A stretch of 64,000 nucleotides of DNA from Pedosphaera sp. GTDB taxonomy: Bacteria; Verrucomicrobiota; Verrucomicrobiia; Limisphaerales; UBA1100. Where the stretch lies: assembly GCA_009695465.1 (NCBI GenBank), contig SIAW01000001.1:7092-71091 (forward strand), given 5' to 3'. A model generated the notes under the pieces. That model was not told the origin of the DNA and made no database searches. It worked only from the letters and a program-made list of their open reading frames with translations. Positions 1-64,000 of this stretch are shown piece by piece. Within the stretch, counting starts at the first letter, position 1. Each line of letters opens with the position of its first letter. The position numbers and the translations under genes were made by a program.

Positions 1-3000
1 CGCGCAAAGACGAGACCGCCAAGCGCGACCTGCTGAACAAGGCCATCGAGGCCGCCGCCAAAAAGGCCGCGCAGGATGCGTTGGATGCGGCGGTGAAAGT
101 GCGCGTGCTGGCAGAGCAAGCCGTGCCGCCGGCCATGGTGGTGTTGAACACCGCGCAGACGGTGCTCAACCAAGTGGCGACTGAGGCCGATCAAACGCTC
201 AACGCGGCCATCGCCCAGAACACCAATCCGCTGGACAAACTGGCCTGCCGCTACGCGCTCAGCCGCGGGCTGTGGTTGACGATGAAGAACGAGGTCAACT
301 CGCTGGCCCACGCTCGCGCGGCGGTGCTGGAATTCCGCGGGGAAGACGCCCGAGTGCAGACGCTCAGCCACGATCTGTTGTGGCGGCAGCCGATGGGCGC
401 GCAATTCCAGCAGGACGCAGCGATGTTGCTGCGACTGCGGCAGGAACTGTTCACGACGACTGGGCATCTGAATTATCTGCCCAACTGGGTGGCGGAGGCC
501 GCCGCCAACAAGGAGCATAAAGACAAGGCGCAGTTCGTGGGCGCGGAAGTGGCCAAGCAAAACAACACGCCGCTTTTCCAAGTCGTCATCCGGCATCCCG
601 CCTACACCTCTGCGCCCAACGCCGCCATTCCCCTGCGCGAGACGGCGATGGCCGCCTTCAATGAACTCAGCAAAGAAACGCTGATGACGTTGGTGGGCGT
701 GCAGCGCGATGCGTTGATCCACAGCTCGGCCAAGCCGGATCCCGCGCGCGCCTTGGCGTTGGCCACCAAGTTTTATCAGCGCTTCCCGCAGGAACACACG
801 GGCGCGTACTGGCTGCTCGCGCAAAATCTGACCGACAAAACCAAGGTCGAAGCCAAGACGCACGCGCAGCTTCTCATGGCGTTGCCGCCCAAGCGCAATC
901 AAGAATTCTATCGCAGCCTGATGTCGGCGGCTGAGCTTAATCAGGATCCGGTCTTGGCGGCGCAGGTTTATGATTGGGCGGTCAAAGGCGGCATCACCAC
1001 GGTGTACAGCGATTACATCGGCGACGTGCTGTGGAAGCTCAATCTGAAACCGCAGGCGTTGGATTGGTGGAAGCGCGTCGTGGAGGCGCCCACGGAAGGT
1101 CAGGTCGCTTCCGAGCGCAACTGCGCGGAGCGGTACTACCGCAATACGCCGGCGGGGCCCGAGCCGTTCAATGAATTGGTGACGTACCGCTGGCCGGAAC
1201 TGCGCGTGCGCCTGGCCGCGCTGCAGCTCACCGATGTGCTGCGTCTGCAAGGCAACGTGCCGGCCTTTACCGATGGGGTGTTGAAACTGGAACTGCAGGC
1301 GAAGGAGACGCCGTTTGCCAACCAGGACTGGCGCGAGATTGCCGGTGTGTGGTGGGATTTCTCCGTGCAGAACGCCGCTCATGTGGCGAACAACAAGGAC
1401 TATAAAAAGCTGGAGCCACCCGCGCAGCAGAAGGTGTACGCGGCGATGCAGGATGTGATGTGCCGCGATTTTTCGTCCTACGCCACGTGCGAGGTGATGC
1501 TGGGGCACAACGCCACGGCCGCGCCGCTGGAGCCGCCGATGACCACGCTGCTGCGCCTCTCGCGCGCCACGCGCCAGACCTACAATGATCACAGCCGCTG
1601 GAATAGCCTGCGCAGTTACGCGCAGAGGGCGTTCGAGCAAAAGCGGTTTGTCGAGAGCGCCACGCTGCTCAGCGGCATGCTGGTGTATGTCAACAATGTG
1701 CCCAAGGAAGTGTCGGAGGAAGGTCGCAAGGCGGTGTTGCGCGCCCACACGCGGATGGGCGCGGTGGGATTGACGATTGATGAGAGCAGCCCGATGGCGC
1801 CGCTCTTGCAGGCGACGCTCTACTTGCGCTTGGGCGACCGCGTGCGTGCGCTCGAACAGTTTCAGGCCAACGCAGCGCTCTTTGAAAAACATCGCACCGA
1901 TCTGCCGCCGGACTTCATCGAGTTCGCCTGCGAACATCTCATGGCCGGTGGCGGCGAAGAAAATCTGGCGCGCGTGGAGGACACGTTGCGCTCGTGGCTG
2001 GTGAAGTTTACCGACGCCGACAAACCTGAAAGCAAAGAGCAGACGGAGGACGCCAAGGCGCGCATCCAACTCATGCTCGCGCGCAGCTACATCCGCGGCC
2101 AGCGTTATGAGGTGGCCCGCGTGGAGTTCGCCACGGTGACCAATCGTTATGTGGGCACGCCGCACGTGATCGAGGCCAAGTTCGGCATCGGCGAGGCGTT
2201 CATGGCGCAGCGGATTTTCGATCAGGCAGCGCAGTCCTTCAAGGAGCTGGAAGAGAATCCGGATCTGAACATCTCCATCCGCGCGCAGTTCCTCATCGGT
2301 CTGCTCGCCTTTCGCCAGGAACAACGCGAAGAGGCGCGCGAGATTTTCCAGCGCATCTTGGAGCGCGTGCCCGATGTGGAACTGGCCAACCGCACGCTGT
2401 TCAGCCTGTCGGAGATTTACGGATTGGAGCAACGCTACTTGGAGCAGTTGAACCTGCTGCGCACCGTCGGCCGATTGGGCCAGCACAGCAAACGCCTGCA
2501 CACGCCGGGGCGCGCGCTGTCCTTCGTGGTGCACGACCGCGACCTGGGCGTGAGCCGCGGGCAAAATCGCATCCCAGTGATTGTCACCACCAAACCCGGC
2601 GGCGACAAAGAGACGGTGTTTCTGCAGAGCGCGGCGGGCGCGGGCAAAGGTTTGTTCCGCGGCGAGGTCGTGACGGTGCTGGGCGCGCCGGTGCCGGGCG
2701 ATGGGATTCTGCAACTCACCGGCAAGGACGTGATCGAGAGTGATTATCCAGCCGACTTCAAGGCGCAGTTCCGCACTGTGCCGCTTTCCGATGTGGAGAT
2801 TCGCATCGCTGACGATGGCGAATTCGCCGTGGCCAGCAGCGAGATCACCGACGAGGAAAAGGAGACGCTGACCCAGCGCTTGCGTCGCGAGCAGAAGCCC
2901 GATGATGACACCGACAAGCGCCGTTCGCAGGGGCGTCCGCAAAATCAGGTGAAGCCGGGCAACCGCATTTTCCTGCGCGTCAAAGACGCGGACCGCGACT

Positions 3001-6000
3001 TGAGCGATGACCTCGACAAGGTGTTGGTCAAGATGCAGTCCTCCAGTGGCGATCAGGTTCAGTTGGAATTAAAAGAGACCGGCCCGCACACGGGCATGTT
3101 CCTCGCGACCATCCCCACGGCGGAATTGCCGGCAGGCGCGTCCTCCACCGATTCGGCCATTGATCACAGCCCGTTGATGGCGATCGATCACAGCCGCGAC
3201 ACGTTTTGGCAAAGCCAACCCGACGGCGCCACGCCGAAATTCCTGACGGTGGACATGAAACATCTGCACGACGTTTCGCGCGTGCGCATCTCCACGCCCA
3301 ACCCCGCCGAGCACGCGCCCGTGCGCGGCACCTTGCAGGGCAGCCATGACGGCGTGTTTTGGTTCACACTGGCGGCGCAACCGGCGCAGCAAAGGGCGGA
3401 GTTGCCTGCCGCGCAGATCGGCGCGATGACCCAGCGCGTTTATACGGGCGATCATACCGCATATACAACGTGGGCGCAGATCGTGACGCTCGGCCGCACG
3501 GGCAAAGCGGTGAGCGAGAAAAACGCGACGGAGTTGGCGTGGCAAATCGAGCTGGGCCAGCCGGGGGCCAATCTGCCGCACGCTGTGTTGTGGCACGGCA
3601 AACTGGTGCAGCCGCAAGACGGCGCGATGCGATTGGAGATTGCGGGCGACAGAGTGGCGCTGGCGGTTGATGGAAAATTGGAACTGGCGCCGGCCGTCGG
3701 CCCCAAGTCGGCGGATGTGTGGTTGAAAGCGGGAGTGCACGACGTGGCCATCTTTGCGGCGTCCAAGACCGGACAGAAAGGCGGGAGCGCGTTGCGTGCG
3801 CGTTCCAATCTGAGCAACAGCCTGCCCAAGCCGGCGGCGTTCACGAAGGCGGACGTTGATCTGGTGGAGGCGGAGAAATTCTTTGCCACCGCCCCCGTGA
3901 AACCCGCACCCGCTGTAGTGGCGCCGGTCGTTGCCGATGTCCAAAAGCAACTGACCTTCACCAAGAAGACCGCCGCGTTTGGCCTCGTCGAGGGATCCAA
4001 CGCAACGGTGAAGTGGGTGGGCAACTGGTCTGATTTGGAGGACGCGGTGCAATGGAAATTTGCCGCAGCGCAGCCCGGTGTCTATGAGGTGTGGCTCAAT
4101 CTGGCGCACGCTGCGGGCGGTTCGCGGTTCCGTGCGCGCGTCGGCGATCAAGTGATTGAAGCGACGGCTCCCAGCACGGGCGCTTGGACGACTTTCCAAA
4201 GTCACAAGATTGGCGCGGTGCATGTGGAAGAGGCGGGCGAGAAAACGTTGGTGCTGTCGCCGGTGGATATGGCGGGCGGCCCGCTGATGGTTTTGGCGGG
4301 CATCGAACTGCGCCCGGCCATCGGCGCGACGGCGGTGCTGCGCGATCGCGCGTGGGAATTCTTTTTCGATCCGCTGACGCTGCGCTACGTGCGTTTGCAG
4401 GTGGACGAGTACGCGGGGGATTCGGTGGCCATCAATCATGTGGAAGTCCGCGGCCCGCTGTCGAGCGATGCGTTCATTCCCACCAAGGAAGATGTCAGCA
4501 AGCTGGCGAAGAACACTTCCTTGGAGATTGCGGGCGGCGACATCATCACCGCCAATTATACCGACGAGACGGCCGTGGCCACGCAAGGCGGCAGCCGCTT
4601 GCTGTCGGCGCAGCTCACCGCCACGTACAACAACGCGCAGGTGGTGCCGATCGGGTTTGATTTCAACCGCGACAACGCGGGCGCGGTGCAGCAGTCGCGC
4701 AAGGAATTGCTGCGCGTGGATCCGGGCGAGCGCGTGACCTTTGAGATCACGGATTACGATCTGGATCAGACCGATCAACGCGACACGGTGCCCGTCACCA
4801 TCTGGCTCAACGGCCAGAAGTGGGCAGACTTGAACGCGACGGAGACGGAGGAATTCTCCGGGATATTCCGCACCGAGGTCGATACCAGTGCCACGCCTGC
4901 GGCGGGCAAGATGATCGTGAAACTCGGTGACCGTATTTTCTGCCGCTACAGCGATGCGCAGAACACTTTCCCCGGACACACGGTGGATCGCGAAGGCATC
5001 GTGCTGGTGAACGAACCGACGGCCGCACGCATCCGCATCGTCGAGACGCGACTGCAGGCGCTGCCGCTCGGCGTGAAAGGAACGATGCCGCCGGTCTATC
5101 TGCCCGAGCTGGAGACACCGCCTGCGGATCTGATCGCTGCGGTGAATTATTTCGTGCCGCTCACCATCGAGGTGATTGATCCCGACGCGGCCAAGGACAG
5201 CCGCAGCGTGGTGAAGGTGCGACTGAACGCCGGGACGACCAACGTCGTCGATGTGCTTTGCGAACTCTCCACGCAGTTTGGCAAATTGCCGGACGCCGAG
5301 CCGGGGCAAGTCAATCCGGCGCTGTTGGCGGGCCGGTTCATCGGGCAAGTGCGCATGCAATTGGGCGGTGCGGATAGTCCGGCCAAATTGCCGCGCGCGT
5401 TGGGCGACACGCAGGCGATGATCGGTCGTGCTCGGACGCTCGATGAAAAAGAGGAAGGCTCCGATGAGAATGATCGGCTGCTGCTCACGGTACTTAACTT
5501 GACCGGCACGGCAATCGTCAGCGCAAGTTACACGGACGTTCGCCGTCCCGATGCCGCCACGGCGCAATTGGGTGCGCGCGCGCGACTGGCCACCGGCGGC
5601 ACGTTGGCAGTCACGGACGAAGGATACGACAAGGTCGTGGAGCTGCTGCATGTCGGCGAGAAGGTGTTTATTGTCGTCAACGATCCGGACCTCGACATCT
5701 CTGATGCGCGCGACAACGCGACGGTGGTGGTGCAGAGCGAGTCCGGCGAAAAGGAGACGGTGCAACTCGACGAAACGCTCAGTCACAGCGGCATGTTCAC
5801 GGCGGCGCTCACGTTGCGCGTGAAGGAAAAGCCGACGCCCGGCAATTTCAACGCGACCGCGAAAGAGGTGGAATGTTTCTTTGGCGACAAGCTGCAGATC
5901 CGTTACACCGACGTGGCCAGCGACAAGCCCGGCACCGAATCCATGATGGAACTGCCCGTGGCCATCGGCACCGATGGCATCGTGGCGGCGTTCAGCAAGG

Positions 6001-6812
6001 TGTTCGGCAATTCGCAACTGGCGGCACAGACGCAGTTTTTCGTCGCGGAAAGTTACTTCGAGATCTTCAAGAACAACCTGCGCTTGGAGCGCAAGGAGGA
6101 GTCGGAGAAGGCGTTGCTGGCCGGACGCCGCATCTTGAAGGAGATCATGGTGGATTATCCCGATCCCAAACATCTGCCGCGCATCGCGTATCTCTCCGGG
6201 CAGTTCTCGCAGGAGTTGAAGGACTGGAACGAGGCCGCCAATCACTACGCGCTCATCGTGCGGCAATATCCCACGCACACGCTGGCGGCCGATTCGCAGT
6301 ACAAGCTGGCGCAGTGTTACGAGGAGGCGGGCGATTTCGACCGTGCGCTGGAAGAGTACATCACGCTGGCGGCGACCTATCCCAAGAGTCCGCTGGTGCC
6401 CAACGTGATGATCCGCATCAACGAATATTTCTACAAGCGCAAGGAGTACACCATCGCCGCGAAGGTGGCGGAGAAATTCCTGGACCGTTTTGAGAGCCAC
6501 GAACACGCGCCGCGCATGGCCTTCCGCTGGGGGCAATGCCACTACAAGGACGATCAGTTCGCCAAGGCGGCGGCGGTGTTTGATCTCTTCGCCAAGAAAT
6601 TCCCCGATGACGCGCTGGCCTCGGAGTCGCTGTTCTGGGCGGGCGAAAGTTTCCGCATGTCCAACAACGTGCCGCTGGCCTTCCGCCGGTACAACCGTTG
6701 CCGCTGGGATTTCCCGGAGAGCGATGCCGCCAAGTATGCGCGTGGCCGTCTGGCCTTGCCGGAGTATATCGCGCAATTTGAGCGCGAAGCCGATTTGGAG
6801 AATAATAAATGA
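1..6812 (+). CDS. Giant (>2260 aa) envelope-associated TPR + beta-sandwich repeat protein with discoidin (F5/8 type C)-like and CBM-like modules and a CpoB/YbgF-like C-terminal TPR region. The 5' end is cut by the window edge.
   Basis: The frame of ORF 81..6812 stays open back to base 3 (RKDETAKRDLLNKAIEAAAKKAAQDA...), so the TTG at 81 is not the real start. Discoidin-like signatures: 'DTFWQSQPDGATPKFLTVDM..VSRVRISTPNP' and 'LRYVRLQVDEYAGDSVAINHVEVRG'. TPR-like helices occur at both ends, and the C-terminal ~250 aa resemble YbgF/CpoB TPRs. Codon usage matches the neighbouring genes. Confidence 0.85.
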   Translation, partial: RKDETAKRDLLNKAIEAAAKKAAQDALDAAVKVRVLAEQAVPPAMVVLNTAQTVLNQVATEADQTLNAAIAQNTNPLDKLACRYALSRGLWLTMKNEVNSLAHARAAVLEFRGEDARVQTLSHDLLWRQPMGAQFQQDAAMLLRLRQELFTTTGHLNYLPNWVAEAAANKEHKDKAQFVGAEVAKQNNTPLFQVVIRHPAYTSAPNAAIPLRETAMAAFNELSKETLMTLVGVQRDALIHSSAKPDPARALALATKFYQRFPQEHTGAYWLLAQNLTDKTKVEAKTHAQLLMALPPKRNQEFYRSLMSAAELNQDPVLAAQVYDWAVKGGITTVYSDYIGDVLWKLNLKPQALDWWKRVVEAPTEGQVASERNCAERYYRNTPAGPEPFNELVTYRWPELRVRLAALQLTDVLRLQGNVPAFTDGVLKLELQAKETPFANQDWREIAGVWWDFSVQNAAHVANNKDYKKLEPPAQQKVYAAMQDVMCRDFSSYATCEVMLGHNATAAPLEPPMTTLLRLSRATRQTYNDHSRWNSLRSYAQRAFEQKRFVESATLLSGMLVYVNNVPKEVSEEGRKAVLRAHTRMGAVGLTIDESSPMAPLLQATLYLRLGDRVRALEQFQANAALFEKHRTDLPPDFIEFACEHLMAGGGEENLARVEDTLRSWLVKFTDADKPESKEQTEDAKARIQLMLARSYIRGQRYEVARVEFATVTNRYVGTPHVIEAKFGIGEAFMAQRIFDQAAQSFKELEENPDLNISIRAQFLIGLLAFRQEQREEAREIFQRILERVPDVELANRTLFSLSEIYGLEQRYLEQLNLLRTVGRLGQHSKRLHTPGRALSFVVHDRDLGVSRGQNRIPVIVTTKPGGDKETVFLQSAAGAGKGLFRGEVVTVLGAPVPGDGILQLTGKDVIESDYPADFKAQFRTVPLSDVEIRIADDGEFAVASSEITDEEKETLTQRLRREQKPDDDTDKRRSQGRPQNQVKPGNRIFLRVKDADRDLSDDLDKVLVKMQSSSGDQVQLELKETGPHTGMFLATIPTAELPAGASSTDSAIDHSPLMAIDHSRDTFWQSQPDGATPKFLTVDMKHLHDVSRVRISTPNPAEHAPVRGTLQGSHDGVFWFTLAAQPAQQRAELPAAQIGAMTQRVYTGDHTAYTTWAQIVTLGRTGKAVSEKNATELAWQIELGQPGANLPHAVLWHGKLVQPQDGAMRLEIAGDRVALAVDGKLELAPAVGPKSADVWLKAGVHDVAIFAASKTGQKGGSALRARSNLSNSLPKPAAFTKADVDLVEAEKFFATAPVKPAPAVVAPVVADVQKQLTFTKKTAAFGLVEGSNATVKWVGNWSDLEDAVQWKFAAAQPGVYEVWLNLAHAAGGSRFRARVGDQVIEATAPSTGAWTTFQSHKIGAVHVEEAGEKTLVLSPVDMAGGPLMVLAGIELRPAIGATAVLRDRAWEFFFDPLTLRYVRLQVDEYAGDSVAINHVEVRGPLSSDAFIPTKEDVSKLAKNTSLEIAGGDIITANYTDETAVATQGGSRLLSAQLTATYNNAQVVPIGFDFNRDNAGAVQQSRKELLRVDPGERVTFEITDYDLDQTDQRDTVPVTIWLNGQKWADLNATETEEFSGIFRTEVDTSATPAAGKMIVKLGDRIFCRYSDAQNTFPGHTVDREGIVLVNEPTAARIRIVETRLQALPLGVKGTMPPVYLPELETPPADLIAAVNYFVPLTIEVIDPDAAKDSRSVVKVRLNAGTTNVVDVLCELSTQFGKLPDAEPGQVNPALLAGRFIGQVRMQLGGADSPAKLPRALGDTQAMIGRARTLDEKEEGSDENDRLLLTVLNLTGTAIVSASYTDVRRPDAATAQLGARARLATGGTLAVTDEGYDKVVELLHVGEKVFIVVNDPDLDISDARDNATVVVQSESGEKETVQLDETLSHSGMFTAALTLRVKEKPTPGNFNATAKEVECFFGDKLQIRYTDVASDKPGTESMMELPVAIGTDGIVAAFSKVFGNSQLAAQTQFFVAESYFEIFKNNLRLERKEESEKALLAGRRILKEIMVDYPDPKHLPRIAYLSGQFSQELKDWNEAANHYALIVRQYPTHTLAADSQYKLAQCYEEAGDFDRALEEYITLAATYPKSPLVPNVMIRINEYFYKRKEYTIAAKVAEKFLDRFESHEHAPRMAFRWGQCHYKDDQFAKAAAVFDLFAKKFPDDALASESLFWAGESFRMSNNVPLAFRRYNRCRWDFPESDAAKYARGRLALPEYIAQFEREADLENNK

Positions 6813-7807
6813 TTTCCACCCGCCGCGTTGCAACCAAACTGACATCGAACAAACCCATTCATCTGATGCGACTCTGTCTGCCGCTGGCCTGTCTCATTCT
6901 TAGCGGGCCGTTCCTCACGGCAGCGGTACCTGCCACCAAAGAAGTTCCGCCCGCGCCAGTGCCCGCAGCGGTGGGCAATGCGACGGGCAATGGAACAGGC
7001 AGCGCCACGACGCCATCCCCCGCCTCGCCTGCGACAGAAAAACCTGCGGAGGAAAAGGCCGCAGCGAAGGAGGAGAAGACATCGTGGGTCGGCGAGCTGA
7101 CCAATCGCGGGCTTCTGAAGTACATGTTTGACGGCGGCGAATTCATGTGGCCCATCCTCGTCTGCGGCATCCTCGCCATGGCGGTCATTCTCGAGCGCTG
7201 GCGCAGCCTGAAAATGTTGAACACCAACAACGACGCCCTGCGCCAGTCGGTGCTGGACGACCTGACGCACGACCGCTCGGAGCAGGCGCTGGAACGTTGC
7301 GACCGCGAGCGCGGGCCGGTCGCGGCCATCTTGGCCAATGGCCTGCGCAAGTACATCGTGCTGCGGCGGCTGGGTTACGATGCCGGGCGCATCGAGCAGC
7401 AGGTCGTGCAGAGCATGGAAAAATACGGCGTGCATGTGGTCGCCGCGATGGAACGGCACTTGCCGATCCTCGCCATCGTTTCCAGCGTGGCACCGATGAT
7501 CGGGTTTCTGGGAACCGTCGCGGGCATGATTGTTTCCTTCGACGACATCGTGCGGCTGGATCAAAGCGGCGGCGGCACGAACATCGTGACGGCGGCGGCC
7601 GCCGGCATCAAGATCGCCCTCTTGACGACGTGCTTCGGGCTGATCGTCGGCATCCCCGCATTCTCGGCGTACAACTATTTCACCAGCGTCATCAATGGCT
7701 TTGTGCTGGAAGTGGAGGAGACCGCATCGGAACTGATGGAGGCGGTCACCCTGCAACTCACGCTGCAAAAAGCGGAGACCGAGCCCACTCCCTCGCGCGA
7801 CCCATGA
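6809..7807 (+). CDS. exbB: MotA/TolQ/ExbB-family proton channel with an N-terminal signal peptide and a low-complexity periplasmic extension
   Basis: The C-terminal 230 aa show the typical ExbB/TolQ pattern (WPILVCGILAMAVILER..., PMIGFLGTVAGMI, GIKIALLTTCFGLIVGIPA). The ATG overlaps the upstream stop (ATGA at 6809-6812). An alternative start is M20 at 6866. Confidence 0.9.
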   Translation: MISTRRVATKLTSNKPIHLMRLCLPLACLILSGPFLTAAVPATKEVPPAPVPAAVGNATGNGTGSATTPSPASPATEKPAEEKAAAKEEKTSWVGELTNRGLLKYMFDGGEFMWPILVCGILAMAVILERWRSLKMLNTNNDALRQSVLDDLTHDRSEQALERCDRERGPVAAILANGLRKYIVLRRLGYDAGRIEQQVVQSMEKYGVHVVAAMERHLPILAIVSSVAPMIGFLGTVAGMIVSFDDIVRLDQSGGGTNIVTAAAAGIKIALLTTCFGLIVGIPAFSAYNYFTSVINGFVLEVEETASELMEAVTLQLTLQKAETEPTPSRDP

Positions 7808-8220
7808 AGCTGCGCCGACAAACCAAGTTGCTGATCGAGCCGCCGGCGGTCGCCACCGGCGACATCGCCTTCAATCTCATCGTGTTCTTTCTGGTCTGCG
7901 CCTCGATGGAACCCGATCAAGGCCGGCCGATGACCATTCCGCGGGCGGAGAAGGAAAGTCGCCAGCAGCAGACCAAACACATCGAGGTGGATCTCACGCG
8001 CACGGCTGTGTTCATGAACGGCAATCCGTTGACTGTGCCGCAGTTTGAAAAGCAGATCCGCACATCGCTCAGCGACAAGACGCGCGAGGAAGACCGCATC
8101 GTCGGTGTCAAATGCAAGCCCGACGTGGCGTATGCGCACTGGATGAACGTCAGCGCCGCCATCGAACAGGCCGGCGGCATCGTCACCCTCGTGCGCGAGG
8201 AACGCATCAACGTGCAATAA
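7804..8220 (+). CDS. exbD: ExbD/TolR-family protein (copy 1)
   Basis: 138 aa. N-terminal 'DIAFNLIVFFLV' TM helix and ExbD-like periplasmic domain. ATGA overlap with the exbB stop at 7804-7807. Only the downstream part of track ORF 7147..8220 is used. Confidence 0.88.
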   Translation: MKLRRQTKLLIEPPAVATGDIAFNLIVFFLVCASMEPDQGRPMTIPRAEKESRQQQTKHIEVDLTRTAVFMNGNPLTVPQFEKQIRTSLSDKTREEDRIVGVKCKPDVAYAHWMNVSAAIEQAGGIVTLVREERINVQ

Positions 8221-8222
8221 AC

Positions 8223-8651
8223 ATGGCGCTCCCCCGACGCAAACACATCGCCGAAGTGCCCTCCGTGGCGATGGGCGACATCGCGTTTCTCCTGCTGATC
8301 TTCTTCGTGATCCTGGCCCGTGCCCGCGACGACAGCCATATCCAGTGGGTGCCCGCGACTGGGGCCGACCTTTCCAAGCCCGCCACCATGCGCGTCAGCG
8401 TGTCGATTGACCGCGACAACGTCACCTATCTCAACGGGCAAAAGATTTCGCACGAACAACTCGGGCCAGCCCTCTGGAATCCTGAAGGGCTGAAGGACAA
8501 GGGGCTTCTCTACAACGTGCCGGCGGGCAAACGCACCGTGCTGCTGAAAATCCACAAGGATGCCACCGCGCTATTCTTCGAGCCGGTCATCGAAGCCGTC
8601 AGCGGCGCGGGCGGCGAACTCCATCACGTGTTGGAAGACACGAAGAAATGA
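8223..8651 (+). CDS. exbD: ExbD/TolR-family protein (copy 2)
   Basis: 142 aa. 'MGDIAFLLLIFFVIL' TM helix followed by an ExbD-like domain. It starts 2 nt after the previous stop. Confidence 0.88.
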   Translation: MALPRRKHIAEVPSVAMGDIAFLLLIFFVILARARDDSHIQWVPATGADLSKPATMRVSVSIDRDNVTYLNGQKISHEQLGPALWNPEGLKDKGLLYNVPAGKRTVLLKIHKDATALFFEPVIEAVSGAGGELHHVLEDTKK

Positions 8652-9319
8652 CCGGCCACAACCCATCCCATCCCATGCAACTCTACGTTCTGAAAAATGG
8701 CGAAACACTAGGCCCGCTCGAGATGGAGGAAGCGCGCCAACTGCTGGCCACCGGCAAGCTCCTGCCCACCGACTCCGCCTGCCATGAAGGCGCCAATGAA
8801 TGGGTGCCCCTATCCAGCCTCGCGGGCATTGCATCGTCACCAAAGAGCAAGCCGACCCTCACCCCGAAATTGAAGGACCCAGCGCCCGAAGTTGCGGGCA
8901 TGCCATCACTCATGAATTTCTCACGCGACATCAAACAGGTCAAAGGCAACACCGCCGTCACCGCCGCGCAGTTGCGGGAATTCCTGCGCGAGCTGCGCGG
9001 GCGGTCGCCGCGCGAAATGCTCGGCGCCATTGCGCAGAGCACGTTGGTCCATGGCACGCTGGTCTCCACCGCCTTTTTCGTCGTGGTCTTCGCGGTGTCG
9101 GCAGCGTTGACCAGCCCCACAGCGGCGCCCAAAAAAAAGGCCAAGCCCGCCGTTGAAAGCGCGACCACCGGCGCCGTGACACCGCCAGCGACGACGACAC
9201 AGGCACTGAAGAAAAAGGACATCACCGACGTGCTGGGTGTGGGCGATCAAAAAGCGGGCAAGCCCAAAGAGATCAACCCATTCGAGAGCAAGGAAGATTT
9301 GCTCAAGGGCACTCCCTAG
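8648..9319 (+). CDS. GYF_2 (DUF4339)-domain single-pass membrane protein with a Lys/Pro/Thr-rich periplasmic tail
   Basis: N-terminal 'YVLKNGETLGPLEMEEARQLLATGKLLPTDSACHEGANEWVPLSSL' fits the GYF_2 pattern. One TM helix (LVSTAFFVVVFAVSAALT). Tail 'AAPKKKAKPAVE..TPPATTTQALKKK'. ATGA overlap with the upstream stop at 8648-8651. Confidence 0.75.
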   Translation: MTGHNPSHPMQLYVLKNGETLGPLEMEEARQLLATGKLLPTDSACHEGANEWVPLSSLAGIASSPKSKPTLTPKLKDPAPEVAGMPSLMNFSRDIKQVKGNTAVTAAQLREFLRELRGRSPREMLGAIAQSTLVHGTLVSTAFFVVVFAVSAALTSPTAAPKKKAKPAVESATTGAVTPPATTTQALKKKDITDVLGVGDQKAGKPKEINPFESKEDLLKGTP

Positions 9320-9320
9320 T

Positions 9321-11333
9321 ATGCAGCAACGCCTCGGCCAATTTTTAGACTTCGGCTTGCGGCATTTCTATTGGGGTTGGGGAGCAGTGGTGCTGGCGTT
9401 CTGGGCGTGGCTTGCCGCCGATGCGTTGGGCAAAAAGCATCTGCCGGTTTGGCTGTCACAATGGCTGGGAGCCGCGTTGCTCGCGGCGCAGATCCTCCTC
9501 CTCGTGACGCTGCGCAGCAAAGTTTCTGCGCGCGGAGGATTCGCCGCCTTGCCCGTGCGCGCGCGCAACACATGGCTGGCACTGGCAGCGATGCCATTCA
9601 TTATGGCGTGCGGTGTCGCGTGGAGTTTCCTTTGGTACGCCAAGCAGACCAGTGGCGGCGATATTCCACCGCACATCTATTGGGGCAGTTTTATTTTTGG
9701 AGCGATCACGCCGCTCGCACTGTTGCTGGGCATTCGCTGGCTGCGCGATGAACTGCACTGGCCGCAGTGGTCGTCGTGGGCGCTGGCATCGGTGGCGCTA
9801 CTGCCGCTGTGGCAACTGCTGCTTCATGCGATGGAAGGGGGCGGGCCAAGTCCATTGCGCGCCACCGTGGGTTGGGGCGGCGGGCTGGTAATTTTTCTGG
9901 TGGGCATGCTGTGGACGATCTGGATTGTGGACATGCGAACGCGGTTGCGCGAGGAGCAGCAGCGCGGCATCGTCGCTGCACTGGGCGACGCGCCATCTTC
10001 GCGAAGCTTTGCGGTGACATTTACGTTGGCGCTGTGCCTGGGTTTCGCCGGTGCGGATCGCTTCTATGTGAGGCGATGGATTTTGGCGGCGCTCAAATGC
10101 CTCGCCGGCGTGGGCTCGGTGTTTGCGGCGCGGGAAATTCCAGCGCCGTGGGGCGGGGTGCTCATCGGCATCGGTGTCAGTTGGTGGCTGGCCGATCTCT
10201 TCCTGTTGACCGCTGGAAAATACGTCGGCGAAAATGGACGGCGCGTGCTGAGCCAATCTTGGAAACGGGAGCAGCGGTCGGCTATCAGCCCGTTGGCGGC
10301 GATGGATCATTCATCCATCCCAGCGGATAAACACGCGGCCAGCCCGTTTGATTTGAACGCGTGGTACTACGGCGCCCACAATCAGAAGCTCAAACAATCG
10401 TTCGGCGCGCTCTCCACCTACAGCCTGCTTTTCTTGGGCATCCTGATGGCGCTCTCCAATCTGACGGGATGCCAGCAGATCTATGAATTGCCGGCCGGCG
10501 GCGGGAAGGCGCAGATGCCGCAGAAGGTGCAGGTGATCAAGCAGATCATCCGCAAAAAATTTGTCGTCAATCCGTTCAGCTCAATCCTGTTCAATCCGCC
10601 GCCCATCGAGCAGGTGAAATTGCGGTTGGAACAGTTGACGCAGCATGTTTACAAGGCCGGCCAAGGCGAGGGACAGAACGCGGGTTTTGCCGGCGGCACG
10701 GGCCAGGGGATGGTGCGGTTCATCCGCCTGCGCTATGCCGATGGCGATTGGGACCAGGACTTGGAGCTGAACTCCGATCTCAACATGCTCATCTGGTACG
10801 CGGCCAACACCGGGCACAAGACCGCGCCGAAACCGGAGGTCATGAGCATCGCGCAGTTGCGCAGCTTCCCGGTCGGCAAAAGTCCGCCGCTGGTGTATAT
10901 CACCGGGCAGCGCAATCTCCCGTTGACCCCGCTGGAGATCGAGACGTTGCGCGACTATCTGCTGGAGAAACGCGGCATGCTCTTCGCCGACAACGGCGGC
11001 AGCAGCGGTTGGCACAGCCAATTCTTCAGCATGATGCACCAAGTGTTGCAGCGCGTGGAGCCGCGGCCGGTGCCGTTGGATCATCCCATCCACGCGGGGC
11101 TGGGTTCCATCCCCATTGTCGCGCCGCACGGCGGCAGCACCGCCTATGGATGGATGGTTGATGGCCGGCTGGTGGCGTATTATCATCCTGGCGATATCGG
11201 AGACGCTTGGGCCGATGGCCATGCGGGAGTGAATCTGGGAATTTGGGAAGCAAGCTACCGGCTCGGCGGCAACGTGATGCTTTACGCGCACGCCGAGTAT
11301 AGCAAGTGGCTGCAGGCACAAAGGAAAAAATGA
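9321..11333 (+). CDS. Polytopic membrane protein with a TM2-like segment and a C-terminal DUF4159 domain
   Basis: The ATG at 9321 lies 1 nt after the upstream stop. Several TM helices, including a TM2-like 'GADRFYVRRWILAALKCLAG'. The C-terminal 'IRLRYADGDWDQD...PPLVYITGQRNLPLTPLEIETLRDYLLEKRGMLFADNGG' matches my recollection of DUF4159. Confidence 0.8.
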   Translation: MQQRLGQFLDFGLRHFYWGWGAVVLAFWAWLAADALGKKHLPVWLSQWLGAALLAAQILLLVTLRSKVSARGGFAALPVRARNTWLALAAMPFIMACGVAWSFLWYAKQTSGGDIPPHIYWGSFIFGAITPLALLLGIRWLRDELHWPQWSSWALASVALLPLWQLLLHAMEGGGPSPLRATVGWGGGLVIFLVGMLWTIWIVDMRTRLREEQQRGIVAALGDAPSSRSFAVTFTLALCLGFAGADRFYVRRWILAALKCLAGVGSVFAAREIPAPWGGVLIGIGVSWWLADLFLLTAGKYVGENGRRVLSQSWKREQRSAISPLAAMDHSSIPADKHAASPFDLNAWYYGAHNQKLKQSFGALSTYSLLFLGILMALSNLTGCQQIYELPAGGGKAQMPQKVQVIKQIIRKKFVVNPFSSILFNPPPIEQVKLRLEQLTQHVYKAGQGEGQNAGFAGGTGQGMVRFIRLRYADGDWDQDLELNSDLNMLIWYAANTGHKTAPKPEVMSIAQLRSFPVGKSPPLVYITGQRNLPLTPLEIETLRDYLLEKRGMLFADNGGSSGWHSQFFSMMHQVLQRVEPRPVPLDHPIHAGLGSIPIVAPHGGSTAYGWMVDGRLVAYYHPGDIGDAWADGHAGVNLGIWEASYRLGGNVMLYAHAEYSKWLQAQRKK

Positions 11334-12934
11334 AACGCACTGGACTGGCGATCATCTTGGCGGCGGCAGGGACAGCGATGGCTGCGCCGCTGACTTATCT
11401 GGAGCAGATCCCTGTCGAGACCTTTGCCAAGATGCGCGAGGCCGAGCGCTACCAGTTGAAGGTCGCCGAGAAGTTTTTCATCACCGGCGAATACAAGGCT
11501 GCTGCCTCGGAGTACGAAAAGTTCATGACCTTGTACGACCGCAGCGTCGGCGCGCCCAACGCGCAGTTGATGTGGAGCCATTGCATGGTGCATCAACGCA
11601 AGGTGTACGGCGCCGTCAAAGACGGGTTCCAGTCCGTCATTGATTACTGGCCCGGCTCGCACGAGGCCATGCTCGCGTCCTATCTCATCGGCAAATCCTA
11701 CAACGACATTGGCGAGACGCAGAACGCGGAGAAGGCTTATGCGCGCGTCATCGCCGCGCATCCCACCCATCACGTGGCGGTGTTGGCCAAATGGGATTTG
11801 GCGGACATCTACCGCGTGCGCGCCGACGCGGCCAATCGCGCGAAGATGTGGGAGGACATCGCCTTCAACGCCAAGCGCGACACGCTCAATAATCATTACA
11901 CCCTCTACTCCAGCCGCTACTTGGCCGAGCATCATTTTATGGCGGGCAATTTTGCCGACGGATTGAAATCGCTGCAGACCACTTACAAGGACTTTGGGCT
12001 GGTCAACGCCGCGCACGAAATCGCAATCAGCCCCATCTACACGCTCTCGGGCAACAAGGAGAAAGCCGCGCTGGGATTGAAAGTAGCCGATGACGCCAAT
12101 CAATTTATCCGCTCGCAGGTGCCCGCCGCTACGGATGACGCCGCCATGCAACGCATCCGCGTCTGCTATTATCACATCGCCAGTCTGCACAGCCATGCGC
12201 GCCGCGATAAGGAGGGCTTGGACACCTACGAACAGTTGAGCAAGCTCATCGGCTTGGACGACGGCATCCGCAGCAAGATCGGTCTGTGGCATCAAGCCCG
12301 CGCCCGCTACGAGGAAGCGCGCAAGGTCTATGCCCAATTCAAGGATCCCATCGCCGGACTGCAGGCCACCGCCCTCTCCTTCCGCGAGGAACAGAAATAC
12401 GATCAAGCCGTTGCGGTGTATAACCAGCTCGTCGGCTCGGCAAAAGATCGCGAGGGCGAATGGCACGTGCAGATCGTCACCACATGGCGGCAGGCGCACA
12501 AATGGGACAACGCCGTCGTGGCCTATCAGGCGCTGCTGAAGTCCGTCCCGGAACGTTTCGGCGATTGGTACTGGGGCATGGCCGAATGCTACGAGGCCGC
12601 CGGCAAGCAGAACGAAGCCATCCAGACTTTCCGCCAGTCCGATAAATATCCCGGCGCGTACTTCCGCATGGCCCAGTGTCATCGCCGGCTTAAACAGCAC
12701 AGCGAGGCGCTCGTGCTCTACAACCAGGCGCGCACCGAACCCAGCACCGCGCCCGATGCCTCGTTGCAGATCGGCTACACTTACGAAGAGGCTGGCCAGA
12801 TGGAAAACGCCATCAAATGGTTTCAGCAGACCTGCAAGTTGCACCCCAAATCCAATCAGGCCAGCACGGCCCACGCCCATCTGCAGACCAAGTACAAGAT
12901 CAGCGTCACGCTCGGCGGCGCCGCTGATAAATAA
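11330..12934 (+). CDS. Secreted TPR-repeat protein
   Basis: Signal peptide MKRTGLAIILAAAGTAMAAP, followed by TPR-like helical repeats throughout. ATGA overlap with the upstream stop at 11330-11333. Confidence 0.85.
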   Translation: MKRTGLAIILAAAGTAMAAPLTYLEQIPVETFAKMREAERYQLKVAEKFFITGEYKAAASEYEKFMTLYDRSVGAPNAQLMWSHCMVHQRKVYGAVKDGFQSVIDYWPGSHEAMLASYLIGKSYNDIGETQNAEKAYARVIAAHPTHHVAVLAKWDLADIYRVRADAANRAKMWEDIAFNAKRDTLNNHYTLYSSRYLAEHHFMAGNFADGLKSLQTTYKDFGLVNAAHEIAISPIYTLSGNKEKAALGLKVADDANQFIRSQVPAATDDAAMQRIRVCYYHIASLHSHARRDKEGLDTYEQLSKLIGLDDGIRSKIGLWHQARARYEEARKVYAQFKDPIAGLQATALSFREEQKYDQAVAVYNQLVGSAKDREGEWHVQIVTTWRQAHKWDNAVVAYQALLKSVPERFGDWYWGMAECYEAAGKQNEAIQTFRQSDKYPGAYFRMAQCHRRLKQHSEALVLYNQARTEPSTAPDASLQIGYTYEEAGQMENAIKWFQQTCKLHPKSNQASTAHAHLQTKYKISVTLGGAADK

Positions 12935-12986
12935 CGCAGCCGCGCTGTAGTGCCGCCCCGCCTGCGGCGCACACGGATTCATTCGC

Positions 12987-13886
12987 ATGGAAATTCTGGT
13001 CAGCGGATCGCGCGGATTAGTGGGCGCAGCACTCGTGCCCGCACTGGAATCGGGCGGGCACCGCGTGCGGCGGCTCGTGCGAGAAGGCGGCGAGGGCAAC
13101 GATTGCATTGTGTGGCAGCCGGAGGCCGGCCGCATCGAGCGCGAGAAACTCGCAGGCATTGATGCCGTCATCCATCTCGCGGGCGAACCCATCACCGGCC
13201 GCTGGACCGCCGCCAAAAAACAGCGCATCCGGCAAAGCCGCATCGCGGGCACGCGTTTGCTTGCGGAGACTCTCGCGCAGCTTTCGCCCCGGCCGCGTGT
13301 GTTCCTCTGCGCTTCTGCGATCGGCTACTACGGCGACCGCGCCGACACGTGGCTGGATGAGGACAGCGCGCTGGGCACAGGCTTTCTCGCCGAGGTCTGC
13401 CGCGACTGGGAAGCGGCGGCCGATCCGGCGCGCGTCGCTGGGATCCGCGTGGCAACGATGCGCTTGGGCGTCGTCCTCAGTCGCCACGGTGGTGCGTTGG
13501 GCGCGATGCTGTTGCCCTTTCGGCTGGGGTTTGGCGGACGTGTCGGCACTGGCCAGCAGTGGTGGAGTTGGATTTCCATCGAGGATGTTGTCGGGGGAAT
13601 CCAGCATGCGCTCACTGCGGAAACTTTGAGCGGGCCAGTGAATCTCGTCGCGCCGCAGCCGGTGACAAACACCGAATTCACGCACGCGCTGGGACGTGTA
13701 CTGCGCCGCCCCGCGATCCTGCCAGCACCGGCGGCGTTGCTGCGGTTGGCGCTCGGGGAAATGGCCGATGGACTTCTGCTATCGAGCGCGCGAGTGCGAC
13801 CGGCGCGGCTGCTGGCATCGGGCTACCAATTCCGCCAGTCCGAACTGACACCGGCACTGCGCGTGCTGCTGGAGATTCAGGATTGA
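12987..13886 (+). CDS. YfcH/TIGR01777-type NAD-dependent epimerase-family protein (SDR fold with DUF1731 C-terminus)
   Basis: 'ILVSGSRGLVGAAL' Rossmann motif, 'YYGDRAD..DEDS', 'GTGQQWWSWISIEDVV'. Full-length similarity to the YfcH family from memory. Confidence 0.85.
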   Translation: MEILVSGSRGLVGAALVPALESGGHRVRRLVREGGEGNDCIVWQPEAGRIEREKLAGIDAVIHLAGEPITGRWTAAKKQRIRQSRIAGTRLLAETLAQLSPRPRVFLCASAIGYYGDRADTWLDEDSALGTGFLAEVCRDWEAAADPARVAGIRVATMRLGVVLSRHGGALGAMLLPFRLGFGGRVGTGQQWWSWISIEDVVGGIQHALTAETLSGPVNLVAPQPVTNTEFTHALGRVLRRPAILPAPAALLRLALGEMADGLLLSSARVRPARLLASGYQFRQSELTPALRVLLEIQD

Positions 13887-15043
13887 TGGCGCAGCTCGCC
13901 GTCCAGCCAAACACCGCGTACACGGAACTGGTCATCGAACCAGACCAGATCGGCGCGCTTGCCGGCGGTGATGGAACCAAATTCGCCGTCGCGCCCGAGT
14001 TGGCGCGCGGGGTTGTACGAAGCCATGCGCACGGCGTCCACCAATGTTTGCCCACCCTGCTGCACAGCCGTCTGCACCGCGCGCATCATCGTGAGCGTGC
14101 TCCCGGCCAGTCCCGATCCGTCCACCAACTCAGCCGTGTGCGCAGTGGAGCGCGCGCGCATGCCGAAGAGTTCAAACTCCGTGCCCGGCTTCAGGCCCGC
14201 GCCTTTGGTGGCGTCGGTGATGAGGCAGACGCCGTCGCGGCCCTTCGCGTTGAAGAGCATCTTCATGATGATGGGCGGCACGTGTTTTCCGTCCGCGATG
14301 AGCTCGCAAAGAATTTCGTCGTGCGCCAATGAAAACTCGATCATCCCCGCCCAGCGATACGGCCCGCGCTTGGTGATGGTGCTCATCTGATTAAACGTGT
14401 GCGTGGCGTGATTCAGCCCGGCGCGCATCGCGGGGATGAGCTGCTCGTGATTGGCGTCCGTGTGTCCGCCGCTGGCGATGCTGCCGTTGCGCCGCAGCGC
14501 GCGGATGAGCGCCATCGCGCCCTTCTCCTCCGGCGCGAGCGTCATCTGCGTCACCAACTTGCCGTAACGCAGCAACTCCCGCCATTCCGCGGGCTGACTG
14601 GGCGGGCGCACGTACTGCGGGTTCTGCGCGCCGACGCGCAACGGCGAGATGTACGGCCCCTCCACATGCACGCCGACGATGCGCGAGCCGCCCAGCGATT
14701 GATTGTGCAGCGGCTTTAACGCGGCCAGCACTCGCAGGATGTCCGCGTGCGGCGCGGTGAGCGTCGTGAGCGTCAACGAAGTCGTGCCGCCGCGCAGATG
14801 GAAATCGGTGATGGTGCGGAACGCCTCCGTCGTGGCTTCCATCATGTCGTGGCCCAGCGCGCCGTGGATGTGCAGATCCACAAAACCCGGTGCCAGAAAT
14901 CCACCGCGCAGATCGAGCGCACCGGCAGATTTCTTTGCGCGACCAGCGGTGTGGGTGACGCGATGGATGCGACCGTCACGAATGGAAAGGCTGCCGCGCC
15001 GGATTTCGTCGGGCAGGATGAGCTGCGCGTTGAGAATGTCCAC
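13877..15043 (-). CDS. nagA: N-acetylglucosamine-6-phosphate deacetylase
   Basis: 'GFVDLHIHGALGHDMM' metal-binding motif and amidohydrolase fold along the whole length. GTG start. Confidence 0.9.
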   Translation of the reverse strand: MDILNAQLILPDEIRRGSLSIRDGRIHRVTHTAGRAKKSAGALDLRGGFLAPGFVDLHIHGALGHDMMEATTEAFRTITDFHLRGGTTSLTLTTLTAPHADILRVLAALKPLHNQSLGGSRIVGVHVEGPYISPLRVGAQNPQYVRPPSQPAEWRELLRYGKLVTQMTLAPEEKGAMALIRALRRNGSIASGGHTDANHEQLIPAMRAGLNHATHTFNQMSTITKRGPYRWAGMIEFSLAHDEILCELIADGKHVPPIIMKMLFNAKGRDGVCLITDATKGAGLKPGTEFELFGMRARSTAHTAELVDGSGLAGSTLTMMRAVQTAVQQGGQTLVDAVRMASYNPARQLGRDGEFGSITAGKRADLVWFDDQFRVRGVWLDGELRHQS

Positions 15044-15084
15044 GGCGCGATGATGCGAGGCGCGGCGGCGACAGGCAAACGGAA

Positions 15085-16533
15085 TCAGCCGCGGGCGAAG
15101 ACTTCGCGCACGGCGCGGCCTTTGCCGTCTTCGGTGGCGTAGAAGGGCCGGCGCTCAACATCGAACGCCGTCTTCGGGCTGATGCCCATCGCGGTGAAAA
15201 TGGTCGCGTGCAGATCGGCCACGCTCACGGGATTTTTCACGGCCACGAGCGGGCGCTCGTCCGCGGTGGCGCCGTACACAAAGCCGCGCTTCATTCCGCC
15301 GCCGAACATCACAACACTCGTGCCGCCGGTCCAATGCCGGTGCAGGCCGTAGTGTTTGGCTTCCTGCAACGTCTCGCTCGGCGCAGTGGCTTGATCGCGG
15401 GCGTTGGAGCCGGGGATGCCTTCAATCATCGCGTCACGGCTGAACTCGCTGGCGATGATGACGAGCGTGCGATCGAGCAACCCGCGCGCTTCGAGGTCGA
15501 GCACGAGTTGCGCGATGGGCGCGTCCATCTGTTTGTGCATGCCCGCGACGGTGTCGTGGCCGCTGGCGTGCGTGTCCCAGTGCAGGAACGGCACGTACTC
15601 GGTGGTGACCTCCACAAACCGCGCGCCGTTCTCCACCAATCGCCGCGCGAGCAAACAGCCTTGCCCAAAGCGCCCCGTGTTATACTTGTCAAAACTTTCT
15701 TTCGGCTCCAGCGCGAGGTCGAACGCCGTGCGTTCCTTCGAGCTGATCAGCCGATGCGCATTCTCCATCGAGCGCAGCAACGATTCCTGCTGGTGATCGC
15801 TCATGAATTCGCGATGCGGATTTTTGTCCACGAGCGCACGGAAAAGTTTCTGGCGATTGGCAAAACGGCCCGGCTCCATCCCTTTGGGCGGGCGCACCGA
15901 CTGCGCCGCGTCCTCCGGATACGGCAGGTTCATCGGGCCGAATTCATTCCCAAAAAATCCAGCCGTGGTGAACGCCTTCAACTCCTCCTGCTCGCCCACG
16001 CCTTCCAGCCGCTGGCCGACGTTGATGAACGCGGGCATCACCGCGTTGCGCGGCCCGAGCACGCGCGACATCCACGCGCCCAAGTGCGGCGCGGCCACCG
16101 TCTGCGGCGGCACGTAGCCCGTGTGCCAATGATATTGGTGGCGCGAATGAAGGATGTTCCCGAGATCCGGCTGCACCGCGCTGCGGATGAGCGTCGCGCG
16201 ATCCATCACCTTGGCGATGCGCTCGAGCCCCTGACAAATCTTCACGCCATCCACCGCCGTCGGGATCGCCGGGAATGTGCTGAGAATATTTTTCACCAGC
16301 GCGCCCTTTTCGAAAGGCTGATACCGCTTCGGATCGAACGTCTCCGGCGCCGCCATGCCGCCGCCCATCCACAGCAGGATGCACGCGTCCGCCGTGGGTT
16401 TGGGTTGGACGAACTTTTCGTCGGCGAAAAGTCGCGGCGCGCTCATCGACATCGTGGCCGTCGTGGCGGCGGCGAGCTGCTGCAAGAATTCGCGCCGGGT
16501 GTTTTGAGGATCGAGGGGCGACATGTTCATCAT
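15085..16533 (-). CDS. DUF1501-domain protein (sulfatase-like fold) with a Tat-type signal
   Basis: 'TRREFLQQLAAATTA' twin-arginine-like N-terminus. DUF1501 pattern throughout. It starts 1 nt after the stop of the upstream DUF1553 gene. Confidence 0.9.
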   Translation of the reverse strand: MMNMSPLDPQNTRREFLQQLAAATTATMSMSAPRLFADEKFVQPKPTADACILLWMGGGMAAPETFDPKRYQPFEKGALVKNILSTFPAIPTAVDGVKICQGLERIAKVMDRATLIRSAVQPDLGNILHSRHQYHWHTGYVPPQTVAAPHLGAWMSRVLGPRNAVMPAFINVGQRLEGVGEQEELKAFTTAGFFGNEFGPMNLPYPEDAAQSVRPPKGMEPGRFANRQKLFRALVDKNPHREFMSDHQQESLLRSMENAHRLISSKERTAFDLALEPKESFDKYNTGRFGQGCLLARRLVENGARFVEVTTEYVPFLHWDTHASGHDTVAGMHKQMDAPIAQLVLDLEARGLLDRTLVIIASEFSRDAMIEGIPGSNARDQATAPSETLQEAKHYGLHRHWTGGTSVVMFGGGMKRGFVYGATADERPLVAVKNPVSVADLHATIFTAMGISPKTAFDVERRPFYATEDGKGRAVREVFARG

Positions 16534-16534
16534 A

Positions 16535-18958
16535 TTATCTGACGAGTTGAAACTCCGGTTGCATCATCACCGCCCAGAGCAGGTCTTGTAGTCCTTGGCT
16601 CGTGGGTTGTTCGCCGAGGATTTCGCGCGCGAGCGACATCTCTGCGGCGGTGGGGGTGCGGGACAAGGCAAAGTGATAAAGCCACGTCGCCAACGCATCG
16701 CTGCTCGGCCATTGCTTCGCGAGAATCCGCGCCGCCCCCTGCTCCAATCGCGTGGCGAGAATCTGGCCGTTGTTCAAATCAATCGCCTCCAGCGTGGTCA
16801 ACTCACTGGGACGGACGCTGACGATTTGCTCGCGGTGCGGACGCCCCAATGCGCGCATGAAGAAATCATTTTTCATCAGCGCCGCGCGGACCATCGGCTG
16901 CGTGGCCGTGGCCGCCTGCGCCAGTTGCATGGCCAGTTGTTTGCCCACGCGCGCATTCCACAATGCCGAGTTGGGCACCTCCACGGCTGCTTGCCAGTCG
17001 GCCGGCTCCACCTTGAACTTGCCCTTCGCGTCGGGCTGCGACTGCGTGGATTGCCACGAGGCATCCGTCGCAATCGTGACGACCGTGCCGTCGGCCAGTT
17101 GGATGCGCGCCTCGAAAATGACACCGGCGGGATTCGGGCCAGCGCCGCCATTTTTGGCCACGAGCACAATCTCGTTCGCGCCCGCTTTAAGCCGCGATTC
17201 CAGCGGGATGGCCTCTGGGTTTTCCCAGTTGTCGCCCGCCGCCGCGCGCGTGCCGTTGATGTAGAGGATAAAACTATTGTCCGCCGCGGCCACGGCTCCG
17301 GCGCGGACGGGCGCCGAGGCGAGCGTGAACTTTTTCTGCGCAACCAACGTCTCGCCGGCCTTTGCGTTGCCCGCATCGGCATGCGACCAGATCCAGCGCG
17401 CCGCGAGTTTCATTTCGCTCACGGTTTGGGTGCTGACCTTGCCGCGCACGACTTGCGCATCAAACCGCGTCGGCGCAGTGCCCGTGACTTGCCACACCGC
17501 ATCCACGAATTGCTCGGCGGTCAACCGCTTGGCGCGCGGCCCGGCGTAAAAGTAGCCGCGCTCGTCCGCGTCGCGGCCCAGCACCTGCGCGCGCGATTGA
17601 TACGCCGCAGAGGTGGCGATGAGTTCCAATGTTTTCTTCAGGTCAAATTGATTGTCCGCCAAATGCACGGCGAGATAGTCCAGCAAGTCGTGGCTCCACG
17701 GCTCGGTCTGCATCGCGTCGGTGGGATGCACAATGCCGCGGCCCATGAGCCGATGCCAAAATCGGTTGACGATCGTGCGCGTGAACCGCCCATTCTCCGG
17801 ATGCGTCATCAGCGCGGCGAGCTGCTTGAGCCGCTCCGGCTGCGGCGCAGTCGCGTTCACCTCGCCCAATTCCGGGAAAAGCCAGCCCGCCTTTGCGGTC
17901 TTGCCGAGCGGCTTGTCGCAACGGTGCAGCTCCAACTTGCCCGTCGCATAAATCGCCGCCAACCCGAACGATTCCTCGAGCTTCCAACGGTCAATGAAAC
18001 TGTCGTGGCACGAGGCGCACTTGAGGTTGATGCCCAGAAAACTCTGCCCCACCGACTGTGCGAATTGAATCTCCGGCGTCGCGCCCGCGCTCACATCGCC
18101 GCGCCAGCGGATGCCCGCCGCGAAACCCTCGCTCTCCGGCGTGTACGCGATCAACTCGCGCGCGAACTGGTCGTAGGTTTTGTTTTCCACCAACGCGCGG
18201 TAAAGCCAGCCGGTGATCTGCTTGCGACCACCCGTGATGAAGCCCGTGCCGGAATAATCGTTTCGCAACAGGTCATTCCAGAACGTCAGCCAATGCTCCG
18301 CGTAGGCCGTGTTGTTGGCGAGCAGCTCGCGCACGAGGCGCGCGCGTTTGTCGGCGGATTTGTCAGCGAGGAATTTCTCCAGCGCCACCGGCTCCGGCAA
18401 CAGGCCGACGAGATCCAAGTGCGCGCGGCGCGCGAACGTCCCGTCGTCAATCGGCGCGGGCCGCGGTGATTTGTGCTGCGCGAGATGCGCGTCGAGAATG
18501 CGATCCACGGCGTTCGTGCGCCCCGCGACTGCGGGCGGCAACACTGGGCGGCGCGGCCGCAGCGGCGGCTCGTATCCCGCTTTTTTGAACGCGAACCCCT
18601 CGTCCCACGGCAGGCCCGCATCAATCCACCCGCGCAGCAACGCCACCTTTTCCGGCGAAAGCCGCGCGCCCTTCGGCGGCATCTGCTTCTCTGCATCCTT
18701 CGAAGTAATGGCCGCGATGAGCTTGGATTTCGCGCTATCGCCGGCGATGACCACCTTGCCGTTCTCGCCACCCGCGAGCAGATCGGCGCGCGTGTTCATC
18801 GAAAGCCCACCCTTCTTTTTGTCCCCCGTGTGACACTCCGCGCAATGCTCGCGCAGCACGGGCACGATCTGATGCGCAAAATCCAACGGCGCCGCTCCAG
18901 CGTGGATTGCGCCGAGCGTGAGGAGTAATGCAAACGCCAATCGAAAGCAGTTGGCCAT
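16535..18958 (-). CDS. PSCyt1/DUF1549/DUF1553 (planctomycete cytochrome-c-domain) protein with an inserted beta-sandwich module
   Basis: Signal peptide MANCFRLAFALLLTLGAIHA. 'CAECHTGDKKKGGLSM' heme-binding-like motif. DUF1549 and DUF1553 regions. Start taken at ATG 18958 rather than the track start at 19087. Confidence 0.88.
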   Translation of the reverse strand: MANCFRLAFALLLTLGAIHAGAAPLDFAHQIVPVLREHCAECHTGDKKKGGLSMNTRADLLAGGENGKVVIAGDSAKSKLIAAITSKDAEKQMPPKGARLSPEKVALLRGWIDAGLPWDEGFAFKKAGYEPPLRPRRPVLPPAVAGRTNAVDRILDAHLAQHKSPRPAPIDDGTFARRAHLDLVGLLPEPVALEKFLADKSADKRARLVRELLANNTAYAEHWLTFWNDLLRNDYSGTGFITGGRKQITGWLYRALVENKTYDQFARELIAYTPESEGFAAGIRWRGDVSAGATPEIQFAQSVGQSFLGINLKCASCHDSFIDRWKLEESFGLAAIYATGKLELHRCDKPLGKTAKAGWLFPELGEVNATAPQPERLKQLAALMTHPENGRFTRTIVNRFWHRLMGRGIVHPTDAMQTEPWSHDLLDYLAVHLADNQFDLKKTLELIATSAAYQSRAQVLGRDADERGYFYAGPRAKRLTAEQFVDAVWQVTGTAPTRFDAQVVRGKVSTQTVSEMKLAARWIWSHADAGNAKAGETLVAQKKFTLASAPVRAGAVAAADNSFILYINGTRAAAGDNWENPEAIPLESRLKAGANEIVLVAKNGGAGPNPAGVIFEARIQLADGTVVTIATDASWQSTQSQPDAKGKFKVEPADWQAAVEVPNSALWNARVGKQLAMQLAQAATATQPMVRAALMKNDFFMRALGRPHREQIVSVRPSELTTLEAIDLNNGQILATRLEQGAARILAKQWPSSDALATWLYHFALSRTPTAAEMSLAREILGEQPTSQGLQDLLWAVMMQPEFQLVR

Positions 18959-19061
18959 GCGCGCAGGATGACTTGGGCGCGGGATGCAGACCAGCACTCT
19001 TTGACAGACGTGCGCCGGCGCCGGCGGGGTTTGACAGGATGCGGGCGAGGGCGGCACTGTG

Positions 19062-21152
19062 ATGGGGATGACAGCCACGATATACATTTTGCGGACGGCG
19101 TGTGTCGTCGCAGTTTGCCTTGCACAGATTTCCCGCGCAGCAGAATTGGACGTGTGCGTTTATGGCGGCACCTCCGGCGGCGTGGCAGCAGCGGTGCAAG
19201 CCCGGCGGATGGGCCGCACGGTCGTGCTGATCGAACCGACGAAGCGCTTGGGTGGATTGACCACTGGCGGACTCGGGCAGACGGACATCGGCAACAAGGC
19301 GGCCATCGGCGGCATCGCGCGCGAATTTTATCAGCGCATCCACGCGCATTATCAGAAGGGCACCGCGTGGAAGTGGCAGGCGCGCGAGACGTACCGCGAT
19401 GGGGGTCAGACGCAGACCGGCACGGGCGAAGACACGATGTGGACCTTCGAGCCGAGTGCGGCGTTGAAGGTGATGAACGACCTCGTGCGCGAAGCCGGCG
19501 TGGAGGTCGTGTACGGCGAGCGGCTCAATCGCAAGGATGGCGTGAAGAAAGACGGCGCGCGCATCGTGTCCATCGCGATGGAATCGGGCCGCGTGTTCGA
19601 GGCGAAGATGTTCATCGATGCCACGTACGAAGGCGACCTGCTGGCGGCGACGGGCGCCAGCTACACGGTCGGGCGCGAGGCGAATAGTCAGTACAACGAG
19701 ACGCTCAACGGCGTGCAGACGAAGAACGCGCGGCATCATCAGTTTGTCACGGGCGTGGATCCGCATGTGAAGAAGGGCGATGCGGCGAGCGGCCTGCTGC
19801 CGTTCATCGAATCTAAAAGTCCCGACGCGGACGGCGCGGGTGATCGGCGTGTGCAGGCGTACAATTTCCGCATGTGCCTCACCGATCATCCGGAGAATCG
19901 CATCCCGTTCGCCAAGCCCGATGGCTACGACGAGCAGTGGTACGAGCTGCTCTTCCGCAATTACGAGGCCGGCTACACGGGGATTCCGTGGAACAACGCC
20001 GCGATGCCCAATCGCAAGACTGACGTGAACAACAACCACGGTTTCTCCACCGACTTCATCGGGCAGAACTACGCCTACCCCGAGGCCAGCGACGCCGAGC
20101 GCGAGAAGATTGTCGCGCGCCATCGGTTCTATCAGATCGGGCTGATGTGGACGCTCGGCAACCATCCGCGCGTGCCGGTGGCCGTGCGCAAGGAGGTGTC
20201 GCGCTGGGGCAAATGCAAAGATGAGTTCGCCGACACGGATCATTGGCAGGAACAAATCTATGTGCGCGAGGCGCGGCGCATGGTCGGCGAGCAGGTGATG
20301 ACGCAGCACCATTGTCAGGGCCGTGTCGTGGCGGAAGATGCCGTGGGCATGGCCGCGTACACGATGGACTCGCACAACATCCAGCGCCATGTGGATGCCC
20401 GCGGCCACGTCCGCAACGAGGGCGACGTGCAGGTCGGCGGCTTCCCGCCGTATCCCATCAGTTATCGCTCGCTCGTGCCCAAGTCTGCGGAATGCCCCAA
20501 CCTGCTCGTGCCCGTTTGCCTTTCAGCCACGCACATCGCCTACGGTTCCATCCGCATGGAGCCGGTCTTCATGGTGCTGGGCCAGTCTGCGGCGACGGCG
20601 GCGCTGCATGCGATTGACGAGAAGGTCGCTGTGCAGAAGGTGGATTACACCAAGCTGCGCGCGCGGTTGCTGGCGGACAAACAGGCGCTCGAATGGAAAG
20701 GCCCGAAGGCCGGGCCGCCGCCGGTGAGGCTGGATGTGAAGCTCGACGGCATCGTGATGGATGAGGCCGATGCGAAAGGCGCGGGGGATTGGACCGGCTC
20801 CAATTCGCAGCCGTGGAAAGTGGGCGCGGGTTACGTGCACGATGGCAACAGTCGCAAAGGCGAGATGTCGCTCGCCTTCACGCCGCAGATCAAGGAGGCC
20901 GGTGAATACGAGATCATCCTGCTGTGGCCGCCATTTGCCAACCGCGCCACCAACGTGCCCGTGACGGTTGCGCTCGCGGGCGCTGCGCCGCGCACGGTGA
21001 AAGTGAATCAGCGCGACACACGCAGCGGCGGCGTGTTGTCGCTCGGCAAATATCCGCTCGCTGCTGGCATGCCGGTGACGGTCACGGTGTCCAACAAAGA
21101 CACCGACGCCCACGTGGTCTGCGACGCGGTGCAGTTCCGCAAAGCGAAGTAG
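19062..21152 (+). CDS. FAD-dependent oxidoreductase (FAD_oxidored family, often annotated as xanthan-lyase-like) with a C-terminal beta-sandwich
   Basis: 'DVCVYGGTSGGVAAAVQARRMGRTVVLIEP..LGGLTTGG' dinucleotide-binding motif follows a signal-like N-terminus. Alternative starts at 19059 (GTG) and 19068 (ATG). Confidence 0.85.
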   Translation: MGMTATIYILRTACVVAVCLAQISRAAELDVCVYGGTSGGVAAAVQARRMGRTVVLIEPTKRLGGLTTGGLGQTDIGNKAAIGGIAREFYQRIHAHYQKGTAWKWQARETYRDGGQTQTGTGEDTMWTFEPSAALKVMNDLVREAGVEVVYGERLNRKDGVKKDGARIVSIAMESGRVFEAKMFIDATYEGDLLAATGASYTVGREANSQYNETLNGVQTKNARHHQFVTGVDPHVKKGDAASGLLPFIESKSPDADGAGDRRVQAYNFRMCLTDHPENRIPFAKPDGYDEQWYELLFRNYEAGYTGIPWNNAAMPNRKTDVNNNHGFSTDFIGQNYAYPEASDAEREKIVARHRFYQIGLMWTLGNHPRVPVAVRKEVSRWGKCKDEFADTDHWQEQIYVREARRMVGEQVMTQHHCQGRVVAEDAVGMAAYTMDSHNIQRHVDARGHVRNEGDVQVGGFPPYPISYRSLVPKSAECPNLLVPVCLSATHIAYGSIRMEPVFMVLGQSAATAALHAIDEKVAVQKVDYTKLRARLLADKQALEWKGPKAGPPPVRLDVKLDGIVMDEADAKGAGDWTGSNSQPWKVGAGYVHDGNSRKGEMSLAFTPQIKEAGEYEIILLWPPFANRATNVPVTVALAGAAPRTVKVNQRDTRSGGVLSLGKYPLAAGMPVTVTVSNKDTDAHVVCDAVQFRKAK

Positions 21153-21160
21153 GCGTGGCT

Positions 21161-22501
21161 TCAGTCTGCCTTGCGACAGAGCAGCGGTTTCAGCAACAGC
21201 AGCAGCACGATGGTGACGGCGGAGGCGAGTGCGGCGGCTCGATTTTCGCGCACGGAAGAAATCACCATCCACAACGAGAGCGCGCCGAAGAGCAGCGGCG
21301 GCAGCGGATAGAGCGGCACGCGGAATGGTCGCACGCGGCTGGGATCGCGTCGGCGCAGGATGATGACACCCAATACTGCTGCGCCCATCACCACCGTCAG
21401 CGGCATGCCGATGTACTGCAGGAGCGTGTCGGCGTTGCGGAAATCCCGCGCCACCGCGATGAACAACAGCGTCACTGCGCCCTGCACCAGCAACGCGCGG
21501 GCTGGGACAGCGCGCGTGTTGAGCTGCGTCAAACCCGCCGGCAGTTGCCCGGCCTGCGACATAGCCAAGAGCACGCGCGCGCCCACCATGGTCACCGTGC
21601 TGATGGTGGAGAGCAGCACGACGAGAATCATCACGTTGAACCACGTGCTGACATCGCCCGTGAAGAGTCGCTGCGCCGCGCGCAGGCCCACGTCGTAGAT
21701 GCCCGTCTGGACGCCCTCGACGGTGCGCGACATCTCCTGCGGAGCCAGCGCGCGCAGGTACACAAAATTGATCAGCAGATACGTGGCCGTCACGATGAGC
21801 GTGCCCGCCAGCAACGACAGCGGCACATTGCGTTCGGGCCGGCGCACCTCGCTGCTGATGAACGTCGTGGTCTCCCAGCCCATGTAGGCAAAACTGGCGG
21901 AGACCATCGCTGCCGCAAAGGTCGATGAGAACACGCCCGGCCAGCCCGCTGCGGGCGCAACAATCGGCGCGGCTGCAGGCGTCGCACACAGTCCCGCGAT
22001 GATGAAGGCCACGAGCACGCCAAGCTTGAAGATCGTGAAGGTGTTATTCACCCGCGTGCCCCACGCGAGGCCCATGCAGTGGATGAGGCTGAATGTGGCT
22101 ATCGCCACCGCTGCTGTCGCCGCCGGCGGAATCTCCGGCGCGAACACCGCGACGTGATGCCCGAGCAACAGCGCGATGAATGCCAGTGCTCCCACGAATG
22201 CCAGCAGCATGCTCAACACGCCGCTGAGATAGCCCGCCGTGCGCCCGTAGATTTCGCGGTTGAAAACGTAACACCCACCGGCTTGCGGCATCATGCCGGC
22301 CAGTTCACCCAGTGAGAGCGCGCCCGCCAACGCCAGTCCGCCGCAGAAAAACCACACCAGCAACACATCGGTGCCGCTGCCGAGCTTGTAGGCAAAACCG
22401 CCCGTGGCCCCGAACACGCCCGCGCCAATCATGGAGGCGATGACCGTGGCCGTCGCGGAACCAAAGCCGATCTGGCGCGGGGTTGGTGGAATGCTGCTCA
22501 C
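21161..22501 (-). CDS. APC-superfamily amino acid/polyamine permease
   Basis: About 12 TM helices. 'SMIGAGVFGATGGFA' and 'GELAGMMPQAGGCYVF' motifs typical of APC transporters. Confidence 0.88.
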   Translation of the reverse strand: MSSIPPTPRQIGFGSATATVIASMIGAGVFGATGGFAYKLGSGTDVLLVWFFCGGLALAGALSLGELAGMMPQAGGCYVFNREIYGRTAGYLSGVLSMLLAFVGALAFIALLLGHHVAVFAPEIPPAATAAVAIATFSLIHCMGLAWGTRVNNTFTIFKLGVLVAFIIAGLCATPAAAPIVAPAAGWPGVFSSTFAAAMVSASFAYMGWETTTFISSEVRRPERNVPLSLLAGTLIVTATYLLINFVYLRALAPQEMSRTVEGVQTGIYDVGLRAAQRLFTGDVSTWFNVMILVVLLSTISTVTMVGARVLLAMSQAGQLPAGLTQLNTRAVPARALLVQGAVTLLFIAVARDFRNADTLLQYIGMPLTVVMGAAVLGVIILRRRDPSRVRPFRVPLYPLPPLLFGALSLWMVISSVRENRAAALASAVTIVLLLLLKPLLCRKAD

Positions 22502-22613
22502 AGTTGGAATGCGTGCGGCCCATTAAAGGCAGTGCTTATCGAGCAGGCAATCCAATTGCCCGCGCGGCCCGCGCATTTATTGGTTCGCCCGCGCGGCGGC
22601 ATTAGCCTATCCT

Positions 22614-24776
22614 GTGCCGGCGATGAACCTGTGGGCCAACCGGTTTTTTCTGGCGCTGATGCGTTGTGTCTTGCGGGTGCTCTTCCGTTGGAGCTCGTTC
22701 AACGCGCAGGCCACGCGCGCGCCTGGGCCGCTCTTGCTGGTGCCCAACCATCTGTCATGGATTGATTGGCTGTTCGTCGGGTTGTGTCTGGAACCGGACT
22801 GGAAATTTGTCGCCGCCAGCGTGAACACGCGCGTGAGCCGACTGCACGCGTGGATCCTTTCCAACCCGCGCCTCATTCTCATCGACAACGAATCGCCCTA
22901 CGCGGCCAAGCACATGGCCGAGCATCTGGAGGCGGGCGGCAAGCTCGTCCTCTTCGCTGAGGGGCGCATGTCGCGCACGGGCACATTGCAGAGGCTCTTT
23001 GAGGGCACCGGATTTCTGCTGCACAAAACCCAGGCCAAAGTGATCTTTTGTCACCTGCGCGGCGCGCAGCGCGTGCATAAATCACCGCACCCGGGTTGGA
23101 CGCAGTGGTTCCCCAAAGTCACGACGCACTTCAGCGAACCCATCGCGCCGCCGCAATTTCCCGATGCGGACTCTGGCGAAGCCCGCAGGCGACTGACCCA
23201 GTGGGTGCGCGACCAAATGGTGCGTCAACAATTCGATGTGGCGATGGAGCAAGGCCCGACCACGGTGCTGACAGCCGTGGCCGAAATTGCCCGGCACATT
23301 CCCCATCACGTCGTGCTGGACGACGCCGCCGGGCAAGCGTTGAGCTACCGTCGGCTGCTCATCGGCACCGACTTGCTTGCCGCGCACTGGAGGGATTTGC
23401 CTGGCGAGAGCGGTGAGAGCGGCGCGCGCGTGGGCGTGTTGCTGCCCAATGTCACCGGCCACGTCGTGACGCTGTGCAGTCTGTGGGCCGCTGGCAAAGT
23501 GCCCGCGCTTCTGAATTATTCCGCAGGCCCGGCGACCATGGTGCGATGCGCCAAGCTCGCGCAGTTGCGGCACATCATCACCTCGCGTGCGTTCATCGAG
23601 AAGGCGCGATTGGATGTCGCGCCCTTGCAACAGGCCGGGCTGGAGTTGGTGTATTTAGAGGATGTGCGGGCCAAGATTTCCGGCGCCGCCAAATTGGCGT
23701 GTGCGTTGAATCATCGCTTCAGTCCGTGGGCGGGGCAGTATTCGCCGTTCGCCGACACGGCGGTGGTGCTTTTCACCAGTGGCTCCGAAGGACATCCCAA
23801 GGCGGTGGAACTGACGCATCGCAATCTCTTGGCCAACGTCCGCCAATGCGCGGCGGTGATTGATTTGCAGGACACCGATCGGGTGTTCAACTGCCTGCCG
23901 CTCTTCCATTCCTTCGGGCTGACGGTGGGCTTGCTGCTGCCGTTGGTGCGCGGCATGTTCGTCTATCTGTTCCCGTCGCCGCTGTTGTACCGCGTGATTC
24001 CCGCCACGTTCTACGAGCGCGACTGCACGGTGATGCTGGGCACGAACACCTTCATCAACGGCTACGCGCGCGCGGCGCAGGCGGCGGATTTCGCCAAGCT
24101 GCGCTACCTCATCTGCGGCGCGGAAAAAGTGCAGGAGGCCACGCGCGAGCAATGGGCGCGCGACTTCGGCGTGCGCCTCTACGAAGGCTACGGCGCCACC
24201 GAGACCAGTCCCGTGGCGAGCGTCAACACGGTGTTTGAATCCCGCAAAGGCGCGGTGGGCCGGCTTTTCCCCGCGATGGATTACAAGATCGAACCGGTGG
24301 ACGGCGTGGCGGAGGGCGGGCGGCTTTTTCTGCGCGGGCCTAACATCATGAAGGGCTATCTCAACGGCGACGCCAACGCCGCGTTCCAAGCGCACGGCGG
24401 TTGGTACGACACGGGCGACATCGTGCGCGTGGATGAAGATCGCTACATCTACATCCAAGGCCGCGCGAAACGTTTCGCAAAGATCGGCGGCGAGATGGTC
24501 AGCCTGACCGCCGTGGAAGATGCGTTGGCGGGCGCGTTCCCGCAGCATGGCGAAGCGTTTCAAGTGGCCGTCATTGCTCGTGCCGATGCGGAAAAGGGCG
24601 AGGCGCTGATCGCCGTCACCAACGCTGCCAAGCTCGATGTGGATGAACTGCGCCGCGTGCTGCAAACCAAGGGGCTGCCCAACTACGCCATCCCGCGCGA
24701 GATTCGTGTGGTGGATGAGATGCCCATGCTCGGTTCCGGCAAGGTGGATTATCGCAAGCTCGCCGAGACGGCGTGA
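22614..24776 (+). CDS. Bifunctional Aas-like protein: PlsC-type acyltransferase fused to an AMP-dependent acyl-ACP/acyl-CoA synthetase
   Basis: 'VPNHLSWIDW' (HX4D-type acyltransferase motif) at the N-terminus. 'LFTSGSEGHPKAV' AMP-binding motif and 'YDTGDI' in the C-terminal half. GTG at 22614; alternative ATG at 22623. Confidence 0.85.
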   Translation: MPAMNLWANRFFLALMRCVLRVLFRWSSFNAQATRAPGPLLLVPNHLSWIDWLFVGLCLEPDWKFVAASVNTRVSRLHAWILSNPRLILIDNESPYAAKHMAEHLEAGGKLVLFAEGRMSRTGTLQRLFEGTGFLLHKTQAKVIFCHLRGAQRVHKSPHPGWTQWFPKVTTHFSEPIAPPQFPDADSGEARRRLTQWVRDQMVRQQFDVAMEQGPTTVLTAVAEIARHIPHHVVLDDAAGQALSYRRLLIGTDLLAAHWRDLPGESGESGARVGVLLPNVTGHVVTLCSLWAAGKVPALLNYSAGPATMVRCAKLAQLRHIITSRAFIEKARLDVAPLQQAGLELVYLEDVRAKISGAAKLACALNHRFSPWAGQYSPFADTAVVLFTSGSEGHPKAVELTHRNLLANVRQCAAVIDLQDTDRVFNCLPLFHSFGLTVGLLLPLVRGMFVYLFPSPLLYRVIPATFYERDCTVMLGTNTFINGYARAAQAADFAKLRYLICGAEKVQEATREQWARDFGVRLYEGYGATETSPVASVNTVFESRKGAVGRLFPAMDYKIEPVDGVAEGGRLFLRGPNIMKGYLNGDANAAFQAHGGWYDTGDIVRVDEDRYIYIQGRAKRFAKIGGEMVSLTAVEDALAGAFPQHGEAFQVAVIARADAEKGEALIAVTNAAKLDVDELRRVLQTKGLPNYAIPREIRVVDEMPMLGSGKVDYRKLAETA

Positions 24777-24791
24777 TGCAGCAGCGGGGCG

Positions 24792-26612
24792 CTAACTCGA
24801 CTCCAACTTCTCAAAGCTCTCTTCGATGAAGGAAGTATTTTGGATGCGCGCGAGCTTGGCGTACAGCCCGCCGGTCTCCAGCAATTCCTCGTGCGTGCCG
24901 CGCTCCACAATCTGCCCGTGGTGCAGCACAAGAATCTGGTCGGCCTTGCGAATCGTGGAGAGCCGGTGCGCGATGACAAACGCGGTGCGCCCGGTCATCA
25001 ACCGTTCCAGCGCTTCTTGGATGAGCCGTTCGGTGCCGGTGTCCACACTGGCCGTGGCCTCGTCGAGGATCAGGATGGGAGCGTTGCGCAGCAGGGCGCG
25101 CGCGATGCTGACGCGTTGCTTTTCGCCGACGCTCAATTTGACACCGCGCTCGCCGACACGGCTGTCGTAGGTTTCGGGCAACCGCATGATGAACTCGTGG
25201 CAGTTGGCCGCGCGACAAGCCTGCATCATCTCCGCCTCGGTGGCGTCGAGGCGGCCGTACAAAATGTTTTCGCGCAGCGTGCCGTTGAACAGAAACGGCT
25301 CCTGACTGACGACCGCGATGGCGCCGCGCAGCGAGGCCAGCGACATCGTGCGCGTGTCACAGCCGTCAATCGTGATCCGCCCCTCGCTGGCTTCGTACAA
25401 CGCCGGCAGCAGATTGAGCAGCGTGGACTTGCCCGCGCCGGTGGGCCCCACCAACGCGATCGTCTCGCCGGGACGCGCGTGCAGCGTGATGTCCTGCAGG
25501 ACGCGCCGGCCCGATTCATACGCAAAAGACACGCGCTCGTAGTGCACTTCGCCCCGTAGCGGCGACGGCAGAATTTCGGTGCGGCCGCTCTCGCGTTCGG
25601 GATCGTGGTCGAGGATGTCAAAGACGCGTTCGCCCGCCGCGCGCGCCGCTTGCAAAATCTGGTTGAGCGAATGCAGGCGGGCCAACGGCTCGTAAAACAG
25701 CGCGAGATAAAACAGGAAGCCGACCAGCTCGCCGATGGTCATTGTGCCGGCCAGCACGTGCCGACCACCCACCCACAGCACCAACACCGAACCCAGTGCG
25801 GCAATGAGGCTCATGGCCGGATTGTAATTCGCCCACGCGCGCATGATGCCCAGTGTGCCTTGCCGCAACTCCTCGGCATGCGCGGCGAATCGCGCGTCCT
25901 CATGCGGCTGCCGTGCGAATGCTTTGATCTGCCGGATGCCTTGCAGGCAGTCCATCAAGTGCGCGTTGAGCGCGCTGGCGGCTTCGCGCTGGCGGCGATA
26001 ACGGCGGTGCGCCGTGAGGGTGTACCACAACGCGCCCCCCGCCAGCAGTGGCAGCGGCGCGATGGCCACGGCGGCCAAGATCGGGTTGGAATAAAACAAG
26101 ATGAAGGTGACGCCCACGATTCCCAGCACGGCCACCACGCCTTGCTCGGCGCCGTCAATCAAGACGCGCTCGACACTGTTGACGTCTTCGGTCACGCGCG
26201 TCATGAGATCGCCCGAGGCGCGCTGATCAAAATAACTGGCGGGCAACCGCTGCAGGCGCGCGAAGAGATCGCGGCGCATGTCGAAGATGACGTGCTGTTC
26301 CAGATGGTTGTTGAGCCGGATGCGCAGGCTGTTGAAGAGATCGCGCAGCACGAACGCCACAGCCAACGCCAGCGCGGCTTTGCCCAGCCATTCCACGCGC
26401 TGCCCCTTGACGATCTCATCAATGATCATCTGTGTGAGCTTCGGGAAAGCGAAGGACGCCGCGAGCGAGAGCACCGCGCAACCCACCGTGGCCAGCGCCA
26501 GCCACGGGTACGGGCGCAGATAAATCCACACGCGCTGGACAATCTCCAGCGTGGAACGTTTGCGCGCGGTGAACGTGGGATCGGCTGCTGCGGTGTGTCC
26601 GTGATGCGACAT
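24792..26612 (-). CDS. ABC exporter, fused permease/ATPase (MsbA/multidrug type)
   Basis: Six-TM domain followed by Walker A 'GPTGAGKST', signature 'LSVGEKQR' and Walker B 'ILILDEATS'. Confidence 0.92.
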   Translation of the reverse strand: MSHHGHTAAADPTFTARKRSTLEIVQRVWIYLRPYPWLALATVGCAVLSLAASFAFPKLTQMIIDEIVKGQRVEWLGKAALALAVAFVLRDLFNSLRIRLNNHLEQHVIFDMRRDLFARLQRLPASYFDQRASGDLMTRVTEDVNSVERVLIDGAEQGVVAVLGIVGVTFILFYSNPILAAVAIAPLPLLAGGALWYTLTAHRRYRRQREAASALNAHLMDCLQGIRQIKAFARQPHEDARFAAHAEELRQGTLGIMRAWANYNPAMSLIAALGSVLVLWVGGRHVLAGTMTIGELVGFLFYLALFYEPLARLHSLNQILQAARAAGERVFDILDHDPERESGRTEILPSPLRGEVHYERVSFAYESGRRVLQDITLHARPGETIALVGPTGAGKSTLLNLLPALYEASEGRITIDGCDTRTMSLASLRGAIAVVSQEPFLFNGTLRENILYGRLDATEAEMMQACRAANCHEFIMRLPETYDSRVGERGVKLSVGEKQRVSIARALLRNAPILILDEATASVDTGTERLIQEALERLMTGRTAFVIAHRLSTIRKADQILVLHHGQIVERGTHEELLETGGLYAKLARIQNTSFIEESFEKLESS

Positions 26613-26734
26613 GAAAAGCGAGCGAGCTTAACGGCGCGGACGCGGGCTGTCCAATTCCCAAAATCACGGCCCACAACGCGCGCCGGCGACAAAGGCTTTG
26701 CGGGCGCTGCGCTGCGCGTTACCGTGGCGGCGCG

Positions 26735-28744
26735 ATGGCGCGTGATTATGTGCTCCAGTCTGTGCGGCCCGCCGTGGATCTGCGCATTGACTACGCGGCG
26801 GAACTGAACCCCGCGCAGCTTGCGGCCGTCACGGCGCCGCCCGGTCCGGCGTTGGTGATTGCGGGCGCTGGCTCCGGCAAGACGCGCACGTTGACCTATC
26901 GCGTGGCGTACTTGCTGGAACAGGGCGTCGCGGCCGATCGCATCTTGCTACTCACCTTCACCAACAAGGCCGCCGGCGAAATGATGCGTCGTGTTGCCGA
27001 GTTGTTGGGGCACGACACCGGAGCACTGTGGGGAGGCACGTTCCATTCGATCGGGTGCCGAACTTTGCGGCAGCACGCGTCGGTGCTGGGTCTGCCATCG
27101 GGGTTCACCATCCAAGATCGGGATGACGCCAAGGAATTGATCAAGGCCTGCGTGGCCGATGCGGGCGTGGACACGAAGGCGGGCAAGTTTCCCAAGCCGG
27201 AGGTACTGGGAGAGATCTTTTCTTTGGCAGCCAACAAATGCGTGCCGGTGCGCGAGGTGATTGACACCCAATACCCGTGGCTCTTGGAACTGGCCGATAC
27301 CGTGGCGGCCATCCAAGAGCGGTACACCGCGCGCAAGCGCACCAACGGCATGACGGATTTCGACGATCTCCTCGTGCTGTGGCTGCGGTTGCTGCGCGAA
27401 CAGGAGGACGTCTGCGAGCTGTACCAGCGGCGGTTCCAGTTCGTGCTCGTGGACGAATATCAGGACACGAACCCGCTGCAGGCGCAGATCATTGACCTGT
27501 TGGGCGCGCGGCATCGCAACGTGATGGTGGTGGGCGATGATTCGCAGAGCATCTACTCGTGGCGCGGCGCGGACTTCCGGAACATCCTCGACTTCGGGCG
27601 GCGTTATCCGGGCGCGCAGATTTACAAGGTCGAGACCAACTACCGCAGCACGCCGGAGATTCTCGCGCTGGCCAACGCGGCAATCGCCGCCAACACGCAG
27701 CAGTTGCCCAAGGCGCTGATCCCCGCACGCGGCTCGGGTGATAAACCGGTGCTGGTGACTTGCGCCGCCGCTGATGAACAGTCGGCCTTCGTGGCGCAGC
27801 GCGCGCTGGAGTTGCGGGAGGAGGGCGTGCCACTGCGCGAGATGGCGGTACTGTACCGCTCGCATTTCCACGCGCTGGAACTGCAACTGGAACTGACGCG
27901 GCGCAACATTCCCTTCAGCATCACCAGCGGCATCCGTTTTTTTGAGCAGGCGCATGTGAAGGACGTGACGGCGTACCTGCGTTGGGTGGGCAACCCGCGC
28001 GATGAACTGGCGTTCAAGCGGCTGGCGTTGATGCTCCCGGGCATTGGCCCCAAAGGCGCGCACGCATTATGGGGCGCGATGGTAAGCAGCGCAGTTGCGG
28101 GACAGTCGCTGGAGGCAGCGTTGATGCGGTGTGCTAGAATTCCCAAACGAGCGCAGGCGGCATGGGCGCAATTGGCCGCGACGATTTCCCAACTGGAAGC
28201 CGAGCCGGTGCGGCACGACGCGGGGCAGATGATCCAGATCATCATCGAGGCGGGCTACGAGGAGTATGTCGCCGCGAATTACGATCGCCCGCAGATGCGG
28301 CTGGATGATCTGGAACAACTGGCGGTGTTCGCGCGCAAGTACGATAGCTTGGAGCTGTTCCTCGCGGAGCTGGCGCTGCTGACGAATATCGAGACGGAGG
28401 AAGCGCGGCCCGCCAACGATGAAGATGATCGGCTGCGGCTCTCCACGATCCATCAAGCCAAGGGACTGGAGTTCAAGGTGGTGTTTGTCATCATGCTGTG
28501 TGACGGACTTTTTCCATCGAGCCGCTCGCTCAACTCGGTCGAGGGCGAGGAAGAGGAGCGCCGGCTTTTTTATGTCGCCGTCACGCGCGCGAAAGATTGG
28601 CTGCACCTGAGCTATCCGCTGATGCGAACGGTGGCTGCAGCCTCGGCTGGAGACGCGATGCAAACGCCCTCGCGGTTCCTGCGCGAATTGCCCGAGGAAC
28701 TGCTCGACCAATGGGCACTGCGCTCTTCGCTGCCTTACGGTTGA
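26735..28744 (+). CDS. UvrD/PcrA/Rep-family ATP-dependent DNA helicase
   Basis: 'AGAGSGKTRTLTYR' motif I, 'VDEYQDTN' motif II, 'TIHQAKGLEF' and 'LFYVAVTRAK'. Confidence 0.93.
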   Translation: MARDYVLQSVRPAVDLRIDYAAELNPAQLAAVTAPPGPALVIAGAGSGKTRTLTYRVAYLLEQGVAADRILLLTFTNKAAGEMMRRVAELLGHDTGALWGGTFHSIGCRTLRQHASVLGLPSGFTIQDRDDAKELIKACVADAGVDTKAGKFPKPEVLGEIFSLAANKCVPVREVIDTQYPWLLELADTVAAIQERYTARKRTNGMTDFDDLLVLWLRLLREQEDVCELYQRRFQFVLVDEYQDTNPLQAQIIDLLGARHRNVMVVGDDSQSIYSWRGADFRNILDFGRRYPGAQIYKVETNYRSTPEILALANAAIAANTQQLPKALIPARGSGDKPVLVTCAAADEQSAFVAQRALELREEGVPLREMAVLYRSHFHALELQLELTRRNIPFSITSGIRFFEQAHVKDVTAYLRWVGNPRDELAFKRLALMLPGIGPKGAHALWGAMVSSAVAGQSLEAALMRCARIPKRAQAAWAQLAATISQLEAEPVRHDAGQMIQIIIEAGYEEYVAANYDRPQMRLDDLEQLAVFARKYDSLELFLAELALLTNIETEEARPANDEDDRLRLSTIHQAKGLEFKVVFVIMLCDGLFPSSRSLNSVEGEEEERRLFYVAVTRAKDWLHLSYPLMRTVAAASAGDAMQTPSRFLRELPEELLDQWALRSSLPYG

Positions 28745-29313
28745 GGCGGGCCGCTCTTGTCGCCCTTGGGATTGGGAATGGGATTGGCGAAAGGCCCGAT
28801 GGTCTGCACGCGAAACGCGACTCCCAATTCCACGATGAATTGGTGGAACGATGTCGGTTCCGTTCCCGAGATGTGCGTGATGCGGAAGACATCGGGCGCG
28901 TTGTCTCCAGTGATGTCCTCAGCCGTGGCGTTCTGGAAACGGTGCCCGCGCGCGGCGAAAAGGCGCGCGCCATCCTTGAGGACTTCCATGGAAGCGGGCA
29001 CGGCGGGCTTGGCCTCCAAGTTGCCATCGTACACGCGCAGCACATAGCCGACGGGGGCTTTCAATTCCTTCGCCAGTGCGCCGGACGGCACAAACTTTTC
29101 CAACTGCGCCGCCTGTGTGGAGAAAATGCCGCGAGCAAAAGGCCGCGCTGGTGATTTCGCATCCACGGCATTGGTCACCCACGCGGGAATGGGCGGCACG
29201 GCTTTGGGCGCGATTGCAGGCGCAGGCGCGGGCACTTTGGGAGGTTCAGCAAATGCCAGCGACAACAGCAGCAGGCAAACAAGGGAGGCAAGGATGGCAA
29301 GGCGAGGTGTCAT
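28735..29313 (-). CDS. Secreted hypothetical protein
   Basis: Signal peptide MTPRLAILASLVCLLLLSLAFA. The ATG at 29313 overlaps the apbE stop (ATGA). I recognise no family. Confidence 0.65.
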   Translation of the reverse strand: MTPRLAILASLVCLLLLSLAFAEPPKVPAPAPAIAPKAVPPIPAWVTNAVDAKSPARPFARGIFSTQAAQLEKFVPSGALAKELKAPVGYVLRVYDGNLEAKPAVPASMEVLKDGARLFAARGHRFQNATAEDITGDNAPDVFRITHISGTEPTSFHQFIVELGVAFRVQTIGPFANPIPNPKGDKSGPPQP

Positions 29314-30245
29314 AAACCTACGGAGTTGATGTTCCATTTCTGGTGCTGGATGGACGCGGCCAGTGCGCGGATATTCGGACGCGCTGCGCACAGTCGAGGC
29401 AGCGCCACCGGGCCATCCACCAACAGCGCGGTGGAAAAGGCGTCGCTCTCCGTGGCGTCGGGCAACCACACCGCCGCTAGTTGCGCCGCCTGCGTCGGGC
29501 GGCCCGTGCGCGGATCAATGACATGACCCTGCGTCCGCCCTTCGATGTCGATGAAAGATTTTCCCTTCACGCCGGAGACAGAGAGCGAGCCGTCCAGCAG
29601 ATCCACGACGGACAGCGGGGGCAAGGGCACCGCCGCCGTGGAATCCGGATGTTCGATGGCGATGCGCCACGGACGGCCGTCGGGTTGCACGCCGAATGCG
29701 CAGGCGGTGCTGGTGCCGCCGTGGATGAGCGCGTGCGACATGCCCAGTTCGCGCAGGCGCTGGGCGGCGATTTCCAGCGCGTAGCCTTTGCCGATCGCGC
29801 CGAGGTCAAGCTGCACGCCGCTCCGCCGGAAGCGCACGGTGCTGGCGGCTTCGTCCAGTTCAACATGCCGCCAGCCGGTGCAGTCCAGTGCGGCAGCGAT
29901 GTCCGCGTCGGTGGGTGTGGCCCCAGTTGCGCCGATAAATTTCCAGCAGCGCAGCAACGGCGCGAGGGTGATGTCAAAGGCGCCGCCGGTTTCCGCAGTG
30001 AGTTGGCCGCAGCGTTGCAGCAGTGCAAACACCTCAGCAGAGACCGGCACAGGCGCGCGGGCGGCGCGGGCGTTGACTTGCGCGATCTGACTGGAGGGCA
30101 GATGAAAACTCAGCGCGGCATCCAGCCGGTCAATCTCATCAAGCGCCTCTTCGGCAGCAGCGCGCAGGCGCACGGGATTGTCGCCGTGCAGGACCACCTC
30201 GAAGCGGGTGGCCATTGCGTTGCGGGCGACGGCGAGCGGTTGCAT
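29310..30245 (-). CDS. apbE: FAD:protein FMN transferase (ApbE family)
   Basis: 'MATRFEVVLHG', 'GAFDIT', 'LDLGAIGKGYALE' and 'GGTS' motifs typical of ApbE. ATG at 30245; the track start at 30251 is a TTG. Confidence 0.88.
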   Translation of the reverse strand: MQPLAVARNAMATRFEVVLHGDNPVRLRAAAEEALDEIDRLDAALSFHLPSSQIAQVNARAARAPVPVSAEVFALLQRCGQLTAETGGAFDITLAPLLRCWKFIGATGATPTDADIAAALDCTGWRHVELDEAASTVRFRRSGVQLDLGAIGKGYALEIAAQRLRELGMSHALIHGGTSTACAFGVQPDGRPWRIAIEHPDSTAAVPLPPLSVVDLLDGSLSVSGVKGKSFIDIEGRTQGHVIDPRTGRPTQAAQLAAVWLPDATESDAFSTALLVDGPVALPRLCAARPNIRALAASIQHQKWNINSVGL

Positions 30246-30304
30246 GCACAAAAAACCGGGGCTTCGCAGTCGCGAAACCCCGGTTTGTAAAACAGTGCGG
30301 CGAC

Positions 30305-31675
30305 CTACGAGAGGTCGGTGCTGCCGTAGGTGATGGGCTTAATCTCGCGGCCGGTGCCGTCGGTGACTTTGCGCGTCTTCGGGTCGAAGAGGCACATCAC
30401 GCTCAAGCGCTCGCTCATCTCCGCCAGCGAGATCACGGTCTGAACCTTCAAGGCCAGGTCAATGCCGGCGTTGGGTTCTTTGCCGTTGCGGATGCAATCA
30501 AACCAGTTGCGCTCGTGCACCTGGACGCTTTCGCCGGGCAGGAGGTTTTCCCACACCTGCGGGTCGATCTCCTCGGCGAAGGGCCGCTCGGGCTTGAGCT
30601 CCACGCGGTTGCCGGCGAAGTAGAGCGTGCCTTTGTGGCCGCGGATCATGTCGGGCAATCCCTGCTCGTTCACCGTGGCGCTGGCCACCATGAGGTTCAG
30701 GCCACTGGGGAATTCAGCAATGAGCTGCACGGTCTCCGGCACGTCGCGCTCGTAGGAGCTGGGCGTGTTTTTGTCCGTGCGGATTTTCTTGCTGCCCAGC
30801 GACACCACGCGCGTGGGGAACTCCGGGTTGCCCGTGGCGAGCATCAGCGGGTGCAGGCGGTGCGGGAAGAGGTCGCCCAACAGACCCGCGCAGTACGGGT
30901 AATATTTCCGCCAGCGGAAATAATGATCAGCGTTGAAGTCCACCTGCTTCTTCACCGGACCCAGCCACGATTTCCAACTGATGTCCGTAGCGCTGGCCCA
31001 CGGCTGGATGGTGTAATTCCATTCGCCCTTGGGACTGTTGCGCATGTAGGAACCCTGGCCCAACACCATCGCGCCGATGGCCCCGGACTTGATGATCTCG
31101 GCGGTCTTGTGCCACTTGGCATCGGAGCAGCCCTGCGCACCGACCTGCAGTTTCTTGCCGGTCTTCTTGACGGCGTCCGCGATCTCGAACGCCTCACCGA
31201 GGTAGCGCGTCATCGGCTTCTCCACATAGACGTGCTTGCCGGCGTTGAGGGCGTCCACAGCAATCTTCGTGTGCCAGTGATCCACCGTGGTGACAAACAC
31301 CGCGTCAATGTCGCTGCGATCGAGCACCTTTTTGTAATCGTCGTAGCCCTGCACCTTCGCGCTGGCGTTGTCTTTCTCGATGAACGCCTTGGCCTCCGCA
31401 GTACGATGCTTGGAGACATCGCACGTGGCGGCCTGCACAATGTTCGCGTCCGCGGCCTGGCCTTTGGCGGTGCGCACGTGGGCCATGCCTTGGCCGCCCA
31501 CACCGATGTGGCCGACAACGATTTTGTTGTTTGCGCCGATCACATTGGCGCTGGGCGCCTTGTTCTGGCCGTACACAGGCGTCTTGAAAAGATTGACCGT
31601 GGCGACGACAGCCGTGGCCGTGGCCGCGTGTTTGATGAAGTCCCGGCGAGTCGGGGTAGGTTGATGTTGGCTCAT
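30305..31675 (-). CDS. Gfo/Idh/MocA-family oxidoreductase with a twin-arginine (Tat) signal
   Basis: 'TRRDFIKHAATATAVVATV' Tat signal. 'VGHIGVGGQG' Rossmann motif. 'EKPM' motif. Start set at ATG 31675. Confidence 0.88.
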   Translation of the reverse strand: MSQHQPTPTRRDFIKHAATATAVVATVNLFKTPVYGQNKAPSANVIGANNKIVVGHIGVGGQGMAHVRTAKGQAADANIVQAATCDVSKHRTAEAKAFIEKDNASAKVQGYDDYKKVLDRSDIDAVFVTTVDHWHTKIAVDALNAGKHVYVEKPMTRYLGEAFEIADAVKKTGKKLQVGAQGCSDAKWHKTAEIIKSGAIGAMVLGQGSYMRNSPKGEWNYTIQPWASATDISWKSWLGPVKKQVDFNADHYFRWRKYYPYCAGLLGDLFPHRLHPLMLATGNPEFPTRVVSLGSKKIRTDKNTPSSYERDVPETVQLIAEFPSGLNLMVASATVNEQGLPDMIRGHKGTLYFAGNRVELKPERPFAEEIDPQVWENLLPGESVQVHERNWFDCIRNGKEPNAGIDLALKVQTVISLAEMSERLSVMCLFDPKTRKVTDGTGREIKPITYGSTDLS

Positions 31676-31814
31676 AAACGCTCGTTGGTTATTGGTGTTT
31701 GTGTAATGAGGCGGCAACACTAGCCCGCCCGTCGGCACGGTCAATGCCGAACATTGCGCGGGTGTGCATGCAAAGCGGTTGTCACCCCGCGGGCTTTGCC
31801 GTTCAATCGCGCGC

Positions 31815-33290
31815 ATGACGCCCGCAGTCATCTTGGCCTGCGTGGGCGCGTACTTCGCGCTGCTGTTGGCCATCGCGTGGCGCACGGGGCGAGGCGCGGA
31901 CACGGCCGGCTACTATCTCGGCAACAAAGCATCGCCGTGGTACATCGTCGCCTTCGGGATGATCAGCGACACGCTCTCGGGCGTCACCTTCATCTCCGTG
32001 CCCGGCTCGGTGGGCGCCAACCAGTTCTCCTACTTGCAAATGGTCTTCGGCTATGTGCTGGGCTACGTCGCCATCGCGCTGGTGTTGTTGCCGCTGTATT
32101 ACCGGCTGGAACTCACTTCCATCTACGGTTACCTCGGCCAACGCTTTGGTCCGCGCGCGCAAAAAACCGGCGCGGCGTTCTTCCTGATTTCCCGCACGCT
32201 CGGCGCAGCGGCGCGACTGTACTTGGCGGCGGGCGTATTCCAGACCTTCGTGTTTGATCAATGGCACGTGCCTTTCGCGCTCACCGTCGCAGTGATGATC
32301 CTGCTGATGCTCGCCTACACCTATCGCGGCGGCATCAAGACGTTGGTGTGGACGGACACGCTGCAGTCGGCGTTCCTGCTGCTGGGCGTGGGGCTTTCGC
32401 TGGTCGCGCTGTGGCGCGGGCTGGGACTGGACTGGGACGGGCTGGTCTCGACTTTGCAGGACAGCCCGCACGCGCAGATCTTTTTCTGGGACTGGAAAGA
32501 TCCCAAATTCTTTTGGAAACAATTCCTCTCCGGCGCCTTCATCGCCGTGGTGATGACCGGGCTGGACCAGAACTCGATGCAGAAAAGCCTCTCGTGCCGC
32601 ACGCTGGGCGAGGCGCAGAAAAACATCTTCTGGTTCAGCGGCGTGATCGTGCTGGTGAACTTCCTCTTCCTCGCGCTGGGCGCGCTGCTCTACGCCTACG
32701 CGCAGTCCCAAGGCGTCGCCGTGCCGGAGAAAACCGACCAGTTCTTTCCGCTACTCGCCTTTCAACACCTCGGCACCTTCGCCGCCGTCGTCTTCGTGCT
32801 CGGCCTCACCGCTGCCACATTTTCCAGCGCGGACTCCGTGCTCACCACACTCACCACCAGTTTCTGCCTCGACATCGCGCACGACAATCGCCGCAGCGAA
32901 GCCGAGCGGACGCGCTTGCGCCATCGCGCGCACATCGGGTTTGCCGTGTTGTTGCTGCTGGTGATTTTGGTTTTCCAAGCGGTGAGCAGCCGCGCCGTCA
33001 TTGATCTGGTGCTCAAGCTCGCCACCTTCACCTACGGCCCGTTGCTGGGCCTCTTCGCGCTGGGCCTTTTCACGCGATGCCCGGTGAATGACCGGCTGGC
33101 GCCGCTAGCCTGTGTGTTGGCGCCGGTGATCTGCTGGGTGGTGGAACGCAACGCCGCTGCGTGGTTTGGCGGCTACAAATTTGGCTACGAGTTGCTGCTG
33201 GTGAACGGCGCGCTCACCGCCGCGCTCCTTTACGGATTCACACGGTTGACCGGCACAGCATCAGAGACTGAGATGGCCCAGCGCCAGTAA
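31815..33290 (+). CDS. Sodium:solute symporter (SSS) family transporter
   Basis: About 13 TM helices with SSS-like motifs ('GGIKTLVWTDTLQ', 'GLDQNSMQK'). ATG at 31815. Confidence 0.85.
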   Translation: MTPAVILACVGAYFALLLAIAWRTGRGADTAGYYLGNKASPWYIVAFGMISDTLSGVTFISVPGSVGANQFSYLQMVFGYVLGYVAIALVLLPLYYRLELTSIYGYLGQRFGPRAQKTGAAFFLISRTLGAAARLYLAAGVFQTFVFDQWHVPFALTVAVMILLMLAYTYRGGIKTLVWTDTLQSAFLLLGVGLSLVALWRGLGLDWDGLVSTLQDSPHAQIFFWDWKDPKFFWKQFLSGAFIAVVMTGLDQNSMQKSLSCRTLGEAQKNIFWFSGVIVLVNFLFLALGALLYAYAQSQGVAVPEKTDQFFPLLAFQHLGTFAAVVFVLGLTAATFSSADSVLTTLTTSFCLDIAHDNRRSEAERTRLRHRAHIGFAVLLLLVILVFQAVSSRAVIDLVLKLATFTYGPLLGLFALGLFTRCPVNDRLAPLACVLAPVICWVVERNAAAWFGGYKFGYELLLVNGALTAALLYGFTRLTGTASETEMAQRQ

Positions 33291-34148
33291 GCCGTAGTAC
33301 GTGTATTCCGCGTCCACATGCTCATCGGCCCAGTGACCGTGAAAGCCCCCTTCATTGGTCCAGAGCGTGTCGATGAAATCCAGGCAGCGTTCGTGGATCA
33401 CGTTGGGCAAACGCCGTTCCATCGCAGCGAGTGCATGCAGCGTCGTCGCGGTGGAAAGCAGATCGGGCATGGGCGCGCCGGGCACGGCGACAAATCCACC
33501 CTGCTCATGCGACTGCGCCAGCAGCCAGTCCCCCACGGCGTTGTTCACGGGAAAACCAAGATGGCGGATGAGCGTCACCGCGCCGGCGGTGGCATTGGTC
33601 GCGCCGATGGGCGTGCCGGGGAAATTGCTCCACGCATGATCCGGGGTTTCAAGGCGCTTGAGGCTTTGGATCAACTTCAGCGGCGAGGGCGGATTGCGAT
33701 CCAGATCTTGGTAAGCGCCCAGCGCCACGAACGCCCCGTAGGCCGTGCCGTGCGCCAACTTTGTATCGCCCTCGTAACCGCTATCGGGTTTGCGGAAAGA
33801 TTCGATGCGCGCGAGCAGTGCGTCGGCCAGTCCAGCGGGCATGCGCTTGGTGCCGATGGCGGCCCAACAACGGGCCAGCGCGGAGAGGTGTACAAAGTCC
33901 AGCGCTGCGCCATCGCCATGCGAGCGCAGGTACGCCTCCACTTTGTCGGCCGGCACCTCGGCGTCCAACGCCTGCAGGCCCGCGAGCGCGAAGATGGTGT
34001 AATACAGATCGGGGCGGCCCGCGCGATCCAGTCCCGCGCCGTCCGCGTTGAGTCGGCTGCGAAAGAAATCGCGCACCAATCCGGCGGAGTCGCCCAAGAG
34101 GCGCGGTGAAAGCCGGGCCACCTGCAGCAGTTGAAGGCGCAGGCTCAT
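33261..34148 (-). CDS. Prenyltransferase/squalene-oxidase-repeat (alpha/alpha-barrel) protein, resembling the beta subunit of protein prenyltransferases
   Basis: Repeated 'GGF..........D..YTYY.L.AL' units, for example 'EGGFHGHWADEHVDAEYTYYGLLALGHL', 'QGGFVAVPGAPMPDLLSTATTLHALA' and 'DSGYEGDTKLAHGTAYGAFVALGA'. The ATG at 34148 was chosen because the rest of track ORF 33261..34670 overlaps the upstream gene. Confidence 0.75.
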   Translation of the reverse strand: MSLRLQLLQVARLSPRLLGDSAGLVRDFFRSRLNADGAGLDRAGRPDLYYTIFALAGLQALDAEVPADKVEAYLRSHGDGAALDFVHLSALARCWAAIGTKRMPAGLADALLARIESFRKPDSGYEGDTKLAHGTAYGAFVALGAYQDLDRNPPSPLKLIQSLKRLETPDHAWSNFPGTPIGATNATAGAVTLIRHLGFPVNNAVGDWLLAQSHEQGGFVAVPGAPMPDLLSTATTLHALAAMERRLPNVIHERCLDFIDTLWTNEGGFHGHWADEHVDAEYTYYGLLALGHLSL

Positions 34149-34167
34149 CGAGACGCGCGCGGTGCCG

Positions 34168-35922
34168 TCAGGCGACGACCGGCTGGCGGGCCTCGTGGGT
34201 TTCGTGAACCTTGTGGGCCTTGTGCAACTCCGACTCCTGCACTTCGCTGCACCAGCCCTTGATTTCAGCCTCGTTGAAAATCTTGCCAATGACGCGGCGC
34301 AGCAGCCCTTTGAGATTTGGATTCTCCAGCTCGCGCAACGCGTGCACGGCCTCTTCCTTGTACGTGGCCAGCAACGTCTCCGCGCGCTCATCGGCCTTGA
34401 GCTTGCGATAAAGCGCCTCCACTTGTCCGGCGCCGCATCCGGCCGGGGGCTGACGACGCCACAGCGCGCCGAGCAATTCGCGCTCGCTGTCTTTCGCGCG
34501 TTCATGCGCCACGGCCAGCAGCAAGCTCGGGCGCAGGCCGGCGATGTCGTTGGTCTCGCCCGTGTCGCCCAGATCGCTGAGGTCGTCGCGGATCTGATAC
34601 GCAATGCCCAGCGCCTCGCTGTATTTGCCCAACACCCCGGAGACAGCGGCGTGCTCGGCCACGCCCGCATGGAGCGCGCCCAATTGCAGGGCGACCTCGA
34701 AGGCCGGCGCAGTTTTTTTGCGGAAGATGTCGAGCACTTGCAGCGTGGAGAGCGGCTGCGGACGTTGTTGCCAGCACAGCTCCGCGCCTTGGCCGCGGCA
34801 CAGTTCGCGCTGTCCAGCGGCGGCCACGTTCAACATCGCCGCGCGTTGTTCAGCGCTGATGTTGCACTTGCCGATGAGCCGGTAGCCTTCGCCGATGAGC
34901 AGGTCGCCCACGTTGAGCGCCACCGCCACGCCGTGTTCTTCGTGCAACGTTTTCTCGCCGTACCGTTGGGCGTCGTTGTCCTCGATGTCGTCGTGGATGA
35001 GCGATGCTTTGTGGAAGCACTCCACCGCCACGGCGATGTTTTTCAAATCTTCGGGCAACGACCCTTCGGGATGTTCGCGCAGTGCCTGACAAGCAGCAGC
35101 GGCGAGGAACGGACGCCAGCGTTTGCCCGCGCGCGCCAGCCATTCGTGGGCGATGACTTCCGTTTCGCCGTCAGGCTGACCCAGCAGCGCGGAGAGCGAG
35201 GCGGGCGTGAACCACGTGGCCACTTCATCGCGCAGCCGGCCCAAGTCCAGTCGCCGCGTGCGGTCATCGCTGGTGAGATGGATGTAATCCCAGACCCATT
35301 CCTCGTCCACGGTGGTGTTGATGCAATCATCCTGCAACAACGGGATGGCCACACCGGGCACGGCTGCGGCTTCCATGTACGGGAACGCGCGCTCCAAAAC
35401 CGAGAGGCAACTCACGCCGACGATGGCCTCGATCTTGCCGGTCTGGATGAGCGACATGACGATGGCGCTGCCTTCGGCGACGAGCACCGCGTAGCCGAGA
35501 CGCTCGGCCTCCGCTTGCAAATCTTGGATGGTGCAGAGGCCGCATTGTTTGCACAGCAGACCAAACTCGTCGAAGGGCGCCGGGCAACGGCTTTCCACGC
35601 GCAGACATTTGGGCAGCAGCAGCAGGCGCCGCTCGAACGGCACGGAGGCCAGTTGTTCGCGCCAGCTTTCGTTGTTGATCAGCACGCCCACGTAATCGCG
35701 GTAGATCGCCGGCCATCGCAGATTCGCCAGCACGCGATCGGCGTGGATCTTCAAATCCTCCACCGGCAGCGGCGGCACGGGGTTGAACTCCGCCACGTAG
35801 GCGCGCACGGCGGCCAAGGCGCGTTCGCGCTCGGGGCGCGTCTGCGGCACGTTGTCTTTCGGTTTGCGCGACAGAGGACGCGGAACCGGGCGCGGGATGA
35901 CGAGTGAGGCGGTAGTGGACAT
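34168..35922 (-). CDS. Fusion protein: N-terminal DUF116-like Cys-rich domain + C-terminal trans-polyprenyl diphosphate synthase
   Basis: N-terminal half: 'RRLLLLPKCLRVESRCPAPFDEFGLLCKQCGLC', DUF116-like. C-terminal half: 'GKRWRP', first Asp-rich motif DDIED (verified at nt 34978-34992) and second motif DDLSD (34573-34587). ATG at 35922; alternative TTG at 35940. Confidence 0.82.
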   Translation of the reverse strand: MSTTASLVIPRPVPRPLSRKPKDNVPQTRPERERALAAVRAYVAEFNPVPPLPVEDLKIHADRVLANLRWPAIYRDYVGVLINNESWREQLASVPFERRLLLLPKCLRVESRCPAPFDEFGLLCKQCGLCTIQDLQAEAERLGYAVLVAEGSAIVMSLIQTGKIEAIVGVSCLSVLERAFPYMEAAAVPGVAIPLLQDDCINTTVDEEWVWDYIHLTSDDRTRRLDLGRLRDEVATWFTPASLSALLGQPDGETEVIAHEWLARAGKRWRPFLAAAACQALREHPEGSLPEDLKNIAVAVECFHKASLIHDDIEDNDAQRYGEKTLHEEHGVAVALNVGDLLIGEGYRLIGKCNISAEQRAAMLNVAAAGQRELCRGQGAELCWQQRPQPLSTLQVLDIFRKKTAPAFEVALQLGALHAGVAEHAAVSGVLGKYSEALGIAYQIRDDLSDLGDTGETNDIAGLRPSLLLAVAHERAKDSERELLGALWRRQPPAGCGAGQVEALYRKLKADERAETLLATYKEEAVHALRELENPNLKGLLRRVIGKIFNEAEIKGWCSEVQESELHKAHKVHETHEARQPVVA

Positions 35923-36044
35923 GTAGCTATGGCTTTTCAACGGCCAACATGCGGCCGATGTTTGCTGTCTGTGTAACGGCCGCAGATTGTGCGGTGGCCG
36001 AACCGGAGTGTCGAACCCAAAAGCGGGCCAGCCTCATCGCGGGT

Positions 36045-36572
36045 TCACCACGAATTATTGTGGCGCAACCAATGCTCGGCCCCCGTGTCAATTTTCCGGA
36101 TGACATCCGCTATCTGACGCAGGTTGCAGGAGCAGCCTTCGAAAATGAACTGCATGGATTCCGGATCGAGGTTGCGATGGAAGTTGTCAGAGGCAAATCC
36201 AACCAGCGGCCCCACGGGCATCAGGTTCATCGGCTGCGCCGAGTGGTGGGCCTCGTTGCCGTACCAAGCGATGAGGTGCGCGTCGAACTGATCCAGCGTC
36301 GCGCCAAGCGCCGCCCAATCTGCCGGGGCACGTTCGGGCGCCGCCGTCGCCTCGCACAACATCTTGCCGCGTTCCGCCGCGGTGGGATTGGCCGGCCAGA
36401 GCACCTTGCCCAGATCCGCCGCGTGGCGCACGAAGGCGTGCGTATAGAAAAAGACGTTCTCGGGAACGTTCAATTGCAGGTGCCCGTGGATCTGCCCGTA
36501 GGCGTACAGCGCGAAACGGCACTGGCAGCGCACCTCTTCCAACAAGCGGAATCGGAAAGCGTTGTTGTTCAT
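36045..36572 (-). CDS. Hypothetical protein (175 aa), no recognisable family
   Basis: Diverse, non-low-complexity sequence. Its ATG overlaps the upstream ferredoxin stop (ATGA at 36569-36572). The antisense ORF 35949..36578 looks like a shadow. Confidence 0.6.
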   Translation of the reverse strand: MNNNAFRFRLLEEVRCQCRFALYAYGQIHGHLQLNVPENVFFYTHAFVRHAADLGKVLWPANPTAAERGKMLCEATAAPERAPADWAALGATLDQFDAHLIAWYGNEAHHSAQPMNLMPVGPLVGFASDNFHRNLDPESMQFIFEGCSCNLRQIADVIRKIDTGAEHWLRHNNSW

Positions 36573-37429
36573 GATTGAGTTTGATGATTCATCGCCAGCG
36601 CGGCGGCGGCCTTGGCTTTCGCCTCCCCTGCGCGACGCAAAATCTCATCGGGCGCGGGCAGGCTCATCAGCACCTCCACAGGAATGTCGCCCGCCGTGGC
36701 GAGTTTGGTCAGACATTTCTGCCGTTCAGCCAGCGCCTTCTTATCATCCCGCTCTTTGCTGAAGCGCACCTTGGCGTCATCACTGCGCTGCCGCAACGAG
36801 GCGTACACATCGCCGCCCAACAGCGCGGAGATGTCCACCTTCATCCGTTCCCGCCCAAGATCGGCGGCCGTGACGGCGTCGCCATTGATCGGACCAGCTT
36901 TGTATTTGGGGAACATGATGGCCGCCTCGGGACAGACACGACTGCAGGCCGGGCAATTGGTTTTGCAATTGTCGTTGGTCTGCACCTCGATGCGCCCAGT
37001 CGCATCCGCGCCGTACACGCCGAAGAGACAGAAGGAAAGGCACTGCATGCAGTTGGTGCAACGGTCGTAGTCAATGACCGGGAACCACGGCTTCCACTCG
37101 CCGTGCCGCGCGGCGCCGCGCTGTTCGCGGTGCCACTCCACGCGCCCGGCGATGGCCGCGGTGTCCTGTCCGGAGATGTCCTCAAAATGCACGGCGACCT
37201 GCCCCTCCGCATCTTCCGCCTGCGGCACGCGACCTTCATCGAAGCGTCCCAAAACAAGCAGCGTACTGCGATCGGCCGGCGCCACAGTGCCCGTGCCGGT
37301 GCGGGTGACGGTGTAGCCGCGCTCCAGCAATTCGGTGAGCGCCGCAAACCGATCCGCAGCGCCCAGCGGCTGCGCGCCCGCGCCCTCGTAAAGAACGACG
37401 CGCAGTGTGGTTTGGTCTTTGATGGCCAT
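36569..37429 (-). CDS. 2x[4Fe-4S] ferredoxin-domain protein with unassigned N- and C-terminal regions
   Basis: 'CTNCMQCLSFC' and 'CKTNCPACSRVCP' cluster motifs (about nt 36932-37060), flanked by ~115 aa (N-terminal) and ~110 aa (C-terminal, helical, Lys/Ala-rich) of unknown function. Confidence 0.8.
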   Translation of the reverse strand: MAIKDQTTLRVVLYEGAGAQPLGAADRFAALTELLERGYTVTRTGTGTVAPADRSTLLVLGRFDEGRVPQAEDAEGQVAVHFEDISGQDTAAIAGRVEWHREQRGAARHGEWKPWFPVIDYDRCTNCMQCLSFCLFGVYGADATGRIEVQTNDNCKTNCPACSRVCPEAAIMFPKYKAGPINGDAVTAADLGRERMKVDISALLGGDVYASLRQRSDDAKVRFSKERDDKKALAERQKCLTKLATAGDIPVEVLMSLPAPDEILRRAGEAKAKAAAALAMNHQTQS

Positions 37430-37437
37430 AAATCAGT

Positions 37438-37836
37438 TCACGTTTTCCGCGCCGCCGCCGCCGCGGCGGCCGCCTCGGTCTTGCCTTGCGGCAGATTGAG
37501 ATTCATGTCCGCGCTGGCGAGTGCGGCGCTGACTTCTTCCGCGCTTTGCGTGCGCATGTTAATCACCTCGGTGCGCTCGGCGGCAAGATCAGCACCCGCC
37601 TGATGGAACAAGCCTTTCACCGCGCGCGGGAAACAGGCGGCAATCTTCACCGCGCCACCTTCGGCCAGCCGTTTCAACGCAGGATCGCGCCGCGCCGCCA
37701 TCTCGCACAGATCCGCCACGGCATCGAAGGCCGCGCCACTCTCGCACAGCCGACGCAGCACGGCAGCCTTCACGTCCGGCGGCACCACCTGCGCGTAGGC
37801 GCAGTGGCAATACAGGATGCGCGGGGCGTCAGGCAT
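37438..37836 (-). CDS. Small Cys-containing hypothetical protein
   Basis: 'RILYCHCAYAQVVP' plus three more Cys residues. ATG at 37836; the track start at 37896 is a TTG and would overlap the upstream gene by 14 nt. No family recognised. Confidence 0.55.
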   Translation of the reverse strand: MPDAPRILYCHCAYAQVVPPDVKAAVLRRLCESGAAFDAVADLCEMAARRDPALKRLAEGGAVKIAACFPRAVKGLFHQAGADLAAERTEVINMRTQSAEEVSAALASADMNLNLPQGKTEAAAAAAAARKT

Positions 37837-37882
37837 GCGCGGGAAGTCTAGCGTGAGGATGCACGGGACGGCAACTGCGGTT

Positions 37883-39088
37883 TCAGAGTGACTCAATGCT
37901 CTCGACGCGGTGAGTGGGCACCGGTTTGCCGGGGCGGAAATATTCGAGATGCTCCAGCGCGGCCGTCAATCCGGTGAACCGCGGCGGCACCGTGGCAAGC
38001 GCGGCGCGCACGGCATCGGCCAGTGTCTGCGGCGCGGCCTCGGCGCGAAGGTTCATGATGAGTTGGCCGCTCGTCACAGGATCTTCGAGGCTCTGAGAAA
38101 GTTCGGGCACAAAGTCGCTGCGCACCAGATTGATCACCGCCACCGCGCCGCCAAACGTGTTGTCGGGATTCAAGGTCATCTTGAAATGCGCCACTTCGGC
38201 TCCCGCCGCGCGCAGTCGGGACTGCACGTCGGCAGCAAGCGCAGCGAGCACCGCATCGGAGTCAAAACCTGCGGGCGCGGCCAGCAATGCTGTGGCGTTG
38301 AGCCAGCCCAAGAGCGCCTCGCCCTCGGCGTACGTCTGATAATCCACGGTCATCACGGCGCGCGCGGTTTGTTCCGAATCGTTGACGCGCGCAAACCACG
38401 GAGCCAATCCCTCACCCGTGCGCGCGGAGATTTCCAGCAACTCCGCCTTCGGAAATTCCCGCGCCAACGCAGCGCGCAACGCAGTTCTGCGCCCGGCATC
38501 CAACGTGTCGCATTTGTTGATGACGATGAGGTCGGCCTCCTCGAGTTGCTTGAGATAAATGTAGCGAACCTTCTCGGAGAATTGGCCGCCCGTTTCCAAG
38601 CCGAGCACGCGCGCCGCGCGGACGGGATCCACCAGCACGCTCAAGGGTGCGATGGCAAAGCGATCGCCGTACATGCGGCGCAGCGGATAGGTCACTGTCG
38701 CGACGAGATCGGTGCAACTGCCCACCGGTTCGGCGATGAATACCTCCGGGCGCGCGCCTTGCGCGAGCTTGTCCGCCGCCTCGACGAGTGAATTGAAGCG
38801 GCAACAGAAACAGCCGCCGGCGATTTCCTCTGTGGCAAATCCGTGCGACCGCAGCATCGCCGTGTCCACCAACTCGCTGCCCTGATCATTGGTGATCAGC
38901 CCCACGCGCAGTCCTTGATCAGTGAGATGCCGCGCCAGTCGCGCGACGGCGGTAGTCTTTCCCGCGCCGAGAAATCCGCCCACCATGATGTAGCGCGCCT
39001 TCGATGTCGGCGCGGGATGCTGGGTTTGAGCGGCGGTCACGAAGGGAGTCTGAATCTGTTCGCGGCCAAAATCAATTGGCAAGGGCAA
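37883..39088 (-). CDS. G3E-family P-loop GTPase (CobW/HypB/UreG-like metallochaperone family) with a ~170-aa C-terminal extension
   Basis: 'GGFLGAGKTT' P-loop, 'GGCFCC' metal-binding-type motif, 'EPVGSCTD' and 'INKCD' (NKxD). Start uncertain: 39088 is a TTG. Confidence 0.8.
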   Translation of the reverse strand: MPLPIDFGREQIQTPFVTAAQTQHPAPTSKARYIMVGGFLGAGKTTAVARLARHLTDQGLRVGLITNDQGSELVDTAMLRSHGFATEEIAGGCFCCRFNSLVEAADKLAQGARPEVFIAEPVGSCTDLVATVTYPLRRMYGDRFAIAPLSVLVDPVRAARVLGLETGGQFSEKVRYIYLKQLEEADLIVINKCDTLDAGRRTALRAALAREFPKAELLEISARTGEGLAPWFARVNDSEQTARAVMTVDYQTYAEGEALLGWLNATALLAAPAGFDSDAVLAALAADVQSRLRAAGAEVAHFKMTLNPDNTFGGAVAVINLVRSDFVPELSQSLEDPVTSGQLIMNLRAEAAPQTLADAVRAALATVPPRFTGLTAALEHLEYFRPGKPVPTHRVESIESL

Positions 39089-39112
39089 CGCAGCAAAACA
39101 AGGCCGCCGCGC

Positions 39113-39592
39113 TCACTGGATCTCCGTCCCCTTTTGCTGCTCCAAAATCTTGTCGATGGTTTTGTCCAACAACGCGCGATAGGCCGGCATGTCCAGACAC
39201 TGCGGGCCGGGCTCGCCACGCACCGCATATAACCAACCCGCGCCGTGACAATCTTTGTTGATGAGGGAAATCTTCTCGCGCAGCGCTGGGTTGACGCCGG
39301 CGAAACTGCCGCGCGCGATGCAGTACACGTCCGAGATGGCCTTGAAGCCTTCCACCCAGCCGAGGGTTTGGCCCGGCTCCACCGGCGCATCGGGCGCGGG
39401 GTCGAGACCCAAGTCCACCATCTCACCCAGCATGCGACTGGCGAATTTCGTGAGGCCCACGCGCCAGAGGCCGGGCTTATCCGGCACGGGCGCAATCCAG
39501 AAATGCGAAGGGCTGAAGAGATAATTCACCGGCAGATGCGTCACAAAATGTGAACGCCTGTAAAGCTGTGTGGCGGGTTTGCCGGTATCCAT
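39113..39592 (-). CDS. Glycine-cleavage H-protein-like (lipoyl/biotinyl-domain) protein, orphan
   Basis: 'WRVGLTKFASRMLGEMVDL...GWVEGFKAISDVYCIARGSFAGVNPAL...GAGWLY' aligns by eye with GcvH ('VGIT..A...LGD.V.V.LP...ESVKAASD.Y.P.SG....N..L'). The modifiable Lys position is conserved. ATG at 39592. Confidence 0.78.
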   Translation of the reverse strand: MDTGKPATQLYRRSHFVTHLPVNYLFSPSHFWIAPVPDKPGLWRVGLTKFASRMLGEMVDLGLDPAPDAPVEPGQTLGWVEGFKAISDVYCIARGSFAGVNPALREKISLINKDCHGAGWLYAVRGEPGPQCLDMPAYRALLDKTIDKILEQQKGTEIQ

Positions 39593-39677
39593 CTCGGGCC
39601 ACCAGCAAATCACACCCAAGCAAAGCGGGAAAGCGGGATGTGTGCGTTGCGGCTGCCTTCTGCAACAGTCAGGTTGC

Positions 39678-40019
39678 TCAGCAAGTCTTTGTCCGGCTCA
39701 ATTTCCCGTCTGAAAAATGGCGGGTGTCGTGCAACGTGCCATCCGCGCGATCACGTTTCCAGAGTCCCGCCTGCTTGCCATCCTTGAACCCGCCGGTCTG
39801 CTGCAGTTCGCCCTGTTCGCGGAACCATTTCCACGGGCCGATAAGCTCGTCCCCCGCATACTTGCCGCTGGCCCGCAGTGGCCCGCTGCGGAAATAATAT
39901 TTCCAGGCGCCCACTTTCTTGCCGTTCATGTACCGGCCCGTGGCGGATAGTTTTCCGTCGGTAAAGGTCTCCCTGCAGGCACCGTGCTTCGGGGTTTTAT
40001 CACTGCGGCTTGGGTTCAT
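39678..40019 (-). CDS. MORN-repeat-variant (YwqK-like) small protein
   Basis: Repeats of 'G.K.G.W..Y..(N/S)G.L' type: 'NGKKVGAWKYYFRSGPL', 'DELIGPWKWFREQGEL', 'DGKQAGLWKRDRADGTL'. ATG at 40019. Confidence 0.65.
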   Translation of the reverse strand: MNPSRSDKTPKHGACRETFTDGKLSATGRYMNGKKVGAWKYYFRSGPLRASGKYAGDELIGPWKWFREQGELQQTGGFKDGKQAGLWKRDRADGTLHDTRHFSDGKLSRTKTC

Positions 40020-40120
40020 GATTCGCGGATAGTGAGCTGCAATTACTCTATCAGCATGATGGCTGAGAAGATGGCGCGGGCCAATCTTGTTTCTCCACGC
40101 GGCGTGCGCTAGAAACGGGC

Positions 40121-41263
40121 GTGCGTTATTTCGACCACAACGCCACGGCGCCACTGCATCCCGCGGCGCGAGTGGCGTGGCTGGAGGCGGCGGAACAATT
40201 CCCCGGCAATCCTTCCAGTCCGCATCGCGTGGGGCAGCGTGCCGATGCGGCGCTGGCTCAAGCGCGACAGCAATTGGCGACCGCGCTTGGCTGTGACGCA
40301 CTGGACATCGTGTGGACTAGCGGCGCCACTGAATCGGCTAACGCCGTCTTTCATCACACGGCGCGCACGGCTGCGTCGGGCGCGCAGGTGTGGCTTTCCG
40401 CTGTCGAACATCCGTGTGTCATCGAAGCAGCGCGGCGTTATTTTTCCGGCGCGCACCGCTTCATCCCTGTCTCTCACGCCGGCGTGGCGGACTTGAATTG
40501 GCTGGAGCAGGAGTTGAAGAAAGGCTCACCAGCATTGGTCGCGTTGATGGCTGCGAACAACGAGACGGGCGTGTTGCAACCGTGGCGCGAGGCGCAGGCG
40601 CTGTGCCGCACGGCGGGCACGCCGTTCTTTTGCGATGCGGTGCAATGGCTGGGCCGGTTGCCGGCGGCGGGACTGGGCGCGTGCGATTTTGTGAGCGGCA
40701 GCGCGCACAAATTTGGCGGGCCACGCGGGATGGGTTTGCTGAAAGTGCCGGCGCAGGGACGTTTTGAACCGCTGCTGGCGGGCGGCGCGCAAGAGGAAGG
40801 TCGGCGCGCGGGGACGGAAAATGTTGCAGGTGCGTTGGCGCTGGTGGCGGCGTTGGTAGCACGTGAACGCGAGATGGACAGTGGAGAGCGCGAGCAGTGG
40901 CGCGCGGAATTTGAGACGTGCTTGGTTGCTGAATTGCCCGGCGCAGCGATTGTCGGCGCGGACACGGCGCGACTTTGGAACACCGTGAGCGCGCTGATGC
41001 CGGAGGCGGATTGTCGGCAGCGTTGGGTGGTGAAGTTGGACAAGGCGGGATTCGCTGTTTCCACCGGCAGCGCCTGTGCCAGCGGCAAGGAAACTCCCAG
41101 TCACGTGCTCACGGCGATGGGCTACAGCGCAGCCGATGCCGGGCGGGCGCTGCGTTTTAGCAGCGGACCGGCGACCACGCGCGCAGATTGGGCGGCGTTG
41201 CTGGAGGCGTTAAAACAAGTGGCTGCGCAGGCGGAGAACTCCGCGACAGCCGCGCGCGATTAA
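40121..41263 (+). CDS. Cysteine desulfurase (class V aminotransferase, NifS/IscS-like)
   Basis: 'FDHNATAPL', 'TSGATESAN', the PLP lysine in 'SGSAHKFGGPRG' and the catalytic Cys in 'STGSACASG'. GTG start. Confidence 0.88.
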   Translation: MRYFDHNATAPLHPAARVAWLEAAEQFPGNPSSPHRVGQRADAALAQARQQLATALGCDALDIVWTSGATESANAVFHHTARTAASGAQVWLSAVEHPCVIEAARRYFSGAHRFIPVSHAGVADLNWLEQELKKGSPALVALMAANNETGVLQPWREAQALCRTAGTPFFCDAVQWLGRLPAAGLGACDFVSGSAHKFGGPRGMGLLKVPAQGRFEPLLAGGAQEEGRRAGTENVAGALALVAALVAREREMDSGEREQWRAEFETCLVAELPGAAIVGADTARLWNTVSALMPEADCRQRWVVKLDKAGFAVSTGSACASGKETPSHVLTAMGYSAADAGRALRFSSGPATTRADWAALLEALKQVAAQAENSATAARD

Positions 41264-42015
41264 GGCGCGAGCTTGCCGGGCGGCAAATCCGGCGTGCCCG
41301 GCAGCAGTGCGCCCGGCAGTGCTGGCATCTCTGGCGGCGCTTTTGAGGGAGGCGGTTTTCGCGCCTGGCCAATCCACAGAAAAACAATGGGCACCAACAT
41401 GCCCAGCACCAGTGCCGCCCACACGGGCCAGCGCGGTTGGACGGAGCGGAAGGCCAGCACCACGCCCAGTCCCATGGTGGCCAGTGCGCCGATGGCCATC
41501 GCCAGCGCGAGGTATTTGAAGAGGGTGCGATCGTACGCGGCGCGATCGCGCGAGGGCAACTGTGGGTTCAGATGAAAGCTCACTGCGCCGGTGTGATTGA
41601 GATCCAACGCGGCGCGGCCCGACTTGGCGTCGGCCTCGGTGAGGTGCAGCGTGAGGCTGCGCTCGCCCGTTGGTCGCGCGAAACAATCCAGATTGGATTC
41701 CAGTCCGCCGGGCAGATCGTTGCCGATGACGCGCACGGGCAACCCGACAGGGAAGCGATGAGGCTGGGTGGTGGTGAGCGTGTCGGTGTCGGCGGCGGAT
41801 TGGATGGCCTCGGAAATTTCAGGCGCGACGGCGTGGGCGGGATAGAACTGCGCGGTGTGAACCCAATAGAGTTTCTGAAGCAGGGAGCGCGCCTCGTCGG
41901 GCGTCTTCTGCCGCTCCTCATCGCGCGTGAGAAAGAAGCCCGAGAAGAGATAGAGCGCCAATACCGGCGTAAAAAAACAGCCGAGGTATAGGTGCGCGCG
42001 ACGCAGCTTTTTCAT
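41260..42015 (-). CDS. Membrane protein, PepSY-associated-TM-like
   Basis: N-terminal 'RRAHLYLGCFFTPVLALYLFSG' and two C-terminal TM helices. ATG verified at 42015. Confidence 0.65.
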   Translation of the reverse strand: MKKLRRAHLYLGCFFTPVLALYLFSGFFLTRDEERQKTPDEARSLLQKLYWVHTAQFYPAHAVAPEISEAIQSAADTDTLTTTQPHRFPVGLPVRVIGNDLPGGLESNLDCFARPTGERSLTLHLTEADAKSGRAALDLNHTGAVSFHLNPQLPSRDRAAYDRTLFKYLALAMAIGALATMGLGVVLAFRSVQPRWPVWAALVLGMLVPIVFLWIGQARKPPPSKAPPEMPALPGALLPGTPDLPPGKLAP

Positions 42016-42030
42016 CGGCCGCGGTGCAGG

Positions 42031-43002
42031 TCAGTCATTGGAGTCGTGCAGCGGGATGAAAATCATCTGCCCCACGAGAACGCGTTCGGGCTTCAAGTTG
42101 GGGTTGGCATCGAGCACCTGCTGCATGGTGATCGCCTTTTTGCCCTGCTTCTTGAACTCCGTGTTGTACGCAACGATGATGGTGGAGAGGAATTCGCCTT
42201 TGGCCACGCGGTGTTCAACACCTTTGCCGCCGGGCGCGGGCTTGGTGGTGTGCTGGGGCGGGGGCAGCGCTGCGGCCGCCGTGATCTTCTGCATCATCTT
42301 GCTGAACTCAGCCAAGATCAGCTCGCGGTCGGCCAGCCGTTTGCGGTCCAGCTCCAGCAGTTTTTCGGTGAGCATCTTGATGTCCTCCTGCGAGGCGTAG
42401 GTTTGCGAGGCGCGCGCGGATGTCTTGCGGTTGTCTTCGCGCAACGCCTTGATCTCGGAGGTCAGGTCGCTGGTCTTTTGCAGTTGCAAGGCGTAGGCGG
42501 ACTTCAAATCCTCCATCTCGCCGCGCACTTGCTGGAAGCGTTCCTCCATGTACTGCGCGCGCGCGTCCTCGGGCGTGGGCTTGCTGGGCGCGGGCTTGTC
42601 GCCAGCAGGCTTGTCGGTGGTAGGTTTATCACCCGCCGGTTTGTCGCCGATTGGTACAGTGGGTTTGGAGGGATCGGGTTTGGACGGTTCTGTCTTCGCC
42701 GGTTCCGTTTTTGCAGGATCTGTTTTTGTGGGAGCAGGCTCAGTGGTCTTGGGTTTTTCCGGATCGGTTGTCTTGGCCGGCTCCGTCTTAGGCGCGGGCT
42801 TGGGCGGCGTCGTGGGATCGGGAATATCAGGCAGGCCGGGGACAGGCTTGGCGGGCGCGGTTTTCTCCACGGGCTTATCGGCGGGTTTTGTTTCCGCAGG
42901 CGCCTGTGGAGCGACAGGCTTGTCCTTTTCTTGTGCGAAGATAAACGGGGCAGCGGCCAAAAGCACCGCGACGAATCCGGATGGAAAACACACTCTCCTC
43001 AT
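42031..43002 (-). CDS. Secreted LysM-domain protein with a Pro/Lys/Thr-rich repeat region and a coiled-coil segment
   Basis: Signal peptide MRRVCFPSGFVAVLLAAAPFIFA. 'PAKTEPAKTEPSKPDPSKP' and 'GDKPAGDKPTTDKPAGDKP' repeats. C-terminal 'HRVAKGEFLSTIIVAY....QVLDANPNLKPERVLVGQMIFIP' is LysM-like. An alternative start exists at 43038. Confidence 0.78.
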   Translation of the reverse strand: MRRVCFPSGFVAVLLAAAPFIFAQEKDKPVAPQAPAETKPADKPVEKTAPAKPVPGLPDIPDPTTPPKPAPKTEPAKTTDPEKPKTTEPAPTKTDPAKTEPAKTEPSKPDPSKPTVPIGDKPAGDKPTTDKPAGDKPAPSKPTPEDARAQYMEERFQQVRGEMEDLKSAYALQLQKTSDLTSEIKALREDNRKTSARASQTYASQEDIKMLTEKLLELDRKRLADRELILAEFSKMMQKITAAAALPPPQHTTKPAPGGKGVEHRVAKGEFLSTIIVAYNTEFKKQGKKAITMQQVLDANPNLKPERVLVGQMIFIPLHDSND

Positions 43003-43098
43003 GCCGCAGAGAATAGTCGGGAGCGCAGCCCTGTTCAAGTTTCAATGTGAGCGGAATTTGGTTTGAGCCGCAGCAACGGGCCACCAAGCTGCAGGCGC

Positions 43099-43956
43099 AT
43101 GACCGTGCGCGAAGCCATCCAGCGCCACACCGCCCGACTCGAACGGGTGGGCGTGCCCTCGGCGCGGCTGGATGCGGAGTGGCTGCTCGCGCATGTGCTG
43201 GATGTGCCGCGGCTGGAAATGGGGTTGACGCCGCAGCGACCGTTGACGGCGCAGCAAGCCAAGCGATTCCACGCACTGGCCGCGCGCCGCGCCCGGCGTG
43301 TGCCTTTGCAGCATCTCGTGGGCACCGTTTCTTTTTGCGGGATTGAGTTGGCGGTGAACCGGCGAGTGCTCATCCCACGGCCGGAGACGGAACTGCTGGC
43401 GGAGTTGGCCACCAAATTCCTGCAACAACAAACTGGCTCGCTGCGAGCATTGGATTTTGGCACGGGCAGCGGTTGTCTGGCGATTGCACTGGCGTTGACC
43501 GTGCCCGCCACCCGCGTGGATGCGCTGGATATTTCGGCCGCTGCGTTGCGCGTGGCGCGCGCCAACGCCCGCCGGCATGGAGTGGCTTCGCGCATCCGGT
43601 TTTGTTTGGGAGACGGCCGGCGTGGTCTGCCCGGGCGCGCGGACTATCATCTCATCGTGTCGAACCCTCCATATATCTCCTCTGCGGAAATCGCCGCGTT
43701 ACAGCCGGAGGTGCGCGACCATGATCCGCGCCGCGCATTGGATGGCGGCAACGATGGGCTGGATTTTTATCGCGCGCTGGCCACGCACGCGCATCGGCGG
43801 ATGTACTCGCAGGGTTGTCTGATGCTGGAGATTGGTGATGGCCAAGCCGCAGCGGTGCGAGATCTTTTCTCCGGCAACGGCTGGCGAGTGCGTGCAGTGC
43901 ATCCGGATTTGAATGGCACGGACAGAATCGTGGTTGCCACCCGCGACGATTCATGA
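43099..43956 (+). CDS. prmC: Peptide chain release factor N5-glutamine methyltransferase
   Basis: 'LDFGTGSGCLAIAL' SAM motif and the 'VSNPPYI' catalytic motif. 'PRPETE' motif. Confidence 0.9.
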   Translation: MTVREAIQRHTARLERVGVPSARLDAEWLLAHVLDVPRLEMGLTPQRPLTAQQAKRFHALAARRARRVPLQHLVGTVSFCGIELAVNRRVLIPRPETELLAELATKFLQQQTGSLRALDFGTGSGCLAIALALTVPATRVDALDISAAALRVARANARRHGVASRIRFCLGDGRRGLPGRADYHLIVSNPPYISSAEIAALQPEVRDHDPRRALDGGNDGLDFYRALATHAHRRMYSQGCLMLEIGDGQAAAVRDLFSGNGWRVRAVHPDLNGTDRIVVATRDDS

Positions 43957-43990
43957 ACAATCAGCGGCGGCCAAGGGAGGTGCGGATTTC

Positions 43991-45253
43991 ATGGACAGCT
44001 TATTGATCAAAGGCGGCAAGCCACTTCACGGCGTTGTGGACATCAGCGGCGCCAAAAACGCGGTGCTGCCCATCATGGCGGCGACGTTGCTGACGCCGGA
44101 GCGTTGCGTGATTCGTAATGTGCCCGACCTGGCCGACGTGGGCATGATGGAGCGCATCCTCACTTCGATGGGCGCCTCCGTACAGCGCGACGGCGGCACG
44201 TTGACAGTGCAGGCCAGCCGCATCTCCGACAAGGCCGACTACGATTTGGTGCGCAAGATGCGCGGCTCCATCTGCGTGCTAGGCCCGCTGTTGGGGCGGC
44301 TGCATCGCGCGACGGTGTCGATGCCCGGCGGTTGCGTGATTGGCGTGCGGCCCATCGATCTTCATTTGAAAGGCATGCGCGCACTGGGCGCGGAGGTGAA
44401 GACGATGGCCGGTTATGTGCGCGTCAAAAGCCGCAGACTCGTCGGCGCGCCGGTGTTTCTGGGTGGCCGCGCAGGCCCCACGGTGTTGGGCACGGCTAAT
44501 GTGATGATGGCTGCGGTGTTGGCGGAGGGGCAGACGATTATCGAAAGCGCGGCGTGCGAACCGGAGGTGACAGACCTCGCCAAATTTCTTAACGCCATGG
44601 GCGCAAAAATCGCCGGGGCGGGCGGCCCGACCATCACCATCACGGGTGTCAAACAGTTGCACGGCGCGGAGCACGAGGTGATCCCCGACCGCATCGAAGC
44701 CGCGACTTACGCCATCGCCGGCGTGGCCACGCGCGGCGAGGTGACGCTGCGCGGCGCGCGGATAGAGCATCTGACGGCCGTCATCGACAAGCTGCGCGAC
44801 ATGGGCGTGAAGGTGGAGGGCCACGCGGGCGGGATCACTTTCAAGCGCGGGCGCAGCCTGCGGCCGGTGGACATCACCACGCTGCCGTATCCGGGTTTCC
44901 CCACCGATGTGCAGGCGCAGATGATGACGCTGCTGACGTTGATCCCCGGCATCAGCATCATCACCGAGCGCATTTTCGAGGCGCGGTTCTCGCACGCGGC
45001 GGAGCTGTTGCGGTTGGGCGCGGATTTGGCCATCGAAGGCCCCAGCGCCATCATCAAGGGCGGCAGTCCGCTCAGCGGCGCGCCGGTGATGGCCAGCGAC
45101 CTGCGCGCATCGGCGGCGTTGGTGATCGCGGGGTTGGTGGCCAAGGGCATCACGCAGGTCAACCGTATTTATCACTTGGATCGCGGGTACGAAAAAATTG
45201 ATGCGAAGCTCCACGGGCTGGGGGCCAGTGTCAGTCGCGTCGCTGGGAGTTAA
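43991..45253 (+). CDS. murA: UDP-N-acetylglucosamine 1-carboxyvinyltransferase
   Basis: 'ISGAKNAVLPIMAATLL' and 'MPGGCVIGVRPIDLH' (active-site Cys present). Full-length MurA pattern. Confidence 0.95.
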   Translation: MDSLLIKGGKPLHGVVDISGAKNAVLPIMAATLLTPERCVIRNVPDLADVGMMERILTSMGASVQRDGGTLTVQASRISDKADYDLVRKMRGSICVLGPLLGRLHRATVSMPGGCVIGVRPIDLHLKGMRALGAEVKTMAGYVRVKSRRLVGAPVFLGGRAGPTVLGTANVMMAAVLAEGQTIIESAACEPEVTDLAKFLNAMGAKIAGAGGPTITITGVKQLHGAEHEVIPDRIEAATYAIAGVATRGEVTLRGARIEHLTAVIDKLRDMGVKVEGHAGGITFKRGRSLRPVDITTLPYPGFPTDVQAQMMTLLTLIPGISIITERIFEARFSHAAELLRLGADLAIEGPSAIIKGGSPLSGAPVMASDLRASAALVIAGLVAKGITQVNRIYHLDRGYEKIDAKLHGLGASVSRVAGS

Positions 45254-45314
45254 GCCATTTTGGGCTGGATTCCCGGGCGCATCCCGCCTTTCATGAGGTC
45301 GCCAATCCACCCCG

Positions 45315-45980
45315 ATGAAATGCGCCAATGCCAGGATTGAGGAAGGTCAGGTCGCCTTTGACTGCGCCCAATGCGGTGCCAGCGTGAGTGCCGATGCGGC
45401 GCAGGTGCAGCAGATCTGGGAAGCCTATGAGGGGAGTTGGCCGTGCGGCGTCTGCAGCCAGCCGGTCATCGTGCCCACGATGGAGGAATTGGCGGCGCTG
45501 GGGTTGATGCCGACACTGGTCGCGGAGGAGACCGTCGCGGAATTACCACCGGACTTGCCTCCCGACGAACGGGTGACCGAAGAGTTTGCCGCCCCCGCAG
45601 CTATCGTTACCGCTGTGGCCAAGCCTCCGCCCGTTGCCAGTGCGCGCCCCGGTGCGGCACCGGCACCGCGCCCTCAGCCGGTGGATCCCGATGCGGCTGT
45701 CTTGAAGACCGGCGCGCAAGAGGGCGACATCAAGCTGGGATTTGGCGGGCGCAAGTTGGTGACGCTGGAGCAGGAACAGCGCGGCGAAAAACAGATCACG
45801 CTCAAGACCATTCGCCACGGCGATTGTGTGAAGGACGGGAAGGACAAGTTCGATGAGGCCGTGACCCATTTTCTGCGGGAGCAAGGCAACGAGAACATCA
45901 TCAGCGTCACCCCCGTGCAGTGTCGCGCTGATGACAAGGGCGGCTTGGATTACGGGGTCGTCATTCTGTACAAAGCCTGA
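45315..45980 (+). CDS. Hypothetical protein with an N-terminal zinc-ribbon-like CxxC...CxxC and a Pro/Ala-rich linker
   Basis: 'CAQCG...CGVCS' pair, a low-complexity linker, and a ~90-aa C-terminal domain of unknown family. Confidence 0.6.
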   Translation: MKCANARIEEGQVAFDCAQCGASVSADAAQVQQIWEAYEGSWPCGVCSQPVIVPTMEELAALGLMPTLVAEETVAELPPDLPPDERVTEEFAAPAAIVTAVAKPPPVASARPGAAPAPRPQPVDPDAAVLKTGAQEGDIKLGFGGRKLVTLEQEQRGEKQITLKTIRHGDCVKDGKDKFDEAVTHFLREQGNENIISVTPVQCRADDKGGLDYGVVILYKA

Positions 45981-45997
45981 GCCGCAGGCTGAGGGGC

Positions 45998-48541
45998 TCA
46001 ACCGAAGAGATCCAGTTGCGGTGGTGGTGGCAGTGTTTGCAGTTTGCGCCGTTCGGCACGCGCGGTGCGAGCAGGCCCGGCACCACCGGCAGGCGTGAGT
46101 GCGGTCTCCTCCAAGTTCCCCAAAATTTCCCGGGCGCGCTCCAGCACCGGCGCAGGGACGCCCGCCAGCCGCGCGACTTGGATGCCGTAACTCTGATCGG
46201 CAGCGCCATCGGCGATGGTGCGCAGGAACACGATCTGGTCGTTCCACTCGCGCACCACGGCATTGAGGTTAAACACCCGAGGCAGGCGCGTGGCCAGTTC
46301 TGAAAGCTCGTGGTAGTGGGTGGCAAACAACGTGCGCGCGCCCACCTGATTGTGCAGATGCTCCACGATGGCCCACGCCAAACTCAGGCCGTCGAAGGTG
46401 CTGGTGCCCCGGCCGATCTCGTCGAGGATCACCAAGCTGCGGCGCGTGGCGTGGTGCAGCAGGTTGGCCGTCTCGCTCATCTCCACCATGAAAGTGGACT
46501 GCCCGCGCGCGAGATCGTCACTGGCGCCGATGCGCGTGAAGATGCGGTCGGTCAAATCAATCCGCGCCGAGGCGGCCGGCACGAACGATCCGGTGTGCGC
46601 GAGCAACACGAGCAACGCCACCTGCCGGATGTACGTGCTTTTGCCGGCCATGTTGGGACCGGTGATGAGGGCGATCTGGCGCGTGTCGCCGTCGAGCAGC
46701 GCGTCGTTGGGCACGAAGCGTTCGGTGCGCAACGCCTGTTCCAACACCGGATGGCGACCACCTTTGATGTCGAGCCGGCCTTCATCGCGCACATCGGGGC
46801 GGCAGTACCGGCCCGCGCGCGCCGTCTCCGAGAAGGAGCAGAGGACATCCACCGCCGCCAGCGCCGACGCGGTGCGCTGGATGGCCGCCAAGTTTGACAC
46901 CACACCTTCGCGCAGGCGCAGAAAGAGATCGTACTCCAACTTCACGCAGCGTTCCTCGGCGCCCAGCACTTTGCCTTCCATCTCCTTGAGTTCGGCGGTG
47001 GTGTAGCGTTCGCCGTTGGAGACCGTCTGCTTGCGGTGATAATCCTGCGGCACCTTGTCGAGGTGCGATTTGGTGATCTCGATGTAGTAACCAAAGACGT
47101 TGTTGAAGCGCACCTTCAACGAGGGGATCCCCGTGCGCTCACTTTCGCGCTGTTGCAACTGTACGATCCACGCCTTGCCATCGCGTGCGCCGGTGCGCAG
47201 CTCATCCAGTTGCGCATCGAACCCGTCGCGGATCAGTCCGCCTTCTTTCACCGGGATGGGCGGTTCCTCCACGATGCCGCGCTGCAACAGATCCACCAAC
47301 TCCGGCAACGGAACCAATTCCGATTCGAGCTGTGAAAGCAGATTGCCGGAGCGGCCGGAAGGTTCTTCGGACAGCACCCCGTCGTGTGCAGCCTCGGCGA
47401 GCAATTCCTTCAGCGCCGGCAGACAAGCGAGCGCTAGTTGCAATTGCCGCAAGTCGCGTGCATTGCCGCCGCCAGCGCAGAGGCGCGAGGCAGTGCGCTC
47501 CACGTCGCGCACCTGCCGCAGTTGGCCGCGAAGGGACGCGTGCAGGCTGGGGTTGTCGAGCAGCGCCTGCACAGCGCGTTGCCGCCGGGCGATGTTGCGC
47601 GTGTTGGCCAGCGGCCGCGCCAACCATTCGCGCAGCAATCGTGCGCCCATCGGCGTGGAGGTTTGGTTGAGAATGCCAAAGAGCGAAGTCTCGCGCGGCG
47701 CCGTGTGTTGCAGCGGCTCCAGGATTTCCAGATGGCGCAGCGCGGCGGCGTCCAGTTGCAGGAAACTGTCCTGAGTGTAGAACTGCAACCGGCGCAGATG
47801 CGACACGTTGCGCCGCAGATGCTGGTTCAGGTAATGCAGCGCCGCGCCCGCCGCACCGATGGCGGCGGGACGATCTTTCAGACCAAAGCCATCGAGTGTC
47901 TGCACTCCAAAATGTGCGCACAACGTGTGCGTCGCGGTCTCGGGCGCGAACACCCAGTCCTCGAAGTCACTCCACACGCCCGCGCCTTGTTGGAAAGACT
48001 GCCGCAGACTCACTGCCTTGACGGGGTGAATGACTTCCGCCGGGCACAATCGCTCCAACTCCGTGCGCAGCGCGTCGACGTCGGCCAGTTCGGTGGTTTT
48101 GAATTCGCCGGTGGTGAGATCCACTACCGCCACGCCGATGGCGCGCGCGCTGGGACAGATCGCTGCCAGATAATTGTTGCGCTCAGCGGGCAGAATCTTT
48201 TCATCCAGATGCGTGCCGGGACTGAGGATCTGCGTGACCTCGCGCTCCACCAATTTTCCCGGGCGCGGCTCGCTGATCTGTTCGCAGAGAGCGACTTTGC
48301 GCCCGGCCTGCAGCAGTTTTCCGATATACGCTTCGGCGGCATGATGCGGGATGCCGCACATGGGCTGACCGGCGCGATGCGTCAACGCGATGTCCAACAA
48401 CGGAGCGCCAACCTTGGCGTCGTCAAAAAACATTTCGTAGAAATCGCCCAGCCGGAAGAGCAGCAACGCGTCGGGAGGCAGCCCGCTTTTAATGCGCTGG
48501 TACTGTGCCATCATGGGCGTGAGCGGCGCGTCGGCGGACAT
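45998..48541 (-). CDS. mutS: DNA mismatch repair protein MutS
   Basis: 'TPMMAQY..IK' N-terminus, 'GPNMAGKST' Walker A, 'DEIGRGTST', 'THYHEL'. ATG at 48541 verified. Confidence 0.95.
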   Translation of the reverse strand: MSADAPLTPMMAQYQRIKSGLPPDALLLFRLGDFYEMFFDDAKVGAPLLDIALTHRAGQPMCGIPHHAAEAYIGKLLQAGRKVALCEQISEPRPGKLVEREVTQILSPGTHLDEKILPAERNNYLAAICPSARAIGVAVVDLTTGEFKTTELADVDALRTELERLCPAEVIHPVKAVSLRQSFQQGAGVWSDFEDWVFAPETATHTLCAHFGVQTLDGFGLKDRPAAIGAAGAALHYLNQHLRRNVSHLRRLQFYTQDSFLQLDAAALRHLEILEPLQHTAPRETSLFGILNQTSTPMGARLLREWLARPLANTRNIARRQRAVQALLDNPSLHASLRGQLRQVRDVERTASRLCAGGGNARDLRQLQLALACLPALKELLAEAAHDGVLSEEPSGRSGNLLSQLESELVPLPELVDLLQRGIVEEPPIPVKEGGLIRDGFDAQLDELRTGARDGKAWIVQLQQRESERTGIPSLKVRFNNVFGYYIEITKSHLDKVPQDYHRKQTVSNGERYTTAELKEMEGKVLGAEERCVKLEYDLFLRLREGVVSNLAAIQRTASALAAVDVLCSFSETARAGRYCRPDVRDEGRLDIKGGRHPVLEQALRTERFVPNDALLDGDTRQIALITGPNMAGKSTYIRQVALLVLLAHTGSFVPAASARIDLTDRIFTRIGASDDLARGQSTFMVEMSETANLLHHATRRSLVILDEIGRGTSTFDGLSLAWAIVEHLHNQVGARTLFATHYHELSELATRLPRVFNLNAVVREWNDQIVFLRTIADGAADQSYGIQVARLAGVPAPVLERAREILGNLEETALTPAGGAGPARTARAERRKLQTLPPPPQLDLFG

Positions 48542-48714
48542 CGTGGGTGACGCTAATGCGGTTTGTCGGAACGGTCGAAATGAAAAGCGCGGTGGAAAAC
48601 TTTTTTGCTCGGCGATGAAGAAAAGCCTATGCACGCACTGGGTTGTCGAGTAGAAACTCCCTAGCGCTATTCAGAGCGCGTCAGCTTGTAAATTGGAAGG
48701 GGGTGAATTCTACC

Positions 48715-48780
48715 ATGTCCACAAAGAAGAAAGCGGCTCCTAAAGCAGCTCCTAAGAAGAAGGCAGCTAAGAAGCACTAG
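48715..48780 (+). CDS. Candidate 21-aa, highly basic micro-protein (MSTKKKAAPKAAPKKKAAKKH)
   Basis: The ATG is preceded by the purine-rich 'GGAAGGGGGTG' ending 8 nt upstream. A perfect terminator hairpin follows. It lies in a locally AT-richer stretch, and its A/T-ending codons are atypical for the window. Confidence 0.45.
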   Translation: MSTKKKAAPKAAPKKKAAKKH

Positions 48781-48805
48781 ATTGCTTCATAGCCCGATTT
48801 AAATC

Positions 48806-48845
48806 AGATGGCAGGATTTATCCCCTGCCATCTTTTTTCTTTTCA
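48806..48845 (+). terminator. Rho-independent terminator
   Basis: Perfect 10-bp stem AGATGGCAGG (48806-48815) / CCTGCCATCT (48824-48833), 8-nt loop, then the T-rich run TTTTTCTTTTC. Confidence 0.8.
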
Positions 48846-48873
48846 CCCCGCGAGCATCTGACACGTTGAGCGC

Positions 48874-49587
48874 ATGGCCTGTTTGGTTTTTGACATCGAG
48901 ACTTCCGCGTTGCCCGCGAGCCAGTTTGATGAGGCGCAGTTGGAGTACCTCTTTCGCCCCGCAGAAAAGCTGGCCGACGCGGATGCCAAAGTTGCGCGCC
49001 GCGCCGAGATCCAGCGGCAGTTCAGTCTCTGGCCGTTCACGGCGCAGGTGTTGTGCATCGCGATGCTCAATGCCGACACCGCGCGCGGGCAGGTGCTGTA
49101 TGTCGCCGAGGATTTTGAGGAGCACCCCGAAGGCCCCGTGCAGTTTGTGCCGTGCATGGATGAGGCGGAGATGCTCACCAGCTTTTGGGAAATCGCCAAA
49201 CGCTACGACAAGATTGTCACCTTCAACGGGCGCGGCTTCGATGTGCCGTTCCTGTACCTGCGCTCGGCGCTGCTCAACATTCCCGTCACGCGCAAGGATT
49301 GGTTGGGCTATCGTTACCAGACCGAGCCGCACTGTGATCTGGCCGATCAACTCACATTTTACGGCGTGAGCGGTCACGAAGGAGCGTCGCGCCGTTTCAA
49401 TCTGGATTTTTACTGCAAGGCTTTTGGCATTGAATCGCCCAAAGGCCACGGCGTGACGGGCGCGGATATGAACGAGCTTGTGGCCGCCGGGCGGTTCCGT
49501 GAAATTGCCGAGTACTGCGTGCGCGATGTGTGCGCAACGGTGCTGCTGTACAAAATCTGGCGCGAACGCTTGGCCGGCCTCAAGTAG
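48874..49587 (+). CDS. DEDDy-type 3'-5' exonuclease, RNase H-like fold (PolB-exonuclease-domain-like, stand-alone)
   Basis: ExoI 'FDIETS', ExoII 'FNGRGFDVPFL' and ExoIII 'YCVRDV' motifs in the canonical order. Confidence 0.75.
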   Translation: MACLVFDIETSALPASQFDEAQLEYLFRPAEKLADADAKVARRAEIQRQFSLWPFTAQVLCIAMLNADTARGQVLYVAEDFEEHPEGPVQFVPCMDEAEMLTSFWEIAKRYDKIVTFNGRGFDVPFLYLRSALLNIPVTRKDWLGYRYQTEPHCDLADQLTFYGVSGHEGASRRFNLDFYCKAFGIESPKGHGVTGADMNELVAAGRFREIAEYCVRDVCATVLLYKIWRERLAGLK

Positions 49588-49723
49588 CAAGCTGCCGGGC
49601 AGTTGCTCCTTGCGACACTCGGCGTTCCGTGGTACCCGTGAATGCACACCGGATGTTTTACTCGTGGTGACCTGCGCCAATCCGATTGCGGCAATGATGT
49701 GACAACCCGGCAACATCGCTGAC

Positions 49724-50686
49724 ATGTCCAACCGCCATTCCACTCTCACCAGCGCAGCAGCCAGCCAGCCGGGCGTGCTGGGCTTTGTGTCGCGCCTGCA
49801 GCCGATGCCGCACGAGATTGTGTTTGGCGTGTTCCTTTCCGTGTGCTGGCTGAGGCTGGTCTTCGTGTCGGGCGTGCTGCATCCGATGAGCCTCTTGTAC
49901 CTCGGCATGATGATGGTGGGATTGGGTGTGATGCTGTGGGAACGCCGCCAGCCCACGCCGCTGCGCGCACGACTGCGCGTCCTTTTTTGCGCGGGGATCT
50001 CCGCGATCTCCTACATGTCGGTGAAGACCGCGATCCCGGCGATGAACGCCCGCGGTTTTCAGCCGAAGGACGGCCTGCTCGAATCACTGGATCGCGCTCT
50101 CATTGGCGACGCAGTGGCGTGGTTGCAACAGGCCGGCACTCCGCTGCTCACCGAGGTCATGATGGCGTGCTACCTCTTCTTCTTTTATTACCTCATCGTC
50201 GGCCCCGGCTATTATTACTTCACCGACCACCACCGGTTCATAGCTGGCGGCGTCGGCTTTTTCACCGTGTACGGGCTGGGTTACATCGGCTACATGCTGG
50301 TGCCTGCGGCCGGCCCATGCGAGGCGATGGGACTGCGCACCGCCGGGATCATCAGCGAGATCGGCGGCGGCTTCGTGGGCAATCACACCAACGGCTTTGA
50401 CGCCTTCCCCAGCATCCATTTTGCCGCGACGTTCTTTTTGCTGGGCTTCGATTGGTGTCATCATCGCCGCCGTTTCTGGCAACTGCTCTTGCCCGTGTTG
50501 GGCCTGTGGGTTTCCACAATCTATCTGCGCTACCATTACTTGGTGGACTTGATTGCCGGACTGGTAGTCGCGCTGTTCGCGTTGTGGATTGCCGATCGCT
50601 TCGCTCGCGCCAGCCAATCCGAAGCGGCGGACAATGCGTCGCTGGAAGCCGAGCAAGCGCACGTTCCCGCCGGCACCGCCCGTTGA
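49724..50686 (+). CDS. PAP2-superfamily integral membrane protein (lipid phosphatase/phosphotransferase-like)
   Basis: Six TM helices. 'FPSIHFA' and 'RYHYLVDLIAG' resemble PAP2 C2/C3 motifs. Confidence 0.72.
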   Translation: MSNRHSTLTSAAASQPGVLGFVSRLQPMPHEIVFGVFLSVCWLRLVFVSGVLHPMSLLYLGMMMVGLGVMLWERRQPTPLRARLRVLFCAGISAISYMSVKTAIPAMNARGFQPKDGLLESLDRALIGDAVAWLQQAGTPLLTEVMMACYLFFFYYLIVGPGYYYFTDHHRFIAGGVGFFTVYGLGYIGYMLVPAAGPCEAMGLRTAGIISEIGGGFVGNHTNGFDAFPSIHFAATFFLLGFDWCHHRRRFWQLLLPVLGLWVSTIYLRYHYLVDLIAGLVVALFALWIADRFARASQSEAADNASLEAEQAHVPAGTAR

Positions 50687-50738
50687 TGCCGTCGCGCCCC
50701 GTGTTGCATGCGGGCTGGTTCCGCATTACAACCTCGCC

Positions 50739-51839
50739 ATGATCATCGGCATTCCGCGGGAGATTAAAACCGACGAACACCGCGTGGGGCTGCTGCCTTC
50801 CGGCGCGTATCAATTGCGCCAGCGCGGCCACGAAGTATTGGTGCAGCACGGCGCGGGCGCGGGCGCAGGTTTTCCGGATGCGGACTACGCGACAGCCGGC
50901 GCGACGTTGGTGGACAATGCCGCTGCGATATTCGCGCGCGCCGATCTCATCGTGAAAGTGAAGGAGCCGCAGCCCGCCGAATATCCGCTGCTGCGCCCCG
51001 CGCAAATCCTTTTCACCTATCTGCACCTGGCGCCCAATCGCGCGTTGACCGACGCGTTAATCACCTCCGGCGTCACCGCCATCGCCTACGAGACCATCAG
51101 CGAGAACGGCCGCCTGCCGTTGCTGGAGCCGATGAGCGAGATTGCCGGGCGCATGTCCGTCATTGTCGGCGGCCATTATCTGGCCAAACACAATGGCGGC
51201 AGCGGCACGTTGCTGGGCGGTGTGCCCGGCGTGTTGCCGGGGCGCGTCGTGGTGTTGGGCGGCGGCGTGGCCGGCATCAACGCCGCGCGCATGGCCACCG
51301 GGTTGGGTGCCGATGTCACCATTCTGGAAGTGGATGTCGAGCGCATGCGTTTTCTGGACATCACCCTGCACACCGCGCACACACTTTATTCCAGCCCCGC
51401 GCATCTGCTGGAGCTGTTGCCCAATGTGGATCTGCTCATCGGCGCGGTGTTGGTGCCCGGCGCCAAGGCGCCCAAACTCATCTCGCGCCAAATGCTGCGC
51501 CGCATGCGGCCGGGCAGTGTGTTGGTGGACATCGCCATTGATCAAGGCGGCTGCGCGGAGACGGCGCGCCCCACCACCCACCGCGATCCGGTGTATGAAG
51601 AGGAAGGCGTCGTGCATTATTGCGTGGCCAACATGCCCGGCGCTTACGCGCGCACCGCCACGCAGGCGCTGGTGAACGTGACGCATCCCTTTGTGGAGTT
51701 GATCGCCGATCGCGGACTGGCCGGTGCCTGCGCCGCGCGCGCCTCATTGCGCGGGGGCATCAACGTCCACGCCGGCAAGATTGCTTGTCCTGCGGTGGCC
51801 GCCGCGCATGGGTTGGACTGCGCGGCGTTCACTGGGTGA
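50739..51839 (+). CDS. ald: Alanine dehydrogenase
   Basis: '[18 protein letters not shown]', '[12 protein letters not shown]', 'DIAIDQGG'. ATG at 50739, inside track ORF 50589..51839. Confidence 0.93.
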
Positions 51840-51938
51840 TGGGAGCAACGCTAGTTTGGGGATTGAACCCTCGCCTTGTTTTGCCTAATTTCACCGCACG
51901 ATGCTGTGCGCCGCCACTGGGTGCGCCAGCGACTGCAC

Positions 51939-53111
51939 ATGATCTCATCCCCCTCCAAATTATTTCGCGCTACGCCCGCCGCGTGCTGCCTGTTGCTGGG
52001 CGTGTCCGCACTGCTGCTTTCCTGCAAGCCCGCGCCGGGCGGTGCTGCGGGCGACATCATCAAGATCGGCGAGTACGCCTCGCTCACGGGCAAGGAAGCC
52101 ACCTTCGGCATCTCCTCGCATGAAGGCACGCTGCTGGCCATCGAGGAGGCCAATGCTGCGGGCGGTGTGCTCGGCAAAAAACTGGAGCTGCTCACCGAGG
52201 ACACGCAGTCCAAACCCGGCGAGCCAGCCACCGTGACGACCAAGCTCATCGCGCGCGAAAATGTCGTGGCGGTGCTGGGCGAAGTGGCCAGCAGCCGTTC
52301 GCTGGAAGCCGCGCCCATCTGTCAGCAGAACAAAATCCCGATGGTCTCGCCCGCCTCCACCAACCCGAAGGTCACGCAGGCTGGCGACTACATCTTCCGC
52401 GTCTGCTTCATTGATCCCTTTCAAGGCACGGTGATGGCCGACTTCGCCAGCCGCACACTCAAGATCAAAAAAGTGGCCGTGTTCACCGATGTGAAGAGTG
52501 ATTACAGCAAGGGACTGGCGAAATATTTCAAGGAACGCTTTCTCGCCAGCGGCGGCACCATTGTCGCCGAGCTGGACTACAACGGCGGCGACAAGGATTT
52601 CAAGGCGCAGCTCACCACCATCAAAGGCGCCGAGCCGGATGGAATTTTCGTGCCGGGCTATTACACCGACGCCGCGTTGATCTGCATCCAAGCCAAGCAA
52701 CTGGGGCTGACCGTCCCGCTCTTTGGCGGCGACGGTTGGGAATCGGAGAAGCTCACCGAGATCGGCAAGGACGCGGTGGAGGGCCATTACTTTTCCACGC
52801 ACTATCATCCCGATGTGGGCACCGACATCAGCCGCCGTTTTGTCGCGAGCTACAAGAAGCGGTTCAACGGCAAGATGCCCGACGCGCTGGCCGCCTGCGG
52901 TTATGATTCCGCGCTGGTGTTGCTCGACGCCATCAAACGCGCCGGCTCCACCGACGGCGCGAAGATCCGCGACGCCCTCGCCGCCACGAAGGACATGGAG
53001 GCGGTCACAGGCCGCATCACCATCAACGCGCAGCGCGACGCCATCAAGTCCGCCGTCATCCTGCAGGTCAAGGATGGGAAGTTCAAATTCCTGGAGACCG
53101 TCCAGCCCTGA
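51939..53111 (+). CDS. Branched-chain amino acid ABC transporter substrate-binding lipoprotein (LivK/LivJ type)
   Basis: Lipobox 'LLLSC'. 'IKIGEYASLTGKEATFG', 'VAVLGEVASS' and a type-I periplasmic binding fold pattern. Confidence 0.9.
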   Translation: MISSPSKLFRATPAACCLLLGVSALLLSCKPAPGGAAGDIIKIGEYASLTGKEATFGISSHEGTLLAIEEANAAGGVLGKKLELLTEDTQSKPGEPATVTTKLIARENVVAVLGEVASSRSLEAAPICQQNKIPMVSPASTNPKVTQAGDYIFRVCFIDPFQGTVMADFASRTLKIKKVAVFTDVKSDYSKGLAKYFKERFLASGGTIVAELDYNGGDKDFKAQLTTIKGAEPDGIFVPGYYTDAALICIQAKQLGLTVPLFGGDGWESEKLTEIGKDAVEGHYFSTHYHPDVGTDISRRFVASYKKRFNGKMPDALAACGYDSALVLLDAIKRAGSTDGAKIRDALAATKDMEAVTGRITINAQRDAIKSAVILQVKDGKFKFLETVQP

Positions 53112-53114
53112 GGC

Positions 53115-54026
53115 ATGACCGAGTTCGCGCAGCAGCTTCTCAACGGCTTGGCGCTCGGCTCCATCTACGCTCTCATCGCGCTGGGGTACACGATGGTGTA
53201 CGGCGTGTTGCGCTTTATTAATTTCGCGCACAGCGACGTGCTGATGCTCGGCGCGTTCGCCGCATTTTATCTGGCAGCGATCGCGCAGCCCTTGATGGCA
53301 GTCGCGCCATTGGCCGGGGCCGTGCTCATCGTCATTTGCGCCGCGCTGATCTGCGCGGTCATCGGCGTGCTCATTGAACGGCTGGCCTACCGCCCGTTGC
53401 GCGACCGGCCCAAGCTCACCGTGCTCATCACCGCCATCGGCGTCTCGTTGTTCATCGAATACACCTGCCAACACAAAGCCGTGTTCGGCGCCGCGACACG
53501 CGCCTTCCCGCAACTCCTCCCGCAGCACGACCTCCACCTCGGCGGACTGGCCATCAACAGCAACGACCTCGTCATACTGGCGCTCACCGGCCTCTTGCTG
53601 CTGGGGCTGTGGTTCGTGGTGCAGAAAACAAAGATGGGCACGGCGATGCGCGCCGTGGCTTTTAACCAACAGGCGGCGGCGTTGATGGGCGTGAATGTCG
53701 GGCGCGTGATCAGCTTCACCTTCGCGCTCGGCTCGGCACTGGCGGCCGTGGCGGGCATCGCCTACGCACTGCGCGCGCCGGGCATTGAACCGCTCATGGG
53801 CGTGCAGCCGGGGATCAAGGCGTTCATCGCTGCGGTGCTCGGCGGCATCGGCAATCTGCCCGGTGCCGTGCTCGGCGGATTGCTCCTCGGGCTGATCGAG
53901 ACATTTGCCGGTGGACTCAAACACCTCTCCAATTACCGCGACGGCATCGCCTTCGCCCTGCTCATCCTCATCCTGATTGTCCGCCCCGCTGGCCTGCTCG
54001 GTCGCGAGCAGCCCGAGAAAGTATGA
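53115..54026 (+). CDS. livH: Branched-chain amino acid ABC transporter permease
   Basis: 'LNGLALGSIYALIALGYTMVYG' N-terminus and 'NFAHSD'. Typical LivH. Confidence 0.92.
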   Translation: MTEFAQQLLNGLALGSIYALIALGYTMVYGVLRFINFAHSDVLMLGAFAAFYLAAIAQPLMAVAPLAGAVLIVICAALICAVIGVLIERLAYRPLRDRPKLTVLITAIGVSLFIEYTCQHKAVFGAATRAFPQLLPQHDLHLGGLAINSNDLVILALTGLLLLGLWFVVQKTKMGTAMRAVAFNQQAAALMGVNVGRVISFTFALGSALAAVAGIAYALRAPGIEPLMGVQPGIKAFIAAVLGGIGNLPGAVLGGLLLGLIETFAGGLKHLSNYRDGIAFALLILILIVRPAGLLGREQPEKV

Positions 54027-54958
54027 ACAGCACCGGCGCCAAACGCTGGCTGCTGGTCGCGCTGGCCGCAGCGGTGGCGCTGCATTTGTGCGCGGTGCAT
54101 TTTGGATTTAATCGTTACTACCTCGGCGTGGCGGTGGATGTCGGCATCAGCATCATCCTCGCCGTCAGCTTGAATCTCATCAACGGTCACACGGGCCAGT
54201 TCAGCCTCGGCCACGCGGGCTTCATGGCCGTGGGCGGTTACACGGCCGCCAAGCTCACGCTGGTGTTTGGCACCGGCTGCCCGACGTGGGCGCAACCGCT
54301 GCTCTTCATCGGCGCACTCACTGCGGGCGGCGCGCTGGCCGCGCTGACGGGACTGGCCGTCGGTCTGCCCACGCTGCGGTTGCGCGGGGATTATCTAGCC
54401 ATCGTCACGCTAGGCTTTGGCGAGATCATCCGTGTCATCTTTCAGAACAGCGAATTCTTCGGCGCGGCCACCGGGCTGACGGGCATCGCCAACTGGACGC
54501 AGCTCGCGTGGGCGTTTGGCATCGCGGCCGTGTCGGTGTACGCCGTCGCGGCACTCGTCAATTCCACTTACGGCCGCGGCTTCATTGCCGTACACGATGA
54601 CGAGGTGGCCGCCGCCGCTTCGGGGATCAACCCGGTGCGGTACAAGGTGACGGCGTTTGTGGTGGGCGCATTTTTTGCCGGCGTGGCGGGCGGGCTGTAC
54701 GCGCATCACAAGCAGGTGCTCAATCCCGCCGGCTTTGATTTTCTCAAGAGCATCGACATCGTGGTGATGGTGATCTTGGGCGGGATGGGCCGCACGGCGG
54801 GCGTGGTCGCTGCGGCAGTCGTGCTGACGGTGCTGCCGGAATTGCTGCGCGGCATCGCGGAGTACCGCATGATTCTCTACGCCCTGCTCATCATCGTGCT
54901 GATGATGGTTCGTCCGCAGGGACTGTTTGCCGGCAAAGGGGCCGCCGCCAAGTCATGA
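54023..54958 (+). CDS. livM: Branched-chain amino acid ABC transporter permease
   Basis: 'SLNLINGHTGQFSLGHAGFMAVGGY' LivM signature. ATGA overlap with livH. Confidence 0.92.
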   Translation: MNSTGAKRWLLVALAAAVALHLCAVHFGFNRYYLGVAVDVGISIILAVSLNLINGHTGQFSLGHAGFMAVGGYTAAKLTLVFGTGCPTWAQPLLFIGALTAGGALAALTGLAVGLPTLRLRGDYLAIVTLGFGEIIRVIFQNSEFFGAATGLTGIANWTQLAWAFGIAAVSVYAVAALVNSTYGRGFIAVHDDEVAAAASGINPVRYKVTAFVVGAFFAGVAGGLYAHHKQVLNPAGFDFLKSIDIVVMVILGGMGRTAGVVAAAVVLTVLPELLRGIAEYRMILYALLIIVLMMVRPQGLFAGKGAAAKS

Positions 54959-55734
54959 GCGCCCCCTTGCTCCAGTTGAATCGCGTGAGCATCCGCTTCG
55001 GCGGACTGCTGGCCGTTGCGGAATTGGATTTGCGCGTGGGCGAACGCGAGCTGCTGGGACTGATCGGCCCCAATGGCGCGGGAAAGACGACCGCCTTCAA
55101 TCTGGTCACGGGTGTTTATCAGGCGACGGAGGGCACCATCCGTTTTGCCGGCCAGCCCACCGCCGGACTCAAGGTGCATGAACTGACGCGGCTGGGCATC
55201 GCGCGCACATTCCAGAACATCCGCCTCTTCGGCAGCCTGAGTGTGCTGGACAATGTGCGCGCCGCGTTGCAGTCGCATCAGCGCGGCGGCTTCTGGCAGG
55301 CGCTGTGGCGCGGCCGTGCTTTTCATGCCGGTGAGCGCGCGGTGGAGGCGGAGGCGATGGAGTTGCTCGGCATCTTCAAGCTCGATCGGCATCGCGATGC
55401 GCCCGCCAAGAGTTTGCCTTACGGCGATCAGCGGCGTCTGGAAATTGTCCGTGCGCTGGCAACGAAACCCAAGTTGCTGTTGCTCGACGAACCCGCTGCG
55501 GGAATGAACCCGACGGAGAAGGTGGAGCTGGCGGCGCTGATCCGTTTCGTGCGCGACAAATTCCAGATCTCCATTCTGCTTGTCGAACATGACATGCGCG
55601 TCGTGATGGAATTGTGCGAGCGCATCGTGGTGCTCGATTACGGAATCAAGATCGCCGAGGGCACGCCTGCCGAGGTGCGCGCGCATCCGAAGGTCATCGA
55701 GGCTTATCTGGGCGAGGCCCCTGCGCATGCTTGA
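54955..55734 (+). CDS. livG: Branched-chain amino acid ABC transporter ATP-binding protein
   Basis: Walker A 'GPNGAGKTT', signature 'LPYGDQRRLE', Walker B 'LLLLDEPAAG'. Confidence 0.93.
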   Translation: MSAPLLQLNRVSIRFGGLLAVAELDLRVGERELLGLIGPNGAGKTTAFNLVTGVYQATEGTIRFAGQPTAGLKVHELTRLGIARTFQNIRLFGSLSVLDNVRAALQSHQRGGFWQALWRGRAFHAGERAVEAEAMELLGIFKLDRHRDAPAKSLPYGDQRRLEIVRALATKPKLLLLDEPAAGMNPTEKVELAALIRFVRDKFQISILLVEHDMRVVMELCERIVVLDYGIKIAEGTPAEVRAHPKVIEAYLGEAPAHA

Positions 55735-56434
55735 GATTCACAATCTCACCGTCCGCTACGGCGCCATCACGGCGCTGCACGGTGTTTCGTTGCGCGTGAA
55801 CGCCGGCGAGATCGTCACGCTCATCGGCGCCAATGGCGCGGGCAAGACCACGACGCTCAAGACCCTCTCCGCGCTGCATCCCGCTGCAGAAGGGAAGATT
55901 GTTTTCGAGGGTCACGACATCACACGCCTGCCGCCGCACGAGATTGTCCGGCTGGGCCTCTCGCAGGTTCCCGAGGGCCGGATGATTTTTGCCAATCTCA
56001 CCGTGCATGAAAATCTGCAGATGGGCGCCTATCTCCAGCGCGATGCGGCGGTCATCGAGCAGCAACGCGAATTTGTCTTCGCCACATTTCCGCGATTGAA
56101 AGAGCGGTTGAAACAAGTGGCCGGCACGCTCTCGGGCGGTGAGCAGCAGATGCTGGCCATTGGCCGTGCGCTGATGGGGCGGCCGAAATTCCTGATGCTC
56201 GACGAACCGTCGTTGGGCATCGCGCCGCTGTTGGTGCGGACCATCTTTGAGAAGATCGTGGAGATCAATCGCGTCCACGGCATCACCATCTTGCTCGTGG
56301 AACAGAACGCCAATCTCGCGCTGGAAATTGCGCATCGCGGCTACGTGCTGGAGACCGGCCGCGTGATCTTGACCGATGATGCAAAAGCGCTGCGCGCCAA
56401 TCCGCAGGTGAAGACCGCCTATCTCGGCGGCTGA
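55727..56434 (+). CDS. livF: Branched-chain amino acid ABC transporter ATP-binding protein
   Basis: Walker A 'GANGAGKTT', signature 'LSGGEQQML', Walker B 'FLMLDEPS'. Confidence 0.93.
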   Translation: MLEIHNLTVRYGAITALHGVSLRVNAGEIVTLIGANGAGKTTTLKTLSALHPAAEGKIVFEGHDITRLPPHEIVRLGLSQVPEGRMIFANLTVHENLQMGAYLQRDAAVIEQQREFVFATFPRLKERLKQVAGTLSGGEQQMLAIGRALMGRPKFLMLDEPSLGIAPLLVRTIFEKIVEINRVHGITILLVEQNANLALEIAHRGYVLETGRVILTDDAKALRANPQVKTAYLGG

Positions 56435-56437
56435 CGT

Positions 56438-57964
56438 TCACGTCCAGATCTGGCGGTCGAGAGAGCGGTATTGAACAGCCTCCGCCACGTGCTCGGCGGT
56501 GAGGTTGGGCGCGTCGGCCAGATCAGCAATGGTGCGCGCGACTTTGAGGATGCGATCGTGTGCGCGCGCGCTGAGATTCAACTCCGTCATGGCCGCGCCC
56601 AATAATTCGTGCGCGATGTCATCGAGTTTGCACCAAGTCTTCAACTCGCGCGGGCCCATGTGCGCGTTGCACTGGACGGTGGGCGAGTCATGGAACCGCG
56701 CCAGTTGCCGTGTGCGCGCGGCGACGACACGCTGGCGGATGACCTCCGAGGTTTCGCCGGGCAACCCCTCGGAGAGGTCGCGGAATTTCACCGGCGCCAT
56801 TTCCAAGTGCAGATCAATGCGGTCCAGCAACGGGCCAGAAATGCGGCCGAGATAATTCTGGATTTCGCGCGGCGAACTGGAGGACTCGGCGGGCATCTTC
56901 CCGTCGGGCGTGGGGTTCATGGCGGCCACGAGCATGAAGCGCGCGGGGAACGTCATCGTGCCCGCCGCGCGCGAGATGGTGACGCGCCCGTCCTCCAACG
57001 GTTGGCGCAACGTCTCGAGCACGCTGCGCCGGAACTCCGGCAACTCGTCCAGAAAAAGCACGCCGTTGTGTGCCAGCGAGATTTCGCCGGGCGACGGCTG
57101 CGCGTTGCCGCCCAGCAAACCCGCATCGCTGGAGGTGTGATGGGGCGAGCGGAACGGGCGACGCGTGACCAGTGCCTCGCCGGGTTCCAAATGGCCGGCG
57201 ACGCTGTGGATTTTGGTGGTCTCCAACGCTTCGGCCAACGTCAAGGGCGGCAGGATGGCCGGCAGCCGTTTTGCCAACATGGATTTGCCCGTGCCCGGTG
57301 GGCCGATGAGCAAAAGATTGTGTCCCCCCGCCGCGGCGATCTCGATGGCGCGCTTGGCCGATTCCTGTCCCTTGACCTCAGCCATGTCGGGCGCGCCGCT
57401 GTGGTCGTGCTCGAAGAGGCTGTGCGTGTCCACGTGATGCGGCGCGATCTGGATTTTGCCGGACAGAAAATCCACCGCCTCCCGCAGATTGCTCACGGGA
57501 TAAACGCTGACATCGCGCACCACGGCGGCCTCGGCGGCGTTGCCGATGGGGACGATGAGGCCGCGCCGGTGGTTGGCCGCCGCCTGCAGCGCGACTGCCA
57601 GCACGCCGCGCACCGGACGCAGCGCGCCGTTGAGGGCCAGTTCGCCCACGAGCACAAAATCCTGCAGCGATGTTGACGCGAGCTGGTTGCTCGCCGAGAG
57701 CAAGCCGATGGCGATGGGCAGATCGAAACTCGGACCTTCCTTCTTGATGTCGGCGGGCGCGAGGTTGACGGTGGTGTGGCCCATCGAAGTTTGAAAACCG
57801 GAATTGGCCAGCGCCGCGCGCACGCGATCCTGCGATTCGCGCACCGCGGCGTCGGGCAGACCCACGATGACAAAGCGCAGGTCGCCGTTGCCGATGTGGA
57901 CCTCCACTTCCACCGGATGGGCTTCAATGCCATGCAAAGCCGCGGAATGGACTTTGGCGAGCAT
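56438..57964 (-). CDS. YifB/ComM-family Mg-chelatase-like AAA+ ATPase
   Basis: N-terminal Lon-protease-like domain ('VGLPDAAVRESQDRV'), Walker A 'GPPGTGKSM' and 'LFLDELPEF'. Confidence 0.92.
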   Translation of the reverse strand: MLAKVHSAALHGIEAHPVEVEVHIGNGDLRFVIVGLPDAAVRESQDRVRAALANSGFQTSMGHTTVNLAPADIKKEGPSFDLPIAIGLLSASNQLASTSLQDFVLVGELALNGALRPVRGVLAVALQAAANHRRGLIVPIGNAAEAAVVRDVSVYPVSNLREAVDFLSGKIQIAPHHVDTHSLFEHDHSGAPDMAEVKGQESAKRAIEIAAAGGHNLLLIGPPGTGKSMLAKRLPAILPPLTLAEALETTKIHSVAGHLEPGEALVTRRPFRSPHHTSSDAGLLGGNAQPSPGEISLAHNGVLFLDELPEFRRSVLETLRQPLEDGRVTISRAAGTMTFPARFMLVAAMNPTPDGKMPAESSSSPREIQNYLGRISGPLLDRIDLHLEMAPVKFRDLSEGLPGETSEVIRQRVVAARTRQLARFHDSPTVQCNAHMGPRELKTWCKLDDIAHELLGAAMTELNLSARAHDRILKVARTIADLADAPNLTAEHVAEAVQYRSLDRQIWT

Positions 57965-58038
57965 GCCCGCTTATCGCCTGCGCCGCGGAGACACGCAAAC
58001 TGAAATTAAAACGGGGAGGGGAACGCGCGCGAGGCAAT

Positions 58039-58128
58039 TGGCGGAGAGGGAGGGATTCGAACCCCCGGTAGGTTTTAGCCTACCCACGCTTTCCAAGCGC
58101 GTGCCTTAAACCACTCAGCCACCTCTCC
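58039..58128 (-). tRNA. tRNA-Ser (anticodon GGA), genomically encoded CCA
   Basis: Hand-folded. Acceptor GGAGAGG/CCTCTCC, anticodon stem CGCGC/GCGTG with loop TTGGAAA, long variable arm, T-arm GGGGG-TTCGAAT-CCCTC, discriminator G + CCA. Confidence 0.9.
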
Positions 58129-58240
58129 GTTGCGGAAAGTCTGGCGCAGCACCGCGATGGGGGCAACGATTTTCGCGCGACAGTTGGGCCTTGAAACTGG
58201 TGCAGGGCTGAGGTTGATTGCTTCAGACACGCGTGCGCTG

Positions 58241-59005
58241 ATGAATGACAATCTGGAAATGAAGGGAGCTTGTGGCCACTGCGGTGGGCACATTGTTTTC
58301 CCGGCGGAGATGCAAGGCCAGATGGCCGGCTGCCCGCATTGTGAGCGCGCAACGATGCTCAAACCGATGCGGGCGCGCCCAGCACAGCCGGTGTCAAAAA
58401 AAGCGGCGGCCGCTTCGGTGTCGTGCCCGCAATGCCGCAAGCCGATGGGCGTTGAGGATGTGATTTGTGTCGCGTGCGGCTTCCGCATGCCTAGTCCGAT
58501 TCCGTGGCTGCGTGTGGCGGTCGTGGCGGTGATGGTGTTGGAGTTGGGCTACCTTGCGCTGCGCTGGACTGGATTGGATTCGACCACGCGCGCGGCCTTG
58601 GCGGGGAAGTTGGGCATCCGCACGGCGGCGGTTGTCAGCACGGGCGGGCCGACGGTGGTTGTTCCAAAAGATTCCAACCAGACCGTCAATGCCGCTCCGC
58701 CGCAGCCAGTGGAGCCAGCCGGACCGGATCAAGGCACGCTGACGCTCGCCGGCACTCCTGCGTTGAAAGAGGACGGCGACTTTCACTACATACAAGGCAC
58801 GGTAAAAAACAACTCCAAGCGCGATGTCTTCTATGAGGTGAAAGTGAAATTCCGCCTGATGGACAAGAACGGCGCGGCGCTGGGCGAGGTGCAGGATTAT
58901 GCGCCGTTCATCGAGCCGGGCAAATCGTGGGATTTCCGCGTGCTGGTGGTGGACATCGACGCGACGAAGTACGAATTCATCGAGCCCATCGGCGGGCGTC
59001 GGTGA
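58241..59005 (+). CDS. Zinc-ribbon + TM + FxLYD-like domain protein
   Basis: 'CGHCGG...CPHCE' and 'CPQC...CVAC' pairs, one TM helix, and a C-terminal 'GDFHYIQGTVKNNSKRDVFYEVKVKFRLMDKNG..GKSWDFRV' resembling FxLYD domains. ATG at 58241 avoids overlap with tRNA-Ser. Confidence 0.65.
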   Translation: MNDNLEMKGACGHCGGHIVFPAEMQGQMAGCPHCERATMLKPMRARPAQPVSKKAAAASVSCPQCRKPMGVEDVICVACGFRMPSPIPWLRVAVVAVMVLELGYLALRWTGLDSTTRAALAGKLGIRTAAVVSTGGPTVVVPKDSNQTVNAAPPQPVEPAGPDQGTLTLAGTPALKEDGDFHYIQGTVKNNSKRDVFYEVKVKFRLMDKNGAALGEVQDYAPFIEPGKSWDFRVLVVDIDATKYEFIEPIGGRR

Positions 59006-59010
59006 AAGGC

Positions 59011-59086
59011 TGGTGGAGCCATGGGGATTCGAACCCCAGACCTTCTCATTGCGAACGAGACGCTCTACCAACTGAGCTATGACCCC
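59011..59086 (-). tRNA. tRNA-Ala (anticodon CGC), genomically encoded CCA
   Basis: Hand-folded. Acceptor GGGGTCA/TGGCTCC with the G3:U70 Ala identity pair, anticodon loop TTCGCAA, T-arm TGGGG-TTCGAAT-CCCCA. Confidence 0.9.
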
Positions 59087-59139
59087 AACGCGAGGCCCTG
59101 TCTTACGGCCAGCCTGTGACCGTGGCAAGGGCAAACAAA

Positions 59140-59226
59140 TGGTGCGCCTAAGAGGACTCGAACCTCTACCTCTTTCGAGACTACCACCTCAAGGTAGCGC
59201 GTCTACCAATTCCGCCATAGGCGCAC
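59140..59226 (-). tRNA. tRNA-Leu (anticodon GAG), genomically encoded CCA
   Basis: Hand-folded. Acceptor GTGCGCC/GGCGCAC, anticodon stem CTACC/GGTAG with loop TTGAGGT, long variable arm, T-arm AGAGG-TTCGAGT-CCTCT. Confidence 0.9.
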
Positions 59227-59296
59227 GAAAAGGCGCGGGGACGATAACAAAACGCCGCTCCACCGCAAGCTCCGGCTTGCGCGAACGCGAATGAGG

Positions 59297-62200
59297 CTAC
59301 TTGGCCGGGCGTTTGAAGCGGTAAAGTTTGCCCTCGCGATTGTGATAGATCAGCTCGAAACGCTGGTCGTCGTGCAGTCCCATCAAGAGCATCTGCGCGA
59401 TGTTGGAGTGGAAGATGTCGCGGTGCATCAGATACGCCACGCCCAGATCGTGGGCGATGACCAGATTCAAATCCGACGCGGCACTGCCGGGTGTTAAACC
59501 AGTCTGCCGTTGGCGCACCAACTCGCCTTCCACCGTGGCTCCCGAGGGCAGCTTGGCGGGTGTCGGCCCCTGCGACACGATGAAGAGCTGGTTGAGCCAA
59601 CTGCTCGGCCGATAGATTGTTTGGATTGCACGCCACGGGATTTCCACCGGCACGGCGGCGCGCGTGAATTCGTTGGGCTTGTTGGGTACCGGCGTGGCTT
59701 TTTCGCCCACGAGAACAAGGTGATCCAGCGTCACCTCCTGCACCGCGCCGATGACCACGCGCCCGTCGTGCAGCAGCGCGCCGTGGCGTTTGTCGGTGCC
59801 ATCAAACCAATGTGTCATCGCTTGCCGCGCGAAGTCCTCCAGCACCGCCGGCTCGCGCCGATCCAGTGGCGCTTGAATGACCTGCGGCGTGATGTTCACG
59901 GCAGGATGAATCATCCGCATCGCGGCGGCGACTTGTTGTCCCAACGCCTCGTTGTTGACGTTCCGGCCTGGCCCGGCCAATCCCTGCGCCACGCTTCGGA
60001 TTATCGCGATGCCTTCGGCGGCGCGGGCAGGTTCCAGCCCGGGCATGCCTCCCTGCCCTCGCGTGGTTTCATAGAGGCGCAGGTCGGCGCGATCGACCAG
60101 AAAACGGTCGCCCATGAAAATCGCCTCGGTCTGCGCGGGCAACGCCAGCGTCAGGCGAATGGGCGTCGGATAAAATGTGGGGATGGAATACTCCGCGTCG
60201 CGCGGGATAAACTGCTCGGCATCGGCGCGCAGTGCCCGCGCCAGTTCGATGGGCAGGAATTGGTAGATCTGTTCGCGCAACGCCTCGGCCATCTTTTGGA
60301 TCTTCGCCGGATCTTGCGCCGCAAATTCATCGCCCGCCTTGCCCGACGTTGGCCGCGTGAACGCCGACGGCGACGCAATGGCCGCGCGGCACGCCCAGCG
60401 ATAAGCGTTCTCGATGTCCTGTCCCTGCCCGCGCTGCTTTTGGCTCTCGTGAATCTTGGCCAGTTGCTCGCGTCCTGCGGCCCCTTTCTTGAGGGCCTCA
60501 TTGACGGCGGCAACCAGCGGCGGCGGCAACGACTTCACGTATTCATCGCGCAACAATCCCGCCAGCCGGAACTGCGCCTCGGCATGGCCCTTCTCCGCTG
60601 CCACACCAAACCAGTCGATGGCGATGCGCGGATCGGGTTTGCTGTCGGGCACACTCGCGCCAGTTTGGTGATTCAAGCCCATCTGGAATTCGCGCTCCAC
60701 CGGCCAGAGATCGCGCTCACTGAACTGGCGCATCACCTGCAGGATGGGCAGCAGTTTTTTGGGCAGATAAAAATAGATGTCGCGCGTGGGCGCGGGCGGT
60801 TGGTACTGCGCGCTGCCCAGCTCGCGCGCAATGCCGCGCGGGCCGATTTGGCCAACGGTCGGCAAGCCCGTCCAGTCATCGCGTCCGTCGCGATTGAAAT
60901 CATCCTTCTCACCCAACTCGCTCTTCATCACATGATGCACCGCCAGCGGGCCTTTCTGTGAGTACGCCTCCACTGCGAGTCGGCCGAGATTTGACACCTC
61001 CACCTTGTTGGTGGCGCTGAAAAGGCGCGCAAGAATGTAGATGTCCTCGGTCTGATTGCCGGGGTGACAGATCACGTTGCAGCCGGCGTGATACCACGTG
61101 GCGCCGCCGTAATCCCACCACGTCAACACGTAGTCGCCGGGCTTGGCATGGGCGCGCAGGGCGTCGAGGATTTCCACCGACGGCGTTTCCAGCACCGGCG
61201 GGATGCCACGGCTTTGGTCGCGCGCATGCAGCAGGTTGGGTGTCAAAAACAACACCGTCCCCGCCGTGCCCAGCGCGAAGGCGATGCGTGTCTGCCGCGT
61301 GCCCTGTTGCAATAATCCGGGCAACACACCCGCTGTCAACGCGGCCACGGCCGCCATGAGCGCCAGTGCCAGTGGCGCGTGCTTGGGCGGAACGGCCGCG
61401 TCTTCGCCGGCGAACAGGGTGGCTGTCGTGGCGTCGAGGTATTGGCCCAATACATACACGCCCACGGCCAACCCGATTAGCGCCGTCACGGCGGCGGTGA
61501 TGGCGCGCGGCCAGCCCGAGGTGGCCTCTGCGCCAGATGGCGCACGAGCGACCCATGCCACGGCGAGACCCGTCACGAGGCCGATGGCCCACGGGCCGAA
61601 GGTCAACGGCTCCGGCAACGGTCTGAAGTTGAGTGGATCATACGGCAACGGCTCGTGCAGGGCGCGTGCCAGACAAGCCCACGCGACGCCCATCACCACG
61701 GCGACGCCCAGTCCCACCAGTGCGGGCAGAGCCGGGCGCACGTGCGAAAAGAAATCGGGCTGCGAAACTGGGATGGCTGCCGGTGATGGTTGCGGACGAG
61801 CGTTTCCTCGCATGGCGAAATACACCGCGCCTCCGGCGATGAGAACCAGCAACAGGACGCTGCCGACTTTTATCGACTGCAGAACGATAGGTAGTTCATC
61901 CCAGCCCACTCCGGTGAGGTGGTCGGGGGCCAGTCCGCGCAGCACCAACAGCGACCAGACACCCAAAGCGATGGCGCCCGAACCCAGTAAAACGCGCAGG
62001 GCCAAAAGCACCGGCGGGGTGGCTTTGCCGCGAGTGACAACGGCGGTGATGGCCGCCGTGGCCGCAGCGAGCAGGGCCGCGCCGGACAGAGGCTGCTGGA
62101 ACAGCGCCGTGAAGCGGTCGCCCCAAATCCCGCCGTGCCGTGTCTCGAATTCCGAGCGCAGCAAACAACCCAGCAGCACCATCGCTAGTCCGGTGAAAGC

Positions 62201-64000
62201 GGCGATGAACGTGGGCCATTGCGCGTCGTCTTCATCGGCGGATCGCGCGAGGGTCCATCCCGCCAGCGCCGCCAGCGGCAGGAACGCCCACGGCAGAGGC
62301 GCGCCCGTGATGTTCACCAGCCAACTCCACGTCATGCCGCCCACCGCGGCCACCAACACGGCACGCACGCAGGTGCGCGCGACGGCGTGTGCGCTTTGCC
62401 AAACAAAAAGGTAAGTGAAGGACAGCCCCGCAATTGCAGCGGCGTGGATGGTGAATCGCAGCCCGCCCCACAGTGTGAACACACCGATGCCGACCAAGGG
62501 TGCCGCGATTAAAAATTCCGGATGGCGCCCCGACAGGAGCGCGTAGCCAAACAGCGCCATGATACAGCCCACCACCGTGCCGCCGATGCGCGAGCCAACA
62601 TCGCGTCCGGGAATTTCGCGCGCCTCCTGAATGGTGCTGATGACGTTCTTGAACTGTAAATCCTGTCCAGCGGCCACGACGGAGGTGCGCTCGGAGGACG
62701 GCAGGTATTGTTTGATTTTGAACGCGACCAACGAGAAGGGCGATGAGAAGAGGACCATGCCCAAAAGCGCGATCGCGCAGGCCCAGCGCAGGGAAACCAG
62801 TGGCGATGCCGGTGTGGCCTGCGGCGCGGTGGCAGCGAACAGGCGCGGGATGTATTGCACCAACACGGCGGATCCGGCCACGGCTAGAATCTTCAACAAA
62901 CATATCAGCGCTGGAATCGTGCGCGAGCCTGTCGCGTCCATGACAGGAAACATGGCGTCAACAAACAGGATGCCCAAGGCCACCGGCACGATGGATTGCC
63001 ACGCGGATGGTTGGCGGAAGCGGAACACGACTTGGTGCGCAATGAAGGCCAACCCCAGCGCGGCGGCGATGGACATGCCGGAACGATAACAGAATGGATA
63101 CATCATGATGACCCACGCGCCAGCGACGGCAGACCACAGGCAGTCGCGGCGGACGGCGCGCAGCAGGCAGTACACGATAGCCATCGGGATGGGGACGGAG
63201 AGCATGTCCGTGTCGAAATAGCCGGCCATGCTGCGGTTGTAATAGCTGTTGGCCGTCACCGCCATGAGGGCCGCGAGGAATCCCCAATACGTGAGGCCGT
63301 ACAGGCGGCCGATGAAAATCAGCGGCACCACCAAGAGGCTGCCGATGAATGCGGGCGAATAGGCCATGATTTCCTCGACCGAAATCAGGGAACCTTTGCT
63401 GGCCTTGACGGCGGTTTTTTCTGCGAGCACCAGCGCGTCGGTGACAGCGGCGTTGTTCGTTGGAATTTGCTGTGCGACTTGGCGCGCGGTCTCTGCGGCT
63501 TGTTCTGCGGTTTTGCGCAACATCTTGGGAACCAGAAACGGGCCCGCCAACGATTGTCGCGCTGCGTGGATGGCTAGGGCGGCTGCGGTTGTGGCAGTGG
63601 CGTTGTCGGCAGGCGCGGATTCTAACGCCTGGCCCGCAGCCAAAAGATGGGCGCGCGCCAAGCGCAGGTCGCGATGAACCGGGGCATTGTAAATGTCCAG
63701 CAGCTTGCTGGGGAGCAGCGTGACAGGCCCGTACTTGTAGGCGTCAGGGATTTCCGCATTGTGCTGGTGCAGCCCCAAGTGCGCCTTTTGCACGATGGCC
63801 CCGAAGAAATAGCTGTCGTGCGTGTTGGGCAATAGCTCGCCCTGCCAGTGATAGTCGGCGCGTTTCTCGGGCAGGTTGGCCTCCTCAATCCAGTACAGTC
63901 GGATGAAGGATCCCAAGCTCCACGCGATGAGGATGAGCGCCCACACGCCCCAGATGGACGGTTCGGAATGGCCAGCGGCGGGTTCGGCTGGTGGTGATGT
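59297..64000 (-). CDS. PglB/STT3-family oligosaccharyltransferase, giant variant (>=1549 aa). The N-terminus may extend past the window edge.
   Basis: WWDYG verified at nt 61106-61120. 'NTHDSYFFG', 'ANSYYNRSMAGYFDTDML', 'STIQEAREI' (TIxE) and 'GGLRFTI' (62447-62467) are present. The C-terminal 'IAQMLLMGLHDDQRFELIYHNREGKLYRFK' resembles the PglB C-terminus. The track start at 63946 is a GTG, and the frame stays open to base 64000. Confidence 0.88.
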   Translation of the reverse strand, partial: TSPPAEPAAGHSEPSIWGVWALILIAWSLGSFIRLYWIEEANLPEKRADYHWQGELLPNTHDSYFFGAIVQKAHLGLHQHNAEIPDAYKYGPVTLLPSKLLDIYNAPVHRDLRLARAHLLAAGQALESAPADNATATTAAALAIHAARQSLAGPFLVPKMLRKTAEQAAETARQVAQQIPTNNAAVTDALVLAEKTAVKASKGSLISVEEIMAYSPAFIGSLLVVPLIFIGRLYGLTYWGFLAALMAVTANSYYNRSMAGYFDTDMLSVPIPMAIVYCLLRAVRRDCLWSAVAGAWVIMMYPFCYRSGMSIAAALGLAFIAHQVVFRFRQPSAWQSIVPVALGILFVDAMFPVMDATGSRTIPALICLLKILAVAGSAVLVQYIPRLFAATAPQATPASPLVSLRWACAIALLGMVLFSSPFSLVAFKIKQYLPSSERTSVVAAGQDLQFKNVISTIQEAREIPGRDVGSRIGGTVVGCIMALFGYALLSGRHPEFLIAAPLVGIGVFTLWGGLRFTIHAAAIAGLSFTYLFVWQSAHAVARTCVRAVLVAAVGGMTWSWLVNITGAPLPWAFLPLAALAGWTLARSADEDDAQWPTFIAAFTGLAMVLLGCLLRSEFETRHGGIWGDRFTALFQQPLSGAALLAAATAAITAVVTRGKATPPVLLALRVLLGSGAIALGVWSLLVLRGLAPDHLTGVGWDELPIVLQSIKVGSVLLLVLIAGGAVYFAMRGNARPQPSPAAIPVSQPDFFSHVRPALPALVGLGVAVVMGVAWACLARALHEPLPYDPLNFRPLPEPLTFGPWAIGLVTGLAVAWVARAPSGAEATSGWPRAITAAVTALIGLAVGVYVLGQYLDATTATLFAGEDAAVPPKHAPLALALMAAVAALTAGVLPGLLQQGTRQTRIAFALGTAGTVLFLTPNLLHARDQSRGIPPVLETPSVEILDALRAHAKPGDYVLTWWDYGGATWYHAGCNVICHPGNQTEDIYILARLFSATNKVEVSNLGRLAVEAYSQKGPLAVHHVMKSELGEKDDFNRDGRDDWTGLPTVGQIGPRGIARELGSAQYQPPAPTRDIYFYLPKKLLPILQVMRQFSERDLWPVEREFQMGLNHQTGASVPDSKPDPRIAIDWFGVAAEKGHAEAQFRLAGLLRDEYVKSLPPPLVAAVNEALKKGAAGREQLAKIHESQKQRGQGQDIENAYRWACRAAIASPSAFTRPTSGKAGDEFAAQDPAKIQKMAEALREQIYQFLPIELARALRADAEQFIPRDAEYSIPTFYPTPIRLTLALPAQTEAIFMGDRFLVDRADLRLYETTRGQGGMPGLEPARAAEGIAIIRSVAQGLAGPGRNVNNEALGQQVAAAMRMIHPAVNITPQVIQAPLDRREPAVLEDFARQAMTHWFDGTDKRHGALLHDGRVVIGAVQEVTLDHLVLVGEKATPVPNKPNEFTRAAVPVEIPWRAIQTIYRPSSWLNQLFIVSQGPTPAKLPSGATVEGELVRQRQTGLTPGSAASDLNLVIAHDLGVAYLMHRDIFHSNIAQMLLMGLHDDQRFELIYHNREGKLYRFKRPAK

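What the first reader, a model, noticed from the sequence alone, without database searches (positions are those of the whole stretch)
1..12934. ExbB-ExbD-ExbD motor embedded in a seven-gene, translationally coupled operon without TonB/TolA, headed by a >2260-aa TPR/discoidin protein
Every junction is an overlap or nearly one. ATGA overlaps occur at 6809-6812, 7804-7807, 8648-8651 and 11330-11333, with 2-nt and 1-nt spacers at 8220/8223 and 9319/9321. This implies a stoichiometric complex. The proton-channel and stator parts are clear, but the window has no TonB C-terminal domain, TolA, TolB or Pal. The partners instead are a giant protein whose C-terminus looks like CpoB/YbgF, a GYF membrane protein, a TM2+DUF4159 protein and a secreted TPR protein. 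Inference: a PMF-energised envelope machine using a non-canonical force transducer and a very large periplasmic or surface scaffold with carbohydrate-binding-type modules.
Basis: partly seen in the sequence, partly recalled or inferred. Interest (0 to 1): 0.7.

Follow-up and report, generated by a model that had tools for sequence, protein, structure and literature searches.

The report
PVC-wide ExbBD motor with TPR scaffold
This is a tightly conserved eight-gene operon of Verrucomicrobia and Planctomycetes that joins a proton-driven ExbB/ExbD-type membrane motor to unusual partners instead of TonB or TolA, so it probably powers an uncharacterised process in the cell envelope of these bacteria.

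Summary
All six junctions and all domain calls were verified, and no TonB, TolA, TolB or Pal is in the cluster or upstream of it.

Two corrections:
- The operon has eight genes, not seven. A 799-aa CpoB-like TPR/beta-sandwich protein ends 13 nt before the giant gene, which is 2648 aa in full and has a signal peptide.
- The GYF and TM2 domains are lineage-specific add-ons, not conserved parts.

The order TPR800–giant–ExbB–ExbD1–ExbD2–small protein–DUF4159 protein–TPR534 was colinear in 67 of 67 related loci with at least five recognisable genes. These come from Verrucomicrobiota, Planctomycetota and one Omnitrophota MAG.

The conserved partners are:
- a TonB-topology protein of 130–270 aa that ends in a roughly 25-residue conserved peptide and never carries a globular domain;
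- a polytopic protein with a periplasmic DUF4159 domain (glutamine-amidotransferase-like fold, not vWA);
- three secreted proteins built from CpoB/YbgF-type TPR modules.

Best reading: a proton-driven, Tol/Agl-Glt/MUL1-like machine spanning the envelope, with a non-canonical force transducer. Its output is unknown; envelope organisation and macromolecule uptake are the two main candidates. I found no paper describing it. It is a new variant of a known kind.

The parts
3..6812 (+). C-terminal 2269 of 2648 residues of the giant secreted protein. It has a long helical/TPR N-terminal part, arrays of beta-sandwich domains with DxDxD-type motifs, and a CpoB/YbgF-type TPR C-terminus.
   Evidence: The reading frame is open from base 3. 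Full length and signal peptide come from the identical contigs L001 and L008. Pfam TPR families match. tol_pal_ybgF scores 122 bits against a cut-off of 90. It is paralogous to the upstream TPR800, which aligns to giant residues 1050-1560 and 2302-2588.
3138..3401 (+). F5/8 type C (discoidin, NedA-like galactose-binding) module inside the giant protein.
   Evidence: PF00754 at E = 4.5e-7 and PF22633 at E = 9.5e-7, on window residues 1046-1133.
4017..4265 (+). DUF5077-like beta module inside the giant protein. The match is weak and below the Pfam cut-off.
   Evidence: PF16871 at E = 7e-5, 23.3 bits against a cut-off of 24.6.
6186..6755 (+). CpoB/YbgF/BamD-type TPR module at the C-terminus of the giant protein.
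   Evidence: TPR_6, TPR_19 and YfiO hits on window residues 2062-2251. TIGR02795 is above its cut-off.
6809..7807 (+). ExbB/TolQ-type proton-channel subunit, 332 aa. It has a non-conserved N-terminal signal-like extension.
   Evidence: PF01618 at E = 1e-23. Best NCBIfam hit is tolQ at 98 bits, below the equivalog cut-off of 221. PDB TolQ and ExbB match at about E = 6e-11. The GFLGTV and LLTTxFGLxVGIPA motifs are conserved in 68 homologues.
7804..8220 (+). ExbD/TolR paralogue 1, 138 aa.
   Evidence: PF02472 at E = 1e-15. The transmembrane Asp in the sDIAF motif is kept in at least 90% of 69 homologues.
8223..8651 (+). ExbD/TolR paralogue 2, 142 aa, only 28% identical to paralogue 1.
   Evidence: PF02472 at E = 1e-11. 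The transmembrane Asp in the MGDIAF motif is kept in at least 90% of 73 homologues.
8648..9319 (+). Small bitopic protein, 223 aa. From N to C it has a lineage-specific cytosolic GYF_2 domain (8684-8824), a conserved cytosolic motif ELREFLxxxRGRSPxEMLGxIAQS, one transmembrane helix (about 9038-9112), an Ala/Pro/Lys-rich linker and a conserved C-terminal peptide (about 9218-9310). It is the candidate TonB/TolA-like transducer without a globular C-terminal domain.
   Evidence: The family has 288 representatives, the 150 listed being 79-269 aa long, none with an extra domain. GYF is present in 5 of 50 members.
9321..11333 (+). Polytopic membrane protein, 670 aa. It has a variable N-terminal transmembrane region with a lineage-specific TM2 domain (9999-10118). 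Next come a conserved cytosolic NPLDxxAWYYG motif and a last transmembrane helix ending in an invariant lipobox-like L[STAG]GC (Cys at 10470-10472). A linker of about 75 aa leads to a periplasmic DUF4159 domain (10716-11288).
   Evidence: The model of the C-terminal part matches PDB 4i66, a DUF4159 structure (TM 0.77, E = 1e-8), and then a glutamine-amidotransferase domain, with no vWA hit. The topology is my own inference from the positive-inside rule applied to P0039.
11330..12934 (+). Secreted TPR protein, 534 aa, with signal peptide MKRTGLAIILAAAGTAMA. It has CpoB/YbgF-like TPRs near the N-terminus and further TPRs at the C-terminus. It is the last conserved gene of the cluster.
   Evidence: tol_pal_ybgF scores 82.5 bits, just under the cut-off of 90.1. 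The gene is present directly downstream in 62 of 67 loci. The next genes differ between relatives.

Best explanation
This is a conserved eight-gene operon of the PVC bacteria (Planctomycetes, Verrucomicrobia and relatives). It encodes a proton-driven machine that spans the inner membrane and the periplasm.

The motor. ExbB forms the channel, by analogy a pentamer. The two different ExbD proteins form the central pair, like AglQ/AglS of Myxococcus.

The membrane-anchored partners. Two conserved proteins reach from the membrane into the periplasm.
- A small protein with TonB/TolA topology: a cytosolic motif, one transmembrane helix and a flexible Ala/Pro/Lys-rich linker. It ends in a short conserved peptide instead of a globular domain.
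- A polytopic protein whose last helix tethers a DUF4159 domain in the periplasm.

The secreted proteins. There are three: TPR800, the 2648-aa giant and TPR534. They are built from CpoB/YbgF-type TPR modules and beta-sandwich domains, and the giant carries a discoidin module. They form the periplasmic scaffold.

Proposed mechanism (inferred, not shown). Proton flow through ExbB/ExbD moves the anchored partners. The C-terminal peptide of the small protein docks in a TPR groove of the scaffold. The motor's work is thereby passed to the scaffold, which acts on the peptidoglycan, the outer membrane or a bound glycan.

Physiological output. I rate general envelope organisation, as a functional stand-in for or companion of Tol-Pal, slightly more likely (about 0.4). 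Energised capture or uptake of macromolecules comes next (about 0.3).
For: Shown:
- The motor genes are intact and their key residues are conserved.
- The eight genes keep their order in 67 of 67 loci with at least five recognisable genes. The loci come from Verrucomicrobiota, Planctomycetota and one Omnitrophota MAG. Each gene is present in 88-98% of loci long enough to hold it. Database gene calls agree.
- Cross-phylum identity is unusually high: 55-60% for the DUF4159 part and about 55% for TPR800.
- The small-protein family has 288 representatives; the 150 listed are 79-269 aa long. It has conserved cytosolic and C-terminal motifs and never a globular domain.
- The DUF4159 domain is predicted to be periplasmic and has an alpha/beta fold like 4i66.
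- All three TPR proteins have signal peptides and CpoB/YbgF-type TPRs.
- The TPR800 model is confident, with mean pLDDT 81 and a TPR-beta-beta-TPR layout.

Precedents from papers:
- AglR5QS with GltG/GltJ and the periplasmic TPR proteins GltD/E/C (PMC11761067).
- TPR-tolQ-tolR-tolR-transducer loci in PVC bacteria (PMC12204202).
- The Akkermansia mul1A TPR gene, which lies beside ExbB and ExbD genes and is needed for mucin use.
- Fibrobacter TPR-TPR-ExbB-ExbD-ExbD-TonB.
- Planctomycetes have a much reduced Tol-Pal system and no pal.
Against: - No physical interaction, transcript or phenotype was examined. The complex is inferred from synteny alone.
- No outer-membrane component (beta-barrel, lipoprotein or OmpA-like domain) is encoded in the cluster, so the point of action is unknown.
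- The transmembrane helix of the small protein lacks the conserved His of the SHLS motif through which TonB and TolA bind their motors.
- ExbB lacks the acidic residue aligned with the Glu of the E. coli TolQ motif GIAEAL.
- Docking of the peptide into a TPR groove is pure inference.
- Canonical Tol-Pal clusters are reported sporadically in Verrucomicrobia, so this cluster cannot simply replace Tol-Pal there.
Confidence: 0.62

Rival explanations
1. Macromolecule or glycan uptake machine, like Akkermansia MUL1 or a TonB system. The discoidin-bearing giant scaffold captures polysaccharide or glycoprotein. [quoted passage not shown]
For: - The giant protein has F5/8 type C and DUF5077-like modules.
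- In the same phylum, Amuc_0544 (mul1A) is called a mucin transport gene. It is a 121-kDa COG1729 TPR protein lying next to ExbD and MotA/TolQ/ExbB genes.
- In Fibrobacter, the TPR-TPR-ExbB-ExbD-ExbD-TonB cluster is induced on cellulose, and its TPR proteins sit in a complex with cellulases.
- Verrucomicrobia accumulate glycans in the periplasm (PMC13174399).
Against: - The cluster has no outer-membrane channel and no TonB-dependent transporter.
- No CAZyme or sulfatase genes are consistently nearby; the flanking genes differ between relatives.
- Sequence conservation across two phyla is very high, which is unlike substrate-specific uptake loci.
- MUL1 has a different gene content, with no giant protein and no DUF4159. 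It is also reported to be absent from aquatic Akkermansiaceae, where the present cluster does occur.
Confidence: 0.3
2. Surface-motility or surface-transport machine homologous to Myxococcus Agl-Glt/Nfs. The motor would move adhesins or polymers along the cell surface.
For: - The layout of one ExbB and two different ExbD proteins matches AglR/AglQ/AglS.
- It has two membrane-anchored partners, like GltG and GltJ, and periplasmic TPR proteins, like GltD/E/C.
- In this lineage the small protein carries a cytosolic GYF domain, as GltJ does.
Against: - The NCBIfam GltJ model gives only 17 bits against a cut-off of 450, and only over the GYF region.
- GYF is missing in 45 of 50 family members.
- There is no TonB-CTD-like domain.
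- No Glt outer-membrane barrels and no MglA/AglZ-type genes are nearby.
- No other Agl/Glt NCBIfam model was hit.
Confidence: 0.07
3. An ordinary ExbB-ExbD pair that serves a TonB or TolA encoded elsewhere. The neighbouring genes would be functionally unrelated passengers.
For: Unlinked tonB genes are common in bacteria (general knowledge). The rest of this genome could not be searched. Verrucomicrobia are reported to have TonB.
Against: - Colinearity in 67 of 67 loci across at least two phyla, with overlapping stop and start codons in this lineage, is not expected for unrelated neighbours.
- The small protein and the DUF4159 protein always follow the two ExbD genes.
- Planctomycetes are not among the phyla with detected TonB and lack pal, yet they keep the whole cluster.
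Confidence: 0.08

Closest known systems
Tol-Pal system (tolQ-tolR-tolA-tolB-pal-cpoB)
   Same: - It uses a TolQ/TolR-type motor. NCBIfam scores this ExbB highest against tolQ and ExbD1 only against tolR.
- The motor genes are followed by a bitopic protein with a periplasmic linker.
- The cluster ends in a CpoB/YbgF-type TPR protein, and CpoB-type TPR modules are present in all three secreted proteins.
- It is a conserved, housekeeping-like gene set.
   Different: - There are two different TolR-like subunits.
- There is no TolA C-terminal domain and no conserved SHLS histidine.
- There is no TolB beta-propeller and no Pal/OmpA-like lipoprotein.
- Instead there are a DUF4159 membrane protein and about 4000 residues of TPR/beta-sandwich scaffold.
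Myxococcus xanthus Agl-Glt gliding machinery (AglR5-AglQ-AglS with GltG/GltJ and GltC/D/E)
   Same: - It has a heteromeric pair of TolR-like subunits in one TolQ-like channel.
- It has two membrane-anchored proteins with disordered periplasmic segments.
- It has large periplasmic TPR proteins.
- GltJ carries a cytosolic GYF domain, like the small protein in this window.
   Different: - There is no sequence-level membership.
- It has no TonB-CTD-like domains, FHA domain or zinc ribbon.
- It has no outer-membrane Glt proteins.
- GYF is not conserved in the family.
vWA-type motor-driven force transducer loci of PVC and other bacteria (Mol Biol Evol 2025, PMC12204202)
   Same: - The layout is a TPR gene, then a tolQ-like gene, then two heterologous tolR-like genes, then membrane-anchored candidate transducers.
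- They occur in Planctomycetes and Verrucomicrobia.
- The Tichowtungia locus also has two transducers.
   Different: - Those transducers have the SHLS motif, a linker of about 100 residues and a vWA (YfbK-like) C-terminal domain.
- Here one partner has no globular domain at all.
- The other carries DUF4159, with a glutamine-amidotransferase-like fold and no vWA match in Pfam or Foldseek.
- DUF4159 appears neither in that paper's supplementary files nor in any searchable paper other than a Pfam database article.
Akkermansia muciniphila mucin utilization locus 1 (mul1A = Amuc_0544)
   Same: - It is from the same phylum.
- It has a secreted COG1729 (CpoB/YbgF-type) TPR protein encoded beside ExbD and MotA/TolQ/ExbB genes.
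- It is the only such module with a genetic phenotype: mucin use and gut colonisation.
   Different: - The TPR protein is much smaller, at 121 kDa, with a 37-kDa partner.
- Its annotated neighbours (Amuc_0543 and Amuc_0546 to Amuc_0549) include no DUF4159 protein and no giant protein, and the gene order differs.
- It is reported to be absent from aquatic Akkermansiaceae.
- Orthology could not be tested because no A. muciniphila sequences were available to me.
Fibrobacter succinogenes FSU_2396-2403 (OmpA-TPR-TPR-...-ExbB-ExbD-ExbD-TonB)
   Same: Two TPR genes are followed by ExbB and two ExbD genes and then a membrane-anchored transducer. The TPR proteins form envelope complexes.
   Different: The Fibrobacter cluster has a TonB-family protein and an OmpA-family protein. 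It has no DUF4159 protein and no giant discoidin protein.
Campylobacter flagellar-motor periplasmic scaffold (TPR proteins holding MotAB stators)
   Same: A periplasmic TPR scaffold is associated with a motor of the MotA/ExbB family. It is the third-best Foldseek match of the TPR800 model, PDB 9hmf chain K at E = 2.6e-6.
   Different: The resemblance is generic to TPR folds (TM about 0.2). The present cluster has no flagellar genes.

Membership tests
TonB-ExbB-ExbD energy transduction system | ExbB (MotA_ExbB family) and ExbD proteins encoded together | tested here: met
   PF01618 and two PF02472 matches are above their gathering scores. The transmembrane Asp and the channel Thr/Pro motifs are conserved.
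TonB-ExbB-ExbD energy transduction system | A TonB protein: N-terminal transmembrane helix with SHLS motif, Pro-rich linker and TonB C-terminal domain | tested here: not met
   No cluster protein or neighbour within 10 kb upstream has a TonB_C hit. The small protein has TonB topology but no C-terminal domain; the 150 listed members of its 288-member family are at most 269 aa. His is not conserved in its helix.
TonB-ExbB-ExbD energy transduction system | A cognate TonB-dependent outer-membrane transporter | tested here: not met
   None appears among the called genes, with their Pfam lists, of eight examined loci. The rest of the genome could not be searched.
Tol-Pal system | TolQ and TolR orthologues | tested here: inconclusive
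   The best NCBIfam hits are tolQ at 98 bits (cut-off 221) and tolR at 27 bits (cut-off 127). PDB TolQ and ExbB score equally.
Tol-Pal system | TolA, TolB (beta-propeller) and Pal (OmpA-like lipoprotein) | tested here: not met
   No PD40, TolA or OmpA domains are in the cluster. A PD40 protein occurs only in a separate neighbouring cluster of one Opitutae MAG.
Tol-Pal system | CpoB/YbgF-type TPR protein | tested here: met
   TIGR02795 scores 109.5 bits in TPR800 and 122 bits in the giant protein, both above the cut-off of 90.1. It scores 82.5 bits in TPR534. These are domain-level matches inside much larger proteins.
Agl-Glt gliding machinery | One TolQ-like and two different TolR-like subunits | tested here: met
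   ExbD1 and ExbD2 are 28% identical and both are conserved across phyla. This is a match of architecture only.
Agl-Glt gliding machinery | GltJ/GltG-type partners (ZnR+GYF or FHA, transmembrane helix, TonB-CTD-like domain) and Glt periplasmic and outer-membrane proteins | tested here: not met
   The GltJ model gives 17 bits against a cut-off of 450, over the GYF region only. No other Glt/Agl NCBIfam model was hit. GYF is present in 5 of 50 family members.
vWA-type force-transducer loci (PMC12204202) | TPR gene + tolQ-like + two heterologous tolR-like genes | tested here: met
   compared with the description.
vWA-type force-transducer loci (PMC12204202) | Transducer with an SHLS transmembrane helix and a vWA C-terminal domain | tested here: not met
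   There are no VWA Pfam hits. The Foldseek top hits of the C-terminal domain model are DUF4159 (4i66) and a glutamine-amidotransferase domain, with no vWA among the top 50. There is no conserved His in either candidate helix.
Akkermansia MUL1 | Orthology to Amuc_0543 through Amuc_0548 | not testable with these tools
   No A. muciniphila sequences could be retrieved. Gene products and sizes from published tables differ from this cluster. A. muciniphila is not among the 120 listed hits of an Akkermansiaceae DUF4159 query.
Bat (aerotolerance) operon | MoxR ATPase, DUF58 and vWA BatA/BatB proteins | tested here: not met
   None is in the cluster. The only trace is a weak BatC-like TPR similarity (E = 4e-4 to 8e-4).
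Zorya or other motor-based anti-phage defence | ZorA/ZorB-type or other PADLOC models | tested here: not met
   PADLOC gave no hit for six cluster proteins.

The most novel reading that the evidence does not exclude
PVC bacteria use a third kind of periplasmic force transduction. Its transducer has no globular head. A short conserved C-terminal peptide on a flexible tether plugs into the groove of a CpoB-like TPR scaffold, and a second tethered DUF4159 domain assists it. This machine would stand in for Tol-Pal, and perhaps TonB, in Planctomycetes, which lack pal. It would power a PVC-specific envelope process such as shaping the enlarged periplasm or pulling macromolecules into it.
Probability: 0.25. 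Interest if true: 0.8.

Novelty: new variant of a known kind. Interest (0 to 1): 0.6.

Why it matters
Planctomycetes and many Verrucomicrobia have unusual envelopes. Planctomycetes have no Pal and a much reduced Tol system, and they take large molecules into an enlarged periplasm. What energises processes at their outer membrane is not known.

This cluster is one of the most conserved motor-containing gene sets in these phyla. It is found in at least 410 species genomes, and cross-phylum identity is about 55-60% for TPR800 and the DUF4159 part. Its partners have no described function: DUF4159 appears in no searchable paper apart from a Pfam database article.

The cluster offers a concrete, genetically testable candidate for that missing energy coupling. 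It could also widen the known repertoire of force transducers that work with 5:2 proton motors.

Tried and rejected
- **Akkermansia MUL1.** I recalled MUL1 (Amuc_0543-0550) as possibly the same eight-gene cluster. Published tables show otherwise. Amuc_0544 is a 121-kDa TPR protein, Amuc_0543 is 37 kDa, Amuc_0546 is ExbD, Amuc_0548 is ExbB and Amuc_0549 is endonuclease III. MUL1 is therefore a smaller related module, not this cluster. The Davey 2023 paper and the 2025 Akkermansia review are not held.
- **A. muciniphila orthologue.** A protein search with an Akkermansiaceae DUF4159 query listed only environmental Akkermansiaceae and Haloferula among its best 120 hits.
- **vWA transducer.** The idea that the DUF4159 protein is the published vWA transducer is rejected by the fold search.
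- **PSCyt2/PSD1 and DUF1501 genes.** I asked whether the pair upstream belongs to the operon. It is adjacent in the window species and in Phycisphaera, is 3.5 kb away behind opposite-strand genes in one planctomycete, and is absent in another. It is not part of the conserved core, and the family is highly paralogous.
- **Planctopirus limnophila essentiality.** Paralogue tables show that 1 of 5 ExbB genes, 1 of 3 genes in one ExbD group and 1 of the 2 hypothetical genes Plim_3134/Plim_3759 are essential. The per-gene table is cut off, so I could not tell which locus is the orthologue.
- **Beta-sandwich domains.** The Foldseek search with the TPR800 model was dominated by generic TPR hits and did not identify these domains.
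- **Promoters and terminators.** Scans inside the window gave no more matches than shuffled sequence.
- **Defence systems.** PADLOC gave no hit.
- **ExbD1 in the PDB.** A sequence search gave nothing at E <= 0.01.

Full report
**What is in the window.** Seven genes lie head to tail on the + strand between bases 3 and 12934. The giant ORF is open from base 3 to its stop at 6812. The others are ExbB (6809-7807), ExbD1 (7804-8220), ExbD2 (8223-8651), a 223-aa GYF/TM protein (8648-9319), a 670-aa TM2+DUF4159 protein (9321-11333) and a 534-aa secreted TPR protein (11330-12934). All domain calls hold in Pfam above gathering scores. The giant's C-terminus passes the NCBIfam tol_pal_ybgF cut-off. No TonB_C, TolA, PD40/TolB or OmpA/Pal domain is present. 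Identical contigs from several independent assemblies carry the same genes.

**What the window cuts off.** Identical contigs (L001, L008, L009) show that the giant protein is 2648 aa long and has a Sec signal peptide. Thirteen nt upstream of it ends another gene, a 799-aa secreted protein that I call TPR800 (P0121). A confident model of TPR800 (mean pLDDT 81) has a TPR domain, two beta-sandwich domains with disordered Pro-rich inserts, and a second TPR domain. Its TPRs are CpoB/YbgF-type, scoring 109.5 bits against a cut-off of 90.1. TPR800 aligns to two stretches of the giant protein, residues 1050-1560 and 2302-2588, so the giant looks like an expanded paralogue.

Upstream of TPR800 there is a 187-nt gap with one sigma-70-like match (10 of 12 positions; 0.1 expected by chance). 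Beyond it lie a DUF1501 gene and a PSCyt2/PSD1 gene. That pair is also adjacent in a Phycisphaera MAG. In one planctomycete chromosome it is separated from the cluster by opposite-strand genes, and in another it is absent. I therefore do not count it as part of the core. No tonB or tolA lies upstream in any of these.

**Conservation.** I scanned one genome per species with the conserved C-terminal half of the DUF4159 protein. The scan found relatives in 410 species genomes. The 80 best loci come from Verrucomicrobiales, Akkermansiaceae, Luteolibacter, Haloferula, Prosthecobacter, Roseibacillus, Opitutae, Planctomycetaceae, Pirellulaceae, Phycisphaeraceae and one Omnitrophota MAG. The closest is a Verrucomicrobiales MAG at 89% identity, so the window is verrucomicrobial.

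I then searched the six-frame ORFs of these loci with the window proteins. Presence in loci long enough to hold each gene was:

| Gene | Present / loci |
|---|---|
| Giant | 54 / 59 |
| ExbB | 62 / 63 |
| ExbD1 | 67 / 69 |
| ExbD2 | 67 / 69 |
| Small protein | 66 / 72 |
| TPR534 | 62 / 67 |

Order was colinear in 67 of 67 loci with at least five of the genes. Independent database gene calls show the same order in a related verrucomicrobium, in Phycisphaera and in large planctomycete contigs. The genes downstream of TPR534 differ between relatives, so the epimerase gene at 12987 is not part of the cluster. In Planctomycetes the intergenic gaps are 37-273 nt, so the tight overlaps are a lineage trait.

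**The motor.** ExbB scores best against tolQ in NCBIfam (98 bits) but below the equivalog cut-off, and it matches solved TolQ and ExbB structures equally well. The channel motifs GFLGTV and LLTTxFGLxVGIPA are conserved in 68 homologues. The position aligned with the Glu of the E. coli TolQ motif GIAEAL is hydrophobic. ExbD1 and ExbD2 are only 28% identical. Each has its own cross-phylum consensus, and both keep the transmembrane Asp. A heteromeric ExbD pair inside one ExbB ring, as modelled for AglQ/AglS in AglR5, is the natural reading. It was not shown here.

**The two membrane-anchored partners.**

*The small protein.* The family was searched exhaustively with the GYF-less core. It has 288 representative clusters; the 150 best listed are 79-269 aa long, and none has a further domain. 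An alignment of 50 members shows these conserved features:
- a cytosolic motif, ELREFLxxMRGRSPxEMLGxVAxS;
- one transmembrane helix;
- a low-complexity Ala/Pro/Lys linker;
- a C-terminal motif, LGxGExKxAPxxxNPLExxxDDLLK.

Only 5 of the 50 carry GYF_2. This is the topology of TonB and TolA without the head domain. It also lacks the conserved His of the SHLS motif.

*The DUF4159 protein.* It has a variable polytopic N-terminal part. TM2 occurs in this lineage, DUF805 in others, and some homologues reach 1044 aa. The conserved core has:
- a cytosolic NPLDxDAWYYG motif;
- a last transmembrane helix ending in an invariant, lipobox-like L[STAG]GC;
- the motif EIYExPAGGG;
- a basic linker of about 75 residues modelled with low confidence;
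- the DUF4159 domain.

Applying the positive-inside rule to the 481-aa Phycisphaera homologue gives five helices, with the N-terminus inside and the domain in the periplasm. This is my own inference. The domain model matches the DUF4159 crystal structure 4i66 (TM 0.77) and then a glutamine-amidotransferase domain, but no vWA structure. The only invariant Cys lies at the membrane boundary, so the domain has no amidotransferase-type nucleophile.

**Comparison with known systems.**
- It is not a Ton system: there is no TonB and no transporter.
- It is not Tol-Pal: there is no TolA, TolB or Pal. It does share the motor type, the layout of a motor followed by a bitopic protein and ending in a TPR protein, and CpoB-type TPRs.
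- It resembles Agl-Glt in architecture: a heteromeric stator pair, two anchored partners, periplasmic TPR proteins and, in this lineage, a GYF domain as in GltJ. It fails the sequence tests.
- A 2025 paper describes TPR-tolQ-tolR-tolR loci in PVC bacteria whose transducers carry an SHLS helix and a vWA head. The present cluster has the same front half but different partners.
- In Akkermansia, mul1A (Amuc_0544) is a 121-kDa COG1729 TPR protein. It lies beside ExbD and ExbB genes and is needed for mucin use. That is a smaller related module, not this cluster.
- Fibrobacter has a TPR-TPR-ExbB-ExbD-ExbD-TonB cluster linked to cellulose degradation.
- PADLOC gives no defence hit, and Bat-operon components are absent.
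- The term DUF4159 occurs in one searchable paper only, a Pfam database article.

**How it probably works.** Shown: a conserved, apparently functional proton-channel motor is always encoded with two periplasm-reaching membrane proteins and three secreted CpoB-like TPR proteins. Inferred: these form one machine. Proton flow drives the ExbD pair. The anchored partners are moved or tensioned. The C-terminal peptide of the small protein docks into a TPR groove, so that work is delivered to the scaffold.

The output is unknown. Three points favour a general envelope role (about 0.4):
- very high conservation across two phyla;
- the lack of linked substrate-specific genes;
- the reduced Tol-Pal system and missing pal of Planctomycetes.

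The discoidin module and the MUL1 and Fibrobacter precedents favour macromolecule capture or uptake (about 0.3). A gliding-type function or service to an unlinked TonB is less likely.

**Verdict.** It is an eight-gene, PVC-wide cluster with a non-canonical partner set. It belongs to the known kind of proton-motor-driven trans-envelope systems, but it is a variant I could not find described. No experiment bears on it directly.

Noticed in passing
L086:12550-20720 (minus strand), an Opitutae MAG: A second, different motor cluster lies directly beside the conserved cluster. It consists of a TPR protein (825 aa), ExbB (278 aa), a single ExbD (138 aa) and a 1302-aa protein with TolB-like PD40 repeats plus a prenyltransferase-like alpha/alpha toroid.
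   Followed up: partly
window:15085-19087 (minus strand) and L008:2474-5863: PSCyt/PSD1 (DUF1549/DUF1553) and DUF1501 gene pairs flank the cluster on both sides in this species. The same pair is adjacent upstream in Phycisphaera, is 3.5 kb away in one planctomycete and is absent in another. It may be chance, because these families are highly paralogous.
   Followed up: partly
window:10461-10472: An invariant Cys sits in a lipobox-like L[STAG]GC at the periplasmic end of the last transmembrane helix of the DUF4159 protein. It is internal to a polytopic protein, not in an N-terminal signal peptide. Its role is unexplained.
   Followed up: no
window:7583-7600 (ExbB transmembrane helix 3): The residue aligned with the Glu of the E. 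coli TolQ motif GIAEAL is Ile here, and it is hydrophobic in most of 68 homologues. The Thr and Pro channel residues are kept.
   Followed up: partly
window:33264-35940 (minus strand): A fusion of DUF116 with a polyprenyl synthetase (34171-35940) lies next to a protein with a prenyltransferase alpha/alpha-toroid domain (33264-34670). This may be an isoprenoid-related pair.
   Followed up: no
window:22614-24773 (+): A fusion of an acyltransferase with an AMP-binding enzyme (an Aas-like architecture) is followed by an ABC exporter on the opposite strand, at 24795-26612.
   Followed up: no
window:59297-63946 (minus strand): A 1549-aa ORF near the end of the window was not examined.
   Followed up: no
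Planctopirus limnophila loci Plim_3131-3134, Plim_3759-3762 and Plim_3805-3807 (supplement of PMC10632474): P. limnophila has three ExbB-ExbD-ExbD modules, and two of them are followed by paralogous hypothetical genes (Plim_3134 and Plim_3759). In the Tn-seq paralogue tables, 1 of 5 ExbB genes, 1 of 3 genes in one ExbD group and 1 of the 2 hypotheticals are essential. I could not tell which locus is the orthologue of this cluster.
   Followed up: partly
DUF4159 domain, window:10716-11288: There are many invariant His and Asp residues (for example in YYHPGDIGDAWxDxHxG and GDWxQD) in a domain with no conserved Cys. They could form a metal or ligand site, but I did not test this.
   Followed up: no

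What the first reader, a model, noticed from the sequence alone, without database searches (positions are those of the whole stretch)
33261..39592. Seven-gene minus-strand operon linking a GcvH-like carrier, a G3E metallochaperone GTPase, Fe-S proteins, a DUF116::polyprenyl synthase fusion and a prenyltransferase-beta-like barrel
All seven genes lie on the minus strand with tiny or negative spacers. GcvH-like stop to the G3E start is 24 nt. G3E stop to the next start is 46 nt, or a 14-nt overlap if the TTG is used. The following junctions are 8 nt, an ATGA overlap at 36569-36572, ~100-120 nt before the fusion gene, and 19 nt before the barrel protein. The parts are individually recognisable: a lipoyl-domain protein with its Lys retained, a P-loop/GCFCC/NKxD GTPase, a 2x[4Fe-4S] domain, DDxxD motifs, and GGF...YTYY barrel repeats. 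I know of no described pathway that combines them, and no glycine-cleavage, lipoate, quinone, hopanoid or carotenoid gene is nearby. One inference is a metal/Fe-S-dependent pathway that makes a polyprenyl diphosphate and transfers or cyclises it, possibly on a protein-tethered (GcvH-like swinging-arm) or Cys-containing substrate. Bacterial protein/peptide prenylation is one possibility among several.
Basis: partly seen in the sequence, partly recalled or inferred. Interest (0 to 1): 0.8.

Follow-up and report, generated by a model that had tools for sequence, protein, structure and literature searches.

The report
Reduced PVC terpenoid cluster, Fe-S-linked prenyl synthase
The seven genes are real, and most of them belong to an old, widely conserved and still uncharacterised isoprenoid gene cluster of Verrucomicrobia and Planctomycetes that usually also carries a radical SAM enzyme and an unusual squalene-cyclase-like enzyme, both missing from this window.

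Summary
All seven minus-strand ORFs, their spacers and their domains are confirmed. The organism is a Pedosphaera sp. MAG.

Comparison with 160 related loci changes the picture. In relatives whose fusion protein is under 65% identical to the window's, the order g3, g4, radical SAM, DUF116-prenyl synthase, toroid, SHC-like cyclase is kept. Counts among loci with enough flank: toroid 36/42, cyclase 21/26, radical SAM 27/37, g4 23/27, g3 18/25. The GcvH-like protein and the G3E GTPase are accessory (8/23), as is a divergent NifS-like desulfurase. g5 is a fast-evolving occupant of a variable slot.

The window's clade has no radical SAM or cyclase gene in the cluster, and neither is found anywhere in the 64 kb. 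By its reported taxa, length and retained DxDD motif, the cyclase looks like the literature's "SHC-like" clade of unknown substrate. I did not test that placement by phylogeny.

Best reading: a redox-assisted terpenoid module. The synthase probably makes a chain of C20 or longer. Its seven-Cys DUF116 domain is probably fed by g3 and g4. The toroid probably handles the chain. GcvH-like, G3E and NifS probably mature or reduce the metal site.

Protein prenylation, ordinary hopanoid synthesis and menaquinone synthesis are not supported. The function remains unproven.

The parts
39113..39592 (-). g1: divergent GcvH-like lipoyl-domain protein (159 aa). Accessory member of the cluster.
   Evidence: Pfam GCV_H 1.1e-16. 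NCBIfam gcvH models score 56-68 bits against cutoffs of 116-117, so it is not a bona fide GcvH. K84 in EGFKA is kept in >=95% of 29 homologues. Found upstream of g6 in 25/55 near loci and 8/23 distant loci. NCBI calls it MSU40367.
37883..39088 (-). g2: G3E (COG0523/CobW-type) GTPase with a conserved C-terminal domain that has no Pfam match. Accessory member.
   Evidence: Pfam cobW 5.7e-24. Best solved-structure match is YjiA, 2e-6. P-loop, GCFCC, NKxD and many C-terminal residues are >=95% conserved in 40 sequences. The C-terminal 172 aa have no significant Pfam match. The start must lie upstream of conserved Y33: TTG 39088/39082 or GTG 39040.
37438..37836 (-). g3: small flavodoxin-like protein (132 aa) with four invariant Cys (C10, C12, C44, C68). 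Probably a metal or Fe-S electron carrier. Core member.
   Evidence: No Pfam or NCBIfam match. 3191 homologues, all unnamed. AlphaFold model has pLDDT 88.4 and an alternating beta/alpha fold, with the Cys at the C-terminal ends of the strands. Foldseek gives only weak flavodoxin/Rossmann-like hits; the highest probability is 0.87 to HdrA, 7bkd_A. Found upstream of g6 in 18/25 distant loci.
36569..37429 (-). g4: 2x[4Fe-4S] ferredoxin-domain protein with unmatched N- and C-terminal extensions (286 aa). Core member.
   Evidence: Fer4 families at about 1e-7; PorD/HdrA-type ferredoxin-domain hits. C124/127/130/134 and C155/159/162/166 are >=95% conserved in 58 sequences. Found in 23/27 distant loci.
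36045..36572 (-). g5: lineage-restricted protein of unknown function (175 aa) in the variable slot between g4 and g6. This is where most relatives carry the radical SAM gene.
   Evidence: No match in Pfam, NCBIfam or PADLOC. Detected in 9 of 82 loci. 31% identical to its L070 counterpart, where g6 is 70% identical. Relatives hold unrelated genes in the same slot: DUF4357/RAMA, Uma2, a dioxygenase.
34168..35922 (-). g6: fusion of a DUF116 (COG1852) seven-Cys metal-binding domain with a trans-polyprenyl diphosphate synthase (584 aa). Anchor of the cluster.
   Evidence: DUF116 5.4e-35 plus polyprenyl_synt 9.9e-41. Closest solved relatives are short-chain GGPP/FPP synthases. FARM DDIED and SARM DDLSD are present, with Ala(-5)/Ser(-4) before FARM. 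Seven Cys are invariant both in near homologues (C106/113/124/127/130/172/200) and in fusions about 35% identical. More than 7000 homologues were found, and more than 100 full-length-sized fusion representatives at the 50% clustering level.
33261..34148 (-). g7: single-domain alpha-alpha toroid with five prenyltransferase-beta/terpene-cyclase-type repeats (295 aa). Lacks the Cys/His zinc ligands. Core member.
   Evidence: Pfam Prenyltrans 2.8e-10. A family profile hits RabGGTase beta at 1.1e-10 and SHC at 1.2e-7. In the alignment to human FTase beta, D297 pairs with D279, C299 with E281, and H362 with Y50. D279, E281 and Y50 are invariant in 24 diverse homologues. Found directly downstream of g6 in 36/42 distant loci.
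40121..41263 (+). NifS/IscS-type cysteine desulfurase, transcribed divergently from the cluster. Recurrent accessory neighbour.
   Evidence: Aminotran_5 1.4e-45. NCBIfam NifS scores 257 bits against a cutoff of 531. Found in 14 of 82 near loci, most often divergent from g1. In L076 it lies next to and co-oriented with the SHC-like cyclase.

Best explanation
The window holds a reduced form of an ancient, conserved isoprenoid (terpenoid lipid) gene cluster of PVC bacteria.

What is shown:
- g6 is an intact trans-prenyl diphosphate synthase fused to a seven-Cys DUF116 domain.
- g3 (a four-Cys flavodoxin-like protein), g4 (a 2x[4Fe-4S] protein) and g7 (a prenyl-binding-type alpha-alpha toroid) travel with g6 in fixed order across deep divergence.
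- In most lineages a radical SAM enzyme and a DxDD-bearing, SHC-like class II cyclase travel with them too.

What is inferred:
1. The synthase domain makes a chain of C20 or longer. The residues before the first DDxxD are small (Ala at -5, Ser at -4), which by the established chain-length rule allows elongation past C15.
2. The DUF116 domain holds an Fe-S or other metal centre. It receives low-potential electrons through g3 and g4 and carries out or gates a reductive step on the allylic diphosphate product. This step would yield a non-squalene polyprene.
3. g7 binds the chain in its toroid cavity. It uses the invariant Asp279/Glu281/Tyr50 site, which sits where protein prenyltransferases place their zinc, to hold or process the head group. 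It then passes the product on.
4. In relatives, the radical SAM enzyme and the SHC-like cyclase turn this precursor into a polycyclic terpenoid.
5. g2 (G3E GTPase) and the NifS-like desulfurase mature the metal or sulfur centres. The GcvH-like g1 acts as a lipoyl/dithiol redox partner or sulfur carrier, not as the substrate arm.

In this window's clade the radical SAM and cyclase genes are gone from the cluster. The module therefore either makes an acyclic product or feeds enzymes encoded elsewhere in the genome.
For: Domains and motifs.

Conservation of order and strand:
- Near loci (Limisphaerales, g6 >=69% identical): g4 37/65, g3 33/61, radical SAM 31/70, g7 40/74.
- Distant loci (g6 <65% identical): g7 36/42, SHC-like cyclase 21/26, radical SAM 27/37, g4 23/27, g3 18/25, g1 and g2 8/23 each.

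The cyclase in relatives:
- Pfam SQHop_cyclase_N and _C domains.
- A DADD motif at about residue 370.
- The nearest solved structure is SHC, 2.4e-37.

Electron supply: a Planctomycetota locus adds NuoF-like and GltD-like NAD(P)H/Fe-S modules upstream on the same strand.

Metal sites:
- Seven invariant Cys in DUF116 across fusions only about 35% identical.
- Four invariant Cys in g3, placed at the strand ends of a confident flavodoxin-like model.
- Invariant D279/E281/Y50 in g7 at the positions of the FTase zinc ligands.

Literature:
- DUF116 (COG1852) was predicted to be a metal-binding, flavodoxin-like electron-transfer domain. It is fused to a polyprenyl synthetase in Pirellula staleyi and is adjacent to an ArsA-type ATPase in Methanococci (PMC5898192).
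- The function of that clade is still undemonstrated (PMC12324236).
- A Bipolaricaulota cluster also puts DUF116 next to IspH, SHC, a radical SAM enzyme and a polyprenyl synthetase.
Against: - No biochemical data exist for any component.
- The window itself has neither the radical SAM nor the cyclase gene in 64 kb. The cyclisation end of the pathway is therefore extrapolated from relatives.
- About 25 near loci have g6 with none of the partners within 10 kb. One locus has NifS, g1, g3 and g4 without g6 (L165). The modules can therefore work apart, and g6 could be a general-purpose synthase.
- The DUF116 structure model was unusable (pLDDT 58). Its cluster type and any reductase role are conjecture.
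- The g3 fold matches are weak (best E 0.016).
- Two unrelated radical SAM families occupy the same slot in different lineages. This fits tailoring better than a core step.
- Chain length is inferred from two residues only.
Confidence: 0.55

Rival explanations
1. Juxtaposed but functionally separate units. g6 (with or without g7) is the organism's housekeeping FPP/GGPP synthase. g1-g4 plus NifS form an unrelated Fe-S/lipoyl redox or maturation module. Their adjacency is inherited synteny.
For: - About 25 near loci have g6 alone within +-10 kb.
- In L001 an RND pump is inserted between g6 and g7.
- L165 has NifS, g1, g3 and g4 without g6.
- Unrelated neighbours (gfo, sss, apbE) are also syntenic within the order.
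- g6 is unusually conserved, at about 75% identity across the order, as expected of an essential enzyme.
Against: - Synteny of gfo, sss and apbE disappears in distant loci. The order g3, g4, radical SAM, g6, g7, cyclase persists down to 35-45% g6 identity on the same strand with short gaps.
- The DUF116 fusion ties a Cys-rich metal domain physically to the synthase across more than 100 clusters at the 50% level.
Confidence: 0.2
2. Protein or peptide prenylation (one of the first reader's options). g7 acts as a prenyltransferase that attaches the g6 product to a Cys-containing protein or to the GcvH-like carrier.
For: - The closest solved relatives of g7 by sequence are the beta subunits of protein prenyltransferases.
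- Cys-rich small proteins and a lipoyl-domain protein lie nearby.
Against: - Two of the three zinc ligands are replaced: Cys299 by Glu281 and His362 by Tyr50.
- No alpha-subunit-like gene recurs in the 160 loci.
- g1 is absent from about two thirds of distant clusters.
- The g3 Cys sit at the cofactor site of a flavodoxin-like fold, not in a C-terminal CaaX-like tail.
- A class II cyclase, not a protein substrate, is the conserved downstream partner.
Confidence: 0.05
3. An ordinary hopanoid or menaquinone side-chain locus. The synthase supplies FPP or octaprenyl-PP, the relatives' cyclase is SHC, and their radical SAM enzyme is HpnH or MqnC/E.
For: - Public annotations name the relatives' cyclase 'squalene--hopene cyclase'.
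- Hopanoid clusters in other bacteria combine a prenyl synthase, SHC and a radical SAM enzyme (own knowledge, plus the cluster listing).
Against: - The cyclase scores 94-108 bits against the NCBIfam hopene_cyclase cutoff of 431, and 119-125 bits against the 322.7 cutoff of squalene_cyclas.
- The radical SAM enzyme scores 34.9 bits against the HpnH cutoff of 225. No Mqn model appears among its 25 best-scoring NCBIfam families shown.
- Of the recurrent neighbour families, the ones checked with Pfam include no squalene or phytoene synthase and no UbiA/MenA.
- The synthase matches long-chain synthase models worst: IspB 51 bits, against 101-126 bits for short-chain models.
Confidence: 0.07

Closest known systems
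'SHC-like' or 'unknown function' clade of class II triterpenoid-type cyclases in PVC, FCB, Spirochaetota and Acidobacteriota (Santana-Molina et al. 2020, PMC7306690; preprint PMC12324236)
   Same: - The cyclase that follows g7 in relatives is 600-630 aa and has both SQHop_cyclase domains.
- It keeps the DxDD motif and comes from Verrucomicrobia and Planctomycetota.
- It falls far below the SHC and OSC family cutoffs.
- The literature already inferred from genomic context that the precursor is not squalene.
   Different: - The window itself has no such cyclase.
- The papers I could read do not describe the partner set found here: DUF116-synthase fusion, toroid, radical SAM, g3/g4, GcvH-like, G3E and NifS.
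- I did not test clade membership with reference sequences in a phylogeny.
Bacillus sesquarterpene (C35) pathway: HepS/HepT, then YtpB, then SqhC
   Same: The logic is the same: a dedicated prenyl diphosphate synthase, a second enzyme that processes the diphosphate end, and then an SHC-family class II cyclase acting on a regular (head-to-tail) polyprene rather than on squalene.
   Different: - No YtpB-type class I synthase is present. A prenyltransferase-beta-like toroid sits in its place.
- Fe-S electron carriers, a DUF116 domain and a radical SAM enzyme have no counterpart in Bacillus.
- The similarity is one of logic only, drawn from my own knowledge.
Hopanoid (hpn) biosynthetic clusters
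   Same: They combine a prenyl diphosphate synthase, an SHC-family cyclase, a radical SAM enzyme and Fe-S isoprenoid enzymes in one locus.
   Different: - The cyclase and the radical SAM enzyme fail the SHC and HpnH family cutoffs.
- No squalene synthase genes are present.
- DUF116, the toroid, GcvH-like and G3E are not hpn components.
Beta subunits of protein farnesyl- and geranylgeranyltransferases
   Same: g7 shares the alpha-alpha toroid built of GGF...D..YT..AL repeats. These are its best solved-structure matches.
   Different: - Single subunit with no alpha partner.
- The zinc ligands Cys and His are replaced by an invariant Glu and Tyr.
- About 100 residues shorter.
Archaeal DUF116 / COG1852 / arCOG02078 proteins (Makarova et al. 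2015, PMC5898192)
   Same: - The same Cys-rich, predicted flavodoxin-like metal-binding domain.
- That paper already noted the fusion to a polyprenyl synthetase in Pirellula staleyi.
- Association with a SIMIBI-class NTPase: ArsA-like in Methanococci, G3E here.
   Different: - The archaeal proteins carry two N-terminal transmembrane helices and sit beside sulfite/nitrite reductase genes.
- The domain here is soluble and fused to an isoprenoid enzyme.
COG0523 G3E metallochaperone GTPases (CobW, YjiA, ZigA)
   Same: cobW nucleotide-binding domain with a P-loop, a CxCC metal motif (GCFCC) and NKxD.
   Different: - No CobW_C domain was detected. The C-terminal 170 aa form a separate conserved domain with no Pfam match.
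- All equivalog models fall far below their cutoffs.

Membership tests
trans-Polyprenyl diphosphate synthase (PF00348) | Pfam domain above the gathering score | tested here: met
   140 bits against a cutoff of 27, residues 264-497 of g6.
trans-Polyprenyl diphosphate synthase (PF00348) | Two Asp-rich motifs (FARM and SARM, DDxxD) | tested here: met
   DDIED and DDLSD are present in g6. Both motifs are invariant or nearly invariant across near and distant fusions.
trans-Polyprenyl diphosphate synthase (PF00348) | Membership of a named equivalog (FPP, GGPP, hepta- or octaprenyl synthase) | tested here: not met
   The best NCBIfam hits score 101-126 bits against cutoffs of 275-468. The product chain length is not assigned.
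DUF116 / COG1852 | Pfam domain above the gathering score, with conserved Cys including CxxCxxC | tested here: met
   120.6 bits against a cutoff of 25. C124-x2-C127-x2-C130 plus four more invariant Cys.
Glycine cleavage protein H (GcvH) | GCV_H fold with the lipoyl-Lys motif | tested here: met
   Pfam 61 bits against a cutoff of 22. K84 is kept in >=95% of homologues.
Glycine cleavage protein H (GcvH) | Equivalog score, and genomic or functional link to GcvP/GcvT/LpdA | tested here: not met
   TIGR00527 56 bits against 116; NF002270 68 bits against 117. No gcv genes were found among the neighbours checked.
G3E / COG0523 metallochaperone GTPase | cobW nucleotide-binding domain with P-loop, CxCC and NKxD | tested here: met
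   85 bits against a cutoff of 20.7. The motifs are >=95% conserved.
G3E / COG0523 metallochaperone GTPase | CobW_C C-terminal domain | tested here: not met
   No Pfam match for the C-terminal 172 aa at E<=10, apart from a chance-level hit.
Protein prenyltransferase beta subunit | Alpha-alpha toroid made of PFTB repeats | tested here: met
   Pfam Prenyltrans 40.5 bits against a cutoff of 26.5. RabGGTase beta at 1.1e-10 with the family profile.
Protein prenyltransferase beta subunit | Zinc site Asp297/Cys299/His362 (FTase numbering) | tested here: not met
   The residue alignment pairs D297 with D279, C299 with E281 and H362 with Y50. The replacements are invariant in the family.
Protein prenyltransferase beta subunit | Partner alpha subunit | tested here: not met
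   No recurrent alpha-like (TPR/PPTA) gene family appears among the 30 most frequent neighbour families in 160 loci. Only some of those families were annotated with Pfam.
Squalene-hopene cyclase (for the cyclase of related loci, not in the window) | NCBIfam hopene_cyclase or squalene_cyclas score above cutoff | tested here: not met
   94-108 bits against 431; 119-125 bits against 322.7.
Class II (protonation-type) terpene cyclase (cyclase of related loci) | Beta-gamma didomain with a DxDD catalytic motif | tested here: met
   SQHop_cyclase_N and _C domains. DADD at residues 370-374 in three diverse members, and D359/D361/D362 invariant in 15.
'SHC-like / unknown function' cyclase clade of the literature | Phylogenetic placement with reference members such as Gemmata obscuriglobus | not tested
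   Only taxon range, length, retained DxDD and sub-threshold SHC scores agree. No reference sequences were available for a tree.
HpnH adenosyl-hopene transferase (radical SAM of related loci) | TIGR03470 score above cutoff | tested here: not met
   34.9 bits against a cutoff of 225.

The most novel reading that the evidence does not exclude
The DUF116-synthase fusion, the toroid g7 and the g3/g4 electron chain form a previously unknown route to a non-squalene polyprene. The route would be Fe-S- and ferredoxin-dependent and would act reductively on the allylic diphosphate. Maturation or redox support would come from a G3E GTPase, a NifS-like desulfurase and a lipoyl-type GcvH-like protein. The polyprene would be the long-sought substrate of the 'SHC-like' cyclase clade. 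That would imply an undiscovered class of polycyclic terpenoid lipids, and potential biomarkers, in Verrucomicrobia and Planctomycetes.
Probability: 0.2. Interest if true: 0.85.

Novelty: new variant of a known kind. Interest (0 to 1): 0.62.

Why it matters
Two papers name the substrate and product of the PVC "SHC-like" cyclase clade as an open problem for the history of triterpenoid lipids and for reading hopane- and sterane-type fossils (PMC7306690; PMC12324236). This analysis gives a concrete, conserved partner list for that cyclase:
- a DUF116-fused prenyl synthase;
- a zinc-less prenyltransferase-like toroid;
- a radical SAM enzyme;
- two small Fe-S proteins;
- in some lineages, a GcvH-like protein, a G3E GTPase and a NifS-like desulfurase.

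That list makes the question directly testable by heterologous expression. It also gives the first coherent functional context for DUF116/COG1852. Finally, it shows a natural "minus cyclase, minus radical SAM" variant (this window) that can serve as a comparison.

Tried and rejected
- AlphaFold model of the DUF116 half of g6: mean pLDDT 57.9. It was too poor for a fold search, so none was run.
- Foldseek of the good g3 model against the PDB: no hit at E<=0.001. It supports only a generic flavodoxin-like fold. The HdrA hint (probability 0.87) is weak.
- Pfam at E<=10 for g3, g5, the g4 N-terminus and the g2 C-terminus: nothing meaningful.
- PADLOC for g5: nothing.
- Promoter and terminator scan over 33000-40300: counts at or below the shuffle expectation. 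No statement on transcripts is possible.
- Solved-structure searches for the two radical SAM types: only generic SPASM-type or methylthiotransferase-type hits.
- Literature searches on DUF116, PF01976 and combinations of cluster components: no paper describing this gene set.
- Supplement of PMC7306690, which shows the cyclase's genomic context: not held.
- The ideas that the relatives' radical SAM is HpnH and their cyclase is SHC: rejected on family cutoffs.
- g5 as a defence or mobile gene: neither supported nor excluded.

Full report
OBSERVATION

The seven minus-strand ORFs exist as described, and the spacers recomputed match the finding.
- g1 to g2: 24 nt.
- g2 to g3: 46 nt to the ATG at 37836. 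Homologues of g3 are mostly about 125-145 aa, which favours this ATG over the TTG at 37896.
- g3 to g4: 8 nt.
- g4/g5: ATGA overlap at 36569-36572.
- g5 to g6: 104-122 nt.
- g6 to g7: 19 nt.

Pfam confirms the domains: GCV_H for g1, cobW for g2, Fer4 families for g4, DUF116 plus polyprenyl_synt for g6, and the Prenyltrans toroid for g7. g3 and g5 match nothing, even at E<=10.

NCBI's annotation of the same MAG, a Pedosphaera sp. (MSU40361-MSU40367), calls proteins identical to g6, g7, g5 and g1. The ten largest flanking ORFs within about 15 kb encode unrelated functions: a permease, an acyl-CoA ligase/acyltransferase, an ABC exporter, UvrD, an EPSP synthase, MutS, an alanine dehydrogenase and others. 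A scan for sigma-70 promoters and intrinsic terminators found nothing above the shuffle expectation. Co-transcription is therefore untested.

CONSERVATION NEAR THE WINDOW

The fusion protein g6 has more than 7000 homologues. The top 120 are 73-99% identical to it; the few with a source name are mostly labelled Verrucomicrobia or Pedosphaera.

I fetched 80 genome loci whose g6 is at least 69% identical and searched them with tblastn using every window protein.
- g4 lies upstream on the same strand in 37/65 loci with enough flank, and g3 in 33/61.
- g1 does so in 25/55 and g2 in 24/55.
- g7 lies directly downstream in 40/74.
- A NifS-like gene is found in 14 loci, most often divergent from g1.
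- g5 was detected in only 9 loci. It is 31% identical to its L070 counterpart, where g6 is 70% identical.

The slot between g4 and g6 is variable. In 33 loci it holds a radical SAM gene of about 430 aa. That gene is NirJ/AhbD/SPASM-like only at sub-threshold scores, and it scores 34.9 bits against the HpnH cutoff of 225. The window has no homologue of it anywhere in its 64 kb. Other loci carry unrelated insertions in the slot: DUF4357/RAMA, an Uma2 nuclease, a dioxygenase.

About 25 loci have g6 with no partner within 10 kb. A neighbour-joining tree of g6 puts the window in a clade whose members all lack the radical SAM: L037, L007, L080, L071, L062, L082 and L078. L016 shows the same layout but was not in the tree. 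This looks like a derived loss from the cluster.

CONSERVATION FAR FROM THE WINDOW

A search of representatives clustered at 50% identity returned well over 100 fusion proteins of 500-600 aa that are 35-60% identical to g6. Seven Cys of the DUF116 half are invariant even among fusions about 35% identical to one another.

I scanned metagenome contigs with an alignment of distant fusions and obtained 80 more loci. Among the 58 whose g6 is under 65% identical to the window's, the counts in loci with enough flank are as follows.

| Gene | Present / loci with enough flank |
|---|---|
| g7, directly downstream | 36/42 |
| Radical SAM, directly upstream | 27/37 |
| g4 | 23/27 |
| g3 | 18/25 |
| g1 | 8/23 |
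| g2 | 8/23 |
| Cyclase of about 615 aa, directly after g7 | 21/26 |

Clustering all ORFs from scratch picked out that cyclase as the next most recurrent family. Its properties are:
- Pfam SQHop_cyclase_N and _C domains.
- A DADD (DxDD) motif at about residue 370.
- D359/D361/D362 invariant in 15 diverse members.
- SHC is its nearest solved relative, at 2.4e-37.
- It scores only 94-108 bits against the hopene_cyclase cutoff of 431.

In the Limisphaerales loci where this cyclase was found, it sits beside NifS on the far side of the divergent region (L076), upstream on the same strand (L045), or about 7 kb downstream of g6 (L012). The window has no homologue.

A second, unrelated radical SAM type fills the same slot in one subclade. 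It is 523 aa and resembles the TIGR04013 family, which has a B12-binding domain. That subclade also carries NuoF-like and GltD-like NAD(P)H/Fe-S proteins upstream on the same strand, and a PQQ_2 propeller recurs more widely.

From the g3 side, one locus has NifS, g1, g3 and g4 without g6 (L165). Another reproduces the window's exact layout (L167).

THE PARTS

g6, synthase half:
- It is closest to short-chain FPP/GGPP synthases.
- Both DDxxD motifs are intact.
- Ala and Ser occupy positions -5 and -4 before the first motif. Under the established chain-length rule for this family, aromatic residues at those positions stop elongation at C15. Small residues therefore predict C20 or longer. This is an inference.

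g6, DUF116 half:
- Makarova et al. (PMC5898192) predicted DUF116 (COG1852) to be a metal-binding, flavodoxin-like electron-transfer domain.
- They noted its fusion to a polyprenyl synthetase in Pirellula staleyi, and its adjacency to an ArsA-type ATPase in Methanococci.
- My structure model of this half was unusable (pLDDT 58).

g3:
- It models confidently (pLDDT 88) as a small alternating beta/alpha fold.
- The invariant C10, C12, C44 and C68 sit at the C-terminal ends of the strands, the usual cofactor site of this fold.
- Fold matches are weak. The highest probability is 0.87, to HdrA.

g4 has two canonical [4Fe-4S] motifs.

g7:
- It is a five-repeat alpha-alpha toroid. With a family profile, its best solved matches are RabGGTase beta (1.1e-10) and SHC (1.2e-7).
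- In the residue alignment to human FTase beta, the zinc ligands D297, C299 and H362 pair with D279, E281 and Y50. All three are invariant in 24 diverse homologues.
- The site is therefore conserved but is not a Cys/His zinc site. By analogy between repeats, E281 also sits where SHC-type repeats carry the central Asp of DxDD. This last point is an inference and was not tested.

g1 keeps the lipoyl Lys but fails the GcvH equivalog cutoffs. g2 is a COG0523-type G3E GTPase with the GCFCC motif and a conserved C-terminal domain that has no Pfam match.

WHAT IT MOST LIKELY IS

The deep conservation of order and strand argues that g3, g4, g6 and g7 act together in a terpenoid pathway. In most lineages a radical SAM enzyme and an SHC-like cyclase act with them.

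The recurring Fe-S proteins, the NAD(P)H modules in one subclade and the Cys-rich domain fused to the synthase all point to a reductive, low-potential step coupled to chain synthesis. g7 is the likely chain-handling partner. g1, g2 and NifS are accessory. I read them as maturation or redox helpers for the metal centres. The link between DUF116 and a SIMIBI-class NTPase recurs in archaea.

The window's version lacks the cyclisation and radical SAM genes. It makes an acyclic product, feeds enzymes encoded elsewhere, or has been re-purposed. I put 0.55 on this overall reading. The specific "reductive removal of the diphosphate" step is conjecture.

RIVALS

- Independent units in inherited synteny (0.2). 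This is supported by the many solitary g6 loci and by L165. It is weakened by the persistence of gene order at 35-45% identity, where the other syntenic neighbours (gfo, sss, apbE) are gone.
- Protein prenylation (0.05). The zinc ligands are changed, there is no alpha subunit, and g1 is not a core member.
- Ordinary hopanoid or menaquinone genes (0.07). The family cutoffs are failed. Of the recurrent neighbour families, the ones checked with Pfam include no squalene synthase and no UbiA-type gene.

COMPARISON WITH WHAT IS KNOWN

Santana-Molina et al. 2020 defined "SHC-like" cyclases. They stated that the planctomycete ones keep catalytic residues and that their genomic context suggests precursors other than squalene. 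A 2025 preprint describes the same clade in PVC, FCB, Spirochaetota and Acidobacteriota, with neither function nor structure determined, and names it a priority.

The cyclase in the relatives fits that description by taxa, length, motif and sub-threshold scores. I did not place it on a tree with reference sequences. The closest analogy in pathway logic is the Bacillus C35 route: HepS/HepT, then YtpB, then SqhC. No paper I could read describes the partner set reported here.

VERDICT

This is a real, conserved and largely uncharacterised cluster. The protein-prenylation and swinging-arm ideas are not supported.

- Novelty: a new variant of a known kind (a terpenoid biosynthetic cluster), with unprecedented redox and maturation components.
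- Interest: 0.62.

Noticed in passing
window 39678-40019 (-): A small MORN-repeat ORF lies on the cluster's strand, 85 nt upstream of g1. It is about 113 aa if it starts at the ATG at 40019. The longer 207-aa reading would overlap the start of NifS. Homologues 45-46% identical sit at the same place in L016 and L045. It may be an eighth co-oriented gene.
   Followed up: partly
window 33261-33290: The stop-proximal ends of g7 (-) and of the sodium:solute symporter gene (31764-33290, +) overlap convergently by 30 nt. This leaves no room for a terminator between them.
   Followed up: no
L001 17001-18725: In a relative where an RND efflux operon separates g6 from g7, the g7 homologue lies convergent with a lipoyl synthase gene (LIAS_N + Radical_SAM). 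This may be coincidence, but it is notable given the GcvH-like g1.
   Followed up: no
slot between g4 and g6 in related loci (e.g. L019 7788-8636, L043 4054-4794, L003 4556-5224, L062/L071/L080 about 4-10 kb): This intergenic position collects unrelated insertions: a DUF4357/RAMA protein, an Uma2 nuclease, an intradiol dioxygenase, and 6-7 kb blocks with large opposite-strand ORFs. It appears to be a hotspot for rearrangement inside an otherwise conserved cluster.
   Followed up: partly
L121 8403-9974; L163 5001-6572: A second, unrelated radical SAM family replaces the NirJ/AhbD-like radical SAM in the same slot in one subclade. It is 523 aa and resembles TIGR04013 (B12-binding domain plus radical SAM). 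That subclade also carries NuoF-like and GltD-like genes upstream.
   Followed up: partly
window 81-6812 (+) and 59297-63946 (-): Two very large ORFs (about 2243 and 1549 aa) with high third-position GC. They were not examined.
   Followed up: no
window 58042-59224 (-): Three tRNA genes were found by Rfam at gathering threshold.
   Followed up: no
L083-L085, L098, L121, L126, L141, L163 (upstream of g3/g4): A PQQ_2/BamB-like beta-propeller gene recurs just upstream of g3/g4 in roughly ten distant clusters. Its role is unknown.
   Followed up: partly

What the first reader, a model, noticed from the sequence alone, without database searches (positions are those of the whole stretch)
34168..35940. 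DUF116-like Cys-rich domain fused in one reading frame to a trans-polyprenyl diphosphate synthase
The N-terminal ~230 aa carry the DUF116-like hallmark 'LLLLPKCLRVESRCPAPFDEFGLLCKQCGLC' (about nt 35533-35613) and further conserved Cys residues. The C-terminal ~330 aa are a complete isoprenyl diphosphate synthase: GKRWRP, DDIED at 34978-34992 and DDLSD at 34573-34587. DUF116 has no assigned function, so a covalent fusion to an enzyme of known chemistry is a rare functional clue. It may bind metal or Fe-S, or act as a membrane or partner adaptor for isoprenoid chemistry. The residues at -5/-4 before the first Asp-rich motif are small (Ala, Ser). In characterised synthases this correlates with products of C20 or longer; applying that here is inference only.
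Basis: partly seen in the sequence, partly recalled or inferred. Interest (0 to 1): 0.6.

Follow-up and report, generated by a model that had tools for sequence, protein, structure and literature searches.

The report
Iron-sulfur-type domain fused to prenyl synthase
This lake Verrucomicrobium gene really encodes one protein joining a seven-cysteine domain of unknown function (DUF116) to an isoprenoid chain-building enzyme; the fusion is a widespread, already catalogued but unstudied family that usually sits in a conserved gene cluster for an unknown cyclic terpenoid.

Summary
The ORF at 34168-35940(-) probably starts at ATG 35922 (584 aa).

It is not an artefact. Four DNA and four RNA runs cover it without indels. 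Relatives down to 35-36% identity keep the same architecture.

The fusion is not rare. It occurs across Verrucomicrobiota, Kiritimatiellae, Planctomycetota and Bacteroidota, and was noted in 2015 (Psta_0175).

New here is a conserved cluster around the gene: a ferredoxin-type protein, a radical-SAM enzyme, DUF116-synthase, an alpha/alpha-toroid protein and an 'SHC-like' class II cyclase. GcvH-like and CobW-like genes often join it. The substrate of that cyclase clade is an acknowledged open question.

The window holds a reduced version. The radical-SAM gene is replaced by a 175-aa ORF, and there is no cyclase within 64 kb.

DUF116 is predicted as a four-stranded alpha/beta domain with seven family-wide cysteines and no solved structural relative.

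Best reading (about 0.45): the synthase makes a medium or long all-trans prenyl diphosphate for this pathway, and DUF116 is an Fe-S electron-transfer module. Metal content, chain length and product are untested.

The parts
34168..35922 (-). DUF116-polyprenyl diphosphate synthase fusion gene. It is 584 aa from ATG 35922; the mechanical ORF extends to TTG 35940.
   Evidence: It is transcribed in lake metatranscriptomes. There are no indels in four independent DNA runs.
35647..35838 (-). Three soluble helices (residues 29-92) that precede the DUF116 core. They are conserved across the fusion family.
   Evidence: AF2 model, pLDDT >90 over these residues. The representative search aligned the query over its full length.
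35284..35694 (-). DUF116 (PF01976) core. It is a predicted four-stranded parallel alpha/beta domain.
35533..35607 (-). Cys-rich loop after strand 1, holding C106, C113, C124, C127 and C130 (CxxCxxC). Two further invariant Cys, C172 (35407-35409) and C200 (35323-35325), sit at the ends of strands 3 and 4.
   Evidence: Invariant in 65- and 126-sequence alignments. All seven align with a standalone Clostridial DUF116.
34450..35151 (-). trans-Prenyl diphosphate synthase domain (PF00348). It carries GKRWRP, FARM DDIED 34978-34992 and SARM DDLSD 34573-34587.
33261..34148 (-). alpha/alpha-toroid 'Prenyltrans' protein (295 aa), 19 nt downstream of the fusion gene. The canonical Zn ligands and the DxDD acid are absent.
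   Evidence: It lies within 1 kb downstream in 38/79 loci. An RNA contig spans the junction with the fusion gene.
36045..36572 (-). 175-aa ORF with no family match. It occupies the position where most relatives carry a radical-SAM gene.
36569..37429 (-). 286-aa protein with a 2x[4Fe-4S] ferredoxin-type domain. It is the conserved upstream partner.
37438..37896 (-). 152-aa Cys-containing protein. In Kiritimatiellae, Planctomycetota (L088) and Bacteroidota it is fused to the N-terminus of the ferredoxin-type protein.
37883..39088 (-). CobW/G3E-family GTPase, a putative metallochaperone.
39113..39619 (-). GcvH-like protein. It retains the lipoyl-lysine motif context (VEGFKAISDVY).

Best explanation
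The gene encodes a two-domain enzyme belonging to a widespread, uncharacterised terpenoid pathway of PVC and FCB bacteria.

The C-terminal domain is an active all-trans (head-to-tail) prenyl diphosphate synthase. It probably makes a medium or long chain of C20 or more. Small Ala/Ser at -5/-4 favour length, and an invariant Phe at -8 may act as a floor.

The N-terminal DUF116 domain is a flavodoxin-like alpha/beta module. Its seven invariant cysteines probably hold iron-sulfur cluster(s), and it serves as a built-in electron-transfer station. It would receive electrons from the co-transcribed ferredoxin-type protein, which is encoded here as two genes (u152 + Fer4). It would pass them to a redox step acting on the prenyl chain. 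In most relatives that step is the radical-SAM enzyme encoded immediately upstream.

The downstream alpha/alpha-toroid protein, and in fuller clusters the 'SHC-like' class II cyclase, would take the prenyl product onward to a cyclic polyprenoid.

Shown: the domain identities, the fusion, its conservation, the cluster, and transcription. Inferred: Fe-S content, direction of electron flow, chain length and end product.
For: Domains and motifs are confirmed.

Seven Cys are invariant in 126 fusion proteins and all are shared with a standalone Clostridial DUF116.

The AF2 models are confident: pLDDT 88.6 and pTM 0.85 for the full length, and 88.0 for the N-domain. They show four parallel strands, with three Cys at strand ends and a CxxCxxC loop.

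Neighbourhood in six distant lineages:
- Radical SAM lies immediately upstream in 6/6.
- A ferredoxin-type protein is present in at least 4/6. A 260-aa gene without a Pfam hit sits in that position in a fifth.
- The toroid is present in 5/6, one of them split.
- An SHC-like cyclase is present in 4/6.
- A NuoF-like gene (L088 only) and GltD-like genes (L088, L085) lie next to the cluster.

Among 87 loci analysed, nearly all Verrucomicrobiota, with enough flank: radical SAM is adjacent in 42/77, Fer4 in 38/68, and the toroid in 38/79.

Standalone DUF116 genes also lie near radical-SAM genes. In Acetoanaerobium the neighbour is rlmN. In a Bipolaricaulota terpenoid cluster the neighbours are HpnH, SHC and a polyprenyl synthase.

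RNA contigs span u152-Fer4-u175-fusion and fusion-toroid. RNA depth is about 5-10 times higher over u152 to the fusion gene than over cobW/gcvH in three of four runs.

The literature describes an 'SHC-like' clade of unknown function in PVC+FCB. It is sister to cyclases of head-to-tail polyprenyl substrates, and its context suggests non-squalene precursors.
Against: No metal or redox measurement exists for any DUF116 protein.

The window itself lacks both a radical-SAM gene and an SHC-like cyclase within 64 kb. In roughly 45% of Verrucomicrobial loci the fusion gene has no adjacent radical SAM. The DUF116 domain must therefore be useful without an adjacent partner.

Two unrelated radical-SAM types occupy the same position: a SPASM-like type of about 390 aa, and a B12-domain-like type of about 515 aa in Planctomycetota. 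This weakens the idea of one fixed partner.

Synteny within one phylum may partly reflect descent.

The synthase domain departs from the canon: RYG instead of RRG, GQGxE instead of GQxxD, and a degenerate region VII. Its activity is not guaranteed.

I could not inspect model coordinates, so the cluster geometry and the distance to the active site are unknown.
Confidence: 0.45

Rival explanations
1. It is a housekeeping prenyl diphosphate synthase, for example for the menaquinone side chain or as a general FPP/GGPP supply. DUF116 acts as a redox, oxygen or iron sensor that switches the enzyme on or off. The neighbouring genes are only loosely related.
For: The gene is very widely conserved in Verrucomicrobiota (at least 572 stretches in the one-genome-per-species collection). 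It often stands without cluster partners. The window's surroundings are housekeeping genes. Fe-S domains commonly act as sensors (general knowledge).
Against: No NCBIfam equivalog model for FPP, GGPP, hexa-, hepta-, octa- or solanesyl-diphosphate synthases is reached. The best is 126 bits against a cut-off of 450. In every distant lineage examined a radical SAM lies directly upstream, sometimes overlapping the fusion gene. Standalone DUF116 exists without any synthase to regulate.
Confidence: 0.2
2. It is a truly bifunctional enzyme. The DUF116 Fe-S domain itself catalyses a reductive reaction on the allylic diphosphate or its product, analogous in spirit to IspH/IspG chemistry. The fusion channels the synthase product into that site.
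For: Covalent fusion with constant spacing over deep divergence and a high pTM of 0.85 suggest a fixed inter-domain geometry. Dedicated low-potential electron suppliers lie nearby: the Fer4 protein, plus NuoF/GltD-like genes in L088 and a GltD-like gene in L085. A standalone DUF116 sits next to IspH in a Bipolaricaulota terpenoid cluster.
Against: Standalone DUF116 in Clostridia sits in a translation-related operon (def-fmt-rsmB-rlmN) with no isoprenoid genes. In archaea it sits next to sulfite/nitrite-reductase or ArsA-type genes. This argues for a generic redox role rather than prenyl-specific catalysis. No substrate-binding pocket has been identified.
Confidence: 0.2
3. DUF116 is a structural zinc or cysteine scaffold. 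It would act as an oligomerisation or docking domain for the toroid or cyclase, with no redox role.
For: Seven Cys could equally bind Zn. There is no canonical ferredoxin CxxCxxCxxxCP motif. The Foldseek hits are generic Rossmann or flavodoxin-like domains.
Against: The Cys positions, at strand ends plus a CxxCxxC loop, are typical of cofactor sites. The domain consistently co-occurs with Fe-S and radical-SAM proteins and electron-input modules. The 2015 comparative analysis reached an electron-transfer prediction.
Confidence: 0.1
4. The fusion is an assembly or frameshift artefact that joins two separate genes.
For: None found.
Against: Four DNA runs and four RNA runs show no indel, and the domain junction lies inside single contig pieces. 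Thousands of collinear homologues come from independent sources.
Confidence: 0.01

Closest known systems
DUF116-polyprenyl synthetase fusion proteins of PVC bacteria (e.g. Psta_0175 of Pirellula staleyi, noted by Makarova et al. 2015, PMC5898192)
   Same: Same two-domain order. It is collinear with database proteins annotated 'polyprenyl synthetase family protein' or 'geranylgeranyl diphosphate synthase type II'. The same seven Cys and both Asp-rich motifs are present.
   Different: Nothing in this family has been characterised, so the match identifies the family but not the function. The window's locus is a reduced form of the usual cluster, with no radical SAM and no SHC-like cyclase.
Standalone DUF116 / COG1852 / arCOG02078 proteins
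   Same: The Pfam score is well above threshold. All seven Cys are shared with a Clostridial member. The fold is predicted flavodoxin-like, as inferred in 2015.
   Different: Archaeal members carry two N-terminal TM helices. This protein has three soluble helices instead. The standalone members examined sit in other contexts: def-fmt-rsmB-rlmN in Clostridia, and sulfite-reductase or ArsA genes in methanogens.
Characterised short- and long-chain trans-prenyl diphosphate synthases (P. horikoshii GGPPS 1wy0, E. coli IspA 1rqi, octaprenyl-PP synthases)
   Same: Regions I-VI are present, including FARM DDxxD without insertion and SARM. The -5/-4 residues are Ala/Ser as in long-chain enzymes such as T. 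maritima OPPS (that comparison is from memory). The best PDB sequence match is 1wy0 at 90 bits.
   Different: It has an extra N-terminal domain of about 250 aa, RYG instead of RRG, GQGxE instead of GQxxD, and a degenerate region VII lacking the first GK. It is far below all NCBIfam equivalog cut-offs.
Hopanoid / sporulenol-type clusters (polyprenyl synthase + class II cyclase + radical SAM HpnH)
   Same: The general logic matches: a prenyl synthase, a beta-gamma class II cyclase with an intact DxDD ('DADDT'), and a radical-SAM tailoring enzyme.
   Different: No squalene synthase or HpnCDE genes lie in the cluster. The cyclase scores 88-128 bits against cut-offs of 323-431 for SHC models, and the radical SAM scores 39-48 bits against 225 for HpnH. 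The extra toroid, ferredoxin-type, GcvH-like and CobW-like genes have no counterpart.
Protein prenyltransferase beta subunits (for the downstream toroid protein)
   Same: There is weak sequence similarity (E about 6e-4) and the same alpha/alpha-toroid repeat pattern.
   Different: The zinc ligands Asp-x-Cys and His are replaced by Asp-x-Glu and Tyr. No Cys is invariant, and there is no alpha-subunit gene.

Membership tests
Pfam PF01976 (DUF116) | HMM score above the gathering threshold | tested here: met
   120.6 bits against a cut-off of 25, covering profile positions 19-154 of 155.
Pfam PF01976 (DUF116) | Conserved cysteine set including CxxCxxC | tested here: met
   C106, C113, C124, C127, C130, C172 and C200 all align with Cys of the standalone Acetoanaerobium DUF116. 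They are invariant in the fusion family.
arCOG02078 (archaeal DUF116, membrane form) | Two N-terminal transmembrane helices | tested here: not met
   The N-terminal 92 residues are polar or amphipathic and are modelled as three soluble helices. The feature is described.
DUF116 as an Fe-S / electron-transfer protein | Binds iron-sulfur cluster(s) and is redox active | not testable with these tools
   There is only indirect support: the Cys pattern, the predicted fold and the neighbouring genes. No solved structure or relative exists in the PDB.
trans-Isoprenyl diphosphate synthase, head-to-tail (PF00348) | HMM score; region I GKRxR; FARM DDxxD; SARM DDxxD; KT motif | tested here: met
   140 bits against a cut-off of 27. 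GKRWRP, DDIED, DDLSD and K403-T404 are invariant.
trans-Isoprenyl diphosphate synthase, head-to-tail (PF00348) | Canonical RRG after FARM, GQxxD, and region VII GK..D...GK.T | tested here: inconclusive
   The family consensus has RYG, GQGxE and 'D..G.RPS'. These are conservative but non-canonical, so the effect on activity is unknown.
Specific synthases (FPPS IspA, GGPPS CrtE/IdsA, hexa-, hepta-, octa-, solanesyl-PP synthases) | NCBIfam equivalog score above the curated cut-off | tested here: not met
   The best is 126 bits against 450. All 16 models are far below their cut-offs.
DUF116-polyprenyl synthase fusion family (PVC/FCB) | Full-length collinear homology with both domains in the same order and spacing | tested here: met
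   Identity runs from 82% down to 35%, with conserved motif positions.
Conserved 'Fer4 - radical SAM - DUF116-PPS - toroid - SHC-like' cluster | Ferredoxin-type protein upstream and toroid protein directly downstream on the same strand | tested here: met
   Window genes 36569-37429 and 33261-34148. Co-transcription is supported by RNA contigs.
Conserved 'Fer4 - radical SAM - DUF116-PPS - toroid - SHC-like' cluster | Radical-SAM gene immediately upstream and SHC-like cyclase nearby | tested here: not met
   tblastn with three radical-SAM and two cyclase queries found nothing in the 64-kb window at 1e-4. The u175 ORF occupies the radical-SAM slot.
Protein prenyltransferase beta subunit (for the neighbouring toroid) | Zn site Asp-x-Cys ... 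His and a partner alpha subunit | tested here: not met
   The aligned positions are D-A-E and Tyr. No Cys is invariant and there is no PPTA-repeat gene nearby.

The most novel reading that the evidence does not exclude
The DUF116-synthase fusion is the entry enzyme of a still-unknown, phylum-spanning pathway in Verrucomicrobiota, Kiritimatiellae, Planctomycetota and Bacteroidota. The pathway would build a regular head-to-tail polyprenyl chain. It would modify the chain with a radical-SAM enzyme, fed by a dedicated Fe-S wire consisting of the ferredoxin-type protein and DUF116. It would then cyclise the chain with the orphan 'SHC-like' cyclases. This would yield a new class of bacterial cyclic polyprenoid lipids and give DUF116 its first function, as an Fe-S redox partner of radical-SAM enzymes.
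Probability: 0.3. Interest if true: 0.75.

Novelty: new variant of a known kind. Interest (0 to 1): 0.5.

Why it matters
DUF116 is an old, broadly distributed domain with no function, no structure and almost no literature. The 'SHC-like' class II cyclases of PVC and FCB bacteria are explicitly listed as an unsolved clade whose substrate is unknown (PMC12414744, PMC7306690).

This analysis links both to one recurrent gene cluster and identifies cultured carriers: Chthoniobacter flavus Ellin428, Labilibaculum filiforme and Ca. Uabimicrobium amorphum. Pirellula staleyi is a further carrier according to the literature. That turns two open annotations into a concrete co-expression and lipidomics experiment.

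If the product is a new cyclic polyprenoid, it could also matter for interpreting orphan terpane biomarkers.

For this particular window the value is more modest. It holds a confirmed, expressed member of the family in a reduced cluster.

Tried and rejected
- **Artefact or frameshift:** rejected.
- **PDB relatives of the N-domain:** none by profile (best E=2.1). By fold the best is E=0.017 with TM<=0.27, and only generic B12-binding, flavodoxin-like or DPOR-type alpha/beta hits appear.
- **First genome locus scan:** the 24-sequence alignment had no stretch conserved enough. A 6-sequence alignment worked but returned only close Verrucomicrobial loci. Distant contexts therefore had to come from single-protein look-ups.
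- **Chain length from NCBIfam equivalogs:** no model is reached.
- **Toroid as protein prenyltransferase or class II cyclase:** the Zn ligands and the DxDD acid are absent.
- **Cluster radical SAM as HpnH, and cyclase as true SHC:** both score far below the cut-offs.
- **Literature on DUF116, COG1852 and PF01976:** only the 2015 comparative-genomics paper and one figure legend turned up. No paper describing the cluster was found. The supplement of PMC7306690 that describes the SHC-like context is not held.
- **Promoter and terminator scan:** one promoter-like site in the 122-nt gap upstream of the gene, which is no more than chance.
- **Systematic survey of standalone DUF116 neighbourhoods:** not feasible. 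Ranked outputs are saturated by the fusion family, so only one Clostridial example was examined.
Full report
**1. Observation**

The minus strand carries one open frame, 34168..35940 (590 aa from TTG). The sequence upstream shows an ATG at 35922. The 99%-identical database protein P0001 is 584 aa, so I number from that Met.

Pfam gives DUF116 (PF01976) at 120.6 bits, E=5.4e-35, and polyprenyl_synt (PF00348) at 140 bits, E=9.9e-41.
- DDIED at 34978-34992.
- DDLSD at 34573-34587.
- GKRWRP.
- Ala306 and Ser307 at -5/-4.
- The Cys-rich stretch ends at 35533.

The stop codon (34168-34170) is followed after 19 nt by the ATG of the next gene.

**2. Not an artefact**

Logan contigs from four DNA runs, from at least three freshwater or lake studies, cover 33900-36100. 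They show substitutions only, with no inserted or deleted letters and no joints. The domain junction (about 35137-35190) lies inside one piece, 34975/34978-35443, in every run.

Four metatranscriptome runs give the same picture.

Independently, more than 6,800 database proteins match the full-length query at E<=1e-5, and all 120 listed carry both domains. A library of 50%-identity representatives, searched with the N-terminal 206 residues alone, returns 892 clusters at E<=1e-3. The best 150 are almost all proteins of 480-640 aa, or fragments of such. They have CxxCxxC near residue 115 and DDxxD near residues 300 and 435.

**3. How common and how known**

The 80 best are Verrucomicrobiota (Limisphaerales/Pedosphaera and Chthoniobacterales), including Chthoniobacter flavus Ellin428.

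A profile of distant members finds the same architecture in Kiritimatiellae, Planctomycetota (Ca. Uabimicrobium, Tepidisphaeraceae) and the Bacteroidota isolate Labilibaculum filiforme.

Makarova et al. [quoted passage not shown] They predicted a flavodoxin-like, metal-binding, electron-transfer protein.

So the fusion is real but neither rare nor newly seen. Its function is still unknown, and my searches found no further literature on DUF116.

**4. Anatomy of the protein**

In alignments of 65 and 126 family members, seven cysteines are invariant: C106, C113, C124, C127, C130, C172 and C200. P104, D118 and G121 are also invariant.

All seven Cys align with cysteines of a 173-aa standalone DUF116 from Acetoanaerobium. 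They therefore define the domain, not just the fusion.

AlphaFold2 with a 126-sequence alignment gives confident models. The full length has pLDDT 88.6 and pTM 0.85; the N-domain alone has pLDDT 88.0.
- Residues 29-92 form three helices.
- Residues 99-195 form a four-stranded parallel alpha/beta unit.
- C106, C172 and C200 sit just after strands 1, 3 and 4.
- The C113...CxxCxxC loop follows strand 1.

These are the classic positions for a cofactor site.

Foldseek against the PDB finds nothing significant (best E=0.017, TM<=0.27). There are only faint B12-binding, flavodoxin-like and DPOR-type hits. A profile search of PDB sequences is empty. No TM helix is present, unlike the archaeal members described.

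The synthase half keeps regions I-VI of trans-prenyl synthases: GKRWRP, FARM, GD, GQ, KT and SARM.

It also shows family-wide departures. It has RYG for RRG, GQGxE for GQxxD, and a degenerate region VII ('D..G.RPS').

Its best solved relative by sequence is P. horikoshii GGPPS at 90 bits. It reaches none of 16 NCBIfam synthase models.

Ala/Ser at -5/-4 argue for products beyond C15-C20. The invariant Phe303 at -8 could be the next floor. Both points are inference from established structure-function work on this enzyme class and were not tested here.

**5. The neighbourhood is the main clue**

In the window, seven minus-strand genes are tightly packed:

| Gene | Coordinates | Spacing to next gene |
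|---|---|---|
| GcvH-like (lipoyl-Lys context VEGFKA retained) | 39113-39619 | 24-nt gap |
| CobW-type GTPase | 37883-39088 | 14-nt overlap |
| u152 | 37438-37896 | 8-nt gap |
| 2x[4Fe-4S] ferredoxin-type protein | 36569-37429 | 4-nt overlap |
| u175 | 36045-36572 | 122-nt gap |
| Fusion gene | 34168-35922 | 19-nt gap |
| 295-aa alpha/alpha-toroid 'Prenyltrans' protein | 33261-34148 | (last gene) |

tblastn of these proteins against 84 related loci shows the same order recurring.

Distant lineages reveal the fuller form:
- Labilibaculum (L085), Kiritimatiellae (L087), a Planctomycetota MAG (L088) and a further contig all carry: ferredoxin-type protein, radical SAM, DUF116-synthase, toroid and an SHC-like cyclase of 585-611 aa.
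- Ca. Uabimicrobium (L086) adds GcvH, CobW and u107 but has no cyclase within the flank.
- L089 keeps only radical SAM plus the fusion gene.

Radical SAM is directly upstream in 6/6, sometimes overlapping the fusion gene.

In L088 a NuoF-like gene and a GltD-like NAD(P)H oxidoreductase gene lie beside the cluster. In L085 a GltD-like gene does. These are plausible electron-input modules.

Across all loci with enough flank, radical SAM is adjacent in 42/77, Fer4 in 38/68 and the toroid in 38/79.

u152 is fused to the ferredoxin-type protein in L085, L087 and L088, so the two window genes are one functional unit.

Two unrelated radical-SAM types fill the slot. One is a SPASM/NirJ-like type of about 390 aa. 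The other, in Planctomycetota, is a B12-domain/MiaB-like type of about 515 aa. Neither is HpnH.

The cyclases have an intact DxDD ('PDADDT') but score only 88-128 bits on SHC models with cut-offs of 323-431.

Their taxonomic range and divergence match the 'SHC-like' clade that two phylogenetic studies describe. Those studies call it functionally unknown and sister to epoxy-polyprenyl (head-to-tail) cyclases, with a context suggesting a non-squalene precursor. The identification with that clade is my inference.

The toroid protein is a conserved family of its own. The farnesyltransferase-beta Zn ligands are replaced (D-x-E, Tyr). The position of the DxDD acid reads PDLLST, and no Cys is invariant.

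**6. The window's version is reduced**

No radical-SAM or SHC-like gene is detectable in the 64 kb. u175, which has no family match, sits where the radical SAM normally is.

The closest relatives (L003, L004, L033; 82% identity) share this arrangement. Some other loci have both u175-like and radical-SAM genes.

Whether the missing genes lie elsewhere in this genome cannot be told from the window.

**7. Expression**

In four lake metatranscriptomes, RNA-derived contigs of a strain about 99% identical span 35414-37827/37915. That covers u152, Fer4, u175 and the 5' part of the fusion gene.

Other RNA contigs span 33791/33834-34909/34914, covering the 3' part of the fusion gene and the start of the toroid gene.

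One contig spans 37062-39572, covering Fer4 to GcvH.

Contig depth is about 26-59 over u152 to the fusion gene. It is about 2-10 over cobW/gcvH in three of the four runs.

Contig depth is a poor expression measure and DNA carry-over is possible. However, flat DNA contamination would not give this step.

The single promoter-like match in the 122-nt gap is no more than chance.

**8. Standalone DUF116 contexts**

In Acetoanaerobium the gene lies in priA-def-fmt-DUF116-Zn-peptidase-rsmB-rlmN-prpC-prkC. It is two genes from the radical-SAM methyltransferase RlmN.

A Bipolaricaulota preprint figure lists a DUF116 gene in a terpenoid cluster with IspH, SHC, the radical-SAM HpnH and a polyprenyl synthase.

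In archaea the neighbours are sulfite/nitrite-reductase parts or ArsA-type ATPases.

The common thread is Fe-S and radical-SAM redox enzymes rather than isoprenoids as such.

**9. Interpretation**

Most likely (about 0.45): the synthase supplies an all-trans prenyl diphosphate to a specialised pathway. DUF116 is an Fe-S electron-transfer module wired between the ferredoxin-type protein and a redox step on the prenyl chain. In most relatives that step is the adjacent radical SAM.

Rivals:
- A housekeeping synthase with a redox-sensing domain (0.2).
- DUF116 as a reductive catalytic site on the prenyl substrate (0.2).
- A Zn scaffold (0.1).
- An artefact (0.01).

Fe-S content, chain length, partner contacts and end product are all untested.

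**10. Verdict**

This is a correct observation of a catalogued but uncharacterised fusion family, so the fusion alone is of moderate interest.

The added value is the cluster. It ties DUF116 to radical-SAM and ferredoxin partners. It also ties this synthase to the orphan SHC-like cyclases, which makes both questions experimentally approachable in cultured carriers.

Noticed in passing
window 36045-36572 (-): A 175-aa ORF with no Pfam or NCBIfam match sits exactly where most relatives carry the radical-SAM gene. Weak homologues (30-36%) occur in a few other loci, between Fer4 and the radical SAM.
   Followed up: partly
window 37438-37896 and 36569-37429 (-); L085, L087, L088: The 152-aa Cys-containing protein and the ferredoxin-type protein are separate genes here and in Uabimicrobium. 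They form a single fused protein in Kiritimatiellae, Bacteroidota and one Planctomycetota MAG.
   Followed up: partly
L086 8413-9948, L088 7448-9019 versus L085 8668-9861, L087 8797-9987: Two unrelated radical-SAM families occupy the same slot upstream of the fusion gene. One is B12-domain/MiaB-like (about 515 aa, Planctomycetota). The other is SPASM/NirJ-like (about 390 aa, elsewhere).
   Followed up: partly
L088 10670-11128 and 11233-11445: The toroid gene is split into 152-aa and 70-aa ORFs that match its N- and C-terminal parts. This is either a pseudogene or a sequencing error in that MAG.
   Followed up: partly
L001 11807-17840: In one Verrucomicrobial genome an RND efflux operon and a regulator lie between the fusion gene and the toroid gene. 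The toroid gene there is convergent with a lipoyl synthase gene.
   Followed up: no
window 37800-38000: RNA contig depth drops about 5-10-fold between u152 and cobW in three of four metatranscriptomes. This hints at an internal transcript start or processing site inside or just after cobW.
   Followed up: no
window 34862-35009 and 35380-35453: Unitigs break and k-mer depth spikes at the FARM region and at one DUF116 segment in all runs. The likely cause is words shared with related genes of other community members.
   Followed up: no
window 59297-63946 (-): A 1549-aa protein with STT3/PglB oligosaccharyltransferase domains. This enzyme class uses polyprenyl-linked glycans, and the protein is unusually large.
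   Followed up: no
window 81-6812 (+): A 2243-aa ORF with TPR repeats and an F5/8 type C (discoidin) domain.
   Followed up: no
window 40121-41263 (+): A class-V aminotransferase (cysteine-desulfurase-like fold) is divergently transcribed from the GcvH-like gene. The same arrangement occurs in L003/L004. A link to Fe-S or sulfur supply for the cluster is possible.
   Followed up: no
L090 (NZ_CP154629.1): A 2.63-Mb 'plasmid' record of Acetoanaerobium noterae carries priA-def-fmt-rsmB-rlmN-prkC. It is evidently a chromosome filed as a plasmid.
   Followed up: no
L006, L010, L015, L019, L038 and others: Several MAGs carrying this typical Verrucomicrobial locus are titled Akkermansia muciniphila, Klebsiella, Bifidobacteriaceae, Proteobacteria or Haliangiales. 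These are probably mislabelled or mis-binned records.
   Followed up: no
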